Shown here piece by piece: positions 1 to 64,000 of a stretch of DNA of 64,000 bases (position 1 is the stretch's first letter; every line of letters starts with the position of its first letter). Source of the DNA: an uncultured Phycisphaerales bacterium. GTDB taxonomy: Bacteria; Planctomycetota; Phycisphaerae; Tepidisphaerales; Tepidisphaeraceae. The position numbers and the translations under genes were made by a program. The DNA is taken from assembly GCA_963755915.1 (NCBI GenBank), contig CAVWLP010000002.1, positions 2,624,001 through 2,688,000 of the forward strand, read 5' to 3'. A model generated the notes under the pieces. That model worked only from the letters and a program-made list of their open reading frames with translations, searched no databases and had not been told where the DNA came from.

Positions 1-6
1 TCACTG

Positions 7-1346
7 ATGGTCGGTTCCGGTTCTCTGGGCCGTTACACACTCAGCGGCAGCGGGTCACTGACAGTGTCCGGGACAGAGGTGGTTGGAAATGGGGCCATGG
101 GGAGCGGCAGATTCGTCCAAACGAGCGGGACGAATAGCGCTTTGGGCGAGCTCTCGGTCGGGGAAAATGGAACGTATGCCCTTTCGGGCGGCGCGTTGAA
201 TTCGGGCACCCTCGGCGTCGAAGGCGGGGGGATATTCAACTGGACGGGGGGCGCACTGTCGGCGGGGTCGATCGATCAGACCGGAGGTACATTCTTCACG
301 TCTGGGCGCTCAACATCGCCGGCAGCGGAGGGGTGGCGGGGTCGTATGTGATCAGCGGTGGGGTTCTCTCCGCCGGCGCTTTGACGGTTTCCAGTGGCGG
401 GACGTTTTTCCTTTCCGGAGGGGCTGTGAATGCGGGTTCTCTGAGCGTCGGGGCTGTGTCGGAATTGGACTGGACTTCGGGCACGCTCGACATCACGGGT
501 TCGCCGCTGACGATCGGGCCGGGCGGAGCGCTGGGGGCGTCGTTGACGCTGGGCGGGGGCCAACTGCTTAGCGTTGCCGAGGGCGTTACGGTTTCTGGAA
601 GTCTTGCCATCGCGGGCGGCGTGCTTGCGGCGCCGCTGACAATCGCTTCCGGCGGAAAAGTGACGATCGCGGCGAATGAAGGCGGGCAGACTTTTTCTTC
701 GCTGAGCATCGCCGGCGGGGGCGTGCTGGATCTGAGCAATAACCACATTTACATTGATTATGGCGCCAGCGACCCGACCGCGACGATAGCCGGTTATATC
801 CGGTCGGGCTACAACGGGGGAAACTGGAACGGCTCGGGGATCATTTCCTCGAGTGCCGGAACCCTGACGGGTGGCCTGCGGTATGGCGTCGGGTGGGCGG
901 ACGGCGCGGACGGTGCGGTTTCGGGATTGTCATCGGGTCAGATCGAATTGAAATATACGCTGCTCGGGGACGCCAATCTTGACGGGGTCGTCAACGGCTC
1001 CGATTTCTCGATCCTGGCGGCGAATTTCGGGCTGGGGAATACCAACTGGGATCAGGGGAATTTCTTTTATGGCTCATCGGTAAATGGGTCGGACTTCACG
1101 GCTCTGGCGGTGAATTTCGGGCAGGGGGATTCGGGGGCGGATGGGACGGTGTCGCAAGCGGACATTGCGGCGCTGGATGCGTTTGCGGGGGCGAATGGGT
1201 TGGGGTTGCCGACGATTTCTGTTGTGCCGGAGCCTGGATCGTTGGGGTTCATCGTGGTTGGCGGGTTGACATTTCTGCGACGGCGGCGGGTCGGGGATGC
1301 GCCCCGCGGTTCGACTGAGCTCACCGAAATCAAGCGGGGCCGCTAA
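7..1346 (+). CDS. PEP-CTERM surface protein with Gly/Thr/Ser-rich beta-repeats and dockerin-like C-terminal module (5' end probably outside window; frameshift near 300-340)
   Basis: ORFs 7..351 and 333..1346 join; GDANLDGVVNGSDFSILAANFG dockerin-like loop; VPEP + hydrophobic helix + RRRR tail. Confidence 0.85.
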
Positions 1347-1348
1347 AC
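1296..1348. repeat. REP-like hairpin (GCCCCGC^AAGCGGGGCCGCTAAAC) interrupted by a 24-nt element at 1308-1331
   Basis: Insert is the reverse complement of GACTTCGGCGAGCTCAGTCGAGCC (3 mismatches); flanks resemble the uninterrupted REP at 54172-54199. Confidence 0.75.
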
Positions 1349-1399
1349 TTGGGGATCGAGGGCTGGTCGGGGCGACCGCAGTACGCGGGCGGAGAGATC

Positions 1400-2185
1400 T
1401 CAAGGCTGTGGGTCGGTGGGGCTATCCTGACCACCGGCGAGAAATTTGGAGACCAATTCGCTGCGGCCGCTGACGCCGAAACGGCGATAAATTTCTTTCA
1501 TGTGATCGTTGACGGTGTGGCCGGAAAGGGAAAGACTGCGTGCGATCTGCTTTATGCCTTCGCCGGTGAGCAAGCGGAGAAGGACCTGGCGTTGGCGGGG
1601 GGAGAGTTTGTTGACGTGCTCGGAAGCGGGGATGTTGGTTCCCTCGCGATGGAGCCAGTCGATTTCTTCCGTTATGACATGGAGGATGCAGACATCGCGC
1701 GGGGTGAACATGGGCCGATCGAGGCGGCGAAGGAGAGCGATTGTGCTGAAGTAACGGTCTCCAAACGGATATGATGAACTTATCCAGTCCCCCAGATCCG
1801 CCTTGGCGTAATAATTCTGAAAAAGTTCGGAAGCAAACCACTCGGAGTCGGGAAAAATATCCGCGCGCTTTCGGGTGCGGTGGATCTCGGAACCTATTCT
1901 CATCGCTGCGTTGAAATCCTTGGCCGCGGGAGTCGTCGTCGCCTCGGCGTATAGCATTAGCTGCGCTTCGCTGGTCCATCCCCCCTCGATAAATGCAAAG
2001 CACATGGGAATTCCGTCCTTGGCGTTATCGTGGAAATGGACCCATACCCAAAAATCGGCCTCCATCAGCTTGGCCATGCCTTCAAGCAAGAATCGGCGCT
2101 TGCCGGGAGTGTCGGTTTCCAAAACCGCAACGTCACCGAGCAATCGGACGATTTTGCGAACATCTCGAACAGTCAGGTGTTCCAT
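1400..2185 (-). CDS. LuxR-type HTH transcriptional regulator with N-terminal sensor domain (paralog 1)
   Basis: C-terminal LSPRQRQVLLRLLTGEGIKQIARSLSLSGHTVNDHMKEIYRRFGV; start set at MEHL by alignment with the paralog. Confidence 0.88.
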   Translation of the reverse strand: MEHLTVRDVRKIVRLLGDVAVLETDTPGKRRFLLEGMAKLMEADFWVWVHFHDNAKDGIPMCFAFIEGGWTSEAQLMLYAEATTTPAAKDFNAAMRIGSEIHRTRKRADIFPDSEWFASELFQNYYAKADLGDWISSSYPFGDRYFSTIALLRRLDRPMFTPRDVCILHVITEEIDWLHREGTNIPASEHVNKLSPRQRQVLLRLLTGEGIKQIARSLSLSGHTVNDHMKEIYRRFGVSGRSELVSKFLAGGQDSPTDPQP

Positions 2186-2202
2186 AAGTCGCTGGGTGCA
2201 TC

Positions 2203-2988
2203 TCAAGGCCGCGCATCGATTGGGCGATCCTGTCCACCGGCGAGAAATTTCGAAACCAATTCGCTGCGCCCGCTGACGCCGAATCGGCGGTAGATTTCCT
2301 TCATATGATCGTTGACGGTGTGGTTGGAAAGGGAAAGCCTGCGGGCAATCTCTTTTATGCCCTCCCCCGCCAGCAACCTCAAAAGAACTTGGCGCTGTCG
2401 GGGAGACAATTTGTTCACATGCTCTGAAGCGGGAATATTGGTCCCTTCGCGGTGGAGCCAGTCAATTTCTTCGGTTAAAACATGTACGATGCAGACATCG
2501 CGCGGGGTGAACATCGGCCTATCGAGTTGCCGAAGCAGCATGATTGAGCTGAAGTAACTGTCTCCAAGTGGATAGGTGGAACTTATCCAGTCGCCGAGAT
2601 CGGCCTTGGCATAATAATTATGGAAAAGTTCGGACGAAAACCACTCGGAGTCGGGAAGAATATCGACTCGCTTTCGGGTGCGGTGGAGTTCGCAACCTAT
2701 TCGATGCGCTTCGTTGTAACGCTTGGCAACGGGAGTTGTCGTGGCCTCGGCGAATAACATTCGCTGCGCTTCGCTGGCCCATCCCCCCTCAATAAATGCG
2801 AAGCCCATGGGAATTCCGTCCTTGGCGTTATCCTGGAAATGGATCCATGCCCATATATCGGCCTCGACCATCCTGGCCATGCCTTCGAGGAGGAATCGCC
2901 GCTTGCCTGCGGTGTCGGTTTCCAAGACGGCAACTTCACCGAGCAATCGGACGATTTTGCGAACATCCTTAACGGCGAGGTATTCCAT
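2203..2988 (-). CDS. LuxR-type HTH transcriptional regulator (paralog 2)
   Basis: Same LuxR HTH; 261 aa, colinear with paralog 1. Confidence 0.88.
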   Translation of the reverse strand: MEYLAVKDVRKIVRLLGEVAVLETDTAGKRRFLLEGMARMVEADIWAWIHFQDNAKDGIPMGFAFIEGGWASEAQRMLFAEATTTPVAKRYNEAHRIGCELHRTRKRVDILPDSEWFSSELFHNYYAKADLGDWISSTYPLGDSYFSSIMLLRQLDRPMFTPRDVCIVHVLTEEIDWLHREGTNIPASEHVNKLSPRQRQVLLRLLAGEGIKEIARRLSLSNHTVNDHMKEIYRRFGVSGRSELVSKFLAGGQDRPIDARP

Positions 2989-2997
2989 GAGCAGGGA

Positions 2998-3804
2998 TCA
3001 AAAATAATAGTAATAGGCGAATACACCGGGAATCGAGCACGCGTAAGCGGCGGAAGTGGTTACGACGTTGGCGTTGAGGTTTACATCGGCGCTGTTGACG
3101 GTGTCAACGCTTCCATCGCTCCAGGCGCGGTTCTGGCAGCTCCAGGGTTGATAGGTGTTGCTGGTGCCGTTGCTGGAATTGAAGTTGACGCCGCCGGACA
3201 TGTGAAAGAACGAATATCCGAGTGGGGCGTTGCCGCTGGTTGAGTACATGAGGGTATCGGCCCAGAGGACGCCGCGGTGTTTTCCCCTGAGGTCGGCGAT
3301 ATCGGAGGCCCTCAAGACAGTGCCGGTGAGGTTGCCGGATTCGTTGACGCGTGCGCAGTAGGCGTAGCCGGTGATCCAATAGTTAAATCCGGCAATAGTC
3401 TGGGGCTGTTGGAAAAGGTCGATTTGGGCGCGAAATGGGCAGACGAAAAGCTTGGGCAATTGAGTTGTAAGCTCGGTTCCGGTGAAGGTTGGGGTCCGCA
3501 AATAGGGGGAAATCTCGTTGAGCAGGCTGGCAGAGATTCCGGAGGGAACATCGCCTTCCACGGGGGCAAGATAGAGTGGGTCAGGATAGGCGTGCTGCTC
3601 GTTGAGATACATCTGGCAGGCGTTGCCGAGCTGGCGGAGCTGATTAGCGCATTCGATATTGACGGCAGTCGCGCGACTCTTTTGCAACGCGGGTAACAAT
3701 ATTCCAACGAGTACGGCAATGATTCCAATGACAACGAGAAGTTCGACGAGGGTAAAGCCAGACGGCGGGGTGCGCGAACTGCCGGCAACTATATAAGTAT
3801 TCAT
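2998..3804 (-). CDS. Prepilin-type N-terminal cleavage/methylation domain protein (DUF1559-like)
   Basis: [29 protein letters not shown]...CANQLRQLG...Y; C-terminal NRAWSDGSV. Confidence 0.9.
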
Positions 3805-4179
3805 CTCCGCACCCTTTTTGCCACGTTGGCCGAGGTGATCTGGCCGAGTTATGCCCGAAGAGGCATGGCGCACCAAGGCAGGTGAGAATAAGCGACTAGG
3901 GGCAATAATTCAATATTTTTGTGGTTGGGGCGGAAGATGATTTGGCGATTTCAAATAAAAAAACGTAGGAAAAGCCACATATGGAAACGGGAATCATCGC
4001 GGTGTTAAGCACGCGAGGGTCGCCAGTTATGGCCGCGATGTGTGTTACCCCCCCTAAAACAAGGGGGATTTTCGGTGGAGACGCAATTCTGTAAGGTCCG
4101 GACTCTGATGGGGAAATTCGAATCGAGGCGGGCCTGCGCGAGGCAGATTCGCTTTGTTTCAAACGGAAGGGAGAGCGAT

Positions 4180-4941
4180 ATGCGACGGATTAAATCAGGA
4201 TTGTTGGCCGCAAGTCTTCTTTTGGCGTTTGGCGGTCAGTGGGTTCGGGGGGGCACTGACTACAACATCAATTCGGGGGACGTCTTTGCGCAGGTGAGCG
4301 TCGGCGGAAGCCCGACCGGCCAGTCATCGGATGCGTCATCCGGCGCGGCCAATGTGACGGCCGCTGCCGGAAACGCAACCGCGACGACGACCCTCACTTC
4401 GACGGCGACGTCGATTTCGATCAGCAAGAGCGATACGCGGGATGGCACGGCGGGGGACTATTCCCAGTCGCAGTTGGGGCTTTACTTCACGCCAACTCAA
4501 AACCTGGAGTATTCGATCAGCGGTTCGTATTCATTCGATTCATCTTCGTATGTAAATCCTGATTCTCAAGCGACTTATAATGTGTTCCTGACTCAGAGCG
4601 GCAACCCGCTTTATTCCGGCGAGATCACAAATTCTCACACGACACCTTTAAGCCTGACCAGCAACGTCCCTCTTACGGGCAGTCTGACTGGGCTTCTGCA
4701 GGCGGGGGTTGAGTACGAGTATTCCGTGACTTCGAACATCGCCGCCCCCAGCGGCAACGATAGTGGGGATATCGCGACGGGGAACGACAGCATTTCATTC
4801 ACGCCGGTGCCCGAGCCGGGCTCGTTGTCCGTGCTGGGGATGGGGGCTTTCGCTCTCGTGCGACGTCGGAGTCGCTCGTGCGCGTTCGCCAATCGTTCGG
4901 TCGAGCCCCTTTTTTTGCCGTTGGGCAAAGACAGGATTTGA
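4180..4941 (+). CDS. PEP-CTERM protein, Ser/Thr-rich
   Basis: Signal peptide MRRIKSGLLAASLLLAF; VPEPGSLSVLGMGAFALVRRR; GGGAGAG RBS. Confidence 0.88.
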   Translation: MRRIKSGLLAASLLLAFGGQWVRGGTDYNINSGDVFAQVSVGGSPTGQSSDASSGAANVTAAAGNATATTTLTSTATSISISKSDTRDGTAGDYSQSQLGLYFTPTQNLEYSISGSYSFDSSSYVNPDSQATYNVFLTQSGNPLYSGEITNSHTTPLSLTSNVPLTGSLTGLLQAGVEYEYSVTSNIAAPSGNDSGDIATGNDSISFTPVPEPGSLSVLGMGAFALVRRRSRSCAFANRSVEPLFLPLGKDRI

Positions 4942-4942
4942 A

Positions 4943-5912
4943 GTGAAACCGAATCTGAAATCGATCAAATGGGCAATGCGGGCTTTGGTGATTATGGCCG
5001 CTTCATGCCTGCCGCTCACGAGCGGGTAACGTTTCCGCCGCCATCACAATCGCGACTGTGCCCGTCGGCAACGCGGGTAATGCAGCCGATTCCAGCAATT
5101 TTGGGTCGGTGAGTTACGCATACAACATCGGCGAGTACGATGTGACGGTCAGTCAGTACACGGCGTTTCTCAACGCCGTGGCTCAGACCGATACCTACAG
5201 CCTTTACGACTCAAGCATGGCGGGCACCACGCTTGGTGATCCCGGCATCGCTCAGAACGGTTCTTCAGGAAGCTATAGCTACAGTGTCGCTGCCGGACGT
5301 GGAAATCACCCGGTCACAGATGTGACCTTTTGGGATGCTCTGCGTTTTTCCAACTGGCTCGACAACGGCCAGCCGAACGGAGCCGAGGGCCCGGGCACGA
5401 CCGAGACCGGAGCGTATACGCTGACCTCCACTGCCATCGCCAACAACACAGTGACTCGCAACGCGGGCGCGACGTGGGCTCTCACTAGCGAGAATGAGTG
5501 GTACAAAGCTGCCTACTACGATCCAGCCAATGGTACTTACTCCCTCTACCCAACCCAGAGTAGTACGATTTCGACCTCGCAGGCCAATTATGGTTACTCC
5601 GTAGGGGATACAACCCCCGTGGGGTCCTATGCCTATCCAAGCTACTACGGCACTTACGATCAAGGAGGCAACGTCTGGCAGTGGACCGAATCAATATATT
5701 CCGGTTCGTATCGCGTGATGCGGGGCGGGTCGTTCGTTGACAACGACTACGACATGCAGTCCGGCTATGTCTTCAACTGGCCCGCGTCGGAAGACGACTT
5801 CAGCTTTGGGTTTCGAGTCGTCGAGGTCCCCGAGCCGGCCTCGCTGTGCATCCTGATAAGCGCCCCGGGTCTGATGATGATCCGAAGACGCAGCAACAAG
5901 GGGCTTCCATGA
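4943..5912 (+). CDS. FGE-sulfatase (SUMF1-like) domain PEP-CTERM protein (frameshift near 5027)
   Basis: IGEYDVTVSQY, HPVTDVTFWDA, SENEWYKAA, GTYDQGGNVWQW, RGGSF, GFRV, VPEP; signal peptide in another frame from GTG 4943. Confidence 0.85.
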
Positions 5913-6007
5913 ATTTCTATCATCGCGGCGCGAGAATTCGTGCTCATTACCACCGATCGCGCCGGTGCCTGAAGCGGGTGTTCTTAACGGAAATCGGAGA
6001 ACAAAAT

Positions 6008-6687
6008 TGACACGTAATATTCGCTGCATTTCACCGCTGGCGTTGGCTGGTCTTGGTCTGGCTGTTGTCGCCGCCCCAATTCAAGCTGCGGTCACGATCT
6101 ATAGCGATCTTCCGACCTTTCAGGCTGCATCTGACACGACGGTGGTCGTAAACTTCAACGCGTTTCCAGCGTTCTACACAAATTATTACATCCCGCCCAA
6201 TGCGCCTTACATCGAGGGAGGCGTGACCTTTACTCCCGTGGACTCGCTTCCGTTCGCTCCCAATCTTTATGTTGAAACGCCATCGCTTCCGGCGACCAGC
6301 GGGCTGGCTGTTGCAAACACGGAGAATGTTTTGACTGCCAGCGGAAACGAGCATTTCGATTTTACATTTTCGGCCTCGCCGACGGCTATCGGCTTTGACA
6401 CCTTCACCAATGACGCGGCGCCGCCAGTTGTCACGATTTATGACACGACCGATGACGTGCTGGCGACGATAAACCTTTCCCAGGCCCCCGATTCTCAAGG
6501 CTTTTTCGGCGTTACCTCAACGGTTCCGATCGGCAAGATAGATTGGCTGGCCACTGACGGACAAAACGTAAATACGGGGGTGGCGGATTTCCGCGTTGGA
6601 ACGGTTCCAGAACCCACTTCTCTATCCCTATTAGGTCTGGGAGCTGGCGCTCTCTTAAGTCGTCGTCGCCGTCACTCTTCCCAATAA
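6008..6687 (+). CDS. PEP-CTERM protein
   Basis: Signal peptide, GFFGVTS, VPEPTSLSLLGLGAGALLSRRRR; start uncertain (5965 or TTG 6008). Confidence 0.85.
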
Positions 6688-6798
6688 ATCTTGACCCCAT
6701 ATGAGGCGATCTCTCGCATTGACGACAACAACCGGAAACATGGCGCTATGAGACATCACTCAACCTACCTCGATCAAAACCCTTAAAAGGAGGCTTCT

Positions 6799-7416
6799 AT
6801 GCGGACTTATCATCGACCTGCAAAAGCTTTGCTCGGCGTTGTTGCGGTACTTATTTCCGTGGGGACGGCGCTGGCGGGCGAGCAAAATGGTGGCGCGGGG
6901 GGCGGGGGTCAGGTGCTTCCGGCGGTGCCCATTGTGCTGCAAATCGCGGCGGAGTTGACCGCTGTCTTTAACACCGGGTTGTCTGTTGGGCTGACTCCTC
7001 CAGCGCCGGACGTGCCGTTTCATGTATTGGTCTCCGACGCGACGGTAGATCGCGGGACCATTCTGTATGTGCCGATCTTTTTCGCGGACGACTCGGGCGG
7101 CGCTCCGGCGGGTTTTCCGAGGAATGTGTACGACCTGCGGGCGGATGCGGACTATCTTCTGGGCTACGTTCTGGCGAACTATGGGGTGACGGCGTTTGTG
7201 GTGCAGGTTGACGGGGTGACGACCGTTCTGGGGTCGGACTATATCGTGGGGACCAAGACACCGCCGCTGCTGGACGGGACGCCGGGGGGGACCAATTACA
7301 TTACGTCGGCCGTTTTTCTGGCGCCGTTGACGGGGGGAACGCATACGGTGGGCATCGGGGGGATCATCAGCGGTGAGCCGGTGGTTTTTGATTCGTATAG
7401 CGTGACCGTTAAGTAA
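6799..7416 (+). CDS. Secreted hypothetical protein
   Basis: AGGAGG RBS; signal peptide ending ALA; no PEP-CTERM tail. Confidence 0.75.
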   Translation: MRTYHRPAKALLGVVAVLISVGTALAGEQNGGAGGGGQVLPAVPIVLQIAAELTAVFNTGLSVGLTPPAPDVPFHVLVSDATVDRGTILYVPIFFADDSGGAPAGFPRNVYDLRADADYLLGYVLANYGVTAFVVQVDGVTTVLGSDYIVGTKTPPLLDGTPGGTNYITSAVFLAPLTGGTHTVGIGGIISGEPVVFDSYSVTVK

Positions 7417-7666
7417 TCGCCGGAATGAACTAAAGGAGACGTGAACCTATTACAGCAGTTGTGCCTGCATTTGGAGCGGAAATGCTCGCGTCGCCTTTAC
7501 ATCTTCCGTCGTCTTTTGGTCCTCTTCACGGCCCCCATGGCGCGACCGGGATTGTCCCCGGCCGCCATGGGGATTTTATTGACCGACAATTCGCTGGAGC
7601 TGAGGTTCGCTCTGGAAACTCTGCGCTACAAAAGAACAGAAAATTCACAAGCAAAAGGAGCAAACA

Positions 7667-8923
7667 ATGCGTACTTTGAAATCTGCCAGGCTCACGACAG
7701 GCGTGCTTTTTTCCCTCTGTCTTTACAGGGGTTCAGCTTCCTTCGCGCAGCTTTACACCCTAGGGTCGGGCAGCATCTTCGCTCAGGAAGAAATCGGCGG
7801 AAATACAACCCTCGACACGGCCAGCGTCTCCTCCGGCTCGGCTTCCGTCACCACCAACACGCCAAGTGATTTCGCCTCCACCGGCTTCACCGCTTCCACG
7901 AACGGTCTGTCACTTGGCGTGAGCGGCACCCGGGACGGAACTTCGGGCGACTATTCGGAGTCGCAGTGGGGTGTCTATTTCACCCCCACCGAGAACCTCA
8001 GCTACACGATCAACGGCACGTACAACGCCTCGACTTCCCCCGTAACATACAACACGTTCCTCACCCAGGGGGGCAACAATCTCTTCGAAGGCAACATCAC
8101 CACCGCCTCCGGCCAGCAAAATCTGAACCTCGACTCCAACGTCTCCATCATCCAGGGCTCACTCACCGGGACTCTGCTCGCGGGCGTGCAGTACGATTAT
8201 TCCGGCACGTCCGAGATCACTTCGAATGGCGACAGCGGCGCGAGCGCGGCTGGAAACGAGAGCATTTCATTTGCCCCGCTCTCTCCGCCGCAGGGGCAGA
8301 CGTTGCCCGCGGCGTTGAATTACAAAATCGTCGGCGCACCGATCGTGGCGGGAGGCGGGCCGGCGGTCCCAGATCCTGGCATCGATGTCAGCCTCAACCC
8401 GCAGCCGCTTCCGCCTTTCCCAGACCCCGGGGCGACGCTGAGCCTCGTCAACCCCGGCGATCCGGTTCTGACGGATCCGGCGGTGGCTTCCAGCTACGTC
8501 CTCGACTTCGGCATGGACGCCGGGGGCGCTGTTTCCTTCAACGTCCCTAATCCCTCGGACCCCAACGACATCAGCTTCACCGCGACCGGACCGGGCGGCG
8601 ACCCGTACACCGTCAGCCTCCAAATCGGGGGTGGCGTCGTCAACCCCGGTTCTTTCGTCGAGCTAAATCCGCAGCCGCTCCCGCCGTTTCCCGACCCCGG
8701 CTACAGCTTCGTCGAATTCCAATTCAGCTTTGAACAAGCCGAAGATCCCACGCTCGCCTTTCAGGTCAGCAGCGGAAACACTGATTTTGGATTCGCGGCG
8801 GTGCCAGAGCCAGCTTCCGTCACATTGATTGGTGCACCCATGCTTGGGCTGCTGATGCGCAGGCGGCGCACGGCGGACCGTTTTTCGTCGAACCCAAGGT
8901 TTCAAGCCACAGGAACTCTTTGA
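7667..8923 (+). CDS. Two-domain PEP-CTERM protein with duplicated LNPQPLPPFPDPG motif
   Basis: AGGAG RBS; N-domain paralogous to the 4180 protein; VPEPAS...RRRR. Confidence 0.88.
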   Translation: MRTLKSARLTTGVLFSLCLYRGSASFAQLYTLGSGSIFAQEEIGGNTTLDTASVSSGSASVTTNTPSDFASTGFTASTNGLSLGVSGTRDGTSGDYSESQWGVYFTPTENLSYTINGTYNASTSPVTYNTFLTQGGNNLFEGNITTASGQQNLNLDSNVSIIQGSLTGTLLAGVQYDYSGTSEITSNGDSGASAAGNESISFAPLSPPQGQTLPAALNYKIVGAPIVAGGGPAVPDPGIDVSLNPQPLPPFPDPGATLSLVNPGDPVLTDPAVASSYVLDFGMDAGGAVSFNVPNPSDPNDISFTATGPGGDPYTVSLQIGGGVVNPGSFVELNPQPLPPFPDPGYSFVEFQFSFEQAEDPTLAFQVSSGNTDFGFAAVPEPASVTLIGAPMLGLLMRRRRTADRFSSNPRFQATGTL

Positions 8924-8933
8924 AAGGACCAAT

Positions 8934-11258
8934 ATGCAACGCAATCACAGGCTGTATGCCAATTTCGGGTCCCGGAAAAACACCTCTCTCGGCGCAGCGA
9001 CGAAGAGCAATCGCCGGATGCTAATTTCCCACGCTTCCACCAGCGCCGTCGCAGGCCTGCTTCTGGCGGCGTCGAATGTCCGGGCGCAGTATACTTTTAC
9101 CAACGTCGCCGATACCACAACGGCCGCGCCCAGCGGCGCTTTCACTTACTTCGACCCTCCCTCGATCAGCGGGGGTAACGCCGCCTTTCAGGGGTATTAC
9201 AATGGAAGCTCCGGCATATTCACTGGAAGCGGCGGCGCGCTCACGACCATTGCCACACAGGGCCAAGCCGCACCAGCGCCAATGGGGCCCTTTACCGGCA
9301 TTACCGATCCGTCGATTAGCGACGGCACCGTGGCATTTGCGGCAGGTGACGCGAATTCCAATACCGGCATCTTCACCGGCAACGGTGGCGCGCTGGCCAC
9401 CGTCGAGGAGAACGGCGCCCCATCACCCGATGGAGGAACGTTCGATAACTCCTTTGCCTTCCAACCGGCGATCAGCGGAGCTAACGTCGCATTTAGCGCG
9501 TTTACCACTGTGGGGTTGGGCGTTTTCGCGCACATCGGCGGTACATTTGCTACCATCTGCGAGGCGTATTCCACACCCGCGCCGTTCGGATCGTTTGACG
9601 GTTTTGGGGGGACTCCTTCCATCAGTGGCGGCGTCGTCGCGTTCTCGGCTGATTATCAGACCCTGGATGCCCAGCAGTCCGGCAGCGGCGTTTTCACGGG
9701 TAGCGGCGGCGCATTGACCACAATTGCCAAATCCGGTGATCCAGCCCCAACCGGCACATTCAGCATTGTTGGATCGCCGGTGATAAGCGGCAATACGGTA
9801 GCGTTTTATGGCTCCTTCAACGGCGGAACGCAAGACGGCATCTTCACGAGTAGCGGAGGCGCGCTAACCACCATCGTGCAAAGCGGCCAGGCCGCCCCGA
9901 CTGGGACTTTCGACCTATATGGCGTTTCCGGCCTGTCCTTCGATGGCAATACCGTCGCCTTTGAAGACTCCTACGGAGATGACGCCGGCCAGGGCATCTT
10001 CACAGGCACCGGCGGCGCACTCACCCCAGTCATCAAAACCGGCGATTCCCTCTTCGGCAGCACGGTCGATTATCTGGGCTTCGGTCAATCCGCTCTCGAT
10101 GACGATGACAGCGGCGATATCGCCTTCGCCTACGGACTCGCCGACGGCGTTTATGGAGTGGCAATTGCCGCCGGCGGCGGCCAGGGTCAGGGTCAGAGTC
10201 TGACTTGGAACGACGCTGGTTACGCCGCGCAGAGCGATGGCCGCACCTGGGACATTGGATTCAATTACAACTGGAACAACGAAACTGCCAACACTGTCTA
10301 CTCGGAAGGCAGCAATGTCGTATTCAATGATGACAACAATTCCAACTTGATGAACGGCGGCTACAATCTCGTCGCCTACGACGTGACGTTGAATACGACC
10401 GTCCACCCCGGCTCGGTAACGGTCGACACCGCAGGCAGTTACTCGATCACCGGCAGCGGCACAATCGTCGACACCGGCTCCTTCCTCAAATTCGGCACCG
10501 GCACGATGACCCTGGGTACGGGCCTAACGGCCAGCAGCATGATTATCAAAGCTGGAACGCTGGCCATCGCGACCAACTCCACAATTGGCACCGGCTCGCC
10601 CATCGTCGTCGCCAGCAACATCAACATCACTTCGCTGACAATCACCGGCACCGGCGTGCTCGACATCACCAACAACCATATCATCATCGATTACACATCA
10701 AGTGACCCGAACTCGACCATCTACGGGTATCTGCAAAGTGGCTACAACAACGGTCTCTGGAACGGCCCCGGCATCATCTCCTCGACCGCCCAGACGCTCA
10801 CGAACGGTCTGCGCTATGGCATCGGCTTCGCCGACGGCGCCGATCACGTCGTCACCGGGCTGCTTTCAGGTGAGATGGAATTGAAATACACGCTGCTCGG
10901 GGACGCCAACCTCGACGGGACCGTTAACGGAAGTGATTTCTCCATCCTCGCGGCGAATTTCGGCCTGGGCGTTACCAACTGGGACCAAGGCAACTTCCTG
11001 TACGGCAGTTCAGTGAACGGTTCCGATTTCAGCGCGCTTGCGGCCAACTTCGGGCAGGGGGACAGCGGGGCGGCTGTCGCGGTTTCGCCGGCCGACATGG
11101 CGGCGCTCGATTCCTTTGCCGCGGCGAACGGGCTGGCCGTGCCATCATTCGCGTCGATTCCCGAACCGACGTCACTCTCAGTGCTTATCGCCTCGGAGGT
11201 GACCTTGACGTTCAGGCAATCTAGAAAAGTCCGCAAACACCAACGGAGACAGCAATGA
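8934..11258 (+). CDS. PEP-CTERM protein with tandem PSISG..VAF/GIFTG.GGALT repeats (beta-propeller/choice-of-anchor-like) and dockerin-like module
   Basis: About 6 repeats; GDANLDGTVNGSDFSILAANFG; IPEP tail. Confidence 0.87.
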   Translation: MQRNHRLYANFGSRKNTSLGAATKSNRRMLISHASTSAVAGLLLAASNVRAQYTFTNVADTTTAAPSGAFTYFDPPSISGGNAAFQGYYNGSSGIFTGSGGALTTIATQGQAAPAPMGPFTGITDPSISDGTVAFAAGDANSNTGIFTGNGGALATVEENGAPSPDGGTFDNSFAFQPAISGANVAFSAFTTVGLGVFAHIGGTFATICEAYSTPAPFGSFDGFGGTPSISGGVVAFSADYQTLDAQQSGSGVFTGSGGALTTIAKSGDPAPTGTFSIVGSPVISGNTVAFYGSFNGGTQDGIFTSSGGALTTIVQSGQAAPTGTFDLYGVSGLSFDGNTVAFEDSYGDDAGQGIFTGTGGALTPVIKTGDSLFGSTVDYLGFGQSALDDDDSGDIAFAYGLADGVYGVAIAAGGGQGQGQSLTWNDAGYAAQSDGRTWDIGFNYNWNNETANTVYSEGSNVVFNDDNNSNLMNGGYNLVAYDVTLNTTVHPGSVTVDTAGSYSITGSGTIVDTGSFLKFGTGTMTLGTGLTASSMIIKAGTLAIATNSTIGTGSPIVVASNINITSLTITGTGVLDITNNHIIIDYTSSDPNSTIYGYLQSGYNNGLWNGPGIISSTAQTLTNGLRYGIGFADGADHVVTGLLSGEMELKYTLLGDANLDGTVNGSDFSILAANFGLGVTNWDQGNFLYGSSVNGSDFSALAANFGQGDSGAAVAVSPADMAALDSFAAANGLAVPSFASIPEPTSLSVLIASEVTLTFRQSRKVRKHQRRQQ

Positions 11259-14200
11259 AAACAAATCCCAATCACGTCTCGATCTCACGCCCCGATCGGA
11301 ATCGACGCCGCCTCTCCTTTCTGACCATGGCCGCCGCACCCGTCCTGGCCCTTCTCGCTCGGCCGCCATTAGAAGCGTTTGGGCAGACCACCTATACTTG
11401 GATGGGCGGCAACGGCAACTGGAGCACGTCGACCAATTGGAACCCAAACGGCGTGCCAGGAACCGTAAACGGCGACACCGCGCTTATCGACACCAACGGC
11501 GCCAGCCCGGTCTCCGTTACCTACGACTACAGCGGGCCTGCGTCTACTTTGAGCGACGTCACCGTGGACTACACCGGGTCCGCCACCGGCGGGGGAAACA
11601 CACTTTCCATTTCGAGCAATCTCTCCCTCAACGTGGAGATTGAGTATTTCGGCGAAGTCGGTGCTGGAACGGCCGACCAGGGCAACGGTTCCAACACAGT
11701 ACAAAATAGTGTGGCTTTGGGCGTCTTCACGGGCTCTTCCGGAACATACGTTCTAAGCGGTGGCTACTTGACGGACGTGGCGGGCGTTGAAGCGATTGGC
11801 GAGGAGGGAAACGGAACCTTCAATCAGACCGGCGGAACAAACACGGAGGATTTGTACAATATCTATCTCGGATATGAGCAAGGTGCAAACGGCGCCTACA
11901 CGCTCTCCAACGGCAACCTCATAGACAACGGAGGGGATTACCCTCTGGCAATCGGCTTTCAAGGAAACGGGACTTTCATTCAATCCGGCGGCACGAATGC
12001 GCTCAATTGTTATGTTACACTTGGCTGGTTCGCAGGCTCAAACGGCACGTACACCCTTTCCAACGGCAACCTCACAGACAATTCAACAGACCCTCTGGAA
12101 GTCGGCTTTGGAGGAAACGGAACTTTCATTCAATCCGGCGGCACGAGCGCACTCGCCTGCCAGCTTGTGGTCGGTTGGGAGCAAGGTTCAAACGGCACCT
12201 TTAGCCTTTCCGATGGCACTTTCACGTCCACTTCAGAATATGGGTCGATCATCGGCTATATCGGAAATGGGACCTTCACCCAATCCGGCGGCACTTTCAG
12301 CGTGGCTTCCGATCTTGACCTGGGTTCCTACTCCCCCGCAATCGGCTACTACAGCATTAGCGCGGGCTCTGCCACGGTGGGAAATAACCTCAACATTGGC
12401 GGAGCGGGAGCCAGCGGCGCTGGTTTAGGCGTCGTAACCATCAGTGGCTCGGGCACGCTTACCGTAGACTCCTCTGTTATCGTCTATAACAACCCCGGCA
12501 ATGCCCTCAACCTCGAGGGCGGAGAGCTTTCCACGCCCTCACTGAATCTCAATGGAAACCCCTCCCTGCTGAACTGGACTGGCGGGACTTTGAACCTGAC
12601 CACCAGCGTCACGTTCGACCCTTCCGCTGCCGGCACCACCACCTCTGCGGCTTTCGGTTCGTCGCTCACCCTGAGCAGCCAGATGGCCCTGGAAGTCCAG
12701 GGAAATGAAACCATCGGTGGGGGAAGCCCATTTACCCTCAACGTCGGAGGCGGTTCCAGCAATATCGTGACCGGCACCCTCAACCTCACCACGAGCGGCG
12801 TTATCACCGCCGCCTCTGGCGCCGTCGTCCAGGTGGGCGGCGACCTGGTTAACGCCAGTACTCAGAGCACGAGCGTCAATCTCACCCAGGGAAAAGTCCA
12901 ACTCCTCGGCGGCGTCCCCCACAACGTCTTCTGGCCGGGCGTCGACATGGGCGCGACATCCTCGGGCTACACCAACAACTTCGCCATCGGAACCCTGGAG
13001 CTGGGCAGCGGCGACTCGATGATTCTCTACGGCATCAATGGCTCCGGCGCGATCTACGTCAGCACCTTTTTGCTCGATGGTTACAGCGGCGGATCGCCCG
13101 CAACCCTCATACAAGACTCCATCCTGCAATCCAATCCCAACGAGATCGTTGACATGTATTACGATCCGGATCAGACCGGCAACGCTTACCTCGACGATCT
13201 GACCTACGCCCTGGGCAACGGCGGCTACCTGACGCCAGTGGCCGGCGCCCAGATATCCCAATCGATCTACTGGGACAACGCCTACGCACCCTTGCCTACC
13301 ACCGACGGCGTCACCTGGGACTCCACCCACAACAACTGGAACAACGGCTCCGAGCCCACCACCTACGCCGACGGCGATGCCGTGACCTTCAACGATACCA
13401 ACAATGGCAACTACCAGGTGACGCTGAATACCACCGTCAGCCCCGCGTCGGTCCTGGTGAGCAACAGCTCAAACAACTACACGATTACCGGTTCCGGCAA
13501 GATCATCGACACCGGCACGTTCATCAAGAAAGGGGGCGGGCTCCTGACGCTCGGCACCGGACTCACCGCCTCCAGCCTCACCATCAGCGGCGGAGAGATC
13601 GCCCTGGCGACCAACACCACGCTGGGAAGCGGCAGCCCGCTCATAGCCACCAGCAACATCAACATCTCCTCCCTCACGATCGCCCTCGGCAGCGTTCTGG
13701 ACATCGCCAACAACCACATCCTCATCGATTACACCAGCAGCGATCCCATCGCCACGATCCAGCAATATCTCCTCAACGGATTCAACGGCGGGCACTGGAA
13801 CGGCACCGGCGGCAACGGCGTGGGGGCGATCATCTCCTCCGCCGCTGCTCTCAATTCCCACTACGGCATCGGCTGGGCGGATGGGGGCGATGGAACGCAC
13901 AGCGTCTCCGGGCTGCTCGGCGGGGAAATCGAACTCAAATACACCTTGCTCGGCGATGCGAACCTCGACGGAACCGTCAACGGCTCCGACTTCAGCATCC
14001 TTGCCGCTAATTTCGGTCTCGGGCATACCAACTGGGACCAGGGGAATTTCCTTTACGGTTCTTCCGTCAACGGCTCGGACTTCTCTGCGCTCGCAGCTAA
14101 TTTCGGGCAGGGGGACAGCGGGGCGGCTGTGGGCGTTTCGCCGGCGGATATTGCGGCGCTGGATGCGTTCGCGGTTGCCAATGGATTGCCGCTTCCCACA

Positions 14201-14284
14201 TTCGCCACCATCCCCGAACCTGCGAGCTGCGCACTTCTATCGCTGAGTGCGATCTCACTGCTCGTTCGCCGCCGCCGGCCGTGA
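11255..14284 (+). CDS. Large PEP-CTERM adhesin-like protein with GNGTFxQSGGT beta-helix repeats and dockerin-like module
   Basis: Repeats G.GNGTF.Q.GGT; dockerin-like loop; IPEPASCALLSL..RRRR; ATGA overlap with upstream gene. Confidence 0.9.
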   Translation: MKTNPNHVSISRPDRNRRRLSFLTMAAAPVLALLARPPLEAFGQTTYTWMGGNGNWSTSTNWNPNGVPGTVNGDTALIDTNGASPVSVTYDYSGPASTLSDVTVDYTGSATGGGNTLSISSNLSLNVEIEYFGEVGAGTADQGNGSNTVQNSVALGVFTGSSGTYVLSGGYLTDVAGVEAIGEEGNGTFNQTGGTNTEDLYNIYLGYEQGANGAYTLSNGNLIDNGGDYPLAIGFQGNGTFIQSGGTNALNCYVTLGWFAGSNGTYTLSNGNLTDNSTDPLEVGFGGNGTFIQSGGTSALACQLVVGWEQGSNGTFSLSDGTFTSTSEYGSIIGYIGNGTFTQSGGTFSVASDLDLGSYSPAIGYYSISAGSATVGNNLNIGGAGASGAGLGVVTISGSGTLTVDSSVIVYNNPGNALNLEGGELSTPSLNLNGNPSLLNWTGGTLNLTTSVTFDPSAAGTTTSAAFGSSLTLSSQMALEVQGNETIGGGSPFTLNVGGGSSNIVTGTLNLTTSGVITAASGAVVQVGGDLVNASTQSTSVNLTQGKVQLLGGVPHNVFWPGVDMGATSSGYTNNFAIGTLELGSGDSMILYGINGSGAIYVSTFLLDGYSGGSPATLIQDSILQSNPNEIVDMYYDPDQTGNAYLDDLTYALGNGGYLTPVAGAQISQSIYWDNAYAPLPTTDGVTWDSTHNNWNNGSEPTTYADGDAVTFNDTNNGNYQVTLNTTVSPASVLVSNSSNNYTITGSGKIIDTGTFIKKGGGLLTLGTGLTASSLTISGGEIALATNTTLGSGSPLIATSNINISSLTIALGSVLDIANNHILIDYTSSDPIATIQQYLLNGFNGGHWNGTGGNGVGAIISSAAALNSHYGIGWADGGDGTHSVSGLLGGEIELKYTLLGDANLDGTVNGSDFSILAANFGLGHTNWDQGNFLYGSSVNGSDFSALAANFGQGDSGAAVGVSPADIAALDAFAVANGLPLPTFATIPEPASCALLSLSAISLLVRRRRP

Positions 14285-14587
14285 TTCTCCATCGCAACGG
14301 CGCCCGAGGAAAAAGTCCAGTCGATTGGATTGAGGAGATCATCGCCCACAAAAGCTGATTGCATATTTGGTTAGACAATTCCAAATACCCCCTTGAACCG
14401 AAATAATACTATTCCTATCGTAATAGTATGCATCGGAAAAGCAGTAATTTCCATACATTTCCCACCACGGTGTCATGGGGCGCGCAAAACCGGCCAATTG
14501 AGGGCGCGCCAAAACCGGCCATTTTGAGGCACAGGAGATTGGGTTATCGACCTTGGCTTTCGGCGGTTGCCGCAAGCCAATGGTGGG

Positions 14588-14832
14588 ATGGCCAATCAAC
14601 TCAAGATGGCGGAAGTACAAGCAATTTTGGCACTTGCGCAGCGGCTGGTCCAATCGGAACATCGCCCGCCAACTCGGCGTTCACCGGGAGACCGTTGGAC
14701 GCCACATCCGGTTGTCGGGCGGCGATCCTGCGGCGCCCGGATCGGATTCAAAACCGGCCAGCGCGCCCTCGGCTCGACGGTGCTCGCCGCAGGCGGCTCG
14801 GAGAGCAGAGCCGAAGGGAGTCCACCCCATGA
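14588..14832 (+). pseudogene. istA: IS21 transposase IstA remnant (N-terminal HTH joined to the 3' end; DDE core missing)
   Basis: MANQLKMAEVQAILAL..GWSNRNIARQLGVHRETVGRHI; stop overlaps istB ATG. Confidence 0.8.
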
Positions 14833-15719
14833 GACCTTCGTTGATGCAGACGCTCAAGCAACTTCGGCTTTCAGGTCTGGCGAGCAGCCTTGAAGTTCGC
14901 CTGAGCGAGGCGGCCGGCAATCGGCTCGACCACAGTGAGTTTTTGGAACTGATCCTTCAGGATGAACTGAACGTCCGATCCAGCCGGCAGATCGGCCGGC
15001 ACGTCAAGGCGGCGATGTTCCGCGACACCAAAAACCTCGACGAGTTCGACTTCTCCTTCAACACCTCCATCAAACGCAAACAGATTCACGATCTGGCCGC
15101 CGGCCAGTTCATTCGTGACAAACGTGACGTGCTCTTGCTGGGTCCGCCCGGCGTGGGCAAATCGTTTTTGGCCCAGGCCATCGGACACCAGGCGATCAAG
15201 AGCGGCTTGGTGGTCCTGTACCGATCCATCTTCGACCTGGCCCGCGACTTTTTAGGCGACGAGGATCTGGGAGCCCAGGACAAGACGCTGGCCCGGTATC
15301 TCAAGCCTGATCTGCTTATCATCGACGACATGGGAATGAAGCAGCTTCCGCGGCGCAGCGGCGAATGCCTGCTGGAGATCGTCATGCGCCGGCACGAGAA
15401 CCGCTCGACGATGATGACCAGCAACCGTCCACTGGAGGACTGGGCCAAGCTGATCGGCGACGTGCCGGCGGCCACGGCCATTCTGGATCGGTTCCTGCAG
15501 CACGCCACGATCATCAACATCACCGGCAAGAGCTACCGCCTTCGGCATGGGGGCCATTCGACTTCGCTCACGGCAGGCCAATCCGGGACACCGGAAAAGA
15601 CAAATCCAAAAGGACGGCGGAGTACCGCCGGCGATGAAGGGTGCTCCCCCCCGGAAGACACCGTGACAGAGCCGCCGTTGTCTTCTGATGTGGGGGTATC
15701 CGCCGGCCAGACGGCGTGA
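14829..15719 (+). CDS. istB: IS21 helper ATPase IstB
   Basis: LKQLRLSG, FDFSFN, Walker A GPPGVGKS, Walker B LLIIDD, TSNR, AILDRFLQH. Confidence 0.95.
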   Translation: MRPSLMQTLKQLRLSGLASSLEVRLSEAAGNRLDHSEFLELILQDELNVRSSRQIGRHVKAAMFRDTKNLDEFDFSFNTSIKRKQIHDLAAGQFIRDKRDVLLLGPPGVGKSFLAQAIGHQAIKSGLVVLYRSIFDLARDFLGDEDLGAQDKTLARYLKPDLLIIDDMGMKQLPRRSGECLLEIVMRRHENRSTMMTSNRPLEDWAKLIGDVPAATAILDRFLQHATIINITGKSYRLRHGGHSTSLTAGQSGTPEKTNPKGRRSTAGDEGCSPPEDTVTEPPLSSDVGVSAGQTA

Positions 15720-16023
15720 ACGGGGACCAATAACTCAAGGAACAGTTGCGTCGGATAGAACGGATGCGGTATAGAATACGTCAGCACATTGGCCGGTTTT
15801 GAAGCGCCCCGCCCTGGCTGGTTTTGGCGCGCCCCGTGACACCACGGGGCGCACACGCTGTTGAAAGGCGAACTGGATCATGTGTTGCTGATTCCGCCGG
15901 TCGGTGAGTAGGGGGCCATCCCATAAAGATAAAGGCTCGAGACGTAAACCAGGCATCGACGGGCCAAACTGGTTGTATATATCACAAAGACAATCGAAGT
16001 ATCTCTTAATTACGGAGGCGAAA

Positions 16024-18771
16024 ATGAGTTATCGCACGCGAAGAACGAAGTTTATCCTTAATTTCGCAGCAGTTGGCGCAGCGTTAGCGGGAATGGTGAC
16101 CCCCGCACAGCGCGTGCGTGCCGCCACCTTCACCTGGGACGCGGGGGGAGGCAGCCCAACTGATCCGGTTGACGGCTCGGGAACCTGGGACACCAGCACG
16201 TCAGAGTGGAGCAACGGCGCCGTCGATTCCCCCTGGAACAACGGCGACGACGATACCGCGGTTTTCGGGAACTCCAATGGAGCCGGCGGCACAGTCACGC
16301 TTGGCACAGCGATCACCGCCGGCTCCATTACCTTCAGCGCGCCCGGCTCCGCAAGTTATGTCGTCGGAAATACCTCCACCAACTCCCTTACCATCACAAC
16401 CGGCGACGTCTCCGTCGCGCCCAGTGTCTCCGCCGTCATCACCAGCCCCATCGACGGCACAAATGGCCTGACCGTTTCCGGCGGTGGAACCCTTCAGCTC
16501 GGCGGTACGGCCACGGCCGTCGCCTACACCGGCGATACAACCATCAATAATTCCACGCTCCAGTTCAATAACTTTTCGCCAAGCGCAGCCGTCACCGTTG
16601 GCAACGGTACGACCGACATCAACTTCGATGGCGTTAGCGCCAGCCTGGTTTCCGCAATCTCCAAGTCGGTGCAGTTGTACGTGGATTCGAACATCGTCGT
16701 TGGCGCCGGCACGACGGCGAGCATCAGTTTCTCGCCGAGGACCTACATCGGTGAAGGCAGCTCGGGCGGCGAAACCACGGTCAGTGGCGGCGCAACTTCG
16801 ACGCTGAACCTCACTGCCGACACCACCATTACCCGCGACCTATTTTACAGCTCGGCCGGCGGTTTCAATGGAACCATCAATATTCAGCTGGCGGCTGCTT
16901 CGGGCAGCCCGATCGTTTTCGAGGGCCTCAATGGCTCCTTCACCAGCACCTCCACGGGTTACTTCACCGGTCTGCCCGGAACCTTCAGCGTGAACGGGGA
17001 AATCGGCACCGCCAACCCCTCTGCCGGAGAAACCTATACCGTCGGCGCTCTCGGCGGTGCGAGCACGGGCCTCATTGACACGCCGACCGTCGGCGGAACC
17101 GCGACCTGGTCCGTCGGATCCCTCGGACTCAGCACCACCTACGCCGGCGCAATCAACGGCAACAATGCCCTAGCCCTTACCGGCGGCGCTCTGACTCTCA
17201 CCGGTTCCAGCACCTACACCGGAGGCACGCAGGTCAATGGCGGCGTCCTCTTCGCCAACGGCGCCAGTGCACCGACGGGGACGGGGTCGGTCACCGTTGG
17301 CTCCGGCGCGACCCTGGCCGGCTCAGGAACCATCTCCGGAGCCGTCACCAGCAGCGGCAACATCGCGCCCGGCGTAGCTTCCAACACCCCCGGCACGCTC
17401 ACTATCGACAACGCCGCAACCCTCAATCCCTCTTCGATTCTGAGCTTTATACTCAACACTCCCAACGTCGCCGGCGGTACGGGCGGCAACAGCCTGCTGA
17501 GCGTCGGCGCACTTACCCTTTCAACTGGAATCACCCTGGACGTAACGCCGCAAACCGGATTCGGTCCCGGTTCATATATCCTCATCGACTACTCCAGCCT
17601 GACGGACAATTCATCCTCATTCTCCGGCTGGGCCGTCAGTGGTTTGCCTTCCAATGACTCGGCACAATTTGCCTTGGTGCCGAACGGAGGCGGTGGGACG
17701 GTGGACCTGGTGGTTTCCAGCTCCGGCCCGCAGACTCTCTCTTGGACCGACGCCTCCGCCGACAATCTTTGGAACACGGCCAGCTCTAACTGGACCGACG
17801 GCTCGCCCACCACTTACTCCAACGGCAGCAACGCCATCTTCAACGACAGCAACGGCGGCAACTATTCCGTCACGCTCAATACGACCGTCAGCCCGGGATC
17901 CGTCACGGTGAACAACAGCAACGGCAATTACATCATCAGCGGGACCGGCGCCATCGCGGGAACCACCGCCCTCACCAAGTCCGGCAGCGGCGTTCTGGCG
18001 CTCGACACCGTCAACACGTACTCCGGCGGCACCAATGTCCAGGAGGGGACATTGGTCGCCGGTGTACAAGGCGCTTTGCCAAGCGGAGCCGTCAACATCA
18101 CGGGCGGCGCGCTGGAGCTGGGGGCTAATACCGGCAGCGCGACCGTTACCAGTCTTGCCCTTTCCGGCAACGGCACATTGGACCTGACCAACAACCAGCT
18201 CTTCGTCGACTACGGCAGCAGTTCCGACCCCGTCTCCGCCATCTACTCCTATCTGAAATCGGGCTACAACGGCGGCGACTGGAACGGCCCCGGAATCATC
18301 TCGTCCACCGCCCAGACGCTCACGAGCGGCCTGCGTTACGGCGTTGGGTGGGCGGACGGCAACGACGGAACTCGCAACGTTTCGGGGCTCAGCAGCGGTG
18401 AAATCGAGTTGAAATACACGCTGCTGGGCGATGCCAATCTCGATGGCACGGTCAATGGGAGTGATTTCTCCATCCTTGCCGCCAACTTCGGCCTGGGCGT
18501 GACCAACTGGGACTAGGGGAACTTTCTTTTCAGCAGTTCAGTCAACGGGTCTGACTTCAGCGCCCTCGCCGCCAATTTTGGGCAGGGGGATAGTGGGGCG
18601 GATGTGGCGGTTTCGCCGGCGGACATTGCCGCGCTCGATGCTTTCGCGGTTGCCAACGGATTGCCGCTGCCGAGTATCGCCGCGGTACCCGAGCCGGGGT
18701 CGGCCGGGCTGGCGATATTGGGAGGGGCGGGGCTGTTGCTGCGGAGGAGAAAAGTTACATCACGGATTTAG
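16024..18771 (+). pseudogene. PEP-CTERM protein with autotransporter-associated beta-strand repeats and dockerin-like module; in-frame TAG at 18514-18516
   Basis: TYTGGTQVNGG and NTYSGGTNVQEG repeats; after the TAG the same frame continues GNFLFSSSVNGSDF...VPEPGSAGLAILGGAGLLLRRRK to TAG 18771. Confidence 0.82.
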
Positions 18772-19099
18772 GCTCCGGTGACTGGTTTAAACGGCGAGGA
18801 CCGCGGGGCAGCCAAAGAAGTCGAAGCTCATTTATTCCCGGTTCTTCGCGCTTAGGCGCTCCCTGAGGATTGCAGGAGCGAATCCTCGCGGGGAGCGCGG
18901 CGGGGATGCCAAAATTCCTGATTGGGCCGTTCCAGCTTTCCCCCGCCTGGTTTGCCGTCAAATGTATTCCACCTTAGCGCACGATTCACAATTGTTGTCA
19001 ATCGGAGTGTTTTTTGCGTTTTTTTAAGATGGCGTCATATTGCTGTGGCTATCGGGCACTGGGCTCTTAAAAATCGGGACCTGAGTTTGGGAGGTGCGC

Positions 19100-21141
19100 A
19101 TGCCGCTTCGCAATTACGGGCTTCTTACGGGCATTCTGGAAAATCATGGTCCACAGGACGGCGGTAATCCGCATTACCTGTTGGTCATCAAGGCGGGGTC
19201 GATCAACTATCGCATTTCGATTAACTCACAGTCGACGCCGGCAAAGGGAGATAATCCCTCTCCGATGCAATATCAAATTCTTAAAGGGCTAAAAGGCACA
19301 TCGCTTGCCAGGGCCATTAAAAATCGAAACCAATTTCTGCTTCATTCTCAGGACCCATCCGGGCCGACGCTGGACTACCTCCGCGATGGCATCCTGAAGA
19401 TGAGCGGCTTCGAAAGTGTTCCCGCACCCGGGCGGAGGCAGTCCAGTTCGCTGCAAAGCCTGATTGCCGACGCCGCGGAAGCAACGAGTGCCGGTGGATT
19501 CGTTGCCGTCTTCGGTTCCGGTTACCCCGACCAGGACGATCGCCCCCCTGGGCCCGGCAATGACCCCCAGCGCAACGCCTTTGGTTTTACGGGTGTCGAC
19601 AATGTTCACATGAATCAGGGCAACTATCTGCGGGTCGGCACGCACGACAACGGGCAGTATCAGGAAAACGGCATCCACCAGGACGGTGGAATCTTATTCT
19701 TTCAATCCGACGGCGATGTTAGCGGATTGTTCATCAAATTCGCCTACCAGGCCGTCCAGACAGATGACTTTGGCAACCCGGCGAATACCGGTGTTCCGGA
19801 ACTGGATTCGACCCAAGCCATCAAACCGGCCGTGCGAAAAACGCTGCTCAAACGTCCAGCCGCGTTGAAGAAGCTCAGCAAATCGGTTGCTTCTTCTTCA
19901 GCGGCGGAAGTGCCCATCTCCGGAACGTCGGGCGGAACCAGTACCGATGGTTTCGTTTTTGGGACGCCGGACACGCCCGATGATCCCAATCACAAGTTTG
20001 ACGATGACGACGACTCTCAATATGTCAATTCACCGTTCGTCAAAAATTTCGGCGTACTGGGAGTTCCCGAGCCCGTTCCCGGCCCGCGCGACGGGAAGTA
20101 CCCCACGATGGACCTGGCGGACGTGCTGGGGAAACCGGCGGTGAACAGCATTGCCAAAAACCCTCAAATCGTCTTCCACGTCGCCGGCACGCCGGCCGAA
20201 AGCAAGTATGCCAACGAACAAGCGGTGGCCGATTTGATGATGCAGGATTTCGATCCTTCGATCGATCAATCTCAGCAGCCCAAATTTTACTATCACGTTG
20301 GGGATGTCGTTTACTATTACGGCGAAGCACAGTTCTATTACGATCAATTCTATAAGCCTTACAAAGATTACCCGGGACCGATCTTCGCGATCCCCGGAAA
20401 CCACGATGGGATTACGTACACCCCCAGTATGGTTTCTCTGGACGGCTTCATCAAAGCATTTTGCGACGATCAGCCGCGACACTGGTCCGCGGCGGGGGGA
20501 ATCGGCCGATCGACGATGACGCAGCCCGGCGTCTATTTCACGCTCAACGCGCCGTTCGTTTCAATTATCGGCTTGTACACCAATTGCTCCGAGTTTTATG
20601 GGTACATCGACGACCAGCAGAAACTGTTCTTTTACAACGAATTGATGCGCTTGAAGCCCTTGCGGCAGAGTGGAGAAATAACGGCGGTGATCCTGGCGGT
20701 GCATCACAGTCCGATGTCGTATAATCGCGCCAAGCCGGGTTCGGCAACATTGATGCAGGCCCTCGACGCCGCTTGCAACCAGGCCGACTTTTGGCCCGAC
20801 GCCGTTTTTTCCGGTCACGCCCACATTTACCAACGCATGACGCGAACCGTTCCCGGAAACGACAACTGGCAAATTCCCTATATCATCAGCGGCAGCGGCG
20901 GATATACGGTCAATGCAAGTCAGGAAGTCGACAAGCAGGATATGTCGGCGATTGACGCCAGCGATCCGCAAAATCGCCTGCACCAGTTCTACGCGCACTA
21001 CGGGTACATGGTGGTTACCGTAACACCCGGCGACTCTTCCAATCCGCCGACCCTGCGCACCGAATTCCGCAGTCCCGACATCAACGCCGGGCGCCGACCG
21101 ACGTTTGCATTTTGAACCTGAATACCCATCAACTCATGTGA
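19100..21141 (+). CDS. DUF2278 (YukJ-like) domain fused to a purple-acid-phosphatase-type metallophosphoesterase
   Basis: N-terminal MPLRNYG...DNVHMNQGN...HQDGGILF; C-terminal GDVVY, GNHD, AVHH, GHAH; probable frameshift near 21090 (ORF track ends 21115). Confidence 0.8.
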
Positions 21142-21154
21142 CGGACTTTTTTCC

Positions 21155-21805
21155 ATGCTAATATTGGCGGACTCAAACGGGGCAAGCGCCTGGGTGGGGA
21201 TCATCATAGGCATGGGCGGCTTTGGCGTCGGCCTCTGGCAGTACCTCGTCGCACAGCAATGGAAAAGGGCGGAGTTTGTCGCCGGCACGATGAAGGATTT
21301 CTTCGCCAATCCGCAGGTCTCCACCGCCCTGCTTTTGCTGGACTATGCTCAAATCAAACTGAATGAGAAGGGAGAGCAATGTGTCGGGAATGAGCCCGGC
21401 GTGGTTTTCGATGAGAACCTCATTTGCAGCGGGCTGCGGCTTCACACCGAGTTCAGGAACGATGACGACTTCCTTTCGCCGCCGGAAATGGTCGTCCGCA
21501 TGTCGTTCGACGAGCTCTTCACGGAACTGGAAAACTTTCAGCATTTCATCGACACGGATTTGGTGACGCTCGGCGACATATTGCCCTATCTGTCGTATTG
21601 GCTGAATGTCCTAAGCAACCCGGGGACGAATTGGAAAGGTTCGCAGTTTTACATGTCGGTGAGCAAGTTCCTCCACGGCTACGACTACAGGGGCGCGACG
21701 GCATTGATCGAATCGTTCCAGCAGGCGAAGCTGGGCGCAATCGTGCTGCCTGCGGCCGAGGGGGTGAAGGCGTCGCCGGAAATTGAACGTGCCCCCAGAG
21801 GTTAG
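21155..21805 (+). CDS. Single-TM hypothetical protein (helical, DUF4760-like)
   Basis: N-terminal hydrophobic helix then QQWKRAEFVA..FF; FDELFTELENF. Confidence 0.65.
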   Translation: MLILADSNGASAWVGIIIGMGGFGVGLWQYLVAQQWKRAEFVAGTMKDFFANPQVSTALLLLDYAQIKLNEKGEQCVGNEPGVVFDENLICSGLRLHTEFRNDDDFLSPPEMVVRMSFDELFTELENFQHFIDTDLVTLGDILPYLSYWLNVLSNPGTNWKGSQFYMSVSKFLHGYDYRGATALIESFQQAKLGAIVLPAAEGVKASPEIERAPRG

Positions 21806-21821
21806 TTTGATGGGGTGGGAC

Positions 21822-23140
21822 CTAAAGCGCGCGGAATACCCGCTCCAATTTTTCGATGAGGAGATCGATTTCCTCCATCGTCACGCTCAATGTCGGACGG
21901 AGGCGGATGCTGTTCTTACCAGCGCCTAGCAGCAGAAGTGATTCTTTTTCGAGAGCGATGTCGAGCAGGGTGGATTTGGCGGCGGGGTTGTGGAGGCTGA
22001 AGCCCTGGTAGAGGCCGTAGCCGCGGGGGTTGAAGATGTCCCTGGGGAATTTGGCGACGAGGGAGTCTAGGCCGGCGCGGAGGCGGATGGTTTTTTCGGG
22101 GACTTGTTCGATGAGTTTTTCGCGGCGGATGATTTTGATTTCCTGGACGAAGCGGACCATGTCGGAGAGGGTTCCTCCCCAGGTGCTGTCGAGGACGCCG
22201 TGGTCGTCCATGGGGTAGAGCATATAGACGACACCGGTGCCGATTTTTTTGGCGGAGGCGACGGCCTGGGGCGGGTGGGGGAGATCGAACTGGTCGATAG
22301 CCCAGAAGGTTCCGCATTGGCCGCCGGCGGTTTGGACTTCGTCGAAGCCGAGGGAGGTTTGGTAGCGGTGGGCGAGTTCGCTGAGTTCGCGGAAGAAGCG
22401 GGGGAGGGCGATGCGATGGCCGCCGGCGCCCTGGAGGGGCTCGATAATGATGCCGGCGATTTCGTCGGGATATTTTTTCAGGATGGTCTCGATCGCAACA
22501 AGGCTCTGTTCGGCGGCGGATTCGTTTTCGAGGTCGGATCGGGAGGTGTCGATGAAGGGGAAGGGGACTTCGAGGTTGCCGGTGACGAAGCCGTGGAAAT
22601 CGCGGGTGATGATGGGATCGTGGGTGAGCTGGGTGACGTGGAGCGCAAAATGGTTCGGCCGTGAAAGGCCTGGTCGAAATGGATGAAGCGGCCGGCGACG
22701 GGGGTTTTACCGGCCTTTTTCAGCTTCTGGTGGTAGAGGTTGATGAAATATTTCATCATGTTCTCGACGGCTTCCGCGCCGGAATTGACGGCGTAAACTT
22801 CTAGCCGCGGGTTGCGCATCGATTTTGGGGCGAGGTCGTGAAGGAGGCGATAGAAATCGAGGCACTGGGGGGTGAGGAAGTCGGGGTTGGCGGTTTTATT
22901 GTTGGCGGCGAGGATGAGATTTTTGAGATAGTCCGGCTCGCTGAGGCCGGGGTGATTGTGGGCGATGAGTTTGGCGCCGAAGTAGCCGGCCCAGTCGAAG
23001 ATTTCACGGCCGTCGATGGTGGCGAGGAAAGAGCCGTGGGATTTTTCGAGGTCGAGGACGAAGGGGTAGGGCTCGGCGATGACGTATTTGGAGAGTTCGT
23101 CGAGCATTTGCTGGGTCTGATTGGGTGCGGCGGGTGGCAT
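21822..23140 (-). CDS. lat: Class III aminotransferase, L-lysine 6-transaminase-like (frameshift near 22650)
   Basis: VLDLEKSHGS, NKTANPD, SGAEAVEN, AFHGRT, FDEVQT, AKK, STWGG. Confidence 0.75.
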
Positions 23141-23142
23141 AG

Positions 23143-24108
23143 TCAGATGATTCTATCGCGAAGGGGGGTGCTGGTTTGGAAGAGTTTGAGGTTTGCGAGG
23201 AAATGATCGACGACGCGGTCGAATTCGTCGGCGGAGCCGCCGGCGGTGTGGGGGGTGATGTGGCAGTTGGGGGTTTTCCAGAGAGCATGGTCGGGGGGAA
23301 GGGGTTCCGGGACGGTGACGTCGAGATAGGCGGCGGCGAGTTTGCCGGAATCAAGCGCGGCGATGAGGGCAGATTGGTCGACGGTGGTGCCGCGGCCGAT
23401 GTTGTAGAAGATCGCGCCCGGTTTCATCTTGGAGAAGCGGGTTGGGGTGAAGAAATTGTCGGTGGCGGGGGAGGAGGGGAGGATGTCGATGACGTGGTCG
23501 GCTTGGGGGAGGAGCTTGTCGATCATCGAGACGGGGTGGGTGGGGATGGGCTCATTGCCGCGCGGGGTTTGGCGGACCGCTGAGAGGTTCATGCGGAGGA
23601 GCATTAGAAGTTCGGTCAGGCGGCGGGCGATGGCGCCGAAGCCGATCAAAAGGGCGGATTGATTCGTCAGAAGACGCGAGCGGGCGCGGAGGTTTTCGAT
23701 GGGCCAGGCGCGGGGGCCAAGCTGGTTGGCGATTGCGTTGGGCAGGGCGCGGGCGTTGGCGAGCATGAAGGCGAGGACGTGCTGGGCGCAGGGTTCGTTG
23801 AAGACGGAGGAAGCGGTGGTGAAGATGGTGCCGCGCTGGGTGAGGGCGGCGCGGAGGTCGGGGCGGTCGTAGCGGGTGTAGCCGGCGGTGGTGAGCTGGA
23901 TCCATTTCAGGCGGTCGAGAGAGAGGAGCTGGGTGGGGTCGGGCTGGCCGAAGGCGATGTCGGCTTGAGGGAGGAGGGGGTCGGGGCCGGAGGCGGAGAG
24001 GTTGCCGGTGCGCTGGGGGGTGAAGAGGATTTTATTGGGGGCGGCGGATTGGATGAGGCGGGAATCGGTTTCGGGGGGGAGGTGGGCGTTGGTCCAGATG
24101 GTGAGCAT
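23143..24108 (-). CDS. D-2-hydroxyacid dehydrogenase family protein
   Basis: GFGAIAR, NIGRGTTVD, LDVTVPEPLP, TPHTAG. Confidence 0.92.
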   Translation of the reverse strand: MLTIWTNAHLPPETDSRLIQSAAPNKILFTPQRTGNLSASGPDPLLPQADIAFGQPDPTQLLSLDRLKWIQLTTAGYTRYDRPDLRAALTQRGTIFTTASSVFNEPCAQHVLAFMLANARALPNAIANQLGPRAWPIENLRARSRLLTNQSALLIGFGAIARRLTELLMLLRMNLSAVRQTPRGNEPIPTHPVSMIDKLLPQADHVIDILPSSPATDNFFTPTRFSKMKPGAIFYNIGRGTTVDQSALIAALDSGKLAAAYLDVTVPEPLPPDHALWKTPNCHITPHTAGGSADEFDRVVDHFLANLKLFQTSTPLRDRII

Positions 24109-24190
24109 GGGGGGAGGATAACGCAAAAAATGTTAGCAGAGTATGATGGGAATGCCGATTGCCAAATGCCGAATGATGGAGGAAAAGTAG

Positions 24191-26498
24191 ATGACGGCGA
24201 TGCCGATTATGGTGGGGGTTTTGTGTGTGATGGCGATTGCGTATCGCTATTACAGTGCTTTTTTGGCGGCGCGGGTGGCGGTGCTGGATGATTCGCGGGT
24301 GACGCCGGCGGAAAAGTTTAATGATGGGCAGAATTTTCATCCTACGAGCAAGTGGGTTTTGTTTGGGCATCATTTTGCGGCGATCAGCGGGGCTGGGCCA
24401 CTGATTGGGCCGGTGTTGGCGGCGCAGTTTGGGTATCTGCCGGGGCTGCTTTGGATTGTGATCGGGGTTTGTCTGGCGGGGGCGGTGCAGGATTTTCTTG
24501 TGCTCTCCATGAGCATTCGGCGCGGGGAAGAGTTTGGCGCATATGGCGTATGAAGAGGTGGGGAGAGTCGCGGGGTGGGCGGCTATTTTGGCGATTGTTT
24601 TTATTTTGGTGATTGCGCTGGCGGGACTTGGGAGAGTCGTGGTGAATGCGCTGGGAGGGGGGACGGTGGTGATGCCGCCGGGGAGTGAGTTGGTGGGGCC
24701 GAGGATGAGCGATGTGAAGGGGGCGATTTTGACGGCGCGGGCGGGGACGGAACTGGTGTGGAATGGGGGGAAGTCGCGGGTGAAGTATGGGGAGCCGTTT
24801 GAGGTGAAGGGGAGCGGGTTTGCGGAGAGTGGGGGGGCGATTGTGCTGCCGGCGAAGGCGGTGAGGCTGGTGCCGGGGAGTCCGTGGGGGACGTTTACGA
24901 TCGCGTGCACGGTTCCGATTGCGCTGGGGGTGGGACTATATATGTATCGGATTCGCAAAGGGAAAGTTGTGGAGGCTTCGATTATTGGGGGCGTGCTGAC
25001 GCTGGCGGCGACGGTGTTTGGGGGGTGGGTGGCGGAACATGGGGTGGGGCGGTGGTTTAGTTTGAGCGGGACGGAGATTGTCTGGGCGATGGCGATTTAT
25101 GGGTTTGTGGCGAGCGTGTTGCCGGTGTGGTTGTTGCTGACGCCTCGGGATTATCTGAGTAGTTTTTTGAAGATCGGGACGATTGATTTGCTGGTGATAG
25201 GGACGATCATCGCGAATCCGAAGATGCAGGCGCCGATGTATAACGCGGTGTTTGCGGGAGGTGGGCCGGTGGTGGGGAGCGGGTCGGCGGCGGTGCCGGG
25301 GAGGATTTTTCCGTTTTTGTTCATCACGATCATGTGCGGGGCGATCAGTGGGTTTCATGCGCTGGTGAGCAGCGGGACTACGCCGAAGATGATTCGCAAG
25401 GAGAGCGATGCGCGGACGATTGGGTATGGGGCGATGCTTGTCGAGGGGCTGGTGGGGGTGGTGGCGATCATCGCGGCGGCGACGCTGCATCCGGGGGATT
25501 ATTATGCGATGAATATGGATTTGGCGAAGACGCCGGTGTTTCATGAGAAGCTGGTGCGGATCGGGGCGGATATCGATCATCTGAATGTTTACGACGATTA
25601 CACGCAGGAATCGCTGCGCGGGAGGACGGGCGGGGCGGTGACGCTGGCGGTGGGGATGGCGAATATTTTTGAGCAGGCGTGCGGGAAATTTGTGACGGCC
25701 GGGGGGAATGTGACACGGGCGCTTTGGAAGTACTGGTATCACTTCGCGATCATGTTTGAGGCGCTGTTTATCCTCACGACCATTGATGCGGGGACGCGGA
25801 TTGGACGATTTTTATTGCAGGAGATTTTTGGGCTGGTGAATCCGAAGTTTGGGAGGACGGACTGGTGGCCGGGGACGATCGTGAGCACGGGGCTGATCGT
25901 GGTTGGGTGGGCGTATTTCATTAATGCGGATTCGTTCGCCGCGATCTGGACAATGTTCGGGATCGCGAACCAGATGCTGGCGGTGATCGCGCTGGCGGTG
26001 GTGACGGTGATTTTGGCGCGGGAGGGGAAGAGGAAGTATCTGTGGGTGTCGGCAGCGCCGATGCTGCTGGTGGCGACGACGACCACCACCGCGGCGATGG
26101 AGATGTTGTATGGGGACCAGGTGACGATTTCGACGCAGCTTGCAAAAGATGTGGCGGATTATGCGGTGGTGACTTCGGCCGCGATCAGTGCGGGGCTGAT
26201 CGTGGCGATGGTGGTTTGTACGTATGTGATCGTGTGGTCGGGGATTTTGCGAGTGTGGGTGAAGGGGCGGGGGGTGGTGCCGGAGATTCGAGGGGAGGCG
26301 GCATTCTGGAAGGATTGCCGATTGCCGATTTCCAATTTCCGATTGAAGAAGAGGCGGTGCGAAGTGGGGAAATATGAGGGGGTTGCGCCTAGAATGGGTT
26401 TGCGAGCGTGGTGGCGAAAAATCGGCTCATCCGTCTTGTTGACATTGGTTTGGCGCGATTTATACTCTCCCCCCTTCCGAGCTTCCGGTACGCGCTGA
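24191..26498 (+). CDS. cstA: Carbon starvation protein A (peptide/pyruvate transporter); frameshift near 24525; true stop probably before about 26350
   Basis: [77 protein letters not shown]. Confidence 0.93.
26313..26347. repeat. Degenerate 7-mer tandem repeat (GATTGCC-type); a similar one lies at 24151-24178
   Basis: gattgcc gattgcc gatttcc aatttcc gattgaa. Confidence 0.6.
26439..26466 (+). promoter_or_regulatory. Sigma70 promoter for the tRNA-Thr/tuf operon
   Basis: TTGACA-N16-TATACT. Confidence 0.75.
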
Positions 26499-26530
26499 AG
26501 AAGCGTTTTTTCCGGGAGGAATCGGTCGCG

Positions 26531-26554
26531 GACTTCGGCGAGCTCAGTCGAGCC
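26531..26554 (+). repeat. 24-nt element GACTTCGGCGAGCTCAGTCGAGCC
   Basis: Identical to 32772-32795. Confidence 0.85.
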
Positions 26555-26604
26555 GCGCTGCCGAGGGCGCTGGTGCAGCCCAGGTGGGCATCGCTGGGCG
26601 TCAC

Positions 26605-26676
26605 GCTGGCATAGCTCAGCGGCAGAGCGCCACCTTGGTAAGGTGGAGGTCCTGGGTTCAATCCCCAGTGCCAGCT
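26605..26676 (+). tRNA. tRNA-Thr(GGT)
   Basis: Acceptor GCTGGCA/TGCCAGC; anticodon arm CCACC-TTGGTAA-GGTGG; GGTTCAATCC T-arm; CCA not encoded. Confidence 0.96.
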
Positions 26677-26737
26677 TGCGAAGAAAAGTTATCGACAGGT
26701 TTCTTAAAAGGCTCTATAGATCTGGAGGTTTTAAGCC

Positions 26738-27937
26738 ATGGCCAAGGGTGAATTCAAACGTACGAAGCCGCACGTGAACGTCGGAACGATCGGTCACATC
26801 GACCACGGGAAGACGACTCTGACGGCGGCGCTGAGCGCGCGGGCGGCGGCGAGGTTCGGGATCGAGGCGAAGGACTATAAGTCGATCGCCAAGGGCGGAA
26901 CCGAGCGTGACGCGACCAAGACGGTCACGATTTCCGCGGCGCACGTGGAATATGAATCGGACAAGAGGCACTACGCGCACGTGGACTGTCCGGGTCACGC
27001 GGACTACATCAAGAACATGATCACCGGGGCTGCGCAGATGGACGGGGCGATCCTGGTCGTCTCCGCGGCGGACGGGCCGATGCCGCAGACGCGCGAGCAT
27101 ATTCTTCTGGCTCGGCAGGTGGGCGTGCCGAAGATCGTGGTGTTCCTTAACAAGATTGACCTTGGTCGACGATCCGGAGTTGCTGGAACTCGTCGATATG
27201 GAGATTCGGGAGCTGCTGACGAAGTATGGGTTCCCGGGTGACACGACGCCGATCATTCGCGGGTCGTCCCTTCCGGCGTATCAGAATCCGAAGGACGACA
27301 AGGCTTGCAAGCCGATCGACGATCTGGTGAAGGCGCTGGACGAGTATGTTCCGATTCCGCAGCGCGAGATCGACAAGCCATTTTTGATGCCGATCGAAGA
27401 CGTGTTCAGCATCAAGGGCCGCGGCACGGTCGGTACTGGGCGTATCGAGCGCGGGCGGGTGAAGATCGGTGAGACCGATTGAGATCGTCGGGCTGAAGCC
27501 GAATCGGAATACGGTCGTGACCGGCGTTGAGGCGTTTAATAAGACGCTGGATGAAGGTCAGGCGGGCGAGAACGTGGGCGTGCTTCTGCGAGGCGTTGAA
27601 AAGGACGATCTTGAGCGCGGCCAGGTTCTGGCGGCGCCGAAGAGCATCACGCCGCACACGAAGTTCGAGGCGGAAGTTTACATGCTGACGAAGGAAGAGG
27701 GAGGTCGGCATACGCCGTTCTTCAACGGATATCGTCCGCAGTTTTATTTCCGGACGACGGACGTGACCGGGACGCGCGAAGTTGAAAGGCGGAGCGGAAA
27801 TGGTGATGCCGGGCGACAACGTCACGATGGAAGTGGAATTGATGGCTCCGATCGCGATGGAAGAGAAGCTGCGTTTCGCGGTTCGCGAGGGCGGCAAGAC
27901 CGTTGGTTCGGGCGTGGTGACGAAGATTCTGGCGTAA
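26738..27937 (+). CDS. tuf: Elongation factor Tu (3 apparent frameshifts)
   Basis: [53 protein letters not shown]. Confidence 0.97.
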
Positions 27938-28032
27938 AACGCCGGCCAATGTGGACCTGGCGTTGGAGCAAGATCGGTGGCCAGTGGATTGAGCTCCGCT
28001 GGCTGCTGATTTCTTAGAATGTGAGTTGATTT

Positions 28033-28197
28033 ATGGCAAAGAAAACCGCGAAATGGTGTGGCTGCAATGCACGGAGACGGGCGATCTGAACTACCGGACG
28101 GAATTGAAGGTGGTAGGCGGGTGCCCCCAAGATCGAGTTGAAGAAGTATTGCCGGCGACTGCGGAAACATACGTTGCATAAGATTAAGAGGAAGTAG
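28033..28197 (+). CDS. rpmG: 50S ribosomal protein L33 (frameshifts)
   Basis: REMVWLQCTETGDLNYRT...IELKKYCRRLRKHTLHK; canonical position between tuf and secE. Confidence 0.88.
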
Positions 28198-28230
28198 CGG
28201 CAGAATGCTGGCCGCTAGCCTGCAAGCCTT

Positions 28231-28303
28231 ACGCCAGTAGCTCAATTGGCAGAGCAGCCGTCTCCAAAGCGGCAGGTTGGGGGTTCGATTCCCTCCTGGC
28301 GTG
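28231..28303 (+). tRNA. tRNA-Trp(CCA)
   Basis: Acceptor ACGCCAG/CTGGCGT; anticodon loop CTCCAAA; GGTTCGATTCC. Confidence 0.96.
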
Positions 28304-28312
28304 TGAGATAAT

Positions 28313-28885
28313 ATGGAATCGACGAAGATAAAAGTCGAAAGACGCAATGAGCGAAGTGGAAGATTCAGGAAGGGCAGAACCCAAAGCCTTCGCACGCCCG
28401 CGCCGAGGCGCCGGATGCGGGCGGGGGATATTTCCATATATATAAGAAGGGGCAGGGATACTGGACGCGAATGGGGACGGTGGCGGCGGCGGGATTGCTG
28501 GGGCTGCTGACCGGGAATTTTCTCTATACGCAGAGCAGCGGTGGTTGTAGAGGACGGGGCGAGTCGCGGATTTCATGGCGAAGATTCATCTCCAGGATCC
28601 GCGCGGGGCGTATGTGCTGGTTCTGGTCTTTACGATTGTGTATTGCGTGCGGTTGCGTTTCACTTCATGAACAAGCCGACTAGCGTGGATTTTCTGATCG
28701 CCACCGACAGCGAGATGAAGAAAGTGAACTGGACGACCAAGAAGGAATTGATGGGGTCGACCAAGGTGGTGATCGGTTTTGTATTTGTGATGGCGCTGGT
28801 GTTGTTTTTTTATGACTTGTTCTTCCAGTTTTTGTTTTACGTTCTGGGAGTTTTAAAGACGCCCCCGTTTTTCCTGGGCCATTAG
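28313..28885 (+). CDS. secE: Preprotein translocase subunit SecE (frameshifts)
   Basis: FLIATDSEMKKVNWTTKKELMGSTKVVI; position between tRNA-Trp and nusG. Confidence 0.88.
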
Positions 28886-28914
28886 AATCGGGCCATTAGA
28901 ATCGAGTTTGGGAT

Positions 28915-29460
28915 ATGCAATTTTTCGTCTTGAGAGTGGCGAGCAATAAAGAAGACCGGGTGCGTGAATCGCTTGCGCGGAAGGTGAAGATCGAAGGGCT
29001 GGAATCGCAGGTGGGGAGGATACTCGTACCGGTGGAGCGGGTGCGGCAGATCAAGGACGGCAAGCGCCGCGACACGGACCGGAAGCTTTATCCCGGGTAT
29101 GTGTTCATCGAGCTGGAGCTGGATAAGAACGGGATGATCCCGGAAAAAGTCTGGTTCATGATCAAGGAGACGGATGGGGTGGGGGATTTCATCGGGTCGA
29201 ACGGGAAGCCGACGCCGATGAGCCCGAAGGACCAGGCGAAGATGCTGGAAGAGGCGGAACGTCCGGACGACAGCGGGCCGACGATTCAGACGTCGTATAA
29301 GAGAGGGGACCGGATCAAGGTGACGGAAGGGCCGTTCGTGAATTTCGAGGGGGATGTGGATGAGATCATCGCGGACAAGGGGATGGTGAGGATCATCGCG
29401 ACGATATTCGGGCGGCCTACGCCGCTGGAACTGGAATACTGGCAGATTGAGAAAATTTAA
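28915..29460 (+). CDS. nusG: Transcription termination/antitermination factor NusG
   Basis: LYPGYVF, KOW GDRIKVTEGPF, IFGRPTPLEL. Confidence 0.97.
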   Translation: MQFFVLRVASNKEDRVRESLARKVKIEGLESQVGRILVPVERVRQIKDGKRRDTDRKLYPGYVFIELELDKNGMIPEKVWFMIKETDGVGDFIGSNGKPTPMSPKDQAKMLEEAERPDDSGPTIQTSYKRGDRIKVTEGPFVNFEGDVDEIIADKGMVRIIATIFGRPTPLELEYWQIEKI

Positions 29461-29472
29461 GCGGAGTTAGTC

Positions 29473-29902
29473 ATGGCGAAGAAAGAGATAACGGTACAGT
29501 TTAAGTTGCAGGCGCCTGGCGGGACGGCTACGCCTGCGCCGCCGATCGGGCCGGCGCTGGGCCAGCATGGCGTGAACCCGGGGCAGTTTATTCAGCGGTT
29601 TAATGCGATGTCGGCGCACCTCAAGGGGAAAGTCATTGGATGCCTGGTGACGGTGTACAAGGATCGCACGTTTGATATTGAGCTGAAGAGCCCGCCGGCG
29701 AGCGTGCTGCTGAAGGACGCGGTGAAGGCGGAGAAGGGGAGCGGGGAGCCGAATAAGAATAAGATCGGCAAGGTGACGATGGCACAGTGCAAGGCGATCG
29801 CGAAGGAGAAGGGGAAGGATCTGAACGCGTTTGATGAGGAGCATGCGGCGCAGGATTATCGCGGGGACGGCGCGGAGTATGGGGATTGTGGTGGAGGGGT
29901 AA
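29473..29902 (+). CDS. rplK: 50S ribosomal protein L11 (frameshift near 29850)
   Basis: ATPAPPIGPALGQHGVN; ...IIAGTARSMGI in the shifted frame. Confidence 0.95.
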
Positions 29903-29911
29903 TGTTTTTCC

Positions 29912-29961
29912 CCCTCTTTCCCCCTCGCCCGGTACTCCGGGAGAGGGTTGGGGTGAGGGCC
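29912..29961 (-). repeat. REP-like palindrome GGCCCTCACCCCAACCCTCTCCCGGAGTACCGGGCGAGGG
   Basis: Hairpin; interrupted sister copy at 54200-54275. Confidence 0.8.
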
Positions 29962-29965
29962 AGCA

Positions 29966-30295
29966 ATGAACATATCGTCACGAACCCCGGAAGGAGAGCC
30001 CGGGCTTTGCCCGATTTGCGGGGCCTTTGCACAGATTGAGCCGAGCTTGTTCTTTGGGGATGCTCCCTGTCCGGCGTGCGGATCGCTGTTGTGGTTTGTG
30101 AGGCTTGGGCCTCAGGTCTTGGTGTTTTGGCCGAGCCACGAATCGCGACGGAAGGGATTGACGAGATTTCTAGCCGAGCGCTTGGGGGTGGGTGAATCGC
30201 AAGTGGGGGCTCATATCGAGTCGCTTGGTAGCGAAGACTTGGATTCCTTGGAATTGGTTGAGCTGATTATAGAATTAGAGGAATCGCCAGAATAG
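29966..30295 (+). CDS. Small protein: CxxC..CxxC zinc ribbon fused to an acyl-carrier-protein-like domain
   Basis: ISSRTPEG..CPICG...CPACG; C-terminal LDSLELVELIIELEE. Confidence 0.7.
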   Translation: MNISSRTPEGEPGLCPICGAFAQIEPSLFFGDAPCPACGSLLWFVRLGPQVLVFWPSHESRRKGLTRFLAERLGVGESQVGAHIESLGSEDLDSLELVELIIELEESPE

Positions 30296-30358
30296 GAGCC
30301 GCATTTACTCCCGCACCCAGTATTCGCGGAGAACCCAATTGTTTTAGGTCGTGAACCG

Positions 30359-31246
30359 ATGCTTCAGAACGAGATCAAAATCACCAGTACGCTTACACTG
30401 AGCGAGTGTGGCTATGACGAGTTCTGGCTTCGAGACCGAATATACGAAGATCCAAGTATCCTGGGGCTTGGCGAGCTGCAGTCAGTCGCGAAAGAACTTA
30501 CACAAACGGCAGGCGGACGACTTGATCTTCTTCTGAAGGACCCTACGGACGACTCTATGTTCGAAGTCGAACTCCAGTTGGGTCCCACAAATGAAACTCA
30601 TATCATTCGGGCAATTGAGTACTGGGACAATGTAAAGAAGCAATGGCCAAGACGCAGCCACACCGCGGTTTTGGTCGCGGAGGAGATTACCGCCCGATTC
30701 TTTAATGTTGTTCATTTGCTCAGCATGGCGGTTCCCGTTATCGGTATTCAAGCCAATATCGTGCAGGTCGGCGATGCGAAGGCGCTCCATTTTACAAAGG
30801 TCATCGACTCCTACGAGGAGCAGGAGGAACAAGAGCCAGTGCAGCAGACCTACGACGAGAAGCACTGGGTTGACAACTACCCGGGAACACTCGAGTGCGC
30901 CAGATGGTATCGTGAGCTCTTGCAGCGATTTTATGGCGAGATTCCGACGAAGTATTTTGAATCCTACATATCCCTAACTCTCGGCGGAATTGCGCGAGTC
31001 TGGGTGAACAAGCGGAAGAACGACAGGGCTTTAATTGAGGTCAAATACGTGGGACAAGACATCAAAGAAGCGACAGATTACCTGAATAAACAGGGAATCG
31101 CGTTCGCGACGAGGGGCACAAAACATCTCAGTTTCAATGTCAACCTACAGCAATTGAAAGACAAGAAAACCGTACATGAGTGGATAGCGCAGAAACTTGC
31201 GCCCGCCTATCTCACACAAACGATTAGCCAGGGAGGGGGGGGGTAA
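30359..31246 (+). CDS. PD-(D/E)xK restriction-endonuclease-like (NucS-like) protein
   Basis: EFWLRDRI..P.ILG, RLDLLLKD, FEVELQLG, HIIRAIEYW, AVLVAEE; lower GC than neighbours. Confidence 0.6.
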   Translation: MLQNEIKITSTLTLSECGYDEFWLRDRIYEDPSILGLGELQSVAKELTQTAGGRLDLLLKDPTDDSMFEVELQLGPTNETHIIRAIEYWDNVKKQWPRRSHTAVLVAEEITARFFNVVHLLSMAVPVIGIQANIVQVGDAKALHFTKVIDSYEEQEEQEPVQQTYDEKHWVDNYPGTLECARWYRELLQRFYGEIPTKYFESYISLTLGGIARVWVNKRKNDRALIEVKYVGQDIKEATDYLNKQGIAFATRGTKHLSFNVNLQQLKDKKTVHEWIAQKLAPAYLTQTISQGGGG

Positions 31247-31360
31247 ATGAGACTTTCTGGGACACATTGGGACATTTTACAGAAAAGTGTCCTTCAGGAT
31301 GCTCAGAACGCGGTGATACTAAAGCTTAAAATACAAATTGTCCAATCGATCCTTCACCGC

Positions 31361-31389
31361 TTGGAAATGCAACCCCCTTTGAGTATAAT
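31361..31389 (+). promoter_or_regulatory. Sigma70 promoter for rplA-rplJ-rplL
   Basis: TTGGAA-N17-TATAAT. Confidence 0.7.
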
Positions 31390-31425
31390 CCCTGTTCTTT
31401 GATTTAAGGCCGGACCACGGGCCGT

Positions 31426-31464
31426 AACAGTGGGAGCTTCAGCGGGTGGCTTTTAACCGCTGTT
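31426..31464 (+). promoter_or_regulatory. Ribosomal protein L1 autoregulatory RNA site
   Basis: AACAGTGG-GAG...TTAA-CCGCTGTT stem with GGGAG asymmetric loop directly before the AGGAG RBS of rplA. Confidence 0.65.
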
Positions 31465-31481
31465 CAGGAGCGAATGAAGAC

Positions 31482-32180
31482 ATGCCTGTCATTGTCAAAA
31501 GATCCAAACGATATAAAGAGGCGGCGAAGAATGCTGTGGTTGATTTGTTGCCCATCGACAAGGGGATTGAAGTCCTCAAGTCGTTTCCGGCGACGAAGTT
31601 TGATCAGTCTGTGGAGCTGATTTTCTCACTGGGGATTGATGCGAAGCAGGCGGATCAGATGATTCGCGGGTCGATCTCTTTGCCGCACGGCGTGGGGAAG
31701 ACCAAGCGGGTAATCGCGTTTTGCCCTGACCATCTTGTGGCGACGGCGACGGCGGCGGGGGCGATTCGGGCCGGCGGGCAGGATCTCGTCCAGGCGATCG
31801 AGAAGGAGAATTTTACGGATTTTGATGTGGCCGTGGCGACGCCGGACATGATGCGGTTTGTGGGCCGGCTGGGAAAGGTGCTGGGGCCGAAGGGTTTGAT
31901 GCCGTCGCCGAAGGCGGGGACGGTGACGCCGGACGTGGCCTCGGCGGTGAAAGAATATGCGGCGGGGAAGATTGAGTTTCGCAATGACACGGGCGGGAAT
32001 GTTCATAGTGTCGTTGGGAAGATGAGCTTTGAGCCACAGAAACTGGCGGACAATATTCACGCGATGATGAATCAGATTCATCGGCTCAAGCCGCAGACGT
32101 CGAAGGGGGCGTATGTGAAGAAGATTGTTCTGAAAGGGTCGATGACGCCGGCGGTTTATCTGCAGGACGTGGCGCACTAG
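31482..32180 (+). CDS. rplA: 50S ribosomal protein L1
   Basis: KFDQSVE, LPHGVGK, LGKVLGPKGLMPSPKAGTV. Confidence 0.97.
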   Translation: MPVIVKRSKRYKEAAKNAVVDLLPIDKGIEVLKSFPATKFDQSVELIFSLGIDAKQADQMIRGSISLPHGVGKTKRVIAFCPDHLVATATAAGAIRAGGQDLVQAIEKENFTDFDVAVATPDMMRFVGRLGKVLGPKGLMPSPKAGTVTPDVASAVKEYAAGKIEFRNDTGGNVHSVVGKMSFEPQKLADNIHAMMNQIHRLKPQTSKGAYVKKIVLKGSMTPAVYLQDVAH

Positions 32181-32205
32181 ACGCAGCGCTTTAGAGGATT
32201 TTGTC

Positions 32206-32754
32206 ATGAGCAAAAAAGTAAAGAGCCTGATTGAGAAGGAACTGAACACGAAATTCAGCCCGCTGGACGGCGTGGCGGTCATCAGCCCGAAGGGAATCGA
32301 CGGGACGAAGACGAACCTGCTTCGGCGGAAGCTGCTGGAAAAGGGCGTGAAGATGACGGTCGTGAAGAACACGCTGGCGCGGCGCGCGGCGGCATCGACG
32401 AAGCTGAAAGGCTTCGAGGTGCTGCTGGATGGGCCCAGCGCCGTGATCTACGGCAAGGCAAGCGTGGCGACGATCGCGCGGATGCTGATCGAGGAGAAGA
32501 AAGCGGACGAGCGGATCGAGCTTCGCGGGGTCTTCTTCGACGGCGAAGTGTATGCCGGGCAGAAGGGCGTGGAGCAGGTGAGCAAACTGCCGACCCGCGA
32601 GGAGGCGATTGCACTGATCGTTGGGGCGATCCTTGGGCCGGGGCGGAAACTGGTCGGGGCGGTCAAGGGCCCGAGCGGGAAGATTGCTGGAATACTCAAG
32701 AGCATCGAGGAGAAAGCGGAGAAGTCGGCGGCGCCGGCAGCGGCAGGAGCGTAA
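32206..32754 (+). CDS. rplJ: 50S ribosomal protein L10
   Basis: VVKNTLARRA, SKLPTREE. Confidence 0.96.
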   Translation: MSKKVKSLIEKELNTKFSPLDGVAVISPKGIDGTKTNLLRRKLLEKGVKMTVVKNTLARRAAASTKLKGFEVLLDGPSAVIYGKASVATIARMLIEEKKADERIELRGVFFDGEVYAGQKGVEQVSKLPTREEAIALIVGAILGPGRKLVGAVKGPSGKIAGILKSIEEKAEKSAAPAAAGA

Positions 32755-32755
32755 G

Positions 32756-32808
32756 AAGCGCTCCTCTGCGGGACTTCGGCGAGCTCAGTCGAGCCGTCGC
32801 GGCTAAAC
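32756..32808. repeat. REP (AAGCGC..GG^GTCGCGGCTAAAC) carrying the 24-nt insert at 32772-32795
   Basis: Removing the insert gives a 29-nt unit colinear with the uninterrupted copy at 51347-51375. Confidence 0.8.
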
Positions 32809-32942
32809 AATATTGTTTGTGATCGCGTCTGACGGTGATTGATGTCCTTTATGGGTTAAATCTCCTCATTGTGAGGAGGGCATTGATGCGAGACGCAAAT
32901 CGACACGTTTTTTGGCCACGTTACGGCCGGGAGTGAATTGTC

Positions 32943-33341
32943 ATGGCAGAAGTATCTGAAAAAGTGAAGACGCTTGCGGACCAGGTGGTTGGGCTGACGC
33001 TGAAGGAAGCGGTGGAGTTCAGCGCGTATGTCAAGGAAGCGTACGGCATCGAGCCGGCGGCGGGCGGGGTGGCAATGATGGCCGCGCCCGGCGGCGGCGG
33101 CGCGGCGGCTGCGGCGCCGGCGGAGGAGAAGACGACGTTTGACGTCATCCTCAAGGCCGCGGGCGACAAGAAGATCAATGTCATCAAGGTCGTCCGCACG
33201 GCGACGAATCTTGGGCTGAAGGAAGCCAAGGATCTGGTCGAGGGCGCGCCGAAGACGGTGAAGGAAGCGCTGCCCAAGGCGGATGCTGACAAGCTTAAGA
33301 AGGAGCTTGAGGAGCAGGGTGCGCAGGTCGAGCTGAAGTAA
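32943..33341 (+). CDS. rplL: 50S ribosomal protein L7/L12
   Basis: [33 protein letters not shown]. Confidence 0.97.
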
Positions 33342-33372
33342 TTTCGGATTTGAGATTTCAGATTTGAGATTT
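33341..33372. repeat. 7-mer tandem repeat ATTT(C/G)(A/G)G
   Basis: atttcgg atttgag atttcag atttgag attt. Confidence 0.6.
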
Positions 33373-33387
33373 GCGCGAAGCCCCGGA

Positions 33388-34991
33388 TTAATTTCCGGGG
33401 CTTTGCTCGTTGTGGGGGCTGTCGCTGGTGGAGATCTTTGGATCGGTTTTCTGGCCGCGGTGGAGGGAGATGTTGCGGAATTCGATCCACTGGTTGAAGG
33501 GCCGCGATTCGAGCCGCCACTGGCGGATCAAGTGCGGCGCGAGAACGATGGAATATTGGCTCATCGTGCCCGCGCCGTTGGAGACCATGTTGCCGAATTC
33601 GGCGACGGTCTCGCGGCCGGAATAATCGATGGCGACCAGGCGAACATCCTCCCTGGTGATTTTCCCCATCATTCCGACAACGATATTGGTTTTCCCCCGA
33701 TCCTGGTAAACGGCGCTGAAGAGGAATTGACCGCCAGGCCCGCCCTCGGCGGTCTGCCCCGTGCCCTCGGCGGTGGCCAGGGTTTGCCACGGGCCGGCGG
33801 CGATGCGGGCGCGAATCGCGCCGCTGCCGTTTGTGTTGGGCAATTCCGTTGCGACGGTTTCGGAGCCGGGGAGATTGCTGCTGCCCGAATAGCTGACGCT
33901 GCCATGGTCGAGAAACCACTGGACGGTGGCGGGTTCGGAGGAGCCGTGGGTGACGGGGTTGACCTTGACGACGATTTCGCGGGCGATGTCGCCGGGGTTT
34001 ACGGAGAGTGCCTGGACGTTTGTGTGGAGATCAGAGTTAAGTGGATCGCCGTCGATTTGCCACCACAGGCTGCCGGAAGACGGATTTTCGTTGATGCCGA
34101 CAATCTCGACGGAGACGCCATTGGAAAGTTGACCAATGGCAGGGGATGAGGATTGGTCAACAGCCGCGGGGGGTGGGGGAGGAGGCGGCGGGAGAGTGGA
34201 ATCGGTTTGATCGGCGAGAAGCTTGAACCCGCCGATGCCGACGCCCGTTGCGGCGGTCAGCGCGACCATGAGAAGGAAGGCCGCTGCGACTTTTTGCCAG
34301 GTAAGCATGTGGAGAACTCCTTTTGCGATGGCCGAGGCGGCGGGCGAAGCGGTGCCGCTGACGGCGGAGAGGGTGGCGCTGCGCGCGAGCGCGGCGGGCG
34401 CCGTGGTTCGGGGAATCTGATCGAGAATGACGGCCAGCGAAACGGCCGGCGAAATGGCGCTCTTTCGCAGCAGAATTTTTCGCAGGCGGTGGATGGCGCG
34501 GGAGATTCGCTTCACGGCGGCCTGCTGGGAGATTTGCAGAAGCTCGGCGGTCTCGGTGTTGGATTTGTCCTGGAGATATCGGAGGGTGAGGGCGGAGCGG
34601 TCGGACTCGCTGAGCTGGGCGATGGCGCGGTCGAGATGGGGGGAAACGGTTTCGAGCTGGGCATTCATATCCGGCTCCGTCGAGGTGGGGGCCAGGGAGG
34701 CGGCAAGATGTTCATGGCGTTTTCGGCGGCCTTCGATCTTGGCGGCGTCGAGGCTGGCGAGATGGGTGGTTTTCATGATCCAGCCAGCGAGGGAATCGCG
34801 GTTTTGGAGCTTGTGGGCTTTTCGGGCGAGAATGATGAAGACGGCCTGGCAGACGTCCTCGGCCTGCTGGGGATTGTGAAGTTGACGGCAGGCGGCGGCG
34901 TAGACGGCGTCCATATGCGCCCGACGATCTCGGCGAAGGCCTCCTGCGAGCGGGTTTCGATGAATTTCTGGAGCAATTCGCGGTCGAGCAT
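33388..34991 (-). CDS. ECF sigma-70 factor with TM helix and extracytoplasmic C-terminal extension (frameshift near 34918)
   Basis: DRELLQKF..SQEAFAEIV, AEDVCQAVFIILARKA, LAGWI, LDRAIAQL..DRSALTLRYL, AVKRISRA; TM VAAAFLLMVALTAATGVGIG. Confidence 0.88.
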
Positions 34992-35059
34992 GGCTGTTCT
35001 CAATATACCCGGACGGCCAAGAGGGTAATTGGACAGCTAAAATTCCGACGGGAATGGAT

Positions 35060-35391
35060 TCAGCGGGTGATATAGATTGCGCCGGATTCGACGGTGAGTT
35101 CGACGCCGGCGGCCTTGGCGGCTTCCTGGAGGGCGGCGTCGAGCATGACGATCGGGATCGGGCCTGACGTCCAGCCGGCGCATGAGGCCTTCGCCTTTTT
35201 TGTCGCCGGCGGTGAGGGTGATCTTCAGGCCGCGGCGTTTGCATTTGACTGGCGTGCCGTCTTCGAGCTTGGTGTTCATCGGTTTGACATAGGCGTCGAC
35301 GAAATGGACGCCGATGCCGGATTTGTCTTCGGTTTTGCGGCGGGAGCTTTTCGCGGGCGGCGGGATTGAGGTCGCAGAGTTTGGTTTTCAT
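35060..35391 (-). CDS. Small hypothetical protein, last gene of the corrinoid operon (frameshifts)
   Basis: MKTKLCDL...LEDGTPVKCKRRGLKITL; ATG overlaps the upstream stop. Confidence 0.55.
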
Positions 35392-36305
35392 ATTTTCACT
35401 TCCAGATATTGATCGATCGCTTTTCGGAACGAGGCGGATGTGGTCGGGGGTTGAGCCGCAGCAGGCGCCGATGATGTTGGCGCCGGCTTCGAGCAGGGGC
35501 ACGACGCCGGCCGACCATCTGCTCGGGCGATTCGTCGTAGAACGACTTTCATGTTGACCAGCTTGGGCTGGCCGGCGTTGGGCTGGACCATGACGGGGAG
35601 ATCGGTGGCTTTTTTGTATCGCTCGACGGCGGTTTCGCGCGCGGTTCATGTCCATGCCGGTGCCGCAGTTGAGGGCGACGATGTCGGCGCCGCGGTCCTG
35701 CATGAATTCGGCGGCGCGCTCGGGGTCGATGCCCATCATGGTGCGGAAGGTGGAGCCGTCGAGGGTCACGTCGTAGGCCATCGAGCCGATGATGCAGGGC
35801 GCGCCGGCTTCTTGGCGGCGTCGATGGCGAGGCGCAGTTCTTCCAAAGACGTTTGCGTTTCGATGATGATGGCGTCGGCACCGGCGTCGACCAGGGCTTT
35901 GGCTTGTTCGTTGAAGGCGGCGCGGACCTGGGCTTCGGTGAAATCGCCGTAAGGCTCCATCAGGCCGCCGAAGGGTCCGATGTCGCCGATGACATAGCCG
36001 GGGCGATTGCCGAACGCCTGGCGGGCGATTTCGACGGCGGCTTGGTTGATCTCGACGACTTTGCCCGCGTTGCCGTGGCGGTTGAGCATGATGCGCGGCT
36101 GCCGCCGAAGGTGTTGGTGAGAATGCAATCGGACCCGGCGTCGGCGTAGCGGCGCTGGATGGCGAGGACTTTTTCGGGATGGGTGAGGTTCCAGGCTTCG
36201 CCGCAGTTTCCCTGGACGAGGCCGGCGAACATGAGCTGCGTGCCCATGGCGCCGTCGCCGAGCAGCGGGCGGTCCGCAATTGCCTCGGAGGAGAGTTGGT
36301 TTCAT
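35388..36305 (-). CDS. Homocysteine S-methyltransferase domain protein (stand-alone MetH Hcy module; frameshifts)
   Basis: DGAMGTQL, AGSDCILTNTFG, GDIGPFG, GADAIIIET, ALNCG, QPNAG, IIGACCG. Confidence 0.9.
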
Positions 36306-36316
36306 GTTTGTGCTGC

Positions 36317-37608
36317 CTATTGCCGCGTGCTCGCGGCGGCGGATTTTTCCTGCTGCACCAGGGCGAAATGAATCGTTTCGAGAACCAGGCCCCATTTGTG
36401 TTTCCGGCTGGCGGGCTCGCAATAGCAGCCGGCGCCGGTGTTCGGGCGCTGCCAGGAGAGCACGTCGTTGAGGGGGTGGCCGAGGAGCGGTTTTTCGTGA
36501 TCGATCGCGACCATCAGGTGCTCGGCGTTGGCCATGTATTGGCACATAAACGTGTGGCCGTCATCGCCCGGGGCGGGCTCGCAATGGAGCTTCCGAATGG
36601 GATATCCCTCTTGCGCGGGCCGAGGAGGAGATGGTAGTGAAAGTAAGATCGCCCGGCCCATGTTGCTGCAGGTGGTGCCTTCGTAGCGGAAGAGAGCTTC
36701 GATGGTGCCATCGGCGTGGTGCGTCGAGCGTCAGGCGCTCGTCGGCCCAGCGGGAAAGGGCTTTGGCGTTCACGACGTACTTGGCGTTGTGATCGAGACC
36801 GACTGGGGCCGGGGGGACCTCGTCGGCGGCATTTCGGATTGTCAAGGCCCAACGTGTTGGAATATTCGGATACCCGCCGTACGGGACGCGGCGATACTGG
36901 CAGGGATTGAAGCGAGCAATTTTCGCAGGGGATCAGGTCGGTGAGACGGCCGGACGCGCTCGGTGTGATTGGTCAGTCCGAAGACGGCGAGCAGCGATTT
37001 CTTGGGCCGCAGCATTCCGGAATCGAGCACTTCGATGGCGCTGGGGGCTTTGTCGCCGTCGCGCTGCGATCAGATTCAGGAGGCGGGGCTGCTCGGAAAT
37101 ATCCCACTCGCGGATAGCCGGGGCTGTAGTGCGGGAGAACCGCCATTCCCGCGGCTTTCGGCCCAGGCGCAGAGCCGTGCGCCCGTCATGGTCATCAGAT
37201 GTTCGACAACGGCCGAGCCGAAGATTTCCAGGAAGAAATATTCGTCGGGCTTTTCATTCGGCCACAGCCTTTGTGCTTCGTACTTCAAGTTCCGGGCCGG
37301 CGCTGACGGCGACGAGAATGGCGCTGTGCGCCTGCGGCATCGAGCAGAGTTTTCTGGAGGCGTTTGCTGGTGAAGGAAACGCCGTCGATGGTGATCGAGC
37401 CGTTGGTGATGCGGAGTGCATTCGCATTGCGCGGGCGTAAACCCAGGGCTGGCCGTTGTTGGCATACCAGTGGCGCGCCCAGTCGGCGAGTTCGCGGGCG
37501 CGGCCTTCGAGGACGACATCGCCGGGGATAGCCCAGCAGCCGCTTATATTCAGCGGGCTGAACATTGATGTCCGGAAATGCGTCGAGCAATTCGATCATT
37601 GCGTTCAT
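36317..37608 (-). CDS. B12-dependent methionine synthase activation-domain-like protein with a Cys/His-rich C-terminal domain (several frameshifts; possibly two genes)
   Basis: EYKRLLGYP, VAVSAGPELE, FFLEIFGSAVVE, SGMLRPKKSLLAVFG, CENC..CQYRR, GCYC...HKW. Confidence 0.65.
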
Positions 37609-39275
37609 GCCGACACCTGGGTTCGACGTCTCGACGGGTTTGAACTGGCATCCCTCGACGAAGAAATCGAAGAATCGGGGATGGGTTTCCAGCCGGCAGT
37701 GCTCCACATTTTTGACCAGCTGTTCCAGTTCGGCGCGTTTGGATTCGGAGAGCAGGGCGATGGCCGCCCCTTCGATGGCGGCGTTGCCGACCTGGACGAT
37801 TTTCGAGTCGGGCAGATTGGGAATCAGCCCGATGCGGCGGGCGGCTTCGACGTTGAAGTGCCGCCCGAAGCCACCGGCGAGATAGAAGACGTCGATATCG
37901 TCGAAATCGACGCCGTAATTGCTGAAAGACCGTTTGCAGTCCCGCGACGTTGGCGCCCTTGGCCTGAGCCAGTTCGTTGACGTCGCTTTCGAGGAAGTAG
38001 ATGTCGTGCGGCGTCGTCGAGGGTGATGCGCGATTCGCCGTCGTTCGAAGCGGCCCAGTTCGTTCATGCGGCCGGTGCGGAGCAGTTCGCTCAGGAGATC
38101 GATCAGGCCGGAGCCGCAGATGCCCTGCGGCGTGCCGCTCCGATGACGCCGAGATGGAAACGCGCCGTCGTCGTCGATGTTGATATCTTCGATCGCGCCG
38201 TCGAGTGCGGGCATGCCGCAGGAGATCGCGCCGCCTTCAAACGCCGGGCCGGCGGGGCAGGATGCGGCGAGGATGCGGTCGCTGGTTGCCGAGGATCAAG
38301 CTCGGTATTGGTGCCGATGTCCATGATGGCGACCAGGCGATCTTCGTTCGCGAGATCGACCGCCAGCATGCAGGCCGCGGCGTCGGCGCCGACGTGGCCG
38401 CTGATGATCGGGTGCGCCGTAAACGCGCGCTTTGGGATGGATCGGAAGCAGGCAGCGGCGGCCGGTGTCGGTCAGGCTGGTGGTGGTGCGTTTGCCCTCG
38501 GCCATTTCGATTTCGGTGATGGAGCGATAGGGATTCTGGCCGATGGAGTAGACGTTCTGGCGGAAGAAGAGATCGCGCATGGTGGAGTTGCCGACGACGA
38601 CCATTTCGTAAATGGTTTTGGGATCGACGGGGAATTCTTCGATGGCGTGGGTGAGATATCCGGCGAGCGTGCGCATCAGCAGCTTGGCCGCGTTGTTGCG
38701 TGTCGTAGAAGATGCGCGACATCACGTCCGAGCCGCCGAAACGCTGCGGATTTTCGAACGAGGCGTCGGCGACGAGATCGCCGGTTTCCAGGTTGATAGA
38801 GCCGAAGGACGACGGTCGTGGTGCCGAGGTCCATGGCGATGCCGTGAATCGGGCCGGTGGAGCGGTCGATTTCCTGACCGTCGATGAGGATGCGATCGCC
38901 GTCGCGGGTGACGGCCGGGATCGAGGACCATTTTGCAGGTCGCCGGCGGCAGGCCGAAGGCGCTGCGCTCGATGCGCATCTGCCCGCGGCGCATGGTGTG
39001 GCAGCGGATCTTCGCCGGCGTCGGAAGTCGACGTGTGTCTGGCAGGAGAGGCGGAAATTGCCCTTGAGATGTCTCTCCTGCGTCGGTGGGCGGCGAGAGA
39101 CAATCCATTCCCTGCGACGATCTCCACCAGGCATTCCTTGCACTTGCCCTGTTTCTGGCAGGAGGTGGGGACCTTGACGCCCAGCCTGCTCGGCGAAATC
39201 GAAGAGGGACGGCCCCGGCGCGGCCGGGGTCGATATTCCGTTGATGGTCAGCAACAAGGCCATCGACGCACCCAT
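37605..39275 (-). CDS. ASKHA-domain corrinoid reductive activator (RACo/RamA-like, DUF4445) with N-terminal 2Fe-2S domain (frameshifts)
   Basis: RLSCQ, MDLGTTT, NPQRFGGSDVMSRI, VGNSTM, DIGTNTE, GICGSG, LAGGFG, GNAAIEGA. Confidence 0.9.
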
Positions 39276-39277
39276 TC

Positions 39278-39535
39278 TTACCATTCGTGTTTGGCCTCGA
39301 GCTCGGCCTTTACCGCAGCGGCAACATCCCGGGCGGAGCCGGCCGGTCTTCTTCGTCGCTCCATCGCCACTGGGCGAGATAGTCGTCGGCATTTTGCAGG
39401 CCGCGCTGGTGGGCCAACTGGTCGATCCGCTCCATGAAGCGCGGGGCAAGCTCGAGGCTGAACCTCGTCGCCGCCTTCCTCGGCGCTGATCTGGGAAGGA
39501 ATTTCCTGCCAGTAGAGGATTTTGAAGGTGGCCAT
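39278..39535 (-). CDS. Virulence_fact (Cvf-like) small protein associated with corrinoid clusters
   Basis: ILYWQEIPSQI; LAPRFMERIDQLA..DYLAQW. Confidence 0.75.
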   Translation of the reverse strand: MATFKILYWQEIPSQISAEEGGDEVQPRACPALHGADRPVGPPARPAKCRRLSRPVAMERRRRPAGSARDVAAAVKAELEAKHEW

Positions 39536-39541
39536 CGGTGT

Positions 39542-40183
39542 TCAATTCCTTTTCGCCAGCCGCAGGAAGAGATCGACGGCTGAGGAGGCGTTTTGTCCGT
39601 AGCCATCCGCGCCGATTTCATCGGCGAACATCTGGCTGATGGGCGCGCCGCCAACGGCCATTTTGATCTGTCCGCGGCCGGCGGCTTTGAAGCCGTCGAT
39701 GACCGTTTTCATGTAGGTCATGGTGGTGGTGAGCAGCGCGCTCATGCCGATGATCGTCGGATTGCACTTGTCGGCGGCGGCCATGAATTTTTCGACGCTC
39801 TGATCGACGCCGATGTCGTGGACTTCAAAGCCCGCGCCCTCGGCCATCATGCAGACGAGATTTTTGCCGATGTCGTGCAGGTCGCCGCGGACGGTGCCCA
39901 TGAGCAGGACGCCGGTGCGGTCGTCGCCTCTGCCTTGGCGCTGAGCAGCGGCTTGAGGACGGCCATGCCGGCTTTCATGGCGCGGGCGGCGATCAGCACC
40001 TCCGGCACATAGAGAATATTGTGCTTGAAATCTTCGCCGACGACGCTCATGCCGGCGATCAGGCCGTCGGTGAGAACTTCCTGGACCGCGCCGGCCTTCG
40101 GCCAGGGCGTCCTTGGTCATCTGCTCGACTTCCTTGGCTTTGCCTTCGTAGAGGCATTGATTCATCAGGGCGTAGTCGATCAT
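39542..40183 (-). CDS. Cobalamin-binding corrinoid protein (MtbC/MetH B12 module; frameshifts)
   Basis: YVPEVLIAARAMKAG, GTVRGDLHDIGKNLV (DxHxxG), MSALLTTT, VGGAP. Confidence 0.93.
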   Translation of the reverse strand: MIDYALMNQCLYEGKAKEVEQMTKDALAEGRRGPGSSHRRPDRRHERRRRRFQAQYSLCAGGADRRPRHESRHGRPQAAAQRQGRGDDRTGVLLMGTVRGDLHDIGKNLVCMMAEGAGFEVHDIGVDQSVEKFMAAADKCNPTIIGMSALLTTTMTYMKTVIDGFKAAGRGQIKMAVGGAPISQMFADEIGADGYGQNASSAVDLFLRLAKRN

Positions 40184-41250
40184 CGGGCGCTCCCGGCCAG
40201 TTCGGCCGTTTGGCGTTGAATTCCTCGAGGGCTTCGAGCATGGCAAGGATGTTTTGCCTCGGCATTCCGGGGCTGGTGCCGCCGCCGACGGAGAGGATGA
40301 TTCCCTGCCCGCCGGAGCCTTCGAGAACGTCGAGCGTGGCTTCCTTCACTTCCTCGGGCGTTCCGCGAACGGCAATTTCCAGCGGATTTACGTTGCCCAT
40401 CAGGCACATGCGGTCGCCGACGCGCTGCTTCACTTCGCGGATATCTTTCTGCTTGCCCCAGTTCAGCACGTTGAAGCCGCAATCGGGAAGGTGATCGAGA
40501 CAGGCGTCGACTTCGGCGTCGTTGTGATAGATCTTCACCCAATCCTTCGGGAAGGCGTCGCAGATGCGCTTGAGATAGGGATGGGCGAATTCCATGTAGT
40601 GCTCTTCGTTGATGAAGCCGACGATGTCGTCGAGGATGAAAATGCCTTCGACGGTGTCGCCCATGACTTTGTGCTGAGCCTTGAGCCAGTCGATGACGAC
40701 GCGGGTGCAGAGGTCGATGAGCTTGTGGCAGCCTTCGGGGTTTTCGACGAGCTCGACCATGAGGTTGGTGGTGCTGCGGACGAAGCCAGCGGTGCAGAGC
40801 GGGCCGCGCGAGGTGACCAGGGGCAGGATATAGCCGTGGTCGAGAATGCGCTGGCGGATCCATTTTGATGCGGTGCAGGGTCAGGGCCGCGAAGGCGTCG
40901 GCGTCTACTTCGTATTCGGGGAACTTGTCGATGTCTTCCAGGCGGTAGAGGGTGTGGTATTCGCTGGGGGTGTTGTCCTGCCAGAACTTGATCTTGGCGC
41001 CGAGGACCGAGGGCTCGGCCGCCATGCCGTATTCCATCCACCAGGAGGGGACGAAGATGATGTCGGGAAACTCCCGCATGATCTTCAGGTTCGATTGAAA
41101 CCAGAGCTCCGGATCGAGGTAGTAGTCCATGTGCTTGATGCCGAGATAGCCGGGAATCCACGGGCTATCGATGATCATGGCCATGGGGATTTTATCCAGC
41201 TTCTCAAGACGTGCGGCGCGCTTGAAGGTTTCCCACTGCTGGGGACGCAT
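40180..41250 (-). CDS. UroD/MtaA-CmuA-family corrinoid-dependent methyltransferase (frameshifts)
   Basis: RGPLC, ILDD, EFAHPYLKRI, IYHND, CLMGNVNP, GTPEEV, ILSVGGG..PGMP..NI.AM. Confidence 0.85.
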   Translation of the reverse strand: MRPQQWETFKRAARLEKLDKIPMAMIIDSPWIPGYLGIKHMDYYLDPELWFQSNLKIMREFPDIIFVPSWWMEYGMAAEPSVLGAKIKFWQDNTPSEYHTLYRLEDIDKFPEYEVDADAFAALTLHRIKMDPPAHSRPRLYPAPGHLARPALHRWLRPQHHQPHGRARRKPRRLPQAHRPLHPRRHRLAQGSAQSHGRHRRRHFHPRRHRRLHQRRALHGIRPSLSQAHLRRLPEGLGEDLSQRRRSRRLSRSPSRLRLQRAELGQAERYPRSEAARRRPHVPDGQRKSAGNCRSRNARGSEGSHARRSRRLRRAGNHPLRRRRHQPRNAEAKHPCHARSPRGIQRQTAELAGSAR

Positions 41251-41289
41251 AGGGGGGTTCCTGGCCTTTCGGAAAACTCGATTTTCGTG

Positions 41290-41325
41290 ATTATAGTAAG
41301 CGTTTACTGAATCGCCTAGTATAAT
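41290..41325. promoter_or_regulatory. Divergent promoters with a central LacI-type operator AGTAAGCGTTTACT (41295-41308)
   Basis: TATAAT on + (41320-41325) and on - (41290-41295); palindrome fits GNAANCGNTTNC. Confidence 0.65.
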
Positions 41326-41369
41326 CTCCTTTGCCGCCGGAGTCGAATCGGGCGGAATCTGGACGAATA

Positions 41370-42944
41370 GTGTACACACTTCGCGAAAAATTGACCCAGC
41401 CTAACCGTTTCCTGCTCGGAATCGAGCTGGTTACGACGCGGGGGACGATGGAGGATCGGCAGGCGGTTCAGACGCGAGAGTTTGCCGGGGACTTGGTTCA
41501 TTGCGACAGCGTGGATTGGGTATCTATAACGGATAACGCGGGGGGAAATCCGCAGCTAAGTCCGCTGGCGCTGGGGAAGCCGATTCTTTATGCCGGCAAG
41601 GAGGTGCTCATCCACCTCTCATGCAAGGATTTCAATCGCAATGGTTTGGAGAGCGCGGCGTGGGAGATGGCCAGCGAGGGGTTTCATAATATTCTGGCGC
41701 TCAGCGGCGACTATCCGGCCGGTGGGTATCACGGGCGGGGAAAGCCGGTGTTTGATATCGATTCGATCGGGCTGCTGACGATGCTGGGGGAAATGAACCG
41801 CGGGCTGGCGCGGCCGCATGTGAAGGACGGCGCGGCGCGGGCGACGGATTTTTTTGCGGGGGCTGTTGCCACGAATTTTAAGCGGCATGAGAACGAGGTG
41901 ATGCCGCAACTGCTGAAGCTGGAGAAGAAGATTGAATGCGGGGCGAAATTTATTATCGCACAGATTGGATACGACGCGCGCAAGAGTCATGAGATGCTCT
42001 GCTATATGCGGCGCGTGGGAGTCGGAGATGTTCCGCTGATTGGCAACGTGTTTCTGCTCTCGGCGGCGGTGGCGCGGTTTTTCCGAAGGCAGGCGATTCC
42101 CGGGGTGATTATTTCTGATGCGCTGCTGGAGGAATGTGAGCGCCGGGCGAGGGATGCGGCATTTTTCCGGGAACTGGCGGCGAAACAGCTTGCGATTTTC
42201 CGCGGGTTGGAGTTTGCCGGGGGATATCTTGGGGGCGTACACAATATTGAAGATGTGGGGGCGATCGTGGAGATGGAGCGATCGTTTGCCGGGGGGGACT
42301 GGAAGCAGTTTGCGCGGGAGATTCAGTATCCGTTGCCGGGAGAGTTTTATTTTTTTGAGCGGGATCCTGTGACGGGCCTCGCGGATGAGACGTCGGTGCG
42401 GGAACGGCCGGCGCCTCGGAAGGTCTCCGTTGGTTATCGATTTAGCAAAGGGGTGCACCACGCAGTGTTTACGCCGGGGACGATGCTGAATCGGCTGGGG
42501 CGGGCGATTTATGCGTCTTCGAAAGATACGCGGCGGGGGCCGCTGGCGCTGCGAATTCTTGAGCATGCGGCCAAATCGGCGATGTTTGGGTGCCGGGACT
42601 GCGGGGATTGCTCGCTGCCGGACATCGCGTTTCTCTGTCCGGAATCACAGTGCGCCAAGAATCAGCGGAATGGGCCTTGCGGGGGGACGCGGGATGGGAA
42701 ATGCGAGGTGCATGACTTCGAGTGCATCTGGAGCCGGGCGTATGACCGGCTGAAATCTGAGGGGCGGGAGCGGGAATTGCTCGCCCATGCGCCGGTGATT
42801 CAGGATGAAACGCTGCGCGGGACATCGAGCTGGGCGAACGCGCTGCTGGGGCGGGATCACACGGCTTGCGAGGCGAATCGCGCTGCGACGATTTCAAAAG
42901 AAAGGAAGAAGACGAGCGATGTTCAGAGTTCCGCGACTGTTTAA
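41370..42944 (+). CDS. metF: Methylenetetrahydrofolate reductase with fused C-terminal Cys-rich MetV-like domain
   Basis: SITDNAGG, IHLSCKDFNR, LALSGDYP, GAKFIIAQ; C-terminal CRDCGDC..CPESQCAKNQRNGPCGG..CEV..CIW. Confidence 0.85.
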   Translation: MYTLREKLTQPNRFLLGIELVTTRGTMEDRQAVQTREFAGDLVHCDSVDWVSITDNAGGNPQLSPLALGKPILYAGKEVLIHLSCKDFNRNGLESAAWEMASEGFHNILALSGDYPAGGYHGRGKPVFDIDSIGLLTMLGEMNRGLARPHVKDGAARATDFFAGAVATNFKRHENEVMPQLLKLEKKIECGAKFIIAQIGYDARKSHEMLCYMRRVGVGDVPLIGNVFLLSAAVARFFRRQAIPGVIISDALLEECERRARDAAFFRELAAKQLAIFRGLEFAGGYLGGVHNIEDVGAIVEMERSFAGGDWKQFAREIQYPLPGEFYFFERDPVTGLADETSVRERPAPRKVSVGYRFSKGVHHAVFTPGTMLNRLGRAIYASSKDTRRGPLALRILEHAAKSAMFGCRDCGDCSLPDIAFLCPESQCAKNQRNGPCGGTRDGKCEVHDFECIWSRAYDRLKSEGRERELLAHAPVIQDETLRGTSSWANALLGRDHTACEANRAATISKERKKTSDVQSSATV

Positions 42945-43849
42945 GTTGATCGGGGAGTTGATGAACAATTCCTTCGCGGGCGGCGCGGGCGTGGAAGGCG
43001 CGCGATCTGGCGGGGTTTCAGAAGCTGGCAATGATTCAGACGGACCTGGGCGCCGATTACCTGACGCTGAATATCGACGGGACGCAGTCGATGCGGGTGA
43101 GGCCCAAAGAAATGTTCGAGTTTATTCCGGAACTCATTCCGGCGATTCAGGAAGTGACGCGGGTTCCACTGTCTTTTGACAACCCATCGGCGGAATTTCA
43201 TCGGCGCTGCCTGGAGGTTTATGATCCGAAAAAGGGGGGGCGGCCGATCATCAATTCGGTGGCGGCGTCGCGGCGCGAACTGGACGAGATGCTGGAGCTG
43301 GCGAAGCATTTCGACACGATGGTGATCGGGATGGCATCCGAAAAGTTCGTCGACGGCGGGTCGGCGCAGTGTCTTTCGGCGGATGATGTTTATTGCGCGG
43401 CGCATCGCCTGGTGGAATTGCTGCGGGAGAGGTCGGGGCGGCAGTGCTCGGAGATCATCATCGATACCGGGCTGGCGCCAGTGGGGGCGGATACGTATGG
43501 GCTGGTGAACATGGGGCTCGATGCGATGCGGGCGATTCGGAGGAGTCCGGAGCTGGCGGGGGTGCATTTGTCGGTGGGGCTGACGAATGTTTCGTTCGGC
43601 ATGCCCAAGGAAATCCGCACCTCGGTGGAGAACGCGTATCTGACGCTGGCGGTGGAGGCGGGGCTGGATTTTGTGCTGGGGAATCCGGAGAAGCATTTGC
43701 GGTTGCTGGACGAGGAGGACCGTTACGTTCAGTTGGTGGCCGAGGCGCTGGAGTGCGGCCGGCCGGGAGGCGGGGAGACGCAGGAGGAGGCAGGCTTCCG
43801 GCAGGCGGCGAAAATCATCGGGCTGTTCAGTGAACACGAAATCATCTGA
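42919..43849 (+). CDS. Pterin-binding methyltransferase (AcsE/MetH folate-module-like; frameshift near 42980)
   Basis: LIGELMN, GADYLTLN, PLSFDNP, IINSV, IIDTG, VGLTNVSFGMP. Confidence 0.85.
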
Positions 43850-43890
43850 AAACTTCGAGGAACTGGCGCAGGATTTCGCGCACGCGAGCG

Positions 43891-45119
43891 GTGTGGCTGC
43901 GCGTGGGCCGGCTGATCGACGGGCGAAGCGATCGGCCGCTGCTAAATGCGGATATTTTGTTCGACGCGGGGGGGATTCAACTCGTTGCCGCTGGAGGGGA
44001 CGTTCCAACGCGAGGGGTGCCTGATGCAGTGTTGCCCGATTACACGGCGCTTCCGTGTTTGATTGAGGCGCACGCCCACATGTTTCTGGAAGGCGCGCCG
44101 ATTGACGCTAAGCGGCGCGAGGCGCATTTGAGGGAAATGCCCGAGGCGATGCTGGCAAAAGCGCGGCGGCGCTGGGCGAAGATTTTGAAATGCGGAATCG
44201 GGGCGATCCGGGATGCGGGGGACAGGCACGGGGTGGGATTGAAGCTGGCGGCGGAAGCGCGGGAGAGTCGTGGAAAGGTGGCGTCGACTCCGCTGATCGA
44301 CAGTCCGGGAGCGGCGATTCATCACCGCGGGAGATATGGGGGGTTCATGGCGGAGGCGATCGAGGAATATGCGGGGGCGGATGAGTGTGTGGCGGCGCGG
44401 GTGGCCGCGGGGGCGGATCGGATCAAGCTGCTGGTGAGCGGGATCATCAATTTTCAGGAGGGGAAGGTAACGACGGTGCCGCAGATGTTGCCGGATGAAG
44501 TTGCGGCATTCACGCGCGCGGCCAGGAGCCACGGGCGGCAGACGTTTGCGCATGCTTCGGGCGTGGAGGGGATTGCCAACTCGATCGAAGGGGGCGTGAC
44601 GACGGTGGAGCACGGTTTTTTCATCACACGCGAGCAGCTTGGGCAGATGCGCGACGCCGGGATCGGGTGGGTGCCGACGTTTGCGCCGGTGCAACTCCAG
44701 ATCGACCGGGCGGATGAGCTGGGATGGGATGAGAAGGTGGTGTCGAACCTTAAGCGTATCATCGATTGGCACCGGGAGATGTTGCGATATGCGCATTCGA
44801 TTGGCGTGAAAATTATTGCGGGGAGCGATGCGGGTTCATGCGGGGTTCCGCATGGGCTGGGATTCCTGCAGGAGCTTTGCCAGATGGAAGGGGCGGGGAT
44901 TCCGGCGATGGCGGTGATTCAAGCCGCGACGGGCGTGAGCGCCGCGGCGCTGAATTTCGCGGAGCCGATCGGGCGGATTGCGCCGGGGTTCCGGCGCGGT
45001 TCATACTTACCCGGCATGATCCGCTTCCCGGCGTTGCTAATCTGATGAAGGAGAAGACGGTGATATTCGATGGCGCCGCCGTCCAGTGTGAGACGGAGAT
45101 TGATACCGACGGTCTTTAG
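43891..45119 (+). CDS. Amidohydrolase family protein (frameshift near 44995; start may be GTG 43830)
   Basis: EAHAH, GADRIKL, FAHA, VEHG, AGSDAG, GRIAPG. Confidence 0.88.
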
Positions 45120-47994
45120 CCGCCGAGGCGATAAAAGCTTTCCGGCGGTCCGAGGAAGCTGGGCTTAACGCCGCCCAGGTCGACGACGATTTTTTCCAGG
45201 ACGATTGCAGGATCGACCATCCAGAATTTCAGGGTGTGGTAGCCGGGCGAATCGATGGTCATAGGGATTTTCACTTCGCGAATGCTGTTGATGACGGATA
45301 TCTGCCAATCGCGCTGAGTGTTGTCGGCCAGGGAATCGACGACCTGGGGCGTCTGATCGTCGATTGAAATTGCGAACCGCAATCCGCGGCCGGGAACAAA
45401 GGCCTGCGTTGGTGCGATCATTACGGAGGCTTCGGCGTTGCCGGAGTGAAAGAGATACATTTTATACTCGAGACAAGGATTTCCGGTTGGCGGATCGGTG
45501 CTGGAGGCGATGGTCATCGCCGAAAGCGTGCGGCCGTAACCGGCGATTCGATACCACTGCGAGGATTTGGAATCGATCTTTTTTGTAAAGTGCTCGGCTT
45601 CCATCGAGACGCAGCGGTCGGATTCGACGAAACCGTCGAGGTTCTGCGGCGTGATTTCGCGAGGATTTACGGCTGTGCATGTCACGGGAACGGATTTTCC
45701 AGCGCCGCTAATGGTGATCGTGGCGGTGGATGTGCCCCGCGGCGCTTTGTTCCAGTCTACCTGCACATTCAGGCGCAGGTCTTCATTTACAGTTCCGCTT
45801 TTGTTGCTCAGGAGCACCCAGCTTTTGCTTGCTTCGGCTTTGAACTGAAATGATTTGCGGCCGCGATTGAAAACGTCGATATAGCGGCTCTGGCGATTGA
45901 AGGAGTCGATATCAGGCAAAATCGCCGGCGCGGCATCGCCGGGCCAGGCGGAGGGTGAACCTTCGACGGCGACTCCGAGCGCGCCGCGCGAGGCACGTCG
46001 ATTCTCGTCACCTTGGGCATGCGATTTTCCGGCGGCTGCTGCCATCTCGTATAGCCGATGTGCGTCTGGTCCATCATGTGGTCCCATCGGCCGTTGCCCA
46101 GCGTTTGGTTGTAATAGTTCGAAAGAGCCTGGTCTTTTTGAAAGAGTGTTTCCGCGTCGTCGGCGAGGTGATTCGCGCTGGCCCGGCCCTGCGCGGCAAA
46201 GAGATGATTTTTGGCGACGGTGATAAAGAGATTCGCCACGTTCTCGTACGCTTCGGCGGGATCGATCACGAATTCGAAGAACGGGTCCTTCGCGTCATCG
46301 GGCAATTCTGCTTGAAGCTTCCCGGCTTCGGTGACGATCGCCTGGTAATCGGCAAGCACCTGTTCGGCTTCGCCGTAGTTCACGATGCTGAAGGTGTCCG
46401 GCGAAAGTAGCTCGGGCTTGATCCGGCCATTGAGTTTTTCGTATCGCCAGATCAGATCGGCGATCTGATCGGCGTGCTCTGGCCCAAAATTCTGTGCGGC
46501 CCACTGGCGGGTAAATTCGATCAGGTTTTCGCCGTTCCAACGGGTGGGGTTCCAGGCCAGGCTCAGAAAAAATTCGGCAGGGAACTCTACGTGCTTCAAA
46601 TGCCCGACGTTCACGATCCAGATCCGGTCGGCGCCCATCCGCGAGGCGAGGTTCATCTGCTCCCAGATTTTCGGGATGGGATTGGTGTCGATCCACTTAT
46701 AATTCCGCGGATCGCCGACGTAATCGAGGTGGTAGTAAACCCCGGCCCCGCCGGCGCGATTGCGCTCGGCTGGCGTGGGGAGCCGCCGGATGTTGCCCCA
46801 GTTGTCGTCGGACCAAAGCAGCGTAATATCATCGGGCACGCGCATCCCCGCTTCGTAGTATCCCTGCACTTCTTTATACAAGCACCAGAGCTGCGGAACT
46901 TTGGTCACATCTGGATTGATCCGCCGGGCGATGATCTGCCGCTGGTCGGCGACAATCTTTTCCAGCATCGCGATATTCGCCGCCATGGTGCCGGTGGACG
47001 CCATCGGGGTGTCGATCTTGCCGCGCATTCCAACGGTGATGATGCTCTCGAAATGGTCGTTGCGGACGAGCCCCTCGTCCCAGAATTGGCGCAACTGCGC
47101 GGGGTTGGTCGCGTAATTCCACCTCTGCGCCGAATATCCTGCCCGGCTCCATTCCTTGTCGGCGCGCATCATCGGCTCGACGTGGCTCGTCCCCATCACG
47201 ATCCCATATTCGTCCGCCAGCTTCGGGTTCAGCGGGTCGTCCTGGTTGAAGCAGGAGTTCCACATGGCGGGCCAGAGGTAATTGGCTCTCAGGCGAAGCA
47301 GCAGCTCGAAAATTTTTTCGTAGAACTGGTGATTGTACCCGCCGAATTTTTCGTTCACCCAGCCGGTGAGGTCCGGGTCTTCGTCATTGAGGAAGATCCC
47401 GCGATATTTCACGGCCGGCGGGCCCTGGATGAATACACCGGGCCTGGCGTAGACCGCGTCGCGATGCCGGACGGGAATATCTCCCCACCAATACGAGGGC
47501 GAGACGCCCATCTGCTGGGAGAGATCGTAGATGCCGAAGATGGTTCCGCGCTTATCGCTGCCGGCGATGACCAGCGCGTCGGCGACGCCTGGCAGGGGGT
47601 TCTGGACGACCGCGGTAAGGGTTGATTCCCATTTGCCCGCGATCGAACTCGCGTCGATTTTTCCATCGTGGACGAGCCGATCGACGATGGGGCTGTTGCC
47701 GAGCGTGCCGATGATGATCGCGTGAGCGGCGAGTTTCGCGGGGTCGGTTACGATCGGCGCGGTGATGCCGGTGACGCGGGCGATGTCGGCCTGTAGGTCG
47801 CCGGCGGCGCGGGTCACGCCAGGGAAATCGTGCGGATCGACGTAGAGATTCGCCGCCGATTGGCTTTCGACGATCGCGAAGCTGCCGGGCTCGGAAGTGG
47901 TTTGAACGTACGAATTCTGCCCGAGCGCGGGGCAATGGAGACCGAGGGTTGCCAGGAGAAGACCCGCGACAAAAGAGGCGAACCTCCGTGGCAT
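45116..47994 (-). CDS. Glycoside hydrolase family 115 (xylan alpha-(4-O-methyl)glucuronidase-type; frameshift near 45990)
   Basis: Signal peptide; GSDKRGTIFGIY, VKYRGIFLNDE, RLRANYLWPAMW, GTSHVEPM, SDDNWGN, GVYYH.DYVG.PRNYKW. Confidence 0.92.
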
Positions 47995-48007
47995 AACCCT
48001 CTGGACA

Positions 48008-48021
48008 AGTAAACGATTTCT
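48008..48021. promoter_or_regulatory. LacI-type operator AGTAAACGATTTCT upstream of GH115
   Basis: Fits GNAANCGNTTNC; 13 nt from the ATG; 12/14 identical to the reverse complement of the 41295 site. Confidence 0.6.
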
Positions 48022-48276
48022 AGGCCAAAAATATATGAACGCCGCAGGGAAGCCTACGCGATTTTCAGCCTCGCGGCAATCGGGGAAGAGGGGGGAAGAA
48101 ACGGCGGCGTGAATCGCGATTCTGGCGGCGAAGTCGCGACAGCGGTTTTAGGCGGAAAGCGGCCGGCGGCGGGAAAGCCGGTGACATCCGCGGTTTTAAG
48201 ATGAGCGGAACAGGAGGCGATCATCACCGGCCCGACGGCCGTTGCGATCGCCCGTAACGCGCTGCACTTCATCGCG

Positions 48277-48942
48277 CTAAACTTCATGCGCTGCCTCCAG
48301 AGGTTGCTTCTGAGTATCCCCAAGAAATCCCGGCAGATCGGCCGCCTGCGCGGTGCCGGCGAGGCCGACGCATTCGTTGACGGTCTTCTTTAGATCTTCT
48401 TGAATCGCCTCGCTGTCAATGCGCGGGCGGAAGAAATTGGCCCATGCAAATTCGGCAAAAGGGGACGATGTTTTTGCGTAACCGCCGGCGGCGCGTACAA
48501 AGCCGGCAAGACTGCGATAGGGATCGTCTTTCAGTTGCCTGAGGGATTTGGGCAGGGTGCGCAAGGGCTTGCGCTTGCCGCGGGCGTTGAAAGGATGGAC
48601 AAAACTGTCGGCCTTCATGCGCTTCCAGAAGTCGCGGGGGGATAAGTGCGAAAAATCGGCCTCGATTTGCATCGGGGCGGTTTTGAAATCTTCTTTCAAG
48701 AGGGCCAGGGCGAGGTGGTGGTGATCGATGACGTAGGCCTGGTCTTTGGGGCCGAGGACGACGCGGATGGGGGTTTCGAGGATGAATTCGACCATTTCGG
48801 CGGGCTGTTTCTCGAGGGCGCGCAGGCGTTTTCGTTTTTGTTTGACTTCGAGCATGCCGACGGTGAGCTGCGTGGGCCGCAGGCGGGAGATGGCGATGCT
48901 TTCCATCCGGGGTTGGGCGCTCGCAGGTTGGGGGATGGACAT
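48277..48942 (-). CDS. ParB-like nuclease-domain protein (ParBc_2 type)
   Basis: LRPTQLTVG, IDHHH, DDPYRSLA, FAEFAWA. Confidence 0.82.
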   Translation of the reverse strand: MSIPQPASAQPRMESIAISRLRPTQLTVGMLEVKQKRKRLRALEKQPAEMVEFILETPIRVVLGPKDQAYVIDHHHLALALLKEDFKTAPMQIEADFSHLSPRDFWKRMKADSFVHPFNARGKRKPLRTLPKSLRQLKDDPYRSLAGFVRAAGGYAKTSSPFAEFAWANFFRPRIDSEAIQEDLKKTVNECVGLAGTAQAADLPGFLGDTQKQPLEAAHEV

Positions 48943-48988
48943 TCTGGCCTCCTCGGTGGGGGATTGTAGCGGATGTTGCGGGGTAGAA

Positions 48989-49669
48989 TCATCCAAAAGT
49001 TTTTCGCTGCTGATGCTGCTCTCGATAGACATGGTGGTTATGGGAAATCTGGCGGGTGAAATCAGCGAGGCGCTGGGCGTCGGCGTGGCCGGTCTGATGA
49101 TGCCAGGTTTCGCGTTTGAAGGGGATCACCTGGACCAGGGGGGTTCCGCGTTTTAGTGCCTGTTTTGATGTGCGCGGCATCAGGCAGACGGCGGGGAAAT
49201 TGACGTGGGCATAAAACGTGTCGGTGTCGACCACGCCGGCGAGAATTCGGAATGCGTTTGGCTCGTGATTCAGCGGGGGCAGGTAGAGGGTGGAATAGCC
49301 GGGCGGGGTGACGATGATCCAGGGGTTGATGAACTTGATGACCGGGGAATCGGCCCAGGGAGAGCCGGCGAGTTGGGCGGGGTGATGGAGCTCGATGGTG
49401 GCGTCGCCGTTGGGCGAGTCGAAGGTGAGGGCGCCGGATTCGTTGAGATCGAAATTGACGTCGCCGGGGAGGGGGATGATGTAGCCGGTGGTCATGGCGT
49501 CGAGGAAGGGGGGGCATTGCTTCACCGTGTGCATCGTCCCCGCCACGTCGGGCAACTCGAGGTCGCCGGCCAGATCGCGATACCAGTGTGGCAATCCTCT
49601 GCTGGCCGGAAATGGTGCGGGAATCCAATCCTTTTCAGCCGCGTGGAATTCGATCACTTTGTCACTCAT
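48989..49669 (-). CDS. DUF6065-like hypothetical protein
   Basis: LPHWY, KQCPPFLDAMTTGYII, KFINPW, TPPGYS, GVVDTD, GTPLVQVIPFKR. Confidence 0.7.
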   Translation of the reverse strand: MSDKVIEFHAAEKDWIPAPFPASRGLPHWYRDLAGDLELPDVAGTMHTVKQCPPFLDAMTTGYIIPLPGDVNFDLNESGALTFDSPNGDATIELHHPAQLAGSPWADSPVIKFINPWIIVTPPGYSTLYLPPLNHEPNAFRILAGVVDTDTFYAHVNFPAVCLMPRTSKQALKRGTPLVQVIPFKRETWHHQTGHADAQRLADFTRQISHNHHVYREQHQQRKTFG

Positions 49670-51296
49670 GTCGCAGCCATCGCTTTCAATTCGGTTTCCA
49701 AACGGTCGAAAACGTCGTGCCAATTTCCGCGTGTTTTCTGGCGGAAGAGTCGCATGGTCGGATACCAGGCGGTGCGGTCGCCGTGCATTCCCCACCTCCA
49801 ATCGGGCGCAAACTGGAGGAGGGTCCAGACGGGCCTTCCGATTGCGCCGGCGAGGTGGGCCATGGCCGTGTCTACGGTGATGATCAGATCCATCTGGGCG
49901 ACGAAGGCGGCCGTAGCTGCAAAATCGTTTAGCTGATCCTGCAAATCCGTAATCGCAAATCGCACATGTCGCGCCTCCTTTGCCGGCCATCCGTTTTGGA
50001 AACTAAAGAATCGGACTCCGGGGATTTCGGCGAGCGGCGCAAATCGGTCGAGTGGAATCGAACGGTTCAAATCCTCGATTTCAGATTGACTGCCGGCCCA
50101 GACCAGGCCAATGTTGAGCCCTGCCGATTTTTTCCAATTTGGGGGCGGCTCTAAAGCACGCAGATATGGGCCTTGCCAATTGGTTCTTTCTTCCATTCCG
50201 AGCGCCAGGGGTAAACTGCCGAGGGGAGAATAACAATCCAGCGGAGGCAATTTCTGGGGGTGGGGAAACCATTTCATATCTGGCAAATTCAGTTCGAACA
50301 ATTTGCTTAGCGCAGGCAGACATTCACAAATGATCTTCGCCCCGCGATCGCTCAGGGCGGGCAAATATCGCGCGTATTGAATCGTATCGCCATAGCCACC
50401 ATCCTCGTAGACGAAAATTGTTCGTCCTGCCAGGTCGCCTCCATCCCATCTTGGGCAGGGGAATTTGCGCTTTGACCAGAGCGATCCCGGAATCCTGGAT
50501 CGCCACTCAAGTTCGGCAAATCCCTGGCGATATTCGCCGTTCATCATCAGCAGACTTCCGAGTGTTGTATGCGCCTGTGGATCCTCCGGCGCATGGCCAC
50601 GACGCGGTGCTGAAGCTCGAGCGCATCGTCAATTCGGCCACTCGCCCATAAAGCCTCGGCCTGTGCGGCGCACGTTTGGACGTTGTCCGGGGCGAGTTGA
50701 ATCGCCCGCCCAAACGCTTCACTGGCATCCTCGGGTAAATCCTTCTCGCGCAGCAGTTTCCCGAGTTGGAGCCACGCCTCGGTAAAATCGGTTTTGATTT
50801 CGAGTGCCTTGCGGGCATTGGCAATTGCCTCATCGATTTTGCCGCCTCCGCGCAGGGCGATGGCAAAGTTCAGTAGGGTTAGCGGATCATCGCCTTTGAT
50901 TTCGATCGCGCGCTGGAAAGCGGCGATGGCGCCGTTGCCCTGACCGGAGATTTGAAGGCAAACCGCCAGATTGAACTGTGCTTCGAAAAGCTGGGGATTC
51001 AGTGCAACGGCGCGGCGAAAGGCGACGATCGCCGACTGGAATTTGCCGAGTCCCTGCAGGGCCACGCCGAGGTGATAGTACGCCTCGGGCCAGTCGCCCT
51101 GCGCGGCGATGGCGCGGCGGATGAGATCGGCGGCGGTGCCGTATTGTTCGGACTGGAGGGCGAGGGTGCCGAGGCCGTAGAGTGCGCCGGCATGGTTGGG
51201 ATCCATGTGCAGGATCTGGCGGTAGCGCGCTTCGGCCTCGGCGCGGCGGCCGGCGCGATGGTGCTGAACGGCAAGGTCGAGGTCGTTGGTCATCAC
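49666..51296 (-). CDS. TPR-repeat protein fused to a GT9-like glycosyltransferase domain (frameshift near 50580)
   Basis: TPR repeats; EWR, WDG.DL.G, GYGDTIQY.RY, IGLVWAG, DLIITVDT..AHLAGA.G, DWRW, WYPTMRLFRQ. Confidence 0.88.
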
Positions 51297-51346
51297 TGAT
51301 GGGGGAATTCTAAGTGAGGGTTGGTGATTCGGAAACGGAGGGGGAA

Positions 51347-51375
51347 AAGCGCTTCCCTTCGGGTCGCGGCTAAAC
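51347..51375. repeat. Uninterrupted REP-like unit AAGCGCTTCCCTTCGGGTCGCGGCTAAAC
   Basis: Matches the flanks of the 32756 copy. Confidence 0.75.
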
Positions 51376-51390
51376 GGGCGGAAACAGGGT

Positions 51391-53319
51391 TTAGGGAGTG
51401 ATGGGCTCGACGGCGCGGAGGACTTGCCAGTGTTCCGCGACTGCTGGGCCGATGTTTATTGCGGGGGCTTCGGGCATCTGGCAATAGATGCAGGCTTGGC
51501 CGGATTTTATGAGGGCGTCGATGCGGGCGGCGCGGTCGGGGGAAATGTCGCCGACGTTGGTGGGCAACCCATCCGGGGCGATTGGGTCGGTGGATAGGGG
51601 CTGATCGATGTCGAGGGTTTGTCCCGCGGTGATTTGGATGGTGGGGATGTGAACATTACCGGCGGCGGTGGCGATTTGGATATCTCCCAGGAGGGTCGGC
51701 GAGAGGTTTGTGATTGAGCCGACGAGATGCGGGCCGGAATTTTCTGACTGAAGCTGGAGCGTGGTTTTGAGTAGGGGAGGGCCGAGGTTGGCGGATTCGC
51801 CGTGCCAGGCCTGGGCTTCGGAGCCGGTGAGATCGACGAATTCGGGGCGGCAGCCAGCGCGGTCTTCGCGGCACTGGGCGTCGACGAAACGGTCGGGGCG
51901 ATAGGTGCGGGCGGCCTGGTTGGCGGGTTCCCACCACTCGCTCGGGTCCAGCGAAAGATTCACGCGCATGGGGTCGTCGGAATTAAGGGCGATGATGTCG
52001 GACGCGGCGACGGTGGAATCGCCTATCTGGTCGATCAGACGGAAGGTTGAAACTGTCGCCGAGGGATGGACGGCACGTGCGGCGATGCAGAATCCGATGC
52101 TGAGGAGTAGTCCGATCCATCCGGTGAGGGTGAGGGCGTTTCGCGGGTGCTGGCCGAGGCGCATCAGGAGGATGGAATCGACGGGGCCGAGGAGGAAAAA
52201 GATTCCGGCGAGGAGGAGTAGCTCGCCGGTGCGGTCGGGGCGCGGGCTTGAGCCGGTTGCGCCGAGGAGGTTGAGGAGGGGCAGGATGGCCCGGGATTCG
52301 CGTGCGCCGCGTCCGACGCTTTCGGCGGCGTTGGGGCCGGCGACGAGGTTTTGGTCTTCTTCGGCAACCCGCAATTCTGAGGGTTGGCCGATGCCTGGGA
52401 CTTTCACCATGGGGCTGAGGATTGATTTCCAGAGGGCGTTGACGGAGGCGTCATCCGAGAGAGGCAGCGGGGCGATATCGACGGGAAGAACGGTGATTTT
52501 GCCGAGGCCGATGTTCGCGAAATAGCCAACCTGGTCGAGTACGTGAAGTTCGCTGGCGTTGCCGCGCGGGGTAAGCTGGCGGGCGTTGAGATGGGAATCT
52601 CCCACGGTTTGATTGATGCCGATCGTGCAGGGGAGGGCGTCGATGAGCGGGCTCTTTGGGGGCAGGGGGGTGGGGCCGGGGATGAGGACGAGATTTCCGC
52701 CGCGATGGATCCACTCGGTGATCGCCTGGTCCTGGTCGGCGGTGGTTTGGGTGAGGTCGGGGGCGGCGAGGAGGAGGACGGAAAGGCCGTCGTAGCCGGC
52801 GAAGTTTGCGGGGAGTTTTAGAGAGTCGAGCACTCCGGCGGGTATTTGGGCGCGATCCAGTTGGGCCTGGAGACGGAGGCTGTCGTCGACGTTTCCGCTG
52901 ATGCCAATCAGGAGGTCGCCGGGGGCGAGGAGACGCATTGGAGTTTGGCCGGCGGGGGTGAAATTGGAATTGGTTTGGAGGGGCTGGTAGCCGAGGGTTT
53001 TGCCGGTTTGGAGGTCGGAGACGATGACTTCGATGCGGGAGGGCTGGGCGTTGATGGGGAAGAGGAGGGCAAAGGTGGTGGGGCGGGGGGAGGCGGGGGC
53101 GGTTTGGTGGAGCGACATGGCGAGGGTTTTTTCGCCGTAGGAGCCGTGGATCTGGAGATCGACGGCGCGGGTTTGGGGGTCTTCGATGGTGACGAAGATT
53201 GGTTCCCAGCGGCCGAGGCGCATGGCGTTGCCCCAGCCGACGGTGACGTTGCGGATTTCTTGGGCGAAGGAGGGGGTGAAACTCAGAAGCAGGATCAGGG
53301 GTGTGAGGAGGGATTTCAC
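51391..53319 (-). CDS. Hypothetical membrane protein with class I glutamine-amidotransferase-like domain
   Basis: Signal peptide; RLGRW.P; GYDG...AITEWIHRGGNLVL; two TM helices. Confidence 0.7.
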   Translation of the reverse strand: MKSLLTPLILLLSFTPSFAQEIRNVTVGWGNAMRLGRWEPIFVTIEDPQTRAVDLQIHGSYGEKTLAMSLHQTAPASPRPTTFALLFPINAQPSRIEVIVSDLQTGKTLGYQPLQTNSNFTPAGQTPMRLLAPGDLLIGISGNVDDSLRLQAQLDRAQIPAGVLDSLKLPANFAGYDGLSVLLLAAPDLTQTTADQDQAITEWIHRGGNLVLIPGPTPLPPKSPLIDALPCTIGINQTVGDSHLNARQLTPRGNASELHVLDQVGYFANIGLGKITVLPVDIAPLPLSDDASVNALWKSILSPMVKVPGIGQPSELRVAEEDQNLVAGPNAAESVGRGARESRAILPLLNLLGATGSSPRPDRTGELLLLAGIFFLLGPVDSILLMRLGQHPRNALTLTGWIGLLLSIGFCIAARAVHPSATVSTFRLIDQIGDSTVAASDIIALNSDDPMRVNLSLDPSEWWEPANQAARTYRPDRFVDAQCREDRAGCRPEFVDLTGSEAQAWHGESANLGPPLLKTTLQLQSENSGPHLVGSITNLSPTLLGDIQIATAAGNVHIPTIQITAGQTLDIDQPLSTDPIAPDGLPTNVGDISPDRAARIDALIKSGQACIYCQMPEAPAINIGPAVAEHWQVLRAVEPITP

Positions 53320-53391
53320 GTTTGCGATTGTCGCGCGCGGGGGAGGGCATTGCCAGACGCTTTTGGCGTCGCAATATCGCGTGATTAGACT

Positions 53392-54165
53392 ATGGGGATG
53401 CCCATCCCGTTACATGAGGATCCGCCGATTCCACCGGAGCTGAAGAGGATGCCACCGAGGGAGGTTCGGCTGAAGCAGGATGCGCTTTCGGGGAATGTGT
53501 TCAAGGTTCTGGTGTTCGTGGTCATGGGATTGTTTGCGATCGGGGGAATTTTGTTCGGGGTTTGCGAGATGGCGTTTATCGCGAGTGCGCCGATTGTGCC
53601 TGGGCATGTGATTGATATGGCGACGCGAGAAGGGAGCAAGGGCGGGAGGACGTACCTGGTGACGTATGAGTTCAGCGATTCGGGGAGCATTTATACGAAT
53701 ACGCAGACGGTGAGCGAGACGTATTACCATGATCTTTACGATGGGGCCGGGGTGCCGGTTAATACGATGGTGATCGCGTCGCATCGATTCGAGAAGATTC
53801 ACGTTTCGTGGGGGGAATATTTCAAGGAGTCGCCGGTGTGGTTTGTCGCGGTTTTTTTTGGGGCAATGATGTTGTTGCTGTGGAGGCGGAGGCGGGTCGT
53901 GCTGTATGGCGTTGTGCGGGATGGGGAGGCGACGATTGGGATCATTGAGAGTAAAAAGACTTATCGTACGCGCAACGGGAGAACTTATTATGTGAAGTAT
54001 CAGTATACGGATTCGCAGAAGTGTTTGAGGACGGGGAAGCGGATGAACGTGAAGCAGGTGGATTATGAGGAGCTGCAGCAGGGGGATCGGGTGGTGGTGC
54101 TGTTTGATCCGATGAAACAGGGGCGGAGTTTGATCTACAAGTGTGGCCCGTATGAGGCGGTGTGA
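53392..54165 (+). CDS. Membrane protein with two DUF3592-like OB domains
   Basis: TM, TYLVTYEF, TM, YYVKYQY..GDRVVVLFDP. Confidence 0.7.
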   Translation: MGMPIPLHEDPPIPPELKRMPPREVRLKQDALSGNVFKVLVFVVMGLFAIGGILFGVCEMAFIASAPIVPGHVIDMATREGSKGGRTYLVTYEFSDSGSIYTNTQTVSETYYHDLYDGAGVPVNTMVIASHRFEKIHVSWGEYFKESPVWFVAVFFGAMMLLLWRRRRVVLYGVVRDGEATIGIIESKKTYRTRNGRTYYVKYQYTDSQKCLRTGKRMNVKQVDYEELQQGDRVVVLFDPMKQGRSLIYKCGPYEAV

Positions 54166-54171
54166 TAAAAC

Positions 54172-54275
54172 AAGCGCCTCGCAAGCGAGGCGGCTACACG
54201 GCCCTCACCCCAACTCCCGACAAGTCGGGACTTCGCTTCGCTCAGCCTCTGATCTCCCGGGGTACCGGGAGAGGG
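54172..54275. repeat. Composite REP cluster: GTAG-type REP plus CCCTCACCCC-type REP with a 38-nt insert
   Basis: Reverse complement GTAGCCGCCTCGCTTGCGAGGCG; insert 54215-54252 relative to the 29912 copy; lies between convergent genes. Confidence 0.75.
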
Positions 54276-54305
54276 AGTAAGAGAGGGGGAATATCTTTTG
54301 ATAGT

Positions 54306-56051
54306 TTACGCGAGGGTACCGAGTTCCATCTCGTGCAATCCTTTGCCGCTGGGGACCATGGGGTAGACGTGCTCGTTGGGTTCGACGAGGAAGTCGACGA
54401 CCACCGGGCCTTTGTGGTCCAGCATTTCTTTGACGGCTTTGGGGACATCGGATTTGTGGTCGCAGCGGATTCCGCGGACGCCGCAGGCTTCGGCCAGCTT
54501 GGAGAAGTTGGGGTTTTTCATGGCGGACTGGCTGTAGCGTTTTTCGTAGAAGAGGTCCTGCCACTGCTTGATCATGCCCTGGAACTCGTTGTTGAGGATG
54601 GCGACTTTCACCGGGATGTTGTATTCGGCGGCGGTGACGAGTTCGTACATGGTCATGAGGAAGCTGGCGTCGCCGTCGATGTCGATGACGATTTTGCCTG
54701 GGCTGCCGAGCTGGGCGCCGATGGCGCTGGGGAGTCCGTAGCCCATGGTGCCGAGTCCGCCACTGGTGATCATCTGGCGGGGGAAGCGCCAGCGGTAGAA
54801 CTGGGCGGCCCACATCTGATGCTGGCCGACGCCGGTGGTAATGATGGCTTCGCCGTTGGTCTGGCGGTTGATTTCTTCGATAACGTACTGGGGTTTGGCC
54901 ATCTTGGAGTCGTCAAGATAGTGGAACGGATATTTTTGCCGCCAGGCGTTGATCTGGGCCCACCAGGCGGTGCGATCGCGATGCTCGATGAGGGGGAGCA
55001 TGGCTTCGAGGGAGGTTTTAGCGTCGCCGACGACGGGGACATCGACGTCGACGGTTTTGCTGATGCTGCTGGGGTCGATGTCGATGTGGATGATTTTTGC
55101 GTGGGGGGCGAAGGAGGCGAGGTTGCCGGTGACCCGGTCGTCGAAGCGAGCGCCGATGCTGATAAGGCAATCGGAGGCCTGGACGGAATAATTGGCGGCG
55201 GCGGCACCGTGCATGCCGAGCATGAGCATGGCGCGGGGGTCCATTTCGTCGAAGGCGCCCAGACCAAGGAGGGTCGTGGTGCAGGGGATGTTTGCTTTTT
55301 CGGCGAGCTTGCGGACGGCGGCGGAAGCGCCGCTGATGATGGCGCCGCCACCGACGTAGAGGATGGGCTTTTCGCTGCGGTTGATCAATTCGGCGGCTTC
55401 CTGGACCTGGCGCTCGTGGGCGGCCATGTAGTTGGTCTTGCGTTTTTGGATGTGGGGGCGCGGGGTGTCGTCGACTTCGCGGGTGCAGAGGTTGGTGGAG
55501 ACGTCTTTGGGGATGTCGACGAGGACGGGGCCGGGGCGTCCGGTGGTGGCGATGAGGAAGGCTTCGTTGATGATGCGGGGGAGTTCGTGGACGTCCTTGA
55601 TGAGGTAATTCCACTTGGTACAGGGACGTGAGATGCCGGTGACGTCGGCTTCCTGGAAGGCGTCGTTGCCGATGAATTTGGTGGCGACTTGGCCGCTGAA
55701 GACGAGGATGGGGACGGAGTCGAGCTGGGCGGTGGCGAGTGGGGTGATGGTGTTGGTGGCGCCGGGGCCGGAGGTGACGACGCAGACACCGGGTTTGCCG
55801 GTGGCGCGGGCGTAGCCGTCGGCGCAGTGACCGGAGCCTTGTTCGTGGCGGTTCAGGATGAATTTGGCGCTGGTCTTATAAAGCTGGTCGAAGACGGGGA
55901 GGATGGCTCCGCCGGGGTAGCCGAACATGACTTCGACTTTGTGAGCGCCGACGAGCATCTCGTGGAAGATCTGGGCGCCGGACTTGCCCTGGTATTTGGG
56001 CTTGGAGGGGGTGGTTGTATTGGTCTGAACTTCGGATTGAACTGTGGCCAT
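54306..56051 (-). CDS. ilvB: Acetolactate synthase large subunit, biosynthetic
   Basis: [52 protein letters not shown] motif, VYPMVP. Confidence 0.96.
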
Positions 56052-56148
56052 TGGAGTTTCCAAAAAGTTATAACTATTTTAAAATCAGGGAGTTAAGCTC
56101 TGAGGTGGGCCGGTTCGCGGCAGGAATTTGAGGTCCCAGGCCGCCGGC

Positions 56149-56202
56149 CTATCGTACGACGACCGTAAGCTGCTGACCGAGAACCTGGGTGCGAACCGCC
56201 AT
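56149..56202 (-). promoter_or_regulatory. Putative ilvB attenuator leader peptide MAVRTQVLGQQLTVVVR
   Basis: 17 codons with 5 Val and 2 Leu, VVV before the stop, 97 nt upstream of ilvB; alternative pairings downstream. Confidence 0.7.
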
Positions 56203-56497
56203 TGTGGTTTGAATCCTACGATGTTGGAGGGTTATCGTCAATTCAAAAGATTTTGGTTAGCGACGTGCTGCGCGAGGGGGAATGTCCGAAAATGTCCGAA
56301 AGTGTCCGGGATTTGACGATGGAATTTCTTCCTAGGGTGCGATTGAAACGGCGGGGGTGGGTCGGGAGCATGGGTTAAAAACGTGTGCATCTACATATAG
56401 GTCCAAAGGGTGTACGTTTTGGACCTATTTTTGAGAAATCGGGGAATTTTTTGGGGTTGGATTGTTGAGAATGCAAAGAATCTGACAAAGCCGAGAG

Positions 56498-57347
56498 TCA
56501 ATGTGATCGGGGGGCGAGTTGGAAGGGGTCGGCGCGGAGGCCGGTGTTGCGGATGGAATCGGCGAGGGATTGGGCCTCGGGGAGGTCGTCGGCGAGGGTG
56601 AAGAGGGAGCTGCCGCTGCCGCTCATGCGGACGGGGCGGGAGATTTGGGATTCGATTTTCGCGGAGTTCGGCGAGGTCGGGGTGGAGGGCGAAGGCGGAG
56701 GGTTCGAGATCATTAATTAGTTTGGGGAGTAATTCTTTGGCGGGGAGGTTGGTCCACGCGTTCCAATCGCGGTGATTTTGGACGTCGGCGGTTGAGCCGA
56801 GTTTCAGGTCGTCGAATTTTTTGTAGACGGCGGGGGTGGGCATTGAAAGGTGGGGGAGGATGAGGATGACGAATTTTGGTTTGGGGAGGGAGATGGGAGT
56901 GACGCGCTCGCCGCGGCCTTGGCAGATGCTGCTGGGGCCGTGGAGGAAGAAGACGATGTCGCTGCCGAGGTTGGCGGCGATCTGGGCGAGGTCGTTTGTG
57001 GATTTCCGGAGGCGCCAGAGTTCGTTTAGCGCGAGAAGGGTAGACGCGGCGTTGGAGCTTCCGCCGCCGAGGCCGCCGCCGATGGGGATATTTTTTTGGA
57101 GGATTGCGTCGGCGCCGAGATGGGGGGCGAGCATTTTTGCTGCGCGGGCGATTAGGTTGGTTTCGTCGAGGGGAATGTCGGGAAGGTCGCAGGTTAATTT
57201 CACACCGGGGGTGCTCGAATTACGAAATTCGATTTCGTCGTGCAGGCCGAGGGTACACATCCAGCTTAGGAGTGGATGGAATCCGTCGGCAGCGGGCGGG
57301 GCGACGCGTAGATGGAGGTTGATTTTGGCTGGGGAGAGAATCTTCAC
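56498..57347 (-). CDS. ispE: 4-diphosphocytidyl-2-C-methyl-D-erythritol kinase (frameshift near 56660)
   Basis: PAKINLHL, KNIPIGGGLGGGSSNAA, LGSDIVFF, NDLE, MSGSGSS. Confidence 0.95.
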
Positions 57348-57370
57348 AATCAATTTCCAAGAAATACGTG

Positions 57371-57456
57371 GAACCACGGATTTCACGGATTTCGCGGATA
57401 AGAAAATGCAGTTTTGGTTTTTCTCTTATCCGTGTGATCCGTGTAATCCGCGGTTC
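57371..57456. repeat. Imperfect inverted repeat built from 9-mer units (ACGGATTTC)
   Basis: Arms 57371-57403 and 57424-57456. Confidence 0.75.
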
Positions 57457-57461
57457 TATTT

Positions 57462-57938
57462 TTATTTTCCGTCGCGGAAGAGGCCTTGTTCGCAGCTTAA
57501 TACGAAATGCTCGGCGCAGGCTTTTAGGTCTTCCCATTTCTGGCGGATGCGGTCGGCCTCGGCGGAGTCTACGTTGTGGGCGTCCTGCTGGGATGCGGTG
57601 ACGGCGTCGAGAAGCTCGCTGAAGTCGCGGACCATCTCGCGGGTTTCGTCGAAGATGGTTTCGTCGGCGCTCTTGCGGAGGTTGGGGACGGGGTTGGAGG
57701 CGAAGAATCCGCCGGCCTCGTTGCAGAGCCAGCGGATGAGGTGGACGTCTTTGGTGAGTTGGTAGAGCTCGCGGACGCGGTCCAGCGGGTTTTTGGCGCC
57801 GGAGGCTTCGGGGTCGGCGTGCTCGGCGGGGGGCTCGCACCATTTGTATACCAGGGCGGCAGAGACTTTGAGGCCGGCGGCGACGGCTTTGACGCCGAGA
57901 TCGTCGACGGCGTTGCGGATGACTTCGTAGGATTTCAT
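57462..57938 (-). CDS. Phage regulatory CII-like (CP76-type) HTH protein
   Basis: GVKAVAAGLKVSAALVYKW; NPLDRV; WLCNEAGGFF; IRQKWEDLK. Confidence 0.65.
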   Translation of the reverse strand: MKSYEVIRNAVDDLGVKAVAAGLKVSAALVYKWCEPPAEHADPEASGAKNPLDRVRELYQLTKDVHLIRWLCNEAGGFFASNPVPNLRKSADETIFDETREMVRDFSELLDAVTASQQDAHNVDSAEADRIRQKWEDLKACAEHFVLSCEQGLFRDGK

Positions 57939-58050
57939 AAGCCGAATTGTAACAAGGCGCTGTTGGAAAATTCTATGGTCGTCGGGGGGCAATTGGGTTT
58001 GATGATCGGATTGGAAGAATTCCCCACGGCAGCGCCGTGGGCGTTCCGGT

Positions 58051-58386
58051 TCAAATGGTTTTTTCGGTCGGTGGTTTGGAGGGGATGCGAATGGATGAGC
58101 GGTCCTCAAATGTCAGACGGAGGAAATGGTCAGGGTCGGGCTCGATCTCGCACATTCCGGTGGCGATTCGTTTTACGGTTCCGCGATTTGCGGAGATTTC
58201 GCCTTCGTATTCGAGATAGATGCGGCGGTGGTCGGGGATTCGTTCGAATTTTGTGGTGGGGGTGGGGGGCCAATCAGAGCAGCGCACTGACGCGAGTGGT
58301 GAATCGGCATTCAGCTCAAAAAGCAGATCGTAATGGGGGTGGGGGATTCCGGTGTGGTGGAGTACGACGTAGCGCCTGCGCGGCAT
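58051..58386 (-). CDS. Small LigD 3'-phosphoesterase-like domain protein
   Basis: YVVLHH..HYDLLFE...DHRRIYLEYEGEI..RG.V. Confidence 0.7.
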   Translation of the reverse strand: MPRRRYVVLHHTGIPHPHYDLLFELNADSPLASVRCSDWPPTPTTKFERIPDHRRIYLEYEGEISANRGTVKRIATGMCEIEPDPDHFLRLTFEDRSSIRIPSKPPTEKTI

Positions 58387-58391
58387 AAATA

Positions 58392-59466
58392 TTACCTGGC
58401 GGGGGCGGGGATGGGGGCGGGCTCGTAGGTGCTGCGGACGGAGCCGGACGGCGATGTGCTGCTTTTGAGGTCGCAAGGGTGGGCGTCGGGGCCGAGGTTC
58501 CAGTCGCGGGCGTAATCTTCGGCGAGTTGGCGCATTTCGGATTGGGATAAATCCGGCTTGTCGACGGATTCGGCGGCTTCGCGGACTTCTTCTTCGTTGA
58601 GGAGGGTGCCGGTGATGCTGGTGAGGGCGGGGTCCATGAGGAGCCATTTGCAGGCGAGCTGGTGGACGTTCATGCCGTGATCGGAGGCGAAAGTGGCGGA
58701 TGAGTTCGAGCTTTTTCAGGCCATAGATTTTCCAGGCCTGGTCGCGGAATTTGCGGTGGTCGTTTTGGGAGATTTCGGTGTCGAGGCGGACCTTGTCTTT
58801 GAGGATGCTGCTGTTGTCGTGGACGCGGGCGAGGACGCCGGCGTGGGTGGAGTGGGCGACTTCGCAGAATTCGCGGCCGGGGTTTTGCTCGAAGAGGTTG
58901 TAGACGGTTTGGACGGCCTTGGCGTTGTGGTCGAGCATGGCCTGGATGCCCTCTTCGCGCCAGCCGATGGCTGGGCCGAGGGAGACGCCCCAGACGCGGA
59001 TTTTTCCTTCGGATTTGATTTTTTCCAGCTCGGCGAAGAGATCGTCGCGGAATTGGGGGAGCTTGATGTTGTGAGCCATGTAGAGGTCAATGGTTTCTAC
59101 GCCGAGGCGCTCCAGGGATTTTTCGAGGGCGAAGCGTAGGAACTTTGGGGAGAAGTCTTGTTTGCGTTCTTTGTGGGAGCCGGGCTCGCCGGGGTCGGAG
59201 TAGAAGTCGTAGCCGAATTTTCCGCCGATCTCGATTTTTTCGCGGGGGAGGGTTTTGAGGAATTGGCCGAGGAGTGATTCGGCGCGGCCGTTGCCGTAGG
59301 CGTCGCCGGAATCGAAGAAGGTGATGCCCTGGTCGTGGGCGAAGTGCATGAGATGGAGGGCCTGGTCGTCGGTGTAATGGCCCCACCAGTCGACGCCGAA
59401 GGGCCAGCAGCCGAGGCTGATGGCGGAGACTTCGAGGTCGGTGTCGCCGAATTTGCGTCGTTGCAT
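58392..59466 (-). CDS. Aldo/keto reductase (frameshift near 58690)
   Basis: VSAISLG, FFDSGDAYGNG, SLERLGVETIDLY, GKIR..GVS, YNLF. Confidence 0.92.
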
Positions 59467-59522
59467 GATGTCTATGATCATATTTGTTGGATTGGGATTT
59501 GCTACTGAGAAAGGAAGAATAT

Positions 59523-59574
59523 CTCACGCAGAGGCGCAGAGAAGAAAGCTTTATGCTCTGCGCCTCTGCGTGAG
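59523..59574. repeat. Perfect 19-bp inverted repeat CTCACGCAGAGGCGCAGAG
   Basis: Arms 59523-59541 and 59556-59574. Confidence 0.85.
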
Positions 59575-59584
59575 GTTTTTTTAG

Positions 59585-60313
59585 ATGTTGTCACGCTGCA
59601 AAATACCTGGGCTGTTTGTGACGGGGACGGATACCGGCGTGGGGAAGACGCTCGTTGCCGGGGCGATTGCGGATTGGGGGAGGCGGCGGAAGTTGCGGGT
59701 GGCGGTTTGTAAGCCGGTGGCGACGGGGTGCGAGCGGCGGCGGGAGGGGCTGGTGAGCGAGGATGCGGAATTTTTGGCGCATCATGCGGATGCGCGGTTT
59801 CCGCTGGATACGATTTGCCCACAGCGGTTTGCCGAGGCGCTGGCGCCGGCTGTGGCGGCGGAGAGGGCGAAAACGTCGATCGAGTGGAATGCGATCGATG
59901 CGGTGATTCAGATGATGTCTCGGGAGAGTGATTTTCTGATCGTGGAGGGGGTGGGGGGGGTGATGGTGCCGATGGATCGGAATTCGACGGTGCTGGATAT
60001 GATGGGGTGGTTGGGGTTGCCGGCGGTTGTGGTTGCCCGCGCGGGGCTGGGGACGATTAATCATACGCTGCTCACTGTGGAGGCGCTGCGGTGGGTGAAG
60101 GTTCGGGTGGCGGGGGTGGTGATTAACGGGTATCCGCCGGAGACGCCGGGACCTGTCGAGGAGACGAATCCGCGGGCGATCGAGAAGTGGGGGAGGGTGC
60201 CGGTGCTTTGTCTGGTGCCGAAATTTTCGGGGAAGGCGATTCCGAAATTGCCGGAGGACGTGGTGGCGGCGGTGGAGCCGGTGGATTGGCTGGAGAAGGG
60301 GCGGGGGGGGTGA
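59585..60313 (+). CDS. bioD: Dethiobiotin synthase
   Basis: FVTGTDTGVGKT, KPVATG, VEGVGG, LGTINHTLL. Confidence 0.95.
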   Translation: MLSRCKIPGLFVTGTDTGVGKTLVAGAIADWGRRRKLRVAVCKPVATGCERRREGLVSEDAEFLAHHADARFPLDTICPQRFAEALAPAVAAERAKTSIEWNAIDAVIQMMSRESDFLIVEGVGGVMVPMDRNSTVLDMMGWLGLPAVVVARAGLGTINHTLLTVEALRWVKVRVAGVVINGYPPETPGPVEETNPRAIEKWGRVPVLCLVPKFSGKAIPKLPEDVVAAVEPVDWLEKGRGG

Positions 60314-60899
60314 ATAATCTTTTGGTGGTGCTGGATCGGGAAATTGTTGGCTACATCATCGAGGGGCTGTGGTGCATCTGGCTGGCGTATTGGATTTATA
60401 AATCGTTTGGAAACAAACGGACAATTTACTCGCAGGGTCGCGGCACGCGATTGATTTATGTTGGTGTGCTGGCATTTGCGTGGTATGCGGCCGAAAATCA
60501 TGGGCTGATTCCCCGCGTTCGACTCTTCCACGAAAATGTTTTCACACAGGTGGGAGGCATCCTGATTTGTGCGGCGGGGATTGCGCTGGCGATCTGGCGC
60601 GGGTGATTCTGGGGACCAACTGGAGCGGAATTGTTACTCTCAAGGAGAATCACGAGCTGATCCAGAGCGGGCCGTATCGGTTCGTCCGCCATCCGATTTA
60701 TTCGGGGATTCTGCTGGGGATTTTCGGAAGCATCTTTGCGCTGAATCCGTTTTCGGGGGGCCTTGTGGTGATGGCGGTCGCGATCTTCACGCTGCGCATT
60801 AAGTCGCTGCTGGAGGAGAGGATCATGCTGCGGACGTTTCCGGATCAGTATCCGGGGTATATGAAACGGGTGAGGGCGCTGATTCCATACGTCTGGTGA
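60310..60899 (+). CDS. Isoprenylcysteine carboxylmethyltransferase family membrane protein (frameshift near 60600)
   Basis: LGTNWS, HELIQSGPYRFVRHPIY, EERIM, Y..Y..RV.ALIP. Confidence 0.9.
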
Positions 60900-60942
60900 G
60901 GCGCGATGGAAATGGGTCCGGCGGTGGCATATAACGCTTTGG

Positions 60943-61722
60943 ATGCCGGGGATTGAGATACTTTTTCTGGGGACGGGGACGTCGGCGGGGATTCCGATGA
61001 TCGGGTGCCATTGCCCGGTTTGTTCGAGCGCGGATCCGCGCGATAAACGGATGCGGCCGTCGGCGTTGATTACGTATGGGCAGACGCGGGTGCTGATCGA
61101 TGCGACGCCGGAACTGCGGTTGCAGTGTGTGAACAATGGCGTCGACATGATCGAGGCGGTGGTTTTTACGCATGCGCATGCGGATCACATTATGGGGCTG
61201 GATGATCTGCGGCGGTTCAATGCGCTGAAGAAGGGGCCGGTGGATGTGTGGGCGGATGAGGCGACGCATGCTGTGCTGACGCGGTGCTTCGGGTATGCGT
61301 TTCAGGAGCCGGAGCCGGAGATGAAAGTTTTTCGGCCGCATTTGGTGAGGAGGATGATTGAGGGGGCGTTTGAGATCGGGGGGAAGGTTTGGACGCCGAT
61401 TCCGATGATGCATGGGGATATGCCGGTGCTGGGGTTTCGGGTCGGGAACCTGGCGTATTGCACGGATGTGAATTTTATTCCGGAGGCTTCGTTCGATTTG
61501 CTTAAGGGTGTGGATGTGCTGGTGCTGGATGCGCTGCAGTATAAGCGGCATACGACGCATTTTTCGGTGGAGGAGTCGGTGGAGGTGTCGAGGAGAATCG
61601 GGGCGCGGCGGACGTTTTTTACGCATATCGCGCATGCGCTGGGGCATGAGGCAACGAATGCATCGCTGCCGGTAAATATCCGCCTGGCGCACGATGGCTT
61701 GAGGGTGGAAGCGGGAGAATAG
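60943..61722 (+). CDS. MBL-fold metallo-hydrolase (PhnP/YycJ-like)
   Basis: LGTGTSAGIPMIGC.C.VC, THAHADH, AYCTD, THIAH, AHDG. Confidence 0.92.
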   Translation: MPGIEILFLGTGTSAGIPMIGCHCPVCSSADPRDKRMRPSALITYGQTRVLIDATPELRLQCVNNGVDMIEAVVFTHAHADHIMGLDDLRRFNALKKGPVDVWADEATHAVLTRCFGYAFQEPEPEMKVFRPHLVRRMIEGAFEIGGKVWTPIPMMHGDMPVLGFRVGNLAYCTDVNFIPEASFDLLKGVDVLVLDALQYKRHTTHFSVEESVEVSRRIGARRTFFTHIAHALGHEATNASLPVNIRLAHDGLRVEAGE

Positions 61723-61899
61723 GGCCGGAAGAGGTCGGCTGGGGGGGTGGGGAAAGCTGCTTGGGGCTTTTTTGGGACGCCTAGCTATTTATCGCTAAGA
61801 AAACCCTTTGAAAAAAGACTGAAATGGTATTTGAGCGTTCGATTTGGAGGACGATAGGGAAAGCGTTGACGTTGAAGAGGGAATCGCTCAGGGAGAAGT

Positions 61900-62457
61900 A
61901 TGCGTATAGATTCGAATGCCAGCGGGGTGGGGGAGACGATGGCCGTGGAAGGCGGTTCGCCGAGCGCCATATCTGAAAAACGGGGCGAGCGGAAAGGGCT
62001 GGGAAAGCGGCTGGTGTTTTGCGTTTTGACGGCGCTGCTGGCGTTGCCGGGGATGGCCATTGTTTCCAACGAAAGTATCCGGGGTTTCGCGGAGGCGTCG
62101 CGCTGGGATGACCATACCTACCAGGTGATTGCGTCGATTGACGCATTGACGTCCGAAGTGAACCGCGCGGTGGGGGCGTCGCGCGGTTACGTGATAACGG
62201 GCCAAACGCAGTATTTGGGAGCCTGGAAAGAGGCGACAGATCAGATTGCGCCATCGATACAAATACTGCAGACGCTGACGGCGGACAATACGGTGCACCG
62301 GATCGTGCAACGCCAGGGGGGCAGAGTATGGGCGGAAGGGCGAGTTGACGCGGGAGCGACGTTGTAGTTTTCGCTGGAGGCGTTTGCGGCGGACGCAAAC
62401 GACGGAAAACAGGAACCGGAACATGCCGAGTTGATCGGCGCAACTCTAGGGAATTAA
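61900..62457 (+). pseudogene. CHASE3 sensor histidine kinase remnant (large internal deletion plus in-frame TAG at 62365)
   Basis: CHASE3 (HTYQVI..SRGYVITG..YL..LTADN) joined directly to the HATPase tail TVHRIVQRQGGRVWAEGRVDAGATL*FSL. Confidence 0.8.
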
Positions 62458-62459
62458 TC

Positions 62460-62897
62460 ATGATGGACAAACCTATTTTACTGGTAGAGGACAATCGCGA
62501 CGACGAAGATTTGACGGTGCGCGCGCTGAAGAAGAACAAGATCGCCAATGGATTGGCGATAGCGCGGGACGGCGTGGAGGCGCTGGATTATCTGTTCGGG
62601 ACGGGGGCGTATGCGGGCAGAGACACGAGCGTTATGCCGGGCTTGATGCTGCTGGACCTGAAACTGCCGAAGGTTGACGGGCTGGAGGTTCTGCGGCGCG
62701 TGCGTGAGAACGAGAAGACGCGGAGGTTACCGGTGGTTGTTCTGACGAGTTCCAAGGAGGAACTGGATCTGGTGACGAGCTACAACCTTGGGGCGAACAG
62801 CTATATCCGCAAGCCGGTGGATTTTAATCAGTTCACGGACGCGGTGCGGCAGCTGGGTCTTTACTGGCTGATGCTCAACGAAGTTCCAACGGTATGA
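62460..62897 (+). CDS. Single-domain response regulator (Rcp1-like)
   Basis: ILLVEDN.DD, DGVEALDYL, LLDLKLPKVDG, LTSS, GANSYIRKP. Confidence 0.95.
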   Translation: MMDKPILLVEDNRDDEDLTVRALKKNKIANGLAIARDGVEALDYLFGTGAYAGRDTSVMPGLMLLDLKLPKVDGLEVLRRVRENEKTRRLPVVVLTSSKEELDLVTSYNLGANSYIRKPVDFNQFTDAVRQLGLYWLMLNEVPTV

Positions 62898-64000
62898 ATT
62901 CTGAAGAGAAAAAATCGAACGACCGGCTGAGGGTCCTGATCGTCGAAGACTGCGAAAGCGATGCGGAGCTTCTGCTGATAGAGCTGCGTCGCGGCAGTTG
63001 GGACATCGTTCACCAGCGGGTGGAGACGCGTCGGGCGATGATCGATGCGCTGGGTGAACATCAGTGGGACCTGATCATCGCCGACTATTCGCTGCCGAGC
63101 TTCGACGGGCTGGACGCGCTGGCGGTGGCGCGGGAGAGATCGGCGGAGATACCGTTTGTTCTGATTTCGGGCCAGATCGGCGAGGAGATAGCCGTGCAGG
63201 CGATGAAGGCGGGGGCGGACGACTACCTGTTCAAGGGTAACCTGAAGCGTCTGGTACCGGCGGTGAAGCGCGAGCTGCGCGGGCTGAAAGGCCGGCGGAA
63301 GGCGCGGCACACGGAGCGGCAACTCCGGAAGGGAGAGCGGCAACTGGCGGAGGCGCAGCGGCTGGCGCACCTGGGAACGTGGCACGTGGATTTTCGCAGC
63401 GGACAGACGGTTTGGTCGGAGGAAGCGTGCCGAATCCTGGGCTGCCGATTGCCGGAATCGGGGCCGAGCTTTGAGGAATTTCTGGGATATCTCGGCGAGG
63501 AGGAACTGCGCGAAGATCAAAGAGGAATTGAGTTCGCCGAATGAGAGTTTGATTGTGCGGGATTGCCGGATGAAGTGTCCAAATGCGGAGGCGCAGTTCA
63601 TTCACCTCCGGGGTGAGATCGTTCGCGACGACCGTGGAGAGGCGATCGAGGCGATGGGGATGATCCAGGACATAACGCAAAATCATCACGCGGAAATTGA
63701 GCTTCAACACGCGAAAGAATCGGCGGAGGCGGCGAATCGGGCGAAGAGCGAATTTCTGGCGAACATGAGCCACGAGATCCGCACACCGATGACGGCGATC
63801 CTGGGTTTCGCCGACATGCTGCATCGGAAGGGGGCGAACGCGCCGGACCATGGCGAGTGCGTGGAAACGATCCGGCGGAACGGTGCGCATCTGCTTCAGA
63901 TCATCAACGAGATCCTCGACCTGTCGAAAATCGAGAGCGGGCAGTTGACGGTGGAGCGGATTCGTTGCGACCTGCCGCGGCTGATTTCGGAAGTGGCGAT
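62894..64000 (+). CDS. Hybrid sensor kinase REC-PAS-HisKA (frameshift near 63500; runs off the window)
   Basis: [45 protein letters not shown]. Confidence 0.9.

Follow-up and report, generated by a model that had tools for sequence, protein, structure and literature searches.

Known corrinoid-dependent O-demethylases act on aryl methyl ethers, from which phenolate departs as a good leaving group, and consist of a methyltransferase I, a corrinoid protein, a methyltransferase II, and an activating enzyme. An aliphatic sugar ether poses a harder chemical problem, and to our knowledge cleavage of an aliphatic methyl ether by a corrinoid enzyme is without precedent. Demethylation of 6-O-methyl-D-galactose by a cytochrome P450 is oxidative, releases the carbon as formaldehyde, and is encoded with glycan-degrading genes. 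The Cmu clusters of methylotrophs also carry a pterin-binding methyltransferase and a methylenetetrahydrofolate reductase (MTHFR) homolog, and the donor-side enzyme of the MtgBCD system belongs to the MttB superfamily. According to the excerpts of the reports cited here, the aryl O-demethylases of acetogens and Desulfitobacterium are corrinoid-dependent (PMC3727330, PMC6739815, PMC10418091); MtgBCD of Ruegeria pomeroyi couples B12-dependent glycine betaine demethylation to methionine synthesis via a shared corrinoid protein (PMC12478193); the P450 acts in marine bacteria (PMC6292453); CdmBCA of Acetobacterium is a chloromethane system (PMC13222342); and the widespread type 1 mlp clusters encode MtaA-like proteins, a corrinoid protein, and a RACE activator but no tetrahydrofolate (THF) methyltransferase (PMC10418091).

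Here we analyzed a 64,000-nucleotide stretch of DNA (the window) from an uncultured Phycisphaerales bacterium, in which a gene cluster probably encodes B12-dependent O-demethylation of 4-O-methylglucuronate, with transfer of the methyl group to homocysteine or THF. As the sequence-only reading of this DNA had stated, no description of such a pathway was found in the literature searched. If correct, this interpretation suggests an undescribed route for stripping and reusing the methyl group of wood-xylan 4-O-methylglucuronic acid.

Gene content and relation to described systems

The cluster contains the following features.

35388..36304, minus: homocysteine S-methyltransferase domain protein (Pfam S-methyl_trans), frameshifted; proposed methylcorrinoid:homocysteine methyltransferase
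36302..37599, minus: MetH-activation-like protein of ~429 aa, fold-based assignment
37606..39263, minus: RACo/RACE-type reductive activator with 2Fe-2S ferredoxin, middle, and ASKHA domains, read in three frames here
39542..40183, minus: corrinoid protein with B12-binding_2 cap and B12-binding domain; DLHDIG fits the DxHxxG motif; internal frameshift pair
40167..41250, minus: UroD-like (MtaA/CmuA-related) methyltransferase (Pfam URO-D), proposed substrate:corrinoid methyltransferase; one frameshift near 40863
41290..41295, minus: TATAAT box (ATTATA on plus) facing the UroD-like operon, putative function
41294..41308: O1, putative near-palindromic LacI-type operator, core GTAAGCGTTTAC, in the divergent promoter of the UroD-like and MTHFR operons
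41320..41325, plus: TATAAT box facing the MTHFR operon
41370..42944, plus: MTHFR fused to a DUF5981 C-terminal domain, intact, GTG start
42881..43849, plus: pterin-binding methyltransferase (methyl-THF:corrinoid type), start approximate
43891..45119, plus: amidohydrolase, no role assigned (nearest: Xaa-Pro dipeptidase, imidazolonepropionase-like); one frameshift near 44990
45116..47994, minus: GH115 alpha-(4-O-methyl)glucuronidase with N-terminal signal-like sequence; one frameshift near 45979
48008..48022: O2, putative LacI-type operator, 13 bases upstream of the GH115 start codon (47992-47994)

Pfam matches confirmed the gene content proposed earlier, with the correction that most genes in the region are broken by 1-2 base indels resembling assembly errors, so that gene coordinates are approximate. 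The reported overlap of the GH115 stop (45116-45118, minus) with the amidohydrolase stop (45117-45119, plus) was likewise found. Enzymes for both postulated methyl acceptors, methionine and folate, are encoded: the homocysteine methyltransferase, in which cysteines were read in LNCG and GACCG, and the pterin-binding methyltransferase with MTHFR. The ~429-aa protein had no match in Pfam, NCBIfam, or PDB sequences; its N-terminal half folds like the MetH activation (AdoMet-binding) domain, and invariant cysteines are abundant in its C-terminal half.

The UroD-like protein is 93-97% identical to the intact protein of related locus L013. Its structure model is closest to MtaA (PDB 4ay7, TM 0.81/0.85), and by sequence the nearest solved structures reach only E about 1e-10. 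It retains only one of the three MtaA residues that serve as thiol-zinc ligands, which argues that the UroD-like protein is not a thiol-side enzyme. Within their own tight clade, which spans Acidobacteriota and Planctomycetota, the methyltransferases share 79-100% identity; the closest full-length relatives outside it share 35-41%. One paralog (genome G025, 35% identical) immediately precedes a GH67-GDSL fusion gene, and the 20 kb retrieved there contain no corrinoid gene; another (G052) sits among sugar oxidoreductase genes. Each paralog-bearing genome has a stand-alone corrinoid protein elsewhere.

The conserved core of the module comprises the UroD-like methyltransferase, corrinoid protein, RACo activator, MetH-activation-like protein, and homocysteine methyltransferase. 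The corrinoid protein follows the UroD-like gene in 79/80 related loci, and RACo does so in 75/80; the THF branch occurs in only 10/80. Judged by its domains, the core amounts to a methionine synthase split into separate genes, with the UroD-like enzyme in place of the folate module. Its hosts are soil Acidobacteriota and Planctomycetota, among which it is patchily distributed. Canonical MetH is encoded elsewhere in this genome, and the claimed absence of riboswitches held: an Rfam search of the window at gathering thresholds returned two tRNAs only, and no SAM, B12, or THF riboswitch. The separate MetH, patchy distribution, and lack of a detected riboswitch imply that the cluster is probably not a housekeeping one.

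The locus shares with the aryl O-demethylases, as excerpted, a methyltransferase of the UroD superfamily, a RACE/RACo activator that depends on ATP, a small corrinoid protein, and a pterin-binding methyltransferase acting on THF. It differs from those systems of strict anaerobes in its likely donor, an aliphatic sugar rather than a phenyl methyl ether, in having a homocysteine methyltransferase as the conserved enzyme on the acceptor side, in hosts that are soil bacteria of other groups, and in a methyltransferase that falls in a separate clade. The homocysteine-binding domain, cap and B12 domain, activation fold, and, in this lineage, pterin-binding domain are shared with MetH, from which the cluster differs in having its modules as separate genes, an added UroD-like module, a RACo activator, and an extra Cys-rich domain in the activation-like protein. 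As proposed here, demethylation of an abundant methylated metabolite would feed methionine synthesis, as it does with MtgBCD in an aerobic environmental bacterium; in the part of that report consulted, the donor-side enzyme is a glycine betaine methyltransferase instead of a UroD-like protein and serves osmolyte rather than polysaccharide catabolism (PMC12478193). The P450 system similarly removes a catabolism-blocking O-methyl group from a polysaccharide-derived monosaccharide (excerpt of PMC6292453), whereas here a methyl cation equivalent would be kept and given to homocysteine or THF, with no oxygen needed. A UroD/MtaA-like methyltransferase and a corrinoid protein are shared with CdmBCA and Cmu, in which the donor is also small (excerpt of PMC13222342). 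However, the sequence similarity is remote (E 2.3e-9 to PDB 9rui of the CdmBCA system), there is no halomethane context here, and the locus has a homocysteine methyltransferase and carbohydrate-active neighbors. Type 1 mlp clusters also group an MtaA-like protein, a corrinoid protein, and a RACE activator, but the excerpted account gives them two or three Mlps instead of one UroD-like gene, methyl-sulfur or methyl-selenide chemistry, and hosts that are obligate anaerobes, mostly Firmicutes; the homocysteine methyltransferase and the phyla set the present module apart (PMC10418091).

Linkage to glucuronoxylan genes

Co-occurrence of this methyltransferase clade with GH115, GH67, and CE15, predicted by the sequence-only reading, was observed in both loci and genomes. 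GH67 or GH115 lay within 10 kb in 20/80 related loci from two phyla, compared to a chance expectation of roughly 0.4 of 80, and 7 of these 20 also had CE15. The adjacency takes at least five distinct arrangements, some with the glucuronoxylan genes inside the operon; in one, UroD-MFS-GH43-GH67-corrinoid share a strand, and in another GH115 immediately precedes UroD. GH67, which acts on small aldouronates, was the commonest neighbor (16/80 loci), and five loci have GH67 and GH43 between the methyltransferase and corrinoid genes, with MFS also called in L024 and L050. Other recurrent neighbors are sugar-acid enzymes, and an esterase and arabinofuranosidases occur in a few loci. No alpha-glucuronidase was found within 10 kb in 60/80 loci, whose upstream neighbors range from peptidases and kinases to efflux pumps and regulators.

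GH115 stands beside the cluster in all five congeneric loci. GH67 lies between GH115 and the amidohydrolase gene in four of them, and three have CE15 between the activation-like and homocysteine methyltransferase genes. The L013 GH67 start overlaps the GH115 stop, and the N-terminus of this GH67, the only one read, begins without a signal peptide. At the genome level, 76/80 module-bearing genomes encode GH67 or GH115, and neither was found in the other four. GH67 was present in 7/7 module-positive vs 48/144 module-negative genomes of an order-level sample; G014 has GH67 or GH115 without the module. Within the window's genus, the module and GH115 both occur in the same 6/13 genomes. Searches of this genome, which is 81% complete, detected neither UxaC nor UxuA.

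Putative operators and their distribution

Direct reading confirmed the positions and letters of the two similar 15-mers previously noted. O1 reads TAGTAAGCGTTTACT (reverse complement AGTAAACGCTTACTA) and O2 reads AGTAAACGATTTCTA; they are identical at 13/15 positions, and GNAANCGNTTNC fits both. The left half-site of O2 is intact, and its right half-site is off at two positions. Divergent TATAAT boxes had been said to drive both operons. Both boxes are present and flank O1, but a consensus promoter scan called neither; its sole call was a minus-strand TCGACT-17 nt-TATACT (41346-41318), whose TATACT (41323-41318) overlaps the box at 41320-41325. Relatives carry ATTATAAT at the place matching that box.

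The window contains four matches to AGTAAACGNTTNCTA at ≤2 mismatches, two being both strands of O1 and one an unrelated site at 11012, compared to a mean of 0.32 over 100 shuffles, none of which reached four. Across the whole genome (6,626,754 bases, both strands), the strict motif has three exact copies vs 0.063 expected from base composition, of which one lies in the cluster promoter, one next to GH115, and the third in the promoter of a gene for a secreted GH10 xylanase. Copies with one and two mismatches lie upstream of a CE15 glucuronoyl esterase and a xylose-isomerase-like TIM-barrel gene. The core GTAANCGNTTAC has 10 genome copies vs ~3.7 expected, five of them in a xylan locus on contig C1. 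This locus, marked by motif variants, carries GH52, ABC transporter, GH44, GH10, and LacI genes, the last with an upstream site of its own. The genome scan thus recovered the xylan genes and LacI gene that had been anticipated. None of the 14 genomic LacI HTH matches lies in the window (nearest, C2:2743385), in agreement with the stated absence of the repressor gene from it.

The site was also conserved in orthologous promoters, occurring at the divergent promoter in 5/5 congeneric loci despite diverged flanks, and upstream of GH115 in 4/4, the only loci where that promoter is included. At the latter place L013, L014, L016, and L017 have better palindromes than O2. Sites ≤4 mismatches from the 16-mer consensus number only 28 genome-wide, and each 20 kb congeneric locus has 2-3 at these promoters. 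A LacI-type site upstream of the methyltransferase was seen only in this genus (3/80 loci), and none was found at the second GH115 gene of the genome. The genome has 420 matches to the generic pattern GNAANCGNTTNC. Another LacI regulon of this genome has GGTAA..TTACC at a rhamnogalacturonan-lyase locus, and one core match (C3:1395093) sits in an unrelated context.

Proposed pathway and alternatives

Comparative support for the methyl-stripping interpretation appears strong, and the earlier reading is supported on the predictions that could be checked computationally. The best explanation would place a cobalamin-dependent methyl-transfer system in the glucuronoxylan regulon of its host, with 4-O-methyl-D-glucuronate (MeGlcA), free or on a short aldouronate, as the most likely methyl donor. 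A LacI-family repressor, probably that of contig C1, would bind one operator in both divergent promoters and a second at GH115 until an inducer appears; the operators common to the cluster and GH115 suggest that the system is switched on with the xylanases. MeGlcA would be released by secreted GH10, CE15, and GH115, and in relatives also by cytoplasmic GH67, all steps for which genes and operators were observed. The UroD-like enzyme would transfer the ether methyl to the corrinoid protein in its Co(I) state, with glucuronate as the other product. The homocysteine methyltransferase, whose domains were observed, would then form methionine or, in this lineage, the pterin-binding enzyme would methylate THF, with MTHFR as the link to the one-carbon pool; the direction of both transfers is a prediction. 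RACo and the MetH-activation-like protein would, by their families, restore Co(I) after oxidation.

Several points weigh against MeGlcA as donor. The reaction would be chemically harder than aryl ether cleavage and without known precedent, and homocysteine alone could hardly absorb the methyl flux of a catabolic pathway. A universal small donor would also explain why the methyltransferase is nearly invariant between phyla. No glucuronidase neighbor was seen in 60/80 loci, neither GH67 nor GH115 was found in 4/80 module genomes, GH67 or GH115 is common without the module (GH67 in 48/144 genomes; also G014), and UxaC and UxuA went undetected here. The genus-only LacI-type site, the degenerate right half of O2, and the second GH115 without a site speak against the shared regulon. 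An unlikely alternative is that the cluster demethylates methoxylated aromatics (ferulate, vanillate, or guaiacyl fragments) freed from lignin-carbohydrate complexes, with the methyl passed to homocysteine or THF. CE15 cuts lignin-MeGlcA esters, so that a demethylase of lignin fragments could be coregulated with CE15 and GH115, and the esterase and arabinofuranosidase neighbors of a few loci would fit; characterized UroD-superfamily substrate-side methyltransferases also act on phenyl methyl ethers, in the excerpts of PMC10418091 and PMC3727330. However, the commonest neighbor is the small-aldouronate enzyme GH67, without a signal peptide in L013, and MeGlcA is the sole methylated product expected where GH67 and GH43 lie between the methyltransferase and corrinoid genes. 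Moreover, the annotated neighbor families include no ring-cleavage or vanillate genes, and the enzyme is no nearer by sequence to anything solved than E about 1e-10.

It is also doubtful that the five core genes encode an alternative methionine synthase using another small donor (methanol, a methylated amine or sulfonium compound, or methyl-THF via an unusual module), with its xylan linkage due to hitch-hiking on mobile islands. The core does resemble MetH in pieces (homocysteine domain, B12 domain, and activation-like fold), 79-100% identity over two phyla is what a universal substrate and recent transfer would produce, 60/80 loci lack the neighbor, and related logic is published for glycine betaine (excerpt of PMC12478193). 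Hitch-hiking does not explain at least five arrangements across lineages, and the genome-level co-occurrence (76/80), the operator common to GH10, GH115, and CE15, the canonical MetH, and the lack of a detected riboswitch also speak against this reading. We consider it very improbable that the UroD-like protein acts otherwise on uronates (by decarboxylation or methanol elimination) and is separate from the corrinoid genes, even though UroD proper is a cofactor-free decarboxylase and the two paralogs have the contexts given above; corrinoid protein and RACo accompany it in nearly all loci, MtaA, its best structural match, is a corrinoid methyltransferase, and the paralog-bearing genomes encode stand-alone corrinoid proteins. 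Least probable, and already disfavored, is that the likeness of the 15-mers reflects chance or a generic LacI-family core of many unrelated regulons, as the 420 generic matches, the GGTAA..TTACC regulon, and the unrelated core match might suggest. Against this stand the three exact copies, all at xylan-related promoters, the conservation of position between diverged flanks, and the 2-3 sites in each 20 kb congeneric locus compared to 28 in the whole genome.

Organization of the cluster and its conservation in the genus

The cluster lies in an assembly of 6.63 Mb (G000; 59% G+C; 3 contigs, C1 to C3) with a completeness of 81% and a contamination of 8%; the window spans C2:2624001-2688000 of it. 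Two operons diverge from one promoter region, and the second of them runs into a convergent GH115 gene (window coordinates):

minus strand, in order: UroD-like methyltransferase, corrinoid protein, RACo, 429-aa protein (about 36302-37599), homocysteine S-methyltransferase
about 41250-41370: divergent promoter between the two operons
41294-41308: operator in the divergent promoter
plus strand: MTHFR-DUF5981 fusion, pterin-binding methyltransferase, amidohydrolase
45116-45119: overlapping stop codons of the convergent amidohydrolase and GH115 genes, as described in the sequence-only reading
48008-48022: operator upstream of GH115

Small indels interrupt most cluster genes in the window (35300-47994). 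Compared to its nearest relative, the congeneric locus L017, the window contains about 70 indels of 1-2 bases over 6 kb, at positions that differ between the two assemblies. The same genes are intact in the congeneric locus L013 and align end to end without frame breaks in L014. The different placement of the indels and the intact orthologs suggest that the frameshifts are assembly errors, and pseudogenization was rejected as their cause; the pattern looks like the error rate of long-read assembly. All protein-level work used the intact L013 orthologs. The amidohydrolase matched generic relatives only (prolidase, imidazolonepropionase, and amide hydrolases).

Orthologs of the methyltransferase (89-96% identical) are present in 5/12 congeneric genomes. 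A search of 48 more distant relatives found none; 3 of these genomes hold only paralogs of 35-37% identity. Synteny extends to GH115 in all five congeneric loci. Four of these loci have a GH67 alpha-glucuronidase gene (2.2 kb) between GH115 and the amidohydrolase gene; in L013 (L013:5341-7365) its ATG overlaps the GH115 stop, and the product lacks a signal peptide. No GH67 gene was found anywhere in G000. The lineage of the window and L017 (genome G001) has lost this cytoplasmic enzyme, which explains the overlapping GH115 and amidohydrolase stops. In three congeners a CE15 gene separates the 429-aa and homocysteine methyltransferase genes, with an extra operator copy in the CE15-bearing region. 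GH115 occurs in exactly the 6 genus members that hold the module (the five minus-strand genes), and GH67 in 4 of these 6; since module and GH115 are physically linked, they count as one island gained or lost, and not as independent evidence. GH115 is present without the module in another compared genome, G014, which is unpublished.

Two further genes adjoin the cluster. Just downstream of the homocysteine methyltransferase gene (33388-35300) is an ECF sigma factor (Sigma70_r2 and r4), whose open frame continues into a long Pro-rich, beta-rich region. Upstream of GH115 is a ParB-like nuclease gene (ParBc_2; 48277-49032), which also adjoins GH115 in L017.

Proteins of the corrinoid module

The intact ortholog of the UroD-like protein matches Pfam URO-D with 146.9 bits, as expected for the UroD-superfamily substrate-side methyltransferase of three-component corrinoid O-demethylase/methyltransferase systems. 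Pfam and NCBIfam together assign it to the URO-D and MtaA/CmuA superfamily, below every curated cut-off: TIGR01463 (MtaA/CmuA) gives 110.4 bits (cut-off 235.4), the MtaA equivalog 81.3 (cut-off 400), and MtbA 75.6 (cut-off 600). No sequence match in the PDB was better than E 1e-10. MtaA (PDB 4ay7; TM 0.81/0.85) is the structure nearest to the AF2 model (pLDDT 94.6), and UroD (0.77) comes next. MtaA, MtbA, and MtsA activate thiols through zinc bound by His-x-Cys ... Cys. Aligned to 4ay7, HiCG of MtaA becomes HnDA and pGCG becomes vGGG, so that two of the three thiol-zinc ligands are absent. His242 does not vary among 36 relatives with identities as low as 26%, and at least 90% of these relatives conserve Asn243 and an upstream Asp. 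Because the zinc-ligand cysteines of MtaA are replaced, we infer that the UroD-like enzyme is a donor-side and not a thiol-side methyltransferase.

Methyltransferases and corrinoid proteins are textbook partners. The corrinoid protein of the cluster contains B12-binding_2 and B12-binding domains, with the DxHxxG motif (DLHDIG) in the window translation, and resembles MtgC/MtbC-type proteins. RACo has the Fer2, Raco_middle, and RACo_C_ter domains of reductive activators of the RACE/RACo type. The homocysteine methyltransferase (S-methyl_trans, 202.3 bits) corresponds to the homocysteine-binding domain of MetH and, as a single module, does not reach the metH equivalog cut-off. The pterin-binding enzyme has the domain of methylcorrinoid:THF methyltransferases; it is accessory to the conserved core, and its gene was found in at least 10 of the best 80 of 502 loci from other genomes.

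The 429-aa protein has no Pfam, NCBIfam, or PDB sequence match. In its model, residues 1-215 can be superposed on MetH activation domains (1j6r, TMt 0.82, E 1e-9), and this N-terminal half accounts for all Foldseek matches. A disordered linker joins the MetH-activation-like fold to a Cys-rich half (about residues 265-429 of the protein encoded at L013:14963-16252) with eight invariant cysteines, including a CxxCxxxxC motif. No relative of this Cys-rich domain was detectable, nor was there a usable ESM Atlas match; it might serve in reactivation as a metal or Fe-S domain.

Together with the homocysteine domain, the core reads as a MetH taken apart, in which a UroD-like module replaces the folate module; unlike in MetH, where the modules form one polypeptide, they are here encoded by separate genes in two divergent operons. 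G000 encodes a canonical MetH elsewhere (C3:656969-657631), and MetE was not found in this genome. Neither were UxaC and UxuA of the canonical glucuronate isomerase pathway, and glucuronate may take an oxidative or enolase-type route; no homolog of the enolase-superfamily (MR_MLE) neighbors seen at other loci was found in G000 at E 1e-20.

Paralogs of the UroD-like enzyme occur in other sugar contexts. G025 contains a second UroD clade tied to alpha-glucuronidase: a 484-aa paralog (35% identical; L109:8887-13314) directly upstream of a GH67-GDSL esterase fusion, in a xylan locus that also holds LacI, MFS, GH52, BD-FAE esterase, and GH127 genes. No corrinoid gene was found within the 20-kb stretch around it, and a stand-alone corrinoid protein is encoded elsewhere in that genome. 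In G052, a 37% identical paralog (L107:8269-14802) is accompanied by an AraC regulator, DUF6807, ThuA, and a GFO/IDH/MocA oxidoreductase, a context of sugar oxidation with no corrinoid genes nearby.

A LacI-type operator shared with xylan genes

The two 15-mers proposed from the sequence as a shared operator lie at the positions given for them, are identical at 13/15 positions, and both fit a LacI-type core. Exact AGTAAACGNTTNCTA occurs in 3 copies in G000 compared to 0.063 expected from base composition, and the motif count of the window was reached by 0/100 shuffles. The exact core GTAANCGNTTAC occurs 10 times in G000 (about 3.7 expected), with 5/10 on the 93-kb contig C1; a 16-mer consensus with up to 3 mismatches has 8 sites in G000, 5 of them on C1. 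The sites, collected by exact and near-exact pattern scans only, have the properties of a LacI/GalR-type operator: a palindrome of 14-16 bp with central CG, repeated at related promoters. Among the congeners, the operator is kept in 5/5 divergent promoters and in all 4 of the GH115 promoters covered, with diverged flanks.

The expectation that a genome scan with the motif would find xylan genes and a LacI gene was borne out by GH10, CE15, and a xylan locus with a LacI gene. The third exact copy (C2:2372220) lies between a TTGACG/TAGCAT promoter-like pair and the start of a secreted, 991-aa GH10 protein. On C1, sites occur where GH52, GH44, PEP-CTERM, and DUF1559 genes begin, and also at the start of an operon containing GH10; a site with two mismatches adjoins a xylose-isomerase-like TIM-barrel gene. 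A core with one mismatch precedes a CE15 glucuronoyl esterase gene of G000 by 51 bp. Sites on C1 also flank a frameshifted LacI gene, one of them about 170 bp upstream of the HTH. The window itself contains no LacI gene, as had been noted, and the gene at C1:51357 in the xylan locus is a candidate for the cognate repressor. A contaminant origin of C1 is conceivable in principle; the operator common to C1 and the cluster argues that both belong to the same organism.

Other hits have other neighbors. Two core hits flanked by GG..CC are part of a different LacI locus that includes a rhamnogalacturonan lyase; a third hit stands in an unrelated context. That locus (L098) carries a second LacI-type motif, AGGTAAnCGnTTACCT, at C2:3445436 and 3446518, next to two LacI genes, a DUF1559 protein, and a PcRGLX-like rhamnogalacturonan lyase; these sites form a separate regulon that shares the core and differs in the flanks. 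No carbohydrate genes adjoin the core hits at C2:1190294 and C2:1207852. The second GH115 gene of G000 (C2:1426710) is surrounded by glycosyltransferases, and no operator was found there.

The layout of the divergent promoters (window 41290-41325; L013-L016) suggests that a single repressor dimer could close both directions. The L014-L016 promoters read TTGACC/TTGACT, 17 nt, and TAGAAT/TAGAAA/TAAATA, with the operator filling the spacer, and a self-complementary octamer, ATTATAAT, is kept in the L013-L016 promoters 11-13 bases from the operator. The reported absence of a riboswitch held for the window and for 7 related loci.

Distribution of the module and its association with alpha-glucuronidases

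At E 1e-20, databases contain more than 2,300 relatives of the methyltransferase, the best 120 of which are 80-91% identical. One full-length representative covers the whole clade in a 50%-clustered library, and the next full-length relatives are 35-41% identical. Across 81 full-length sequences from Acidobacteriota and Planctomycetota, 191/356 positions do not vary, and the least similar pair is 79% identical. Scanning of genomes yielded 502 methyltransferase relatives. The best 80 of these loci, which include 3 congeners, were kept, and their gene content was determined by tblastn with the L013 proteins.

Gene content of the best 80 of 502 loci (lower bounds; some flanks end at contig ends)
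UroD-like methyltransferase: 80/80
corrinoid protein: at least 79/80
RACo: at least 75/80
429-aa protein: at least 69/80
homocysteine methyltransferase: at least 65/80
MTHFR, pterin-binding enzyme, and amidohydrolase trio: at least 10/80
GH67: at least 16/80
GH115: at least 7/80

The co-occurrence that the sequence-only reading anticipated with GH67, GH115, and CE15 was found: with matches of at least 150 residues required, at least 20 of the best 80 of 502 loci contain GH67 or GH115, and 7 of these 20 also contain CE15. By our own estimate, roughly 0.4/80 would be adjacent by chance, given mostly one GH67 gene per genome of about 5 Mb. The arrangements are diverse:

Arrangements of glucuronidase genes and module
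GH115-GH67 convergent on the amidohydrolase gene: Tepidisphaeraceae
GH115 directly upstream, same strand: a Lacipirellulaceae, a Pirellulales, a Planctomycetota, a Granulicella MAG
UroD-MFS-GH43-GH67-...-corrinoid on one strand: five Acidobacteriota MAGs; in one of them, CE15 lies two genes upstream
GH67 immediately following the homocysteine methyltransferase gene: Solibacteraceae, Bryobacteraceae, Sulfopaludibacter
GH67 upstream, opposite strand: two loci

In 60 of the best 80 of 502 loci, no alpha-glucuronidase gene was within reach, and the upstream genes were mixed. At the genome level, 50 of these 60 carriers hold GH67 elsewhere (44/50 plus 6/10), and 6 of the remaining 10 hold GH115 (3/6 plus 3/4). 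Thus, 76/80 module carriers (best 80 of 502) have GH67 or GH115, in agreement with the predicted genome-level co-occurrence, and neither was found in 4/80. An even sample of 151 genomes from the order around one acidobacterial carrier contained 7 genomes with the module and 55 with GH67; GH67 was present in 7/7 carriers compared to 48/144 module-free genomes, in a comparison of GH67 only that ignores the kinship of these genomes and includes 2 carriers already known. Two of the 48 module-free genomes with GH67 (G128 and G136) are unpublished.

Recurrent neighbors include enolase-superfamily and IlvD/Edd dehydratases, short-chain dehydrogenases, xylose-isomerase-like TIM barrels, GH2, GH43, and arabinofuranosidases; in one lineage, an RND efflux pair is repeatedly found beside the module. 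An MR_MLE gene flanks the module in six loci (L046, L060, L066, L079, L088, L092); in L046, L060, and L079 a xylose-isomerase-like TIM-barrel gene accompanies it. Enolase-type acid-sugar dehydratases remove the proton beside the carboxylate and expel the 4-substituent; the MR_MLE enzymes could act on the demethylated product, or expel the 4-O-methyl as methanol. In one Planctomycetota MAG, the gene directly downstream of the module encodes a CE15 glucuronoyl esterase-GDSL esterase fusion (L047:16271-18430). In 22/80 loci (e.g., L022:15824-16150), the homocysteine methyltransferase gene is followed by a small ORF (about 110-160 aa) with no Pfam match. The LacI-type operator lies upstream of the methyltransferase gene in 3 of the best 80 of 502 loci, all from the family of the window, and in 0/80 control stretches, which implies that LacI control is lineage specific.

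Proposed methyl donor and alternatives

The known substrates of GH67, GH115, and CE15 all contain glucuronate or its 4-O-methyl ether (MeGlcA). These enzymes recur beside or inside the module in independent arrangements, and the operator is common to them in the genus of the window. MeGlcA is the sole methylated product that they release, and the module would take a methyl group and hand it on to homocysteine or THF. For these reasons, B12-dependent O-demethylation of MeGlcA, as first proposed from the window, is the simplest explanation and the best reading of the cluster; we regard it as probable, with the enzyme activity itself predicted from gene content and context.

The proposal has weak points, and two other donors have to be weighed against it. 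We know of no precedent for corrinoid cleavage of an aliphatic ether, and methoxylated aromatics from lignin-carbohydrate complexes would offer a phenyl methyl ether to the module in place of a sugar ether. The genomic context points to a sugar ether, and we consider an aromatic donor unlikely. Homocysteine is the sole sink in most lineages. The majority of loci lack glucuronidase neighbors, as might be the case if the module served an unrelated small methyl donor and its xylan link arose by hitch-hiking. Set against the independent arrangements and the genome-level co-occurrence, such a donor seems similarly improbable. The missing UxaC and UxuA of G000 are a further weak point of MeGlcA demethylation. 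There is perhaps an even chance that the module is a horizontally shared, nearly invariant "4-O-methylglucuronate:homocysteine methyltransferase" of hundreds of soil and peat Acidobacteriota and Planctomycetota.

If MeGlcA is the donor, the module would be a modular B12-dependent methionine synthase fed by the methyl ethers of plant glucuronoxylan. Cleavage of an aliphatic sugar methyl ether would be a first for corrinoid enzymes and would supply the initial step that MeGlcA catabolism is missing. Sugar ethers would join aryl ethers, methanol, amines, and thiols as substrates of corrinoid methyl transfer. Hemicellulose methyl groups would enter microbial methionine and C1 pools directly and not via methanol or formaldehyde. 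Hemicellulose turnover would also be linked to the B12 demand, the methionine supply, and the C1 metabolism of the bacteria that dominate soil and peat. A MeGlcA demethylase would also serve complete xylan conversion, because MeGlcA and aldouronates are its recalcitrant leftovers.

Comparison with known systems

Full-text searches of openly accessible papers found no description of a route for removal of the ether methyl of MeGlcA, and none of the papers returned links GH67, GH115, xylan, or methylated sugars to a corrinoid or UroD-type demethylase. According to PMC10418091, type 1 mlp clusters need at least Mlp2 and Mlp3 paralogs, in contrast to the one UroD-like gene per locus found here; identity with mlp clusters was rejected, since composition and hosts differ. 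In logic, the mlp clusters are nevertheless among the nearest analogues, together with MtgBCD (PMC12478193) and CdmBCA (PMC13222342). The only sugar demethylation route known in our survey is the P450 route for 6-O-methylgalactose (PMC6292453), to which the route proposed here would be an oxygen-independent counterpart.
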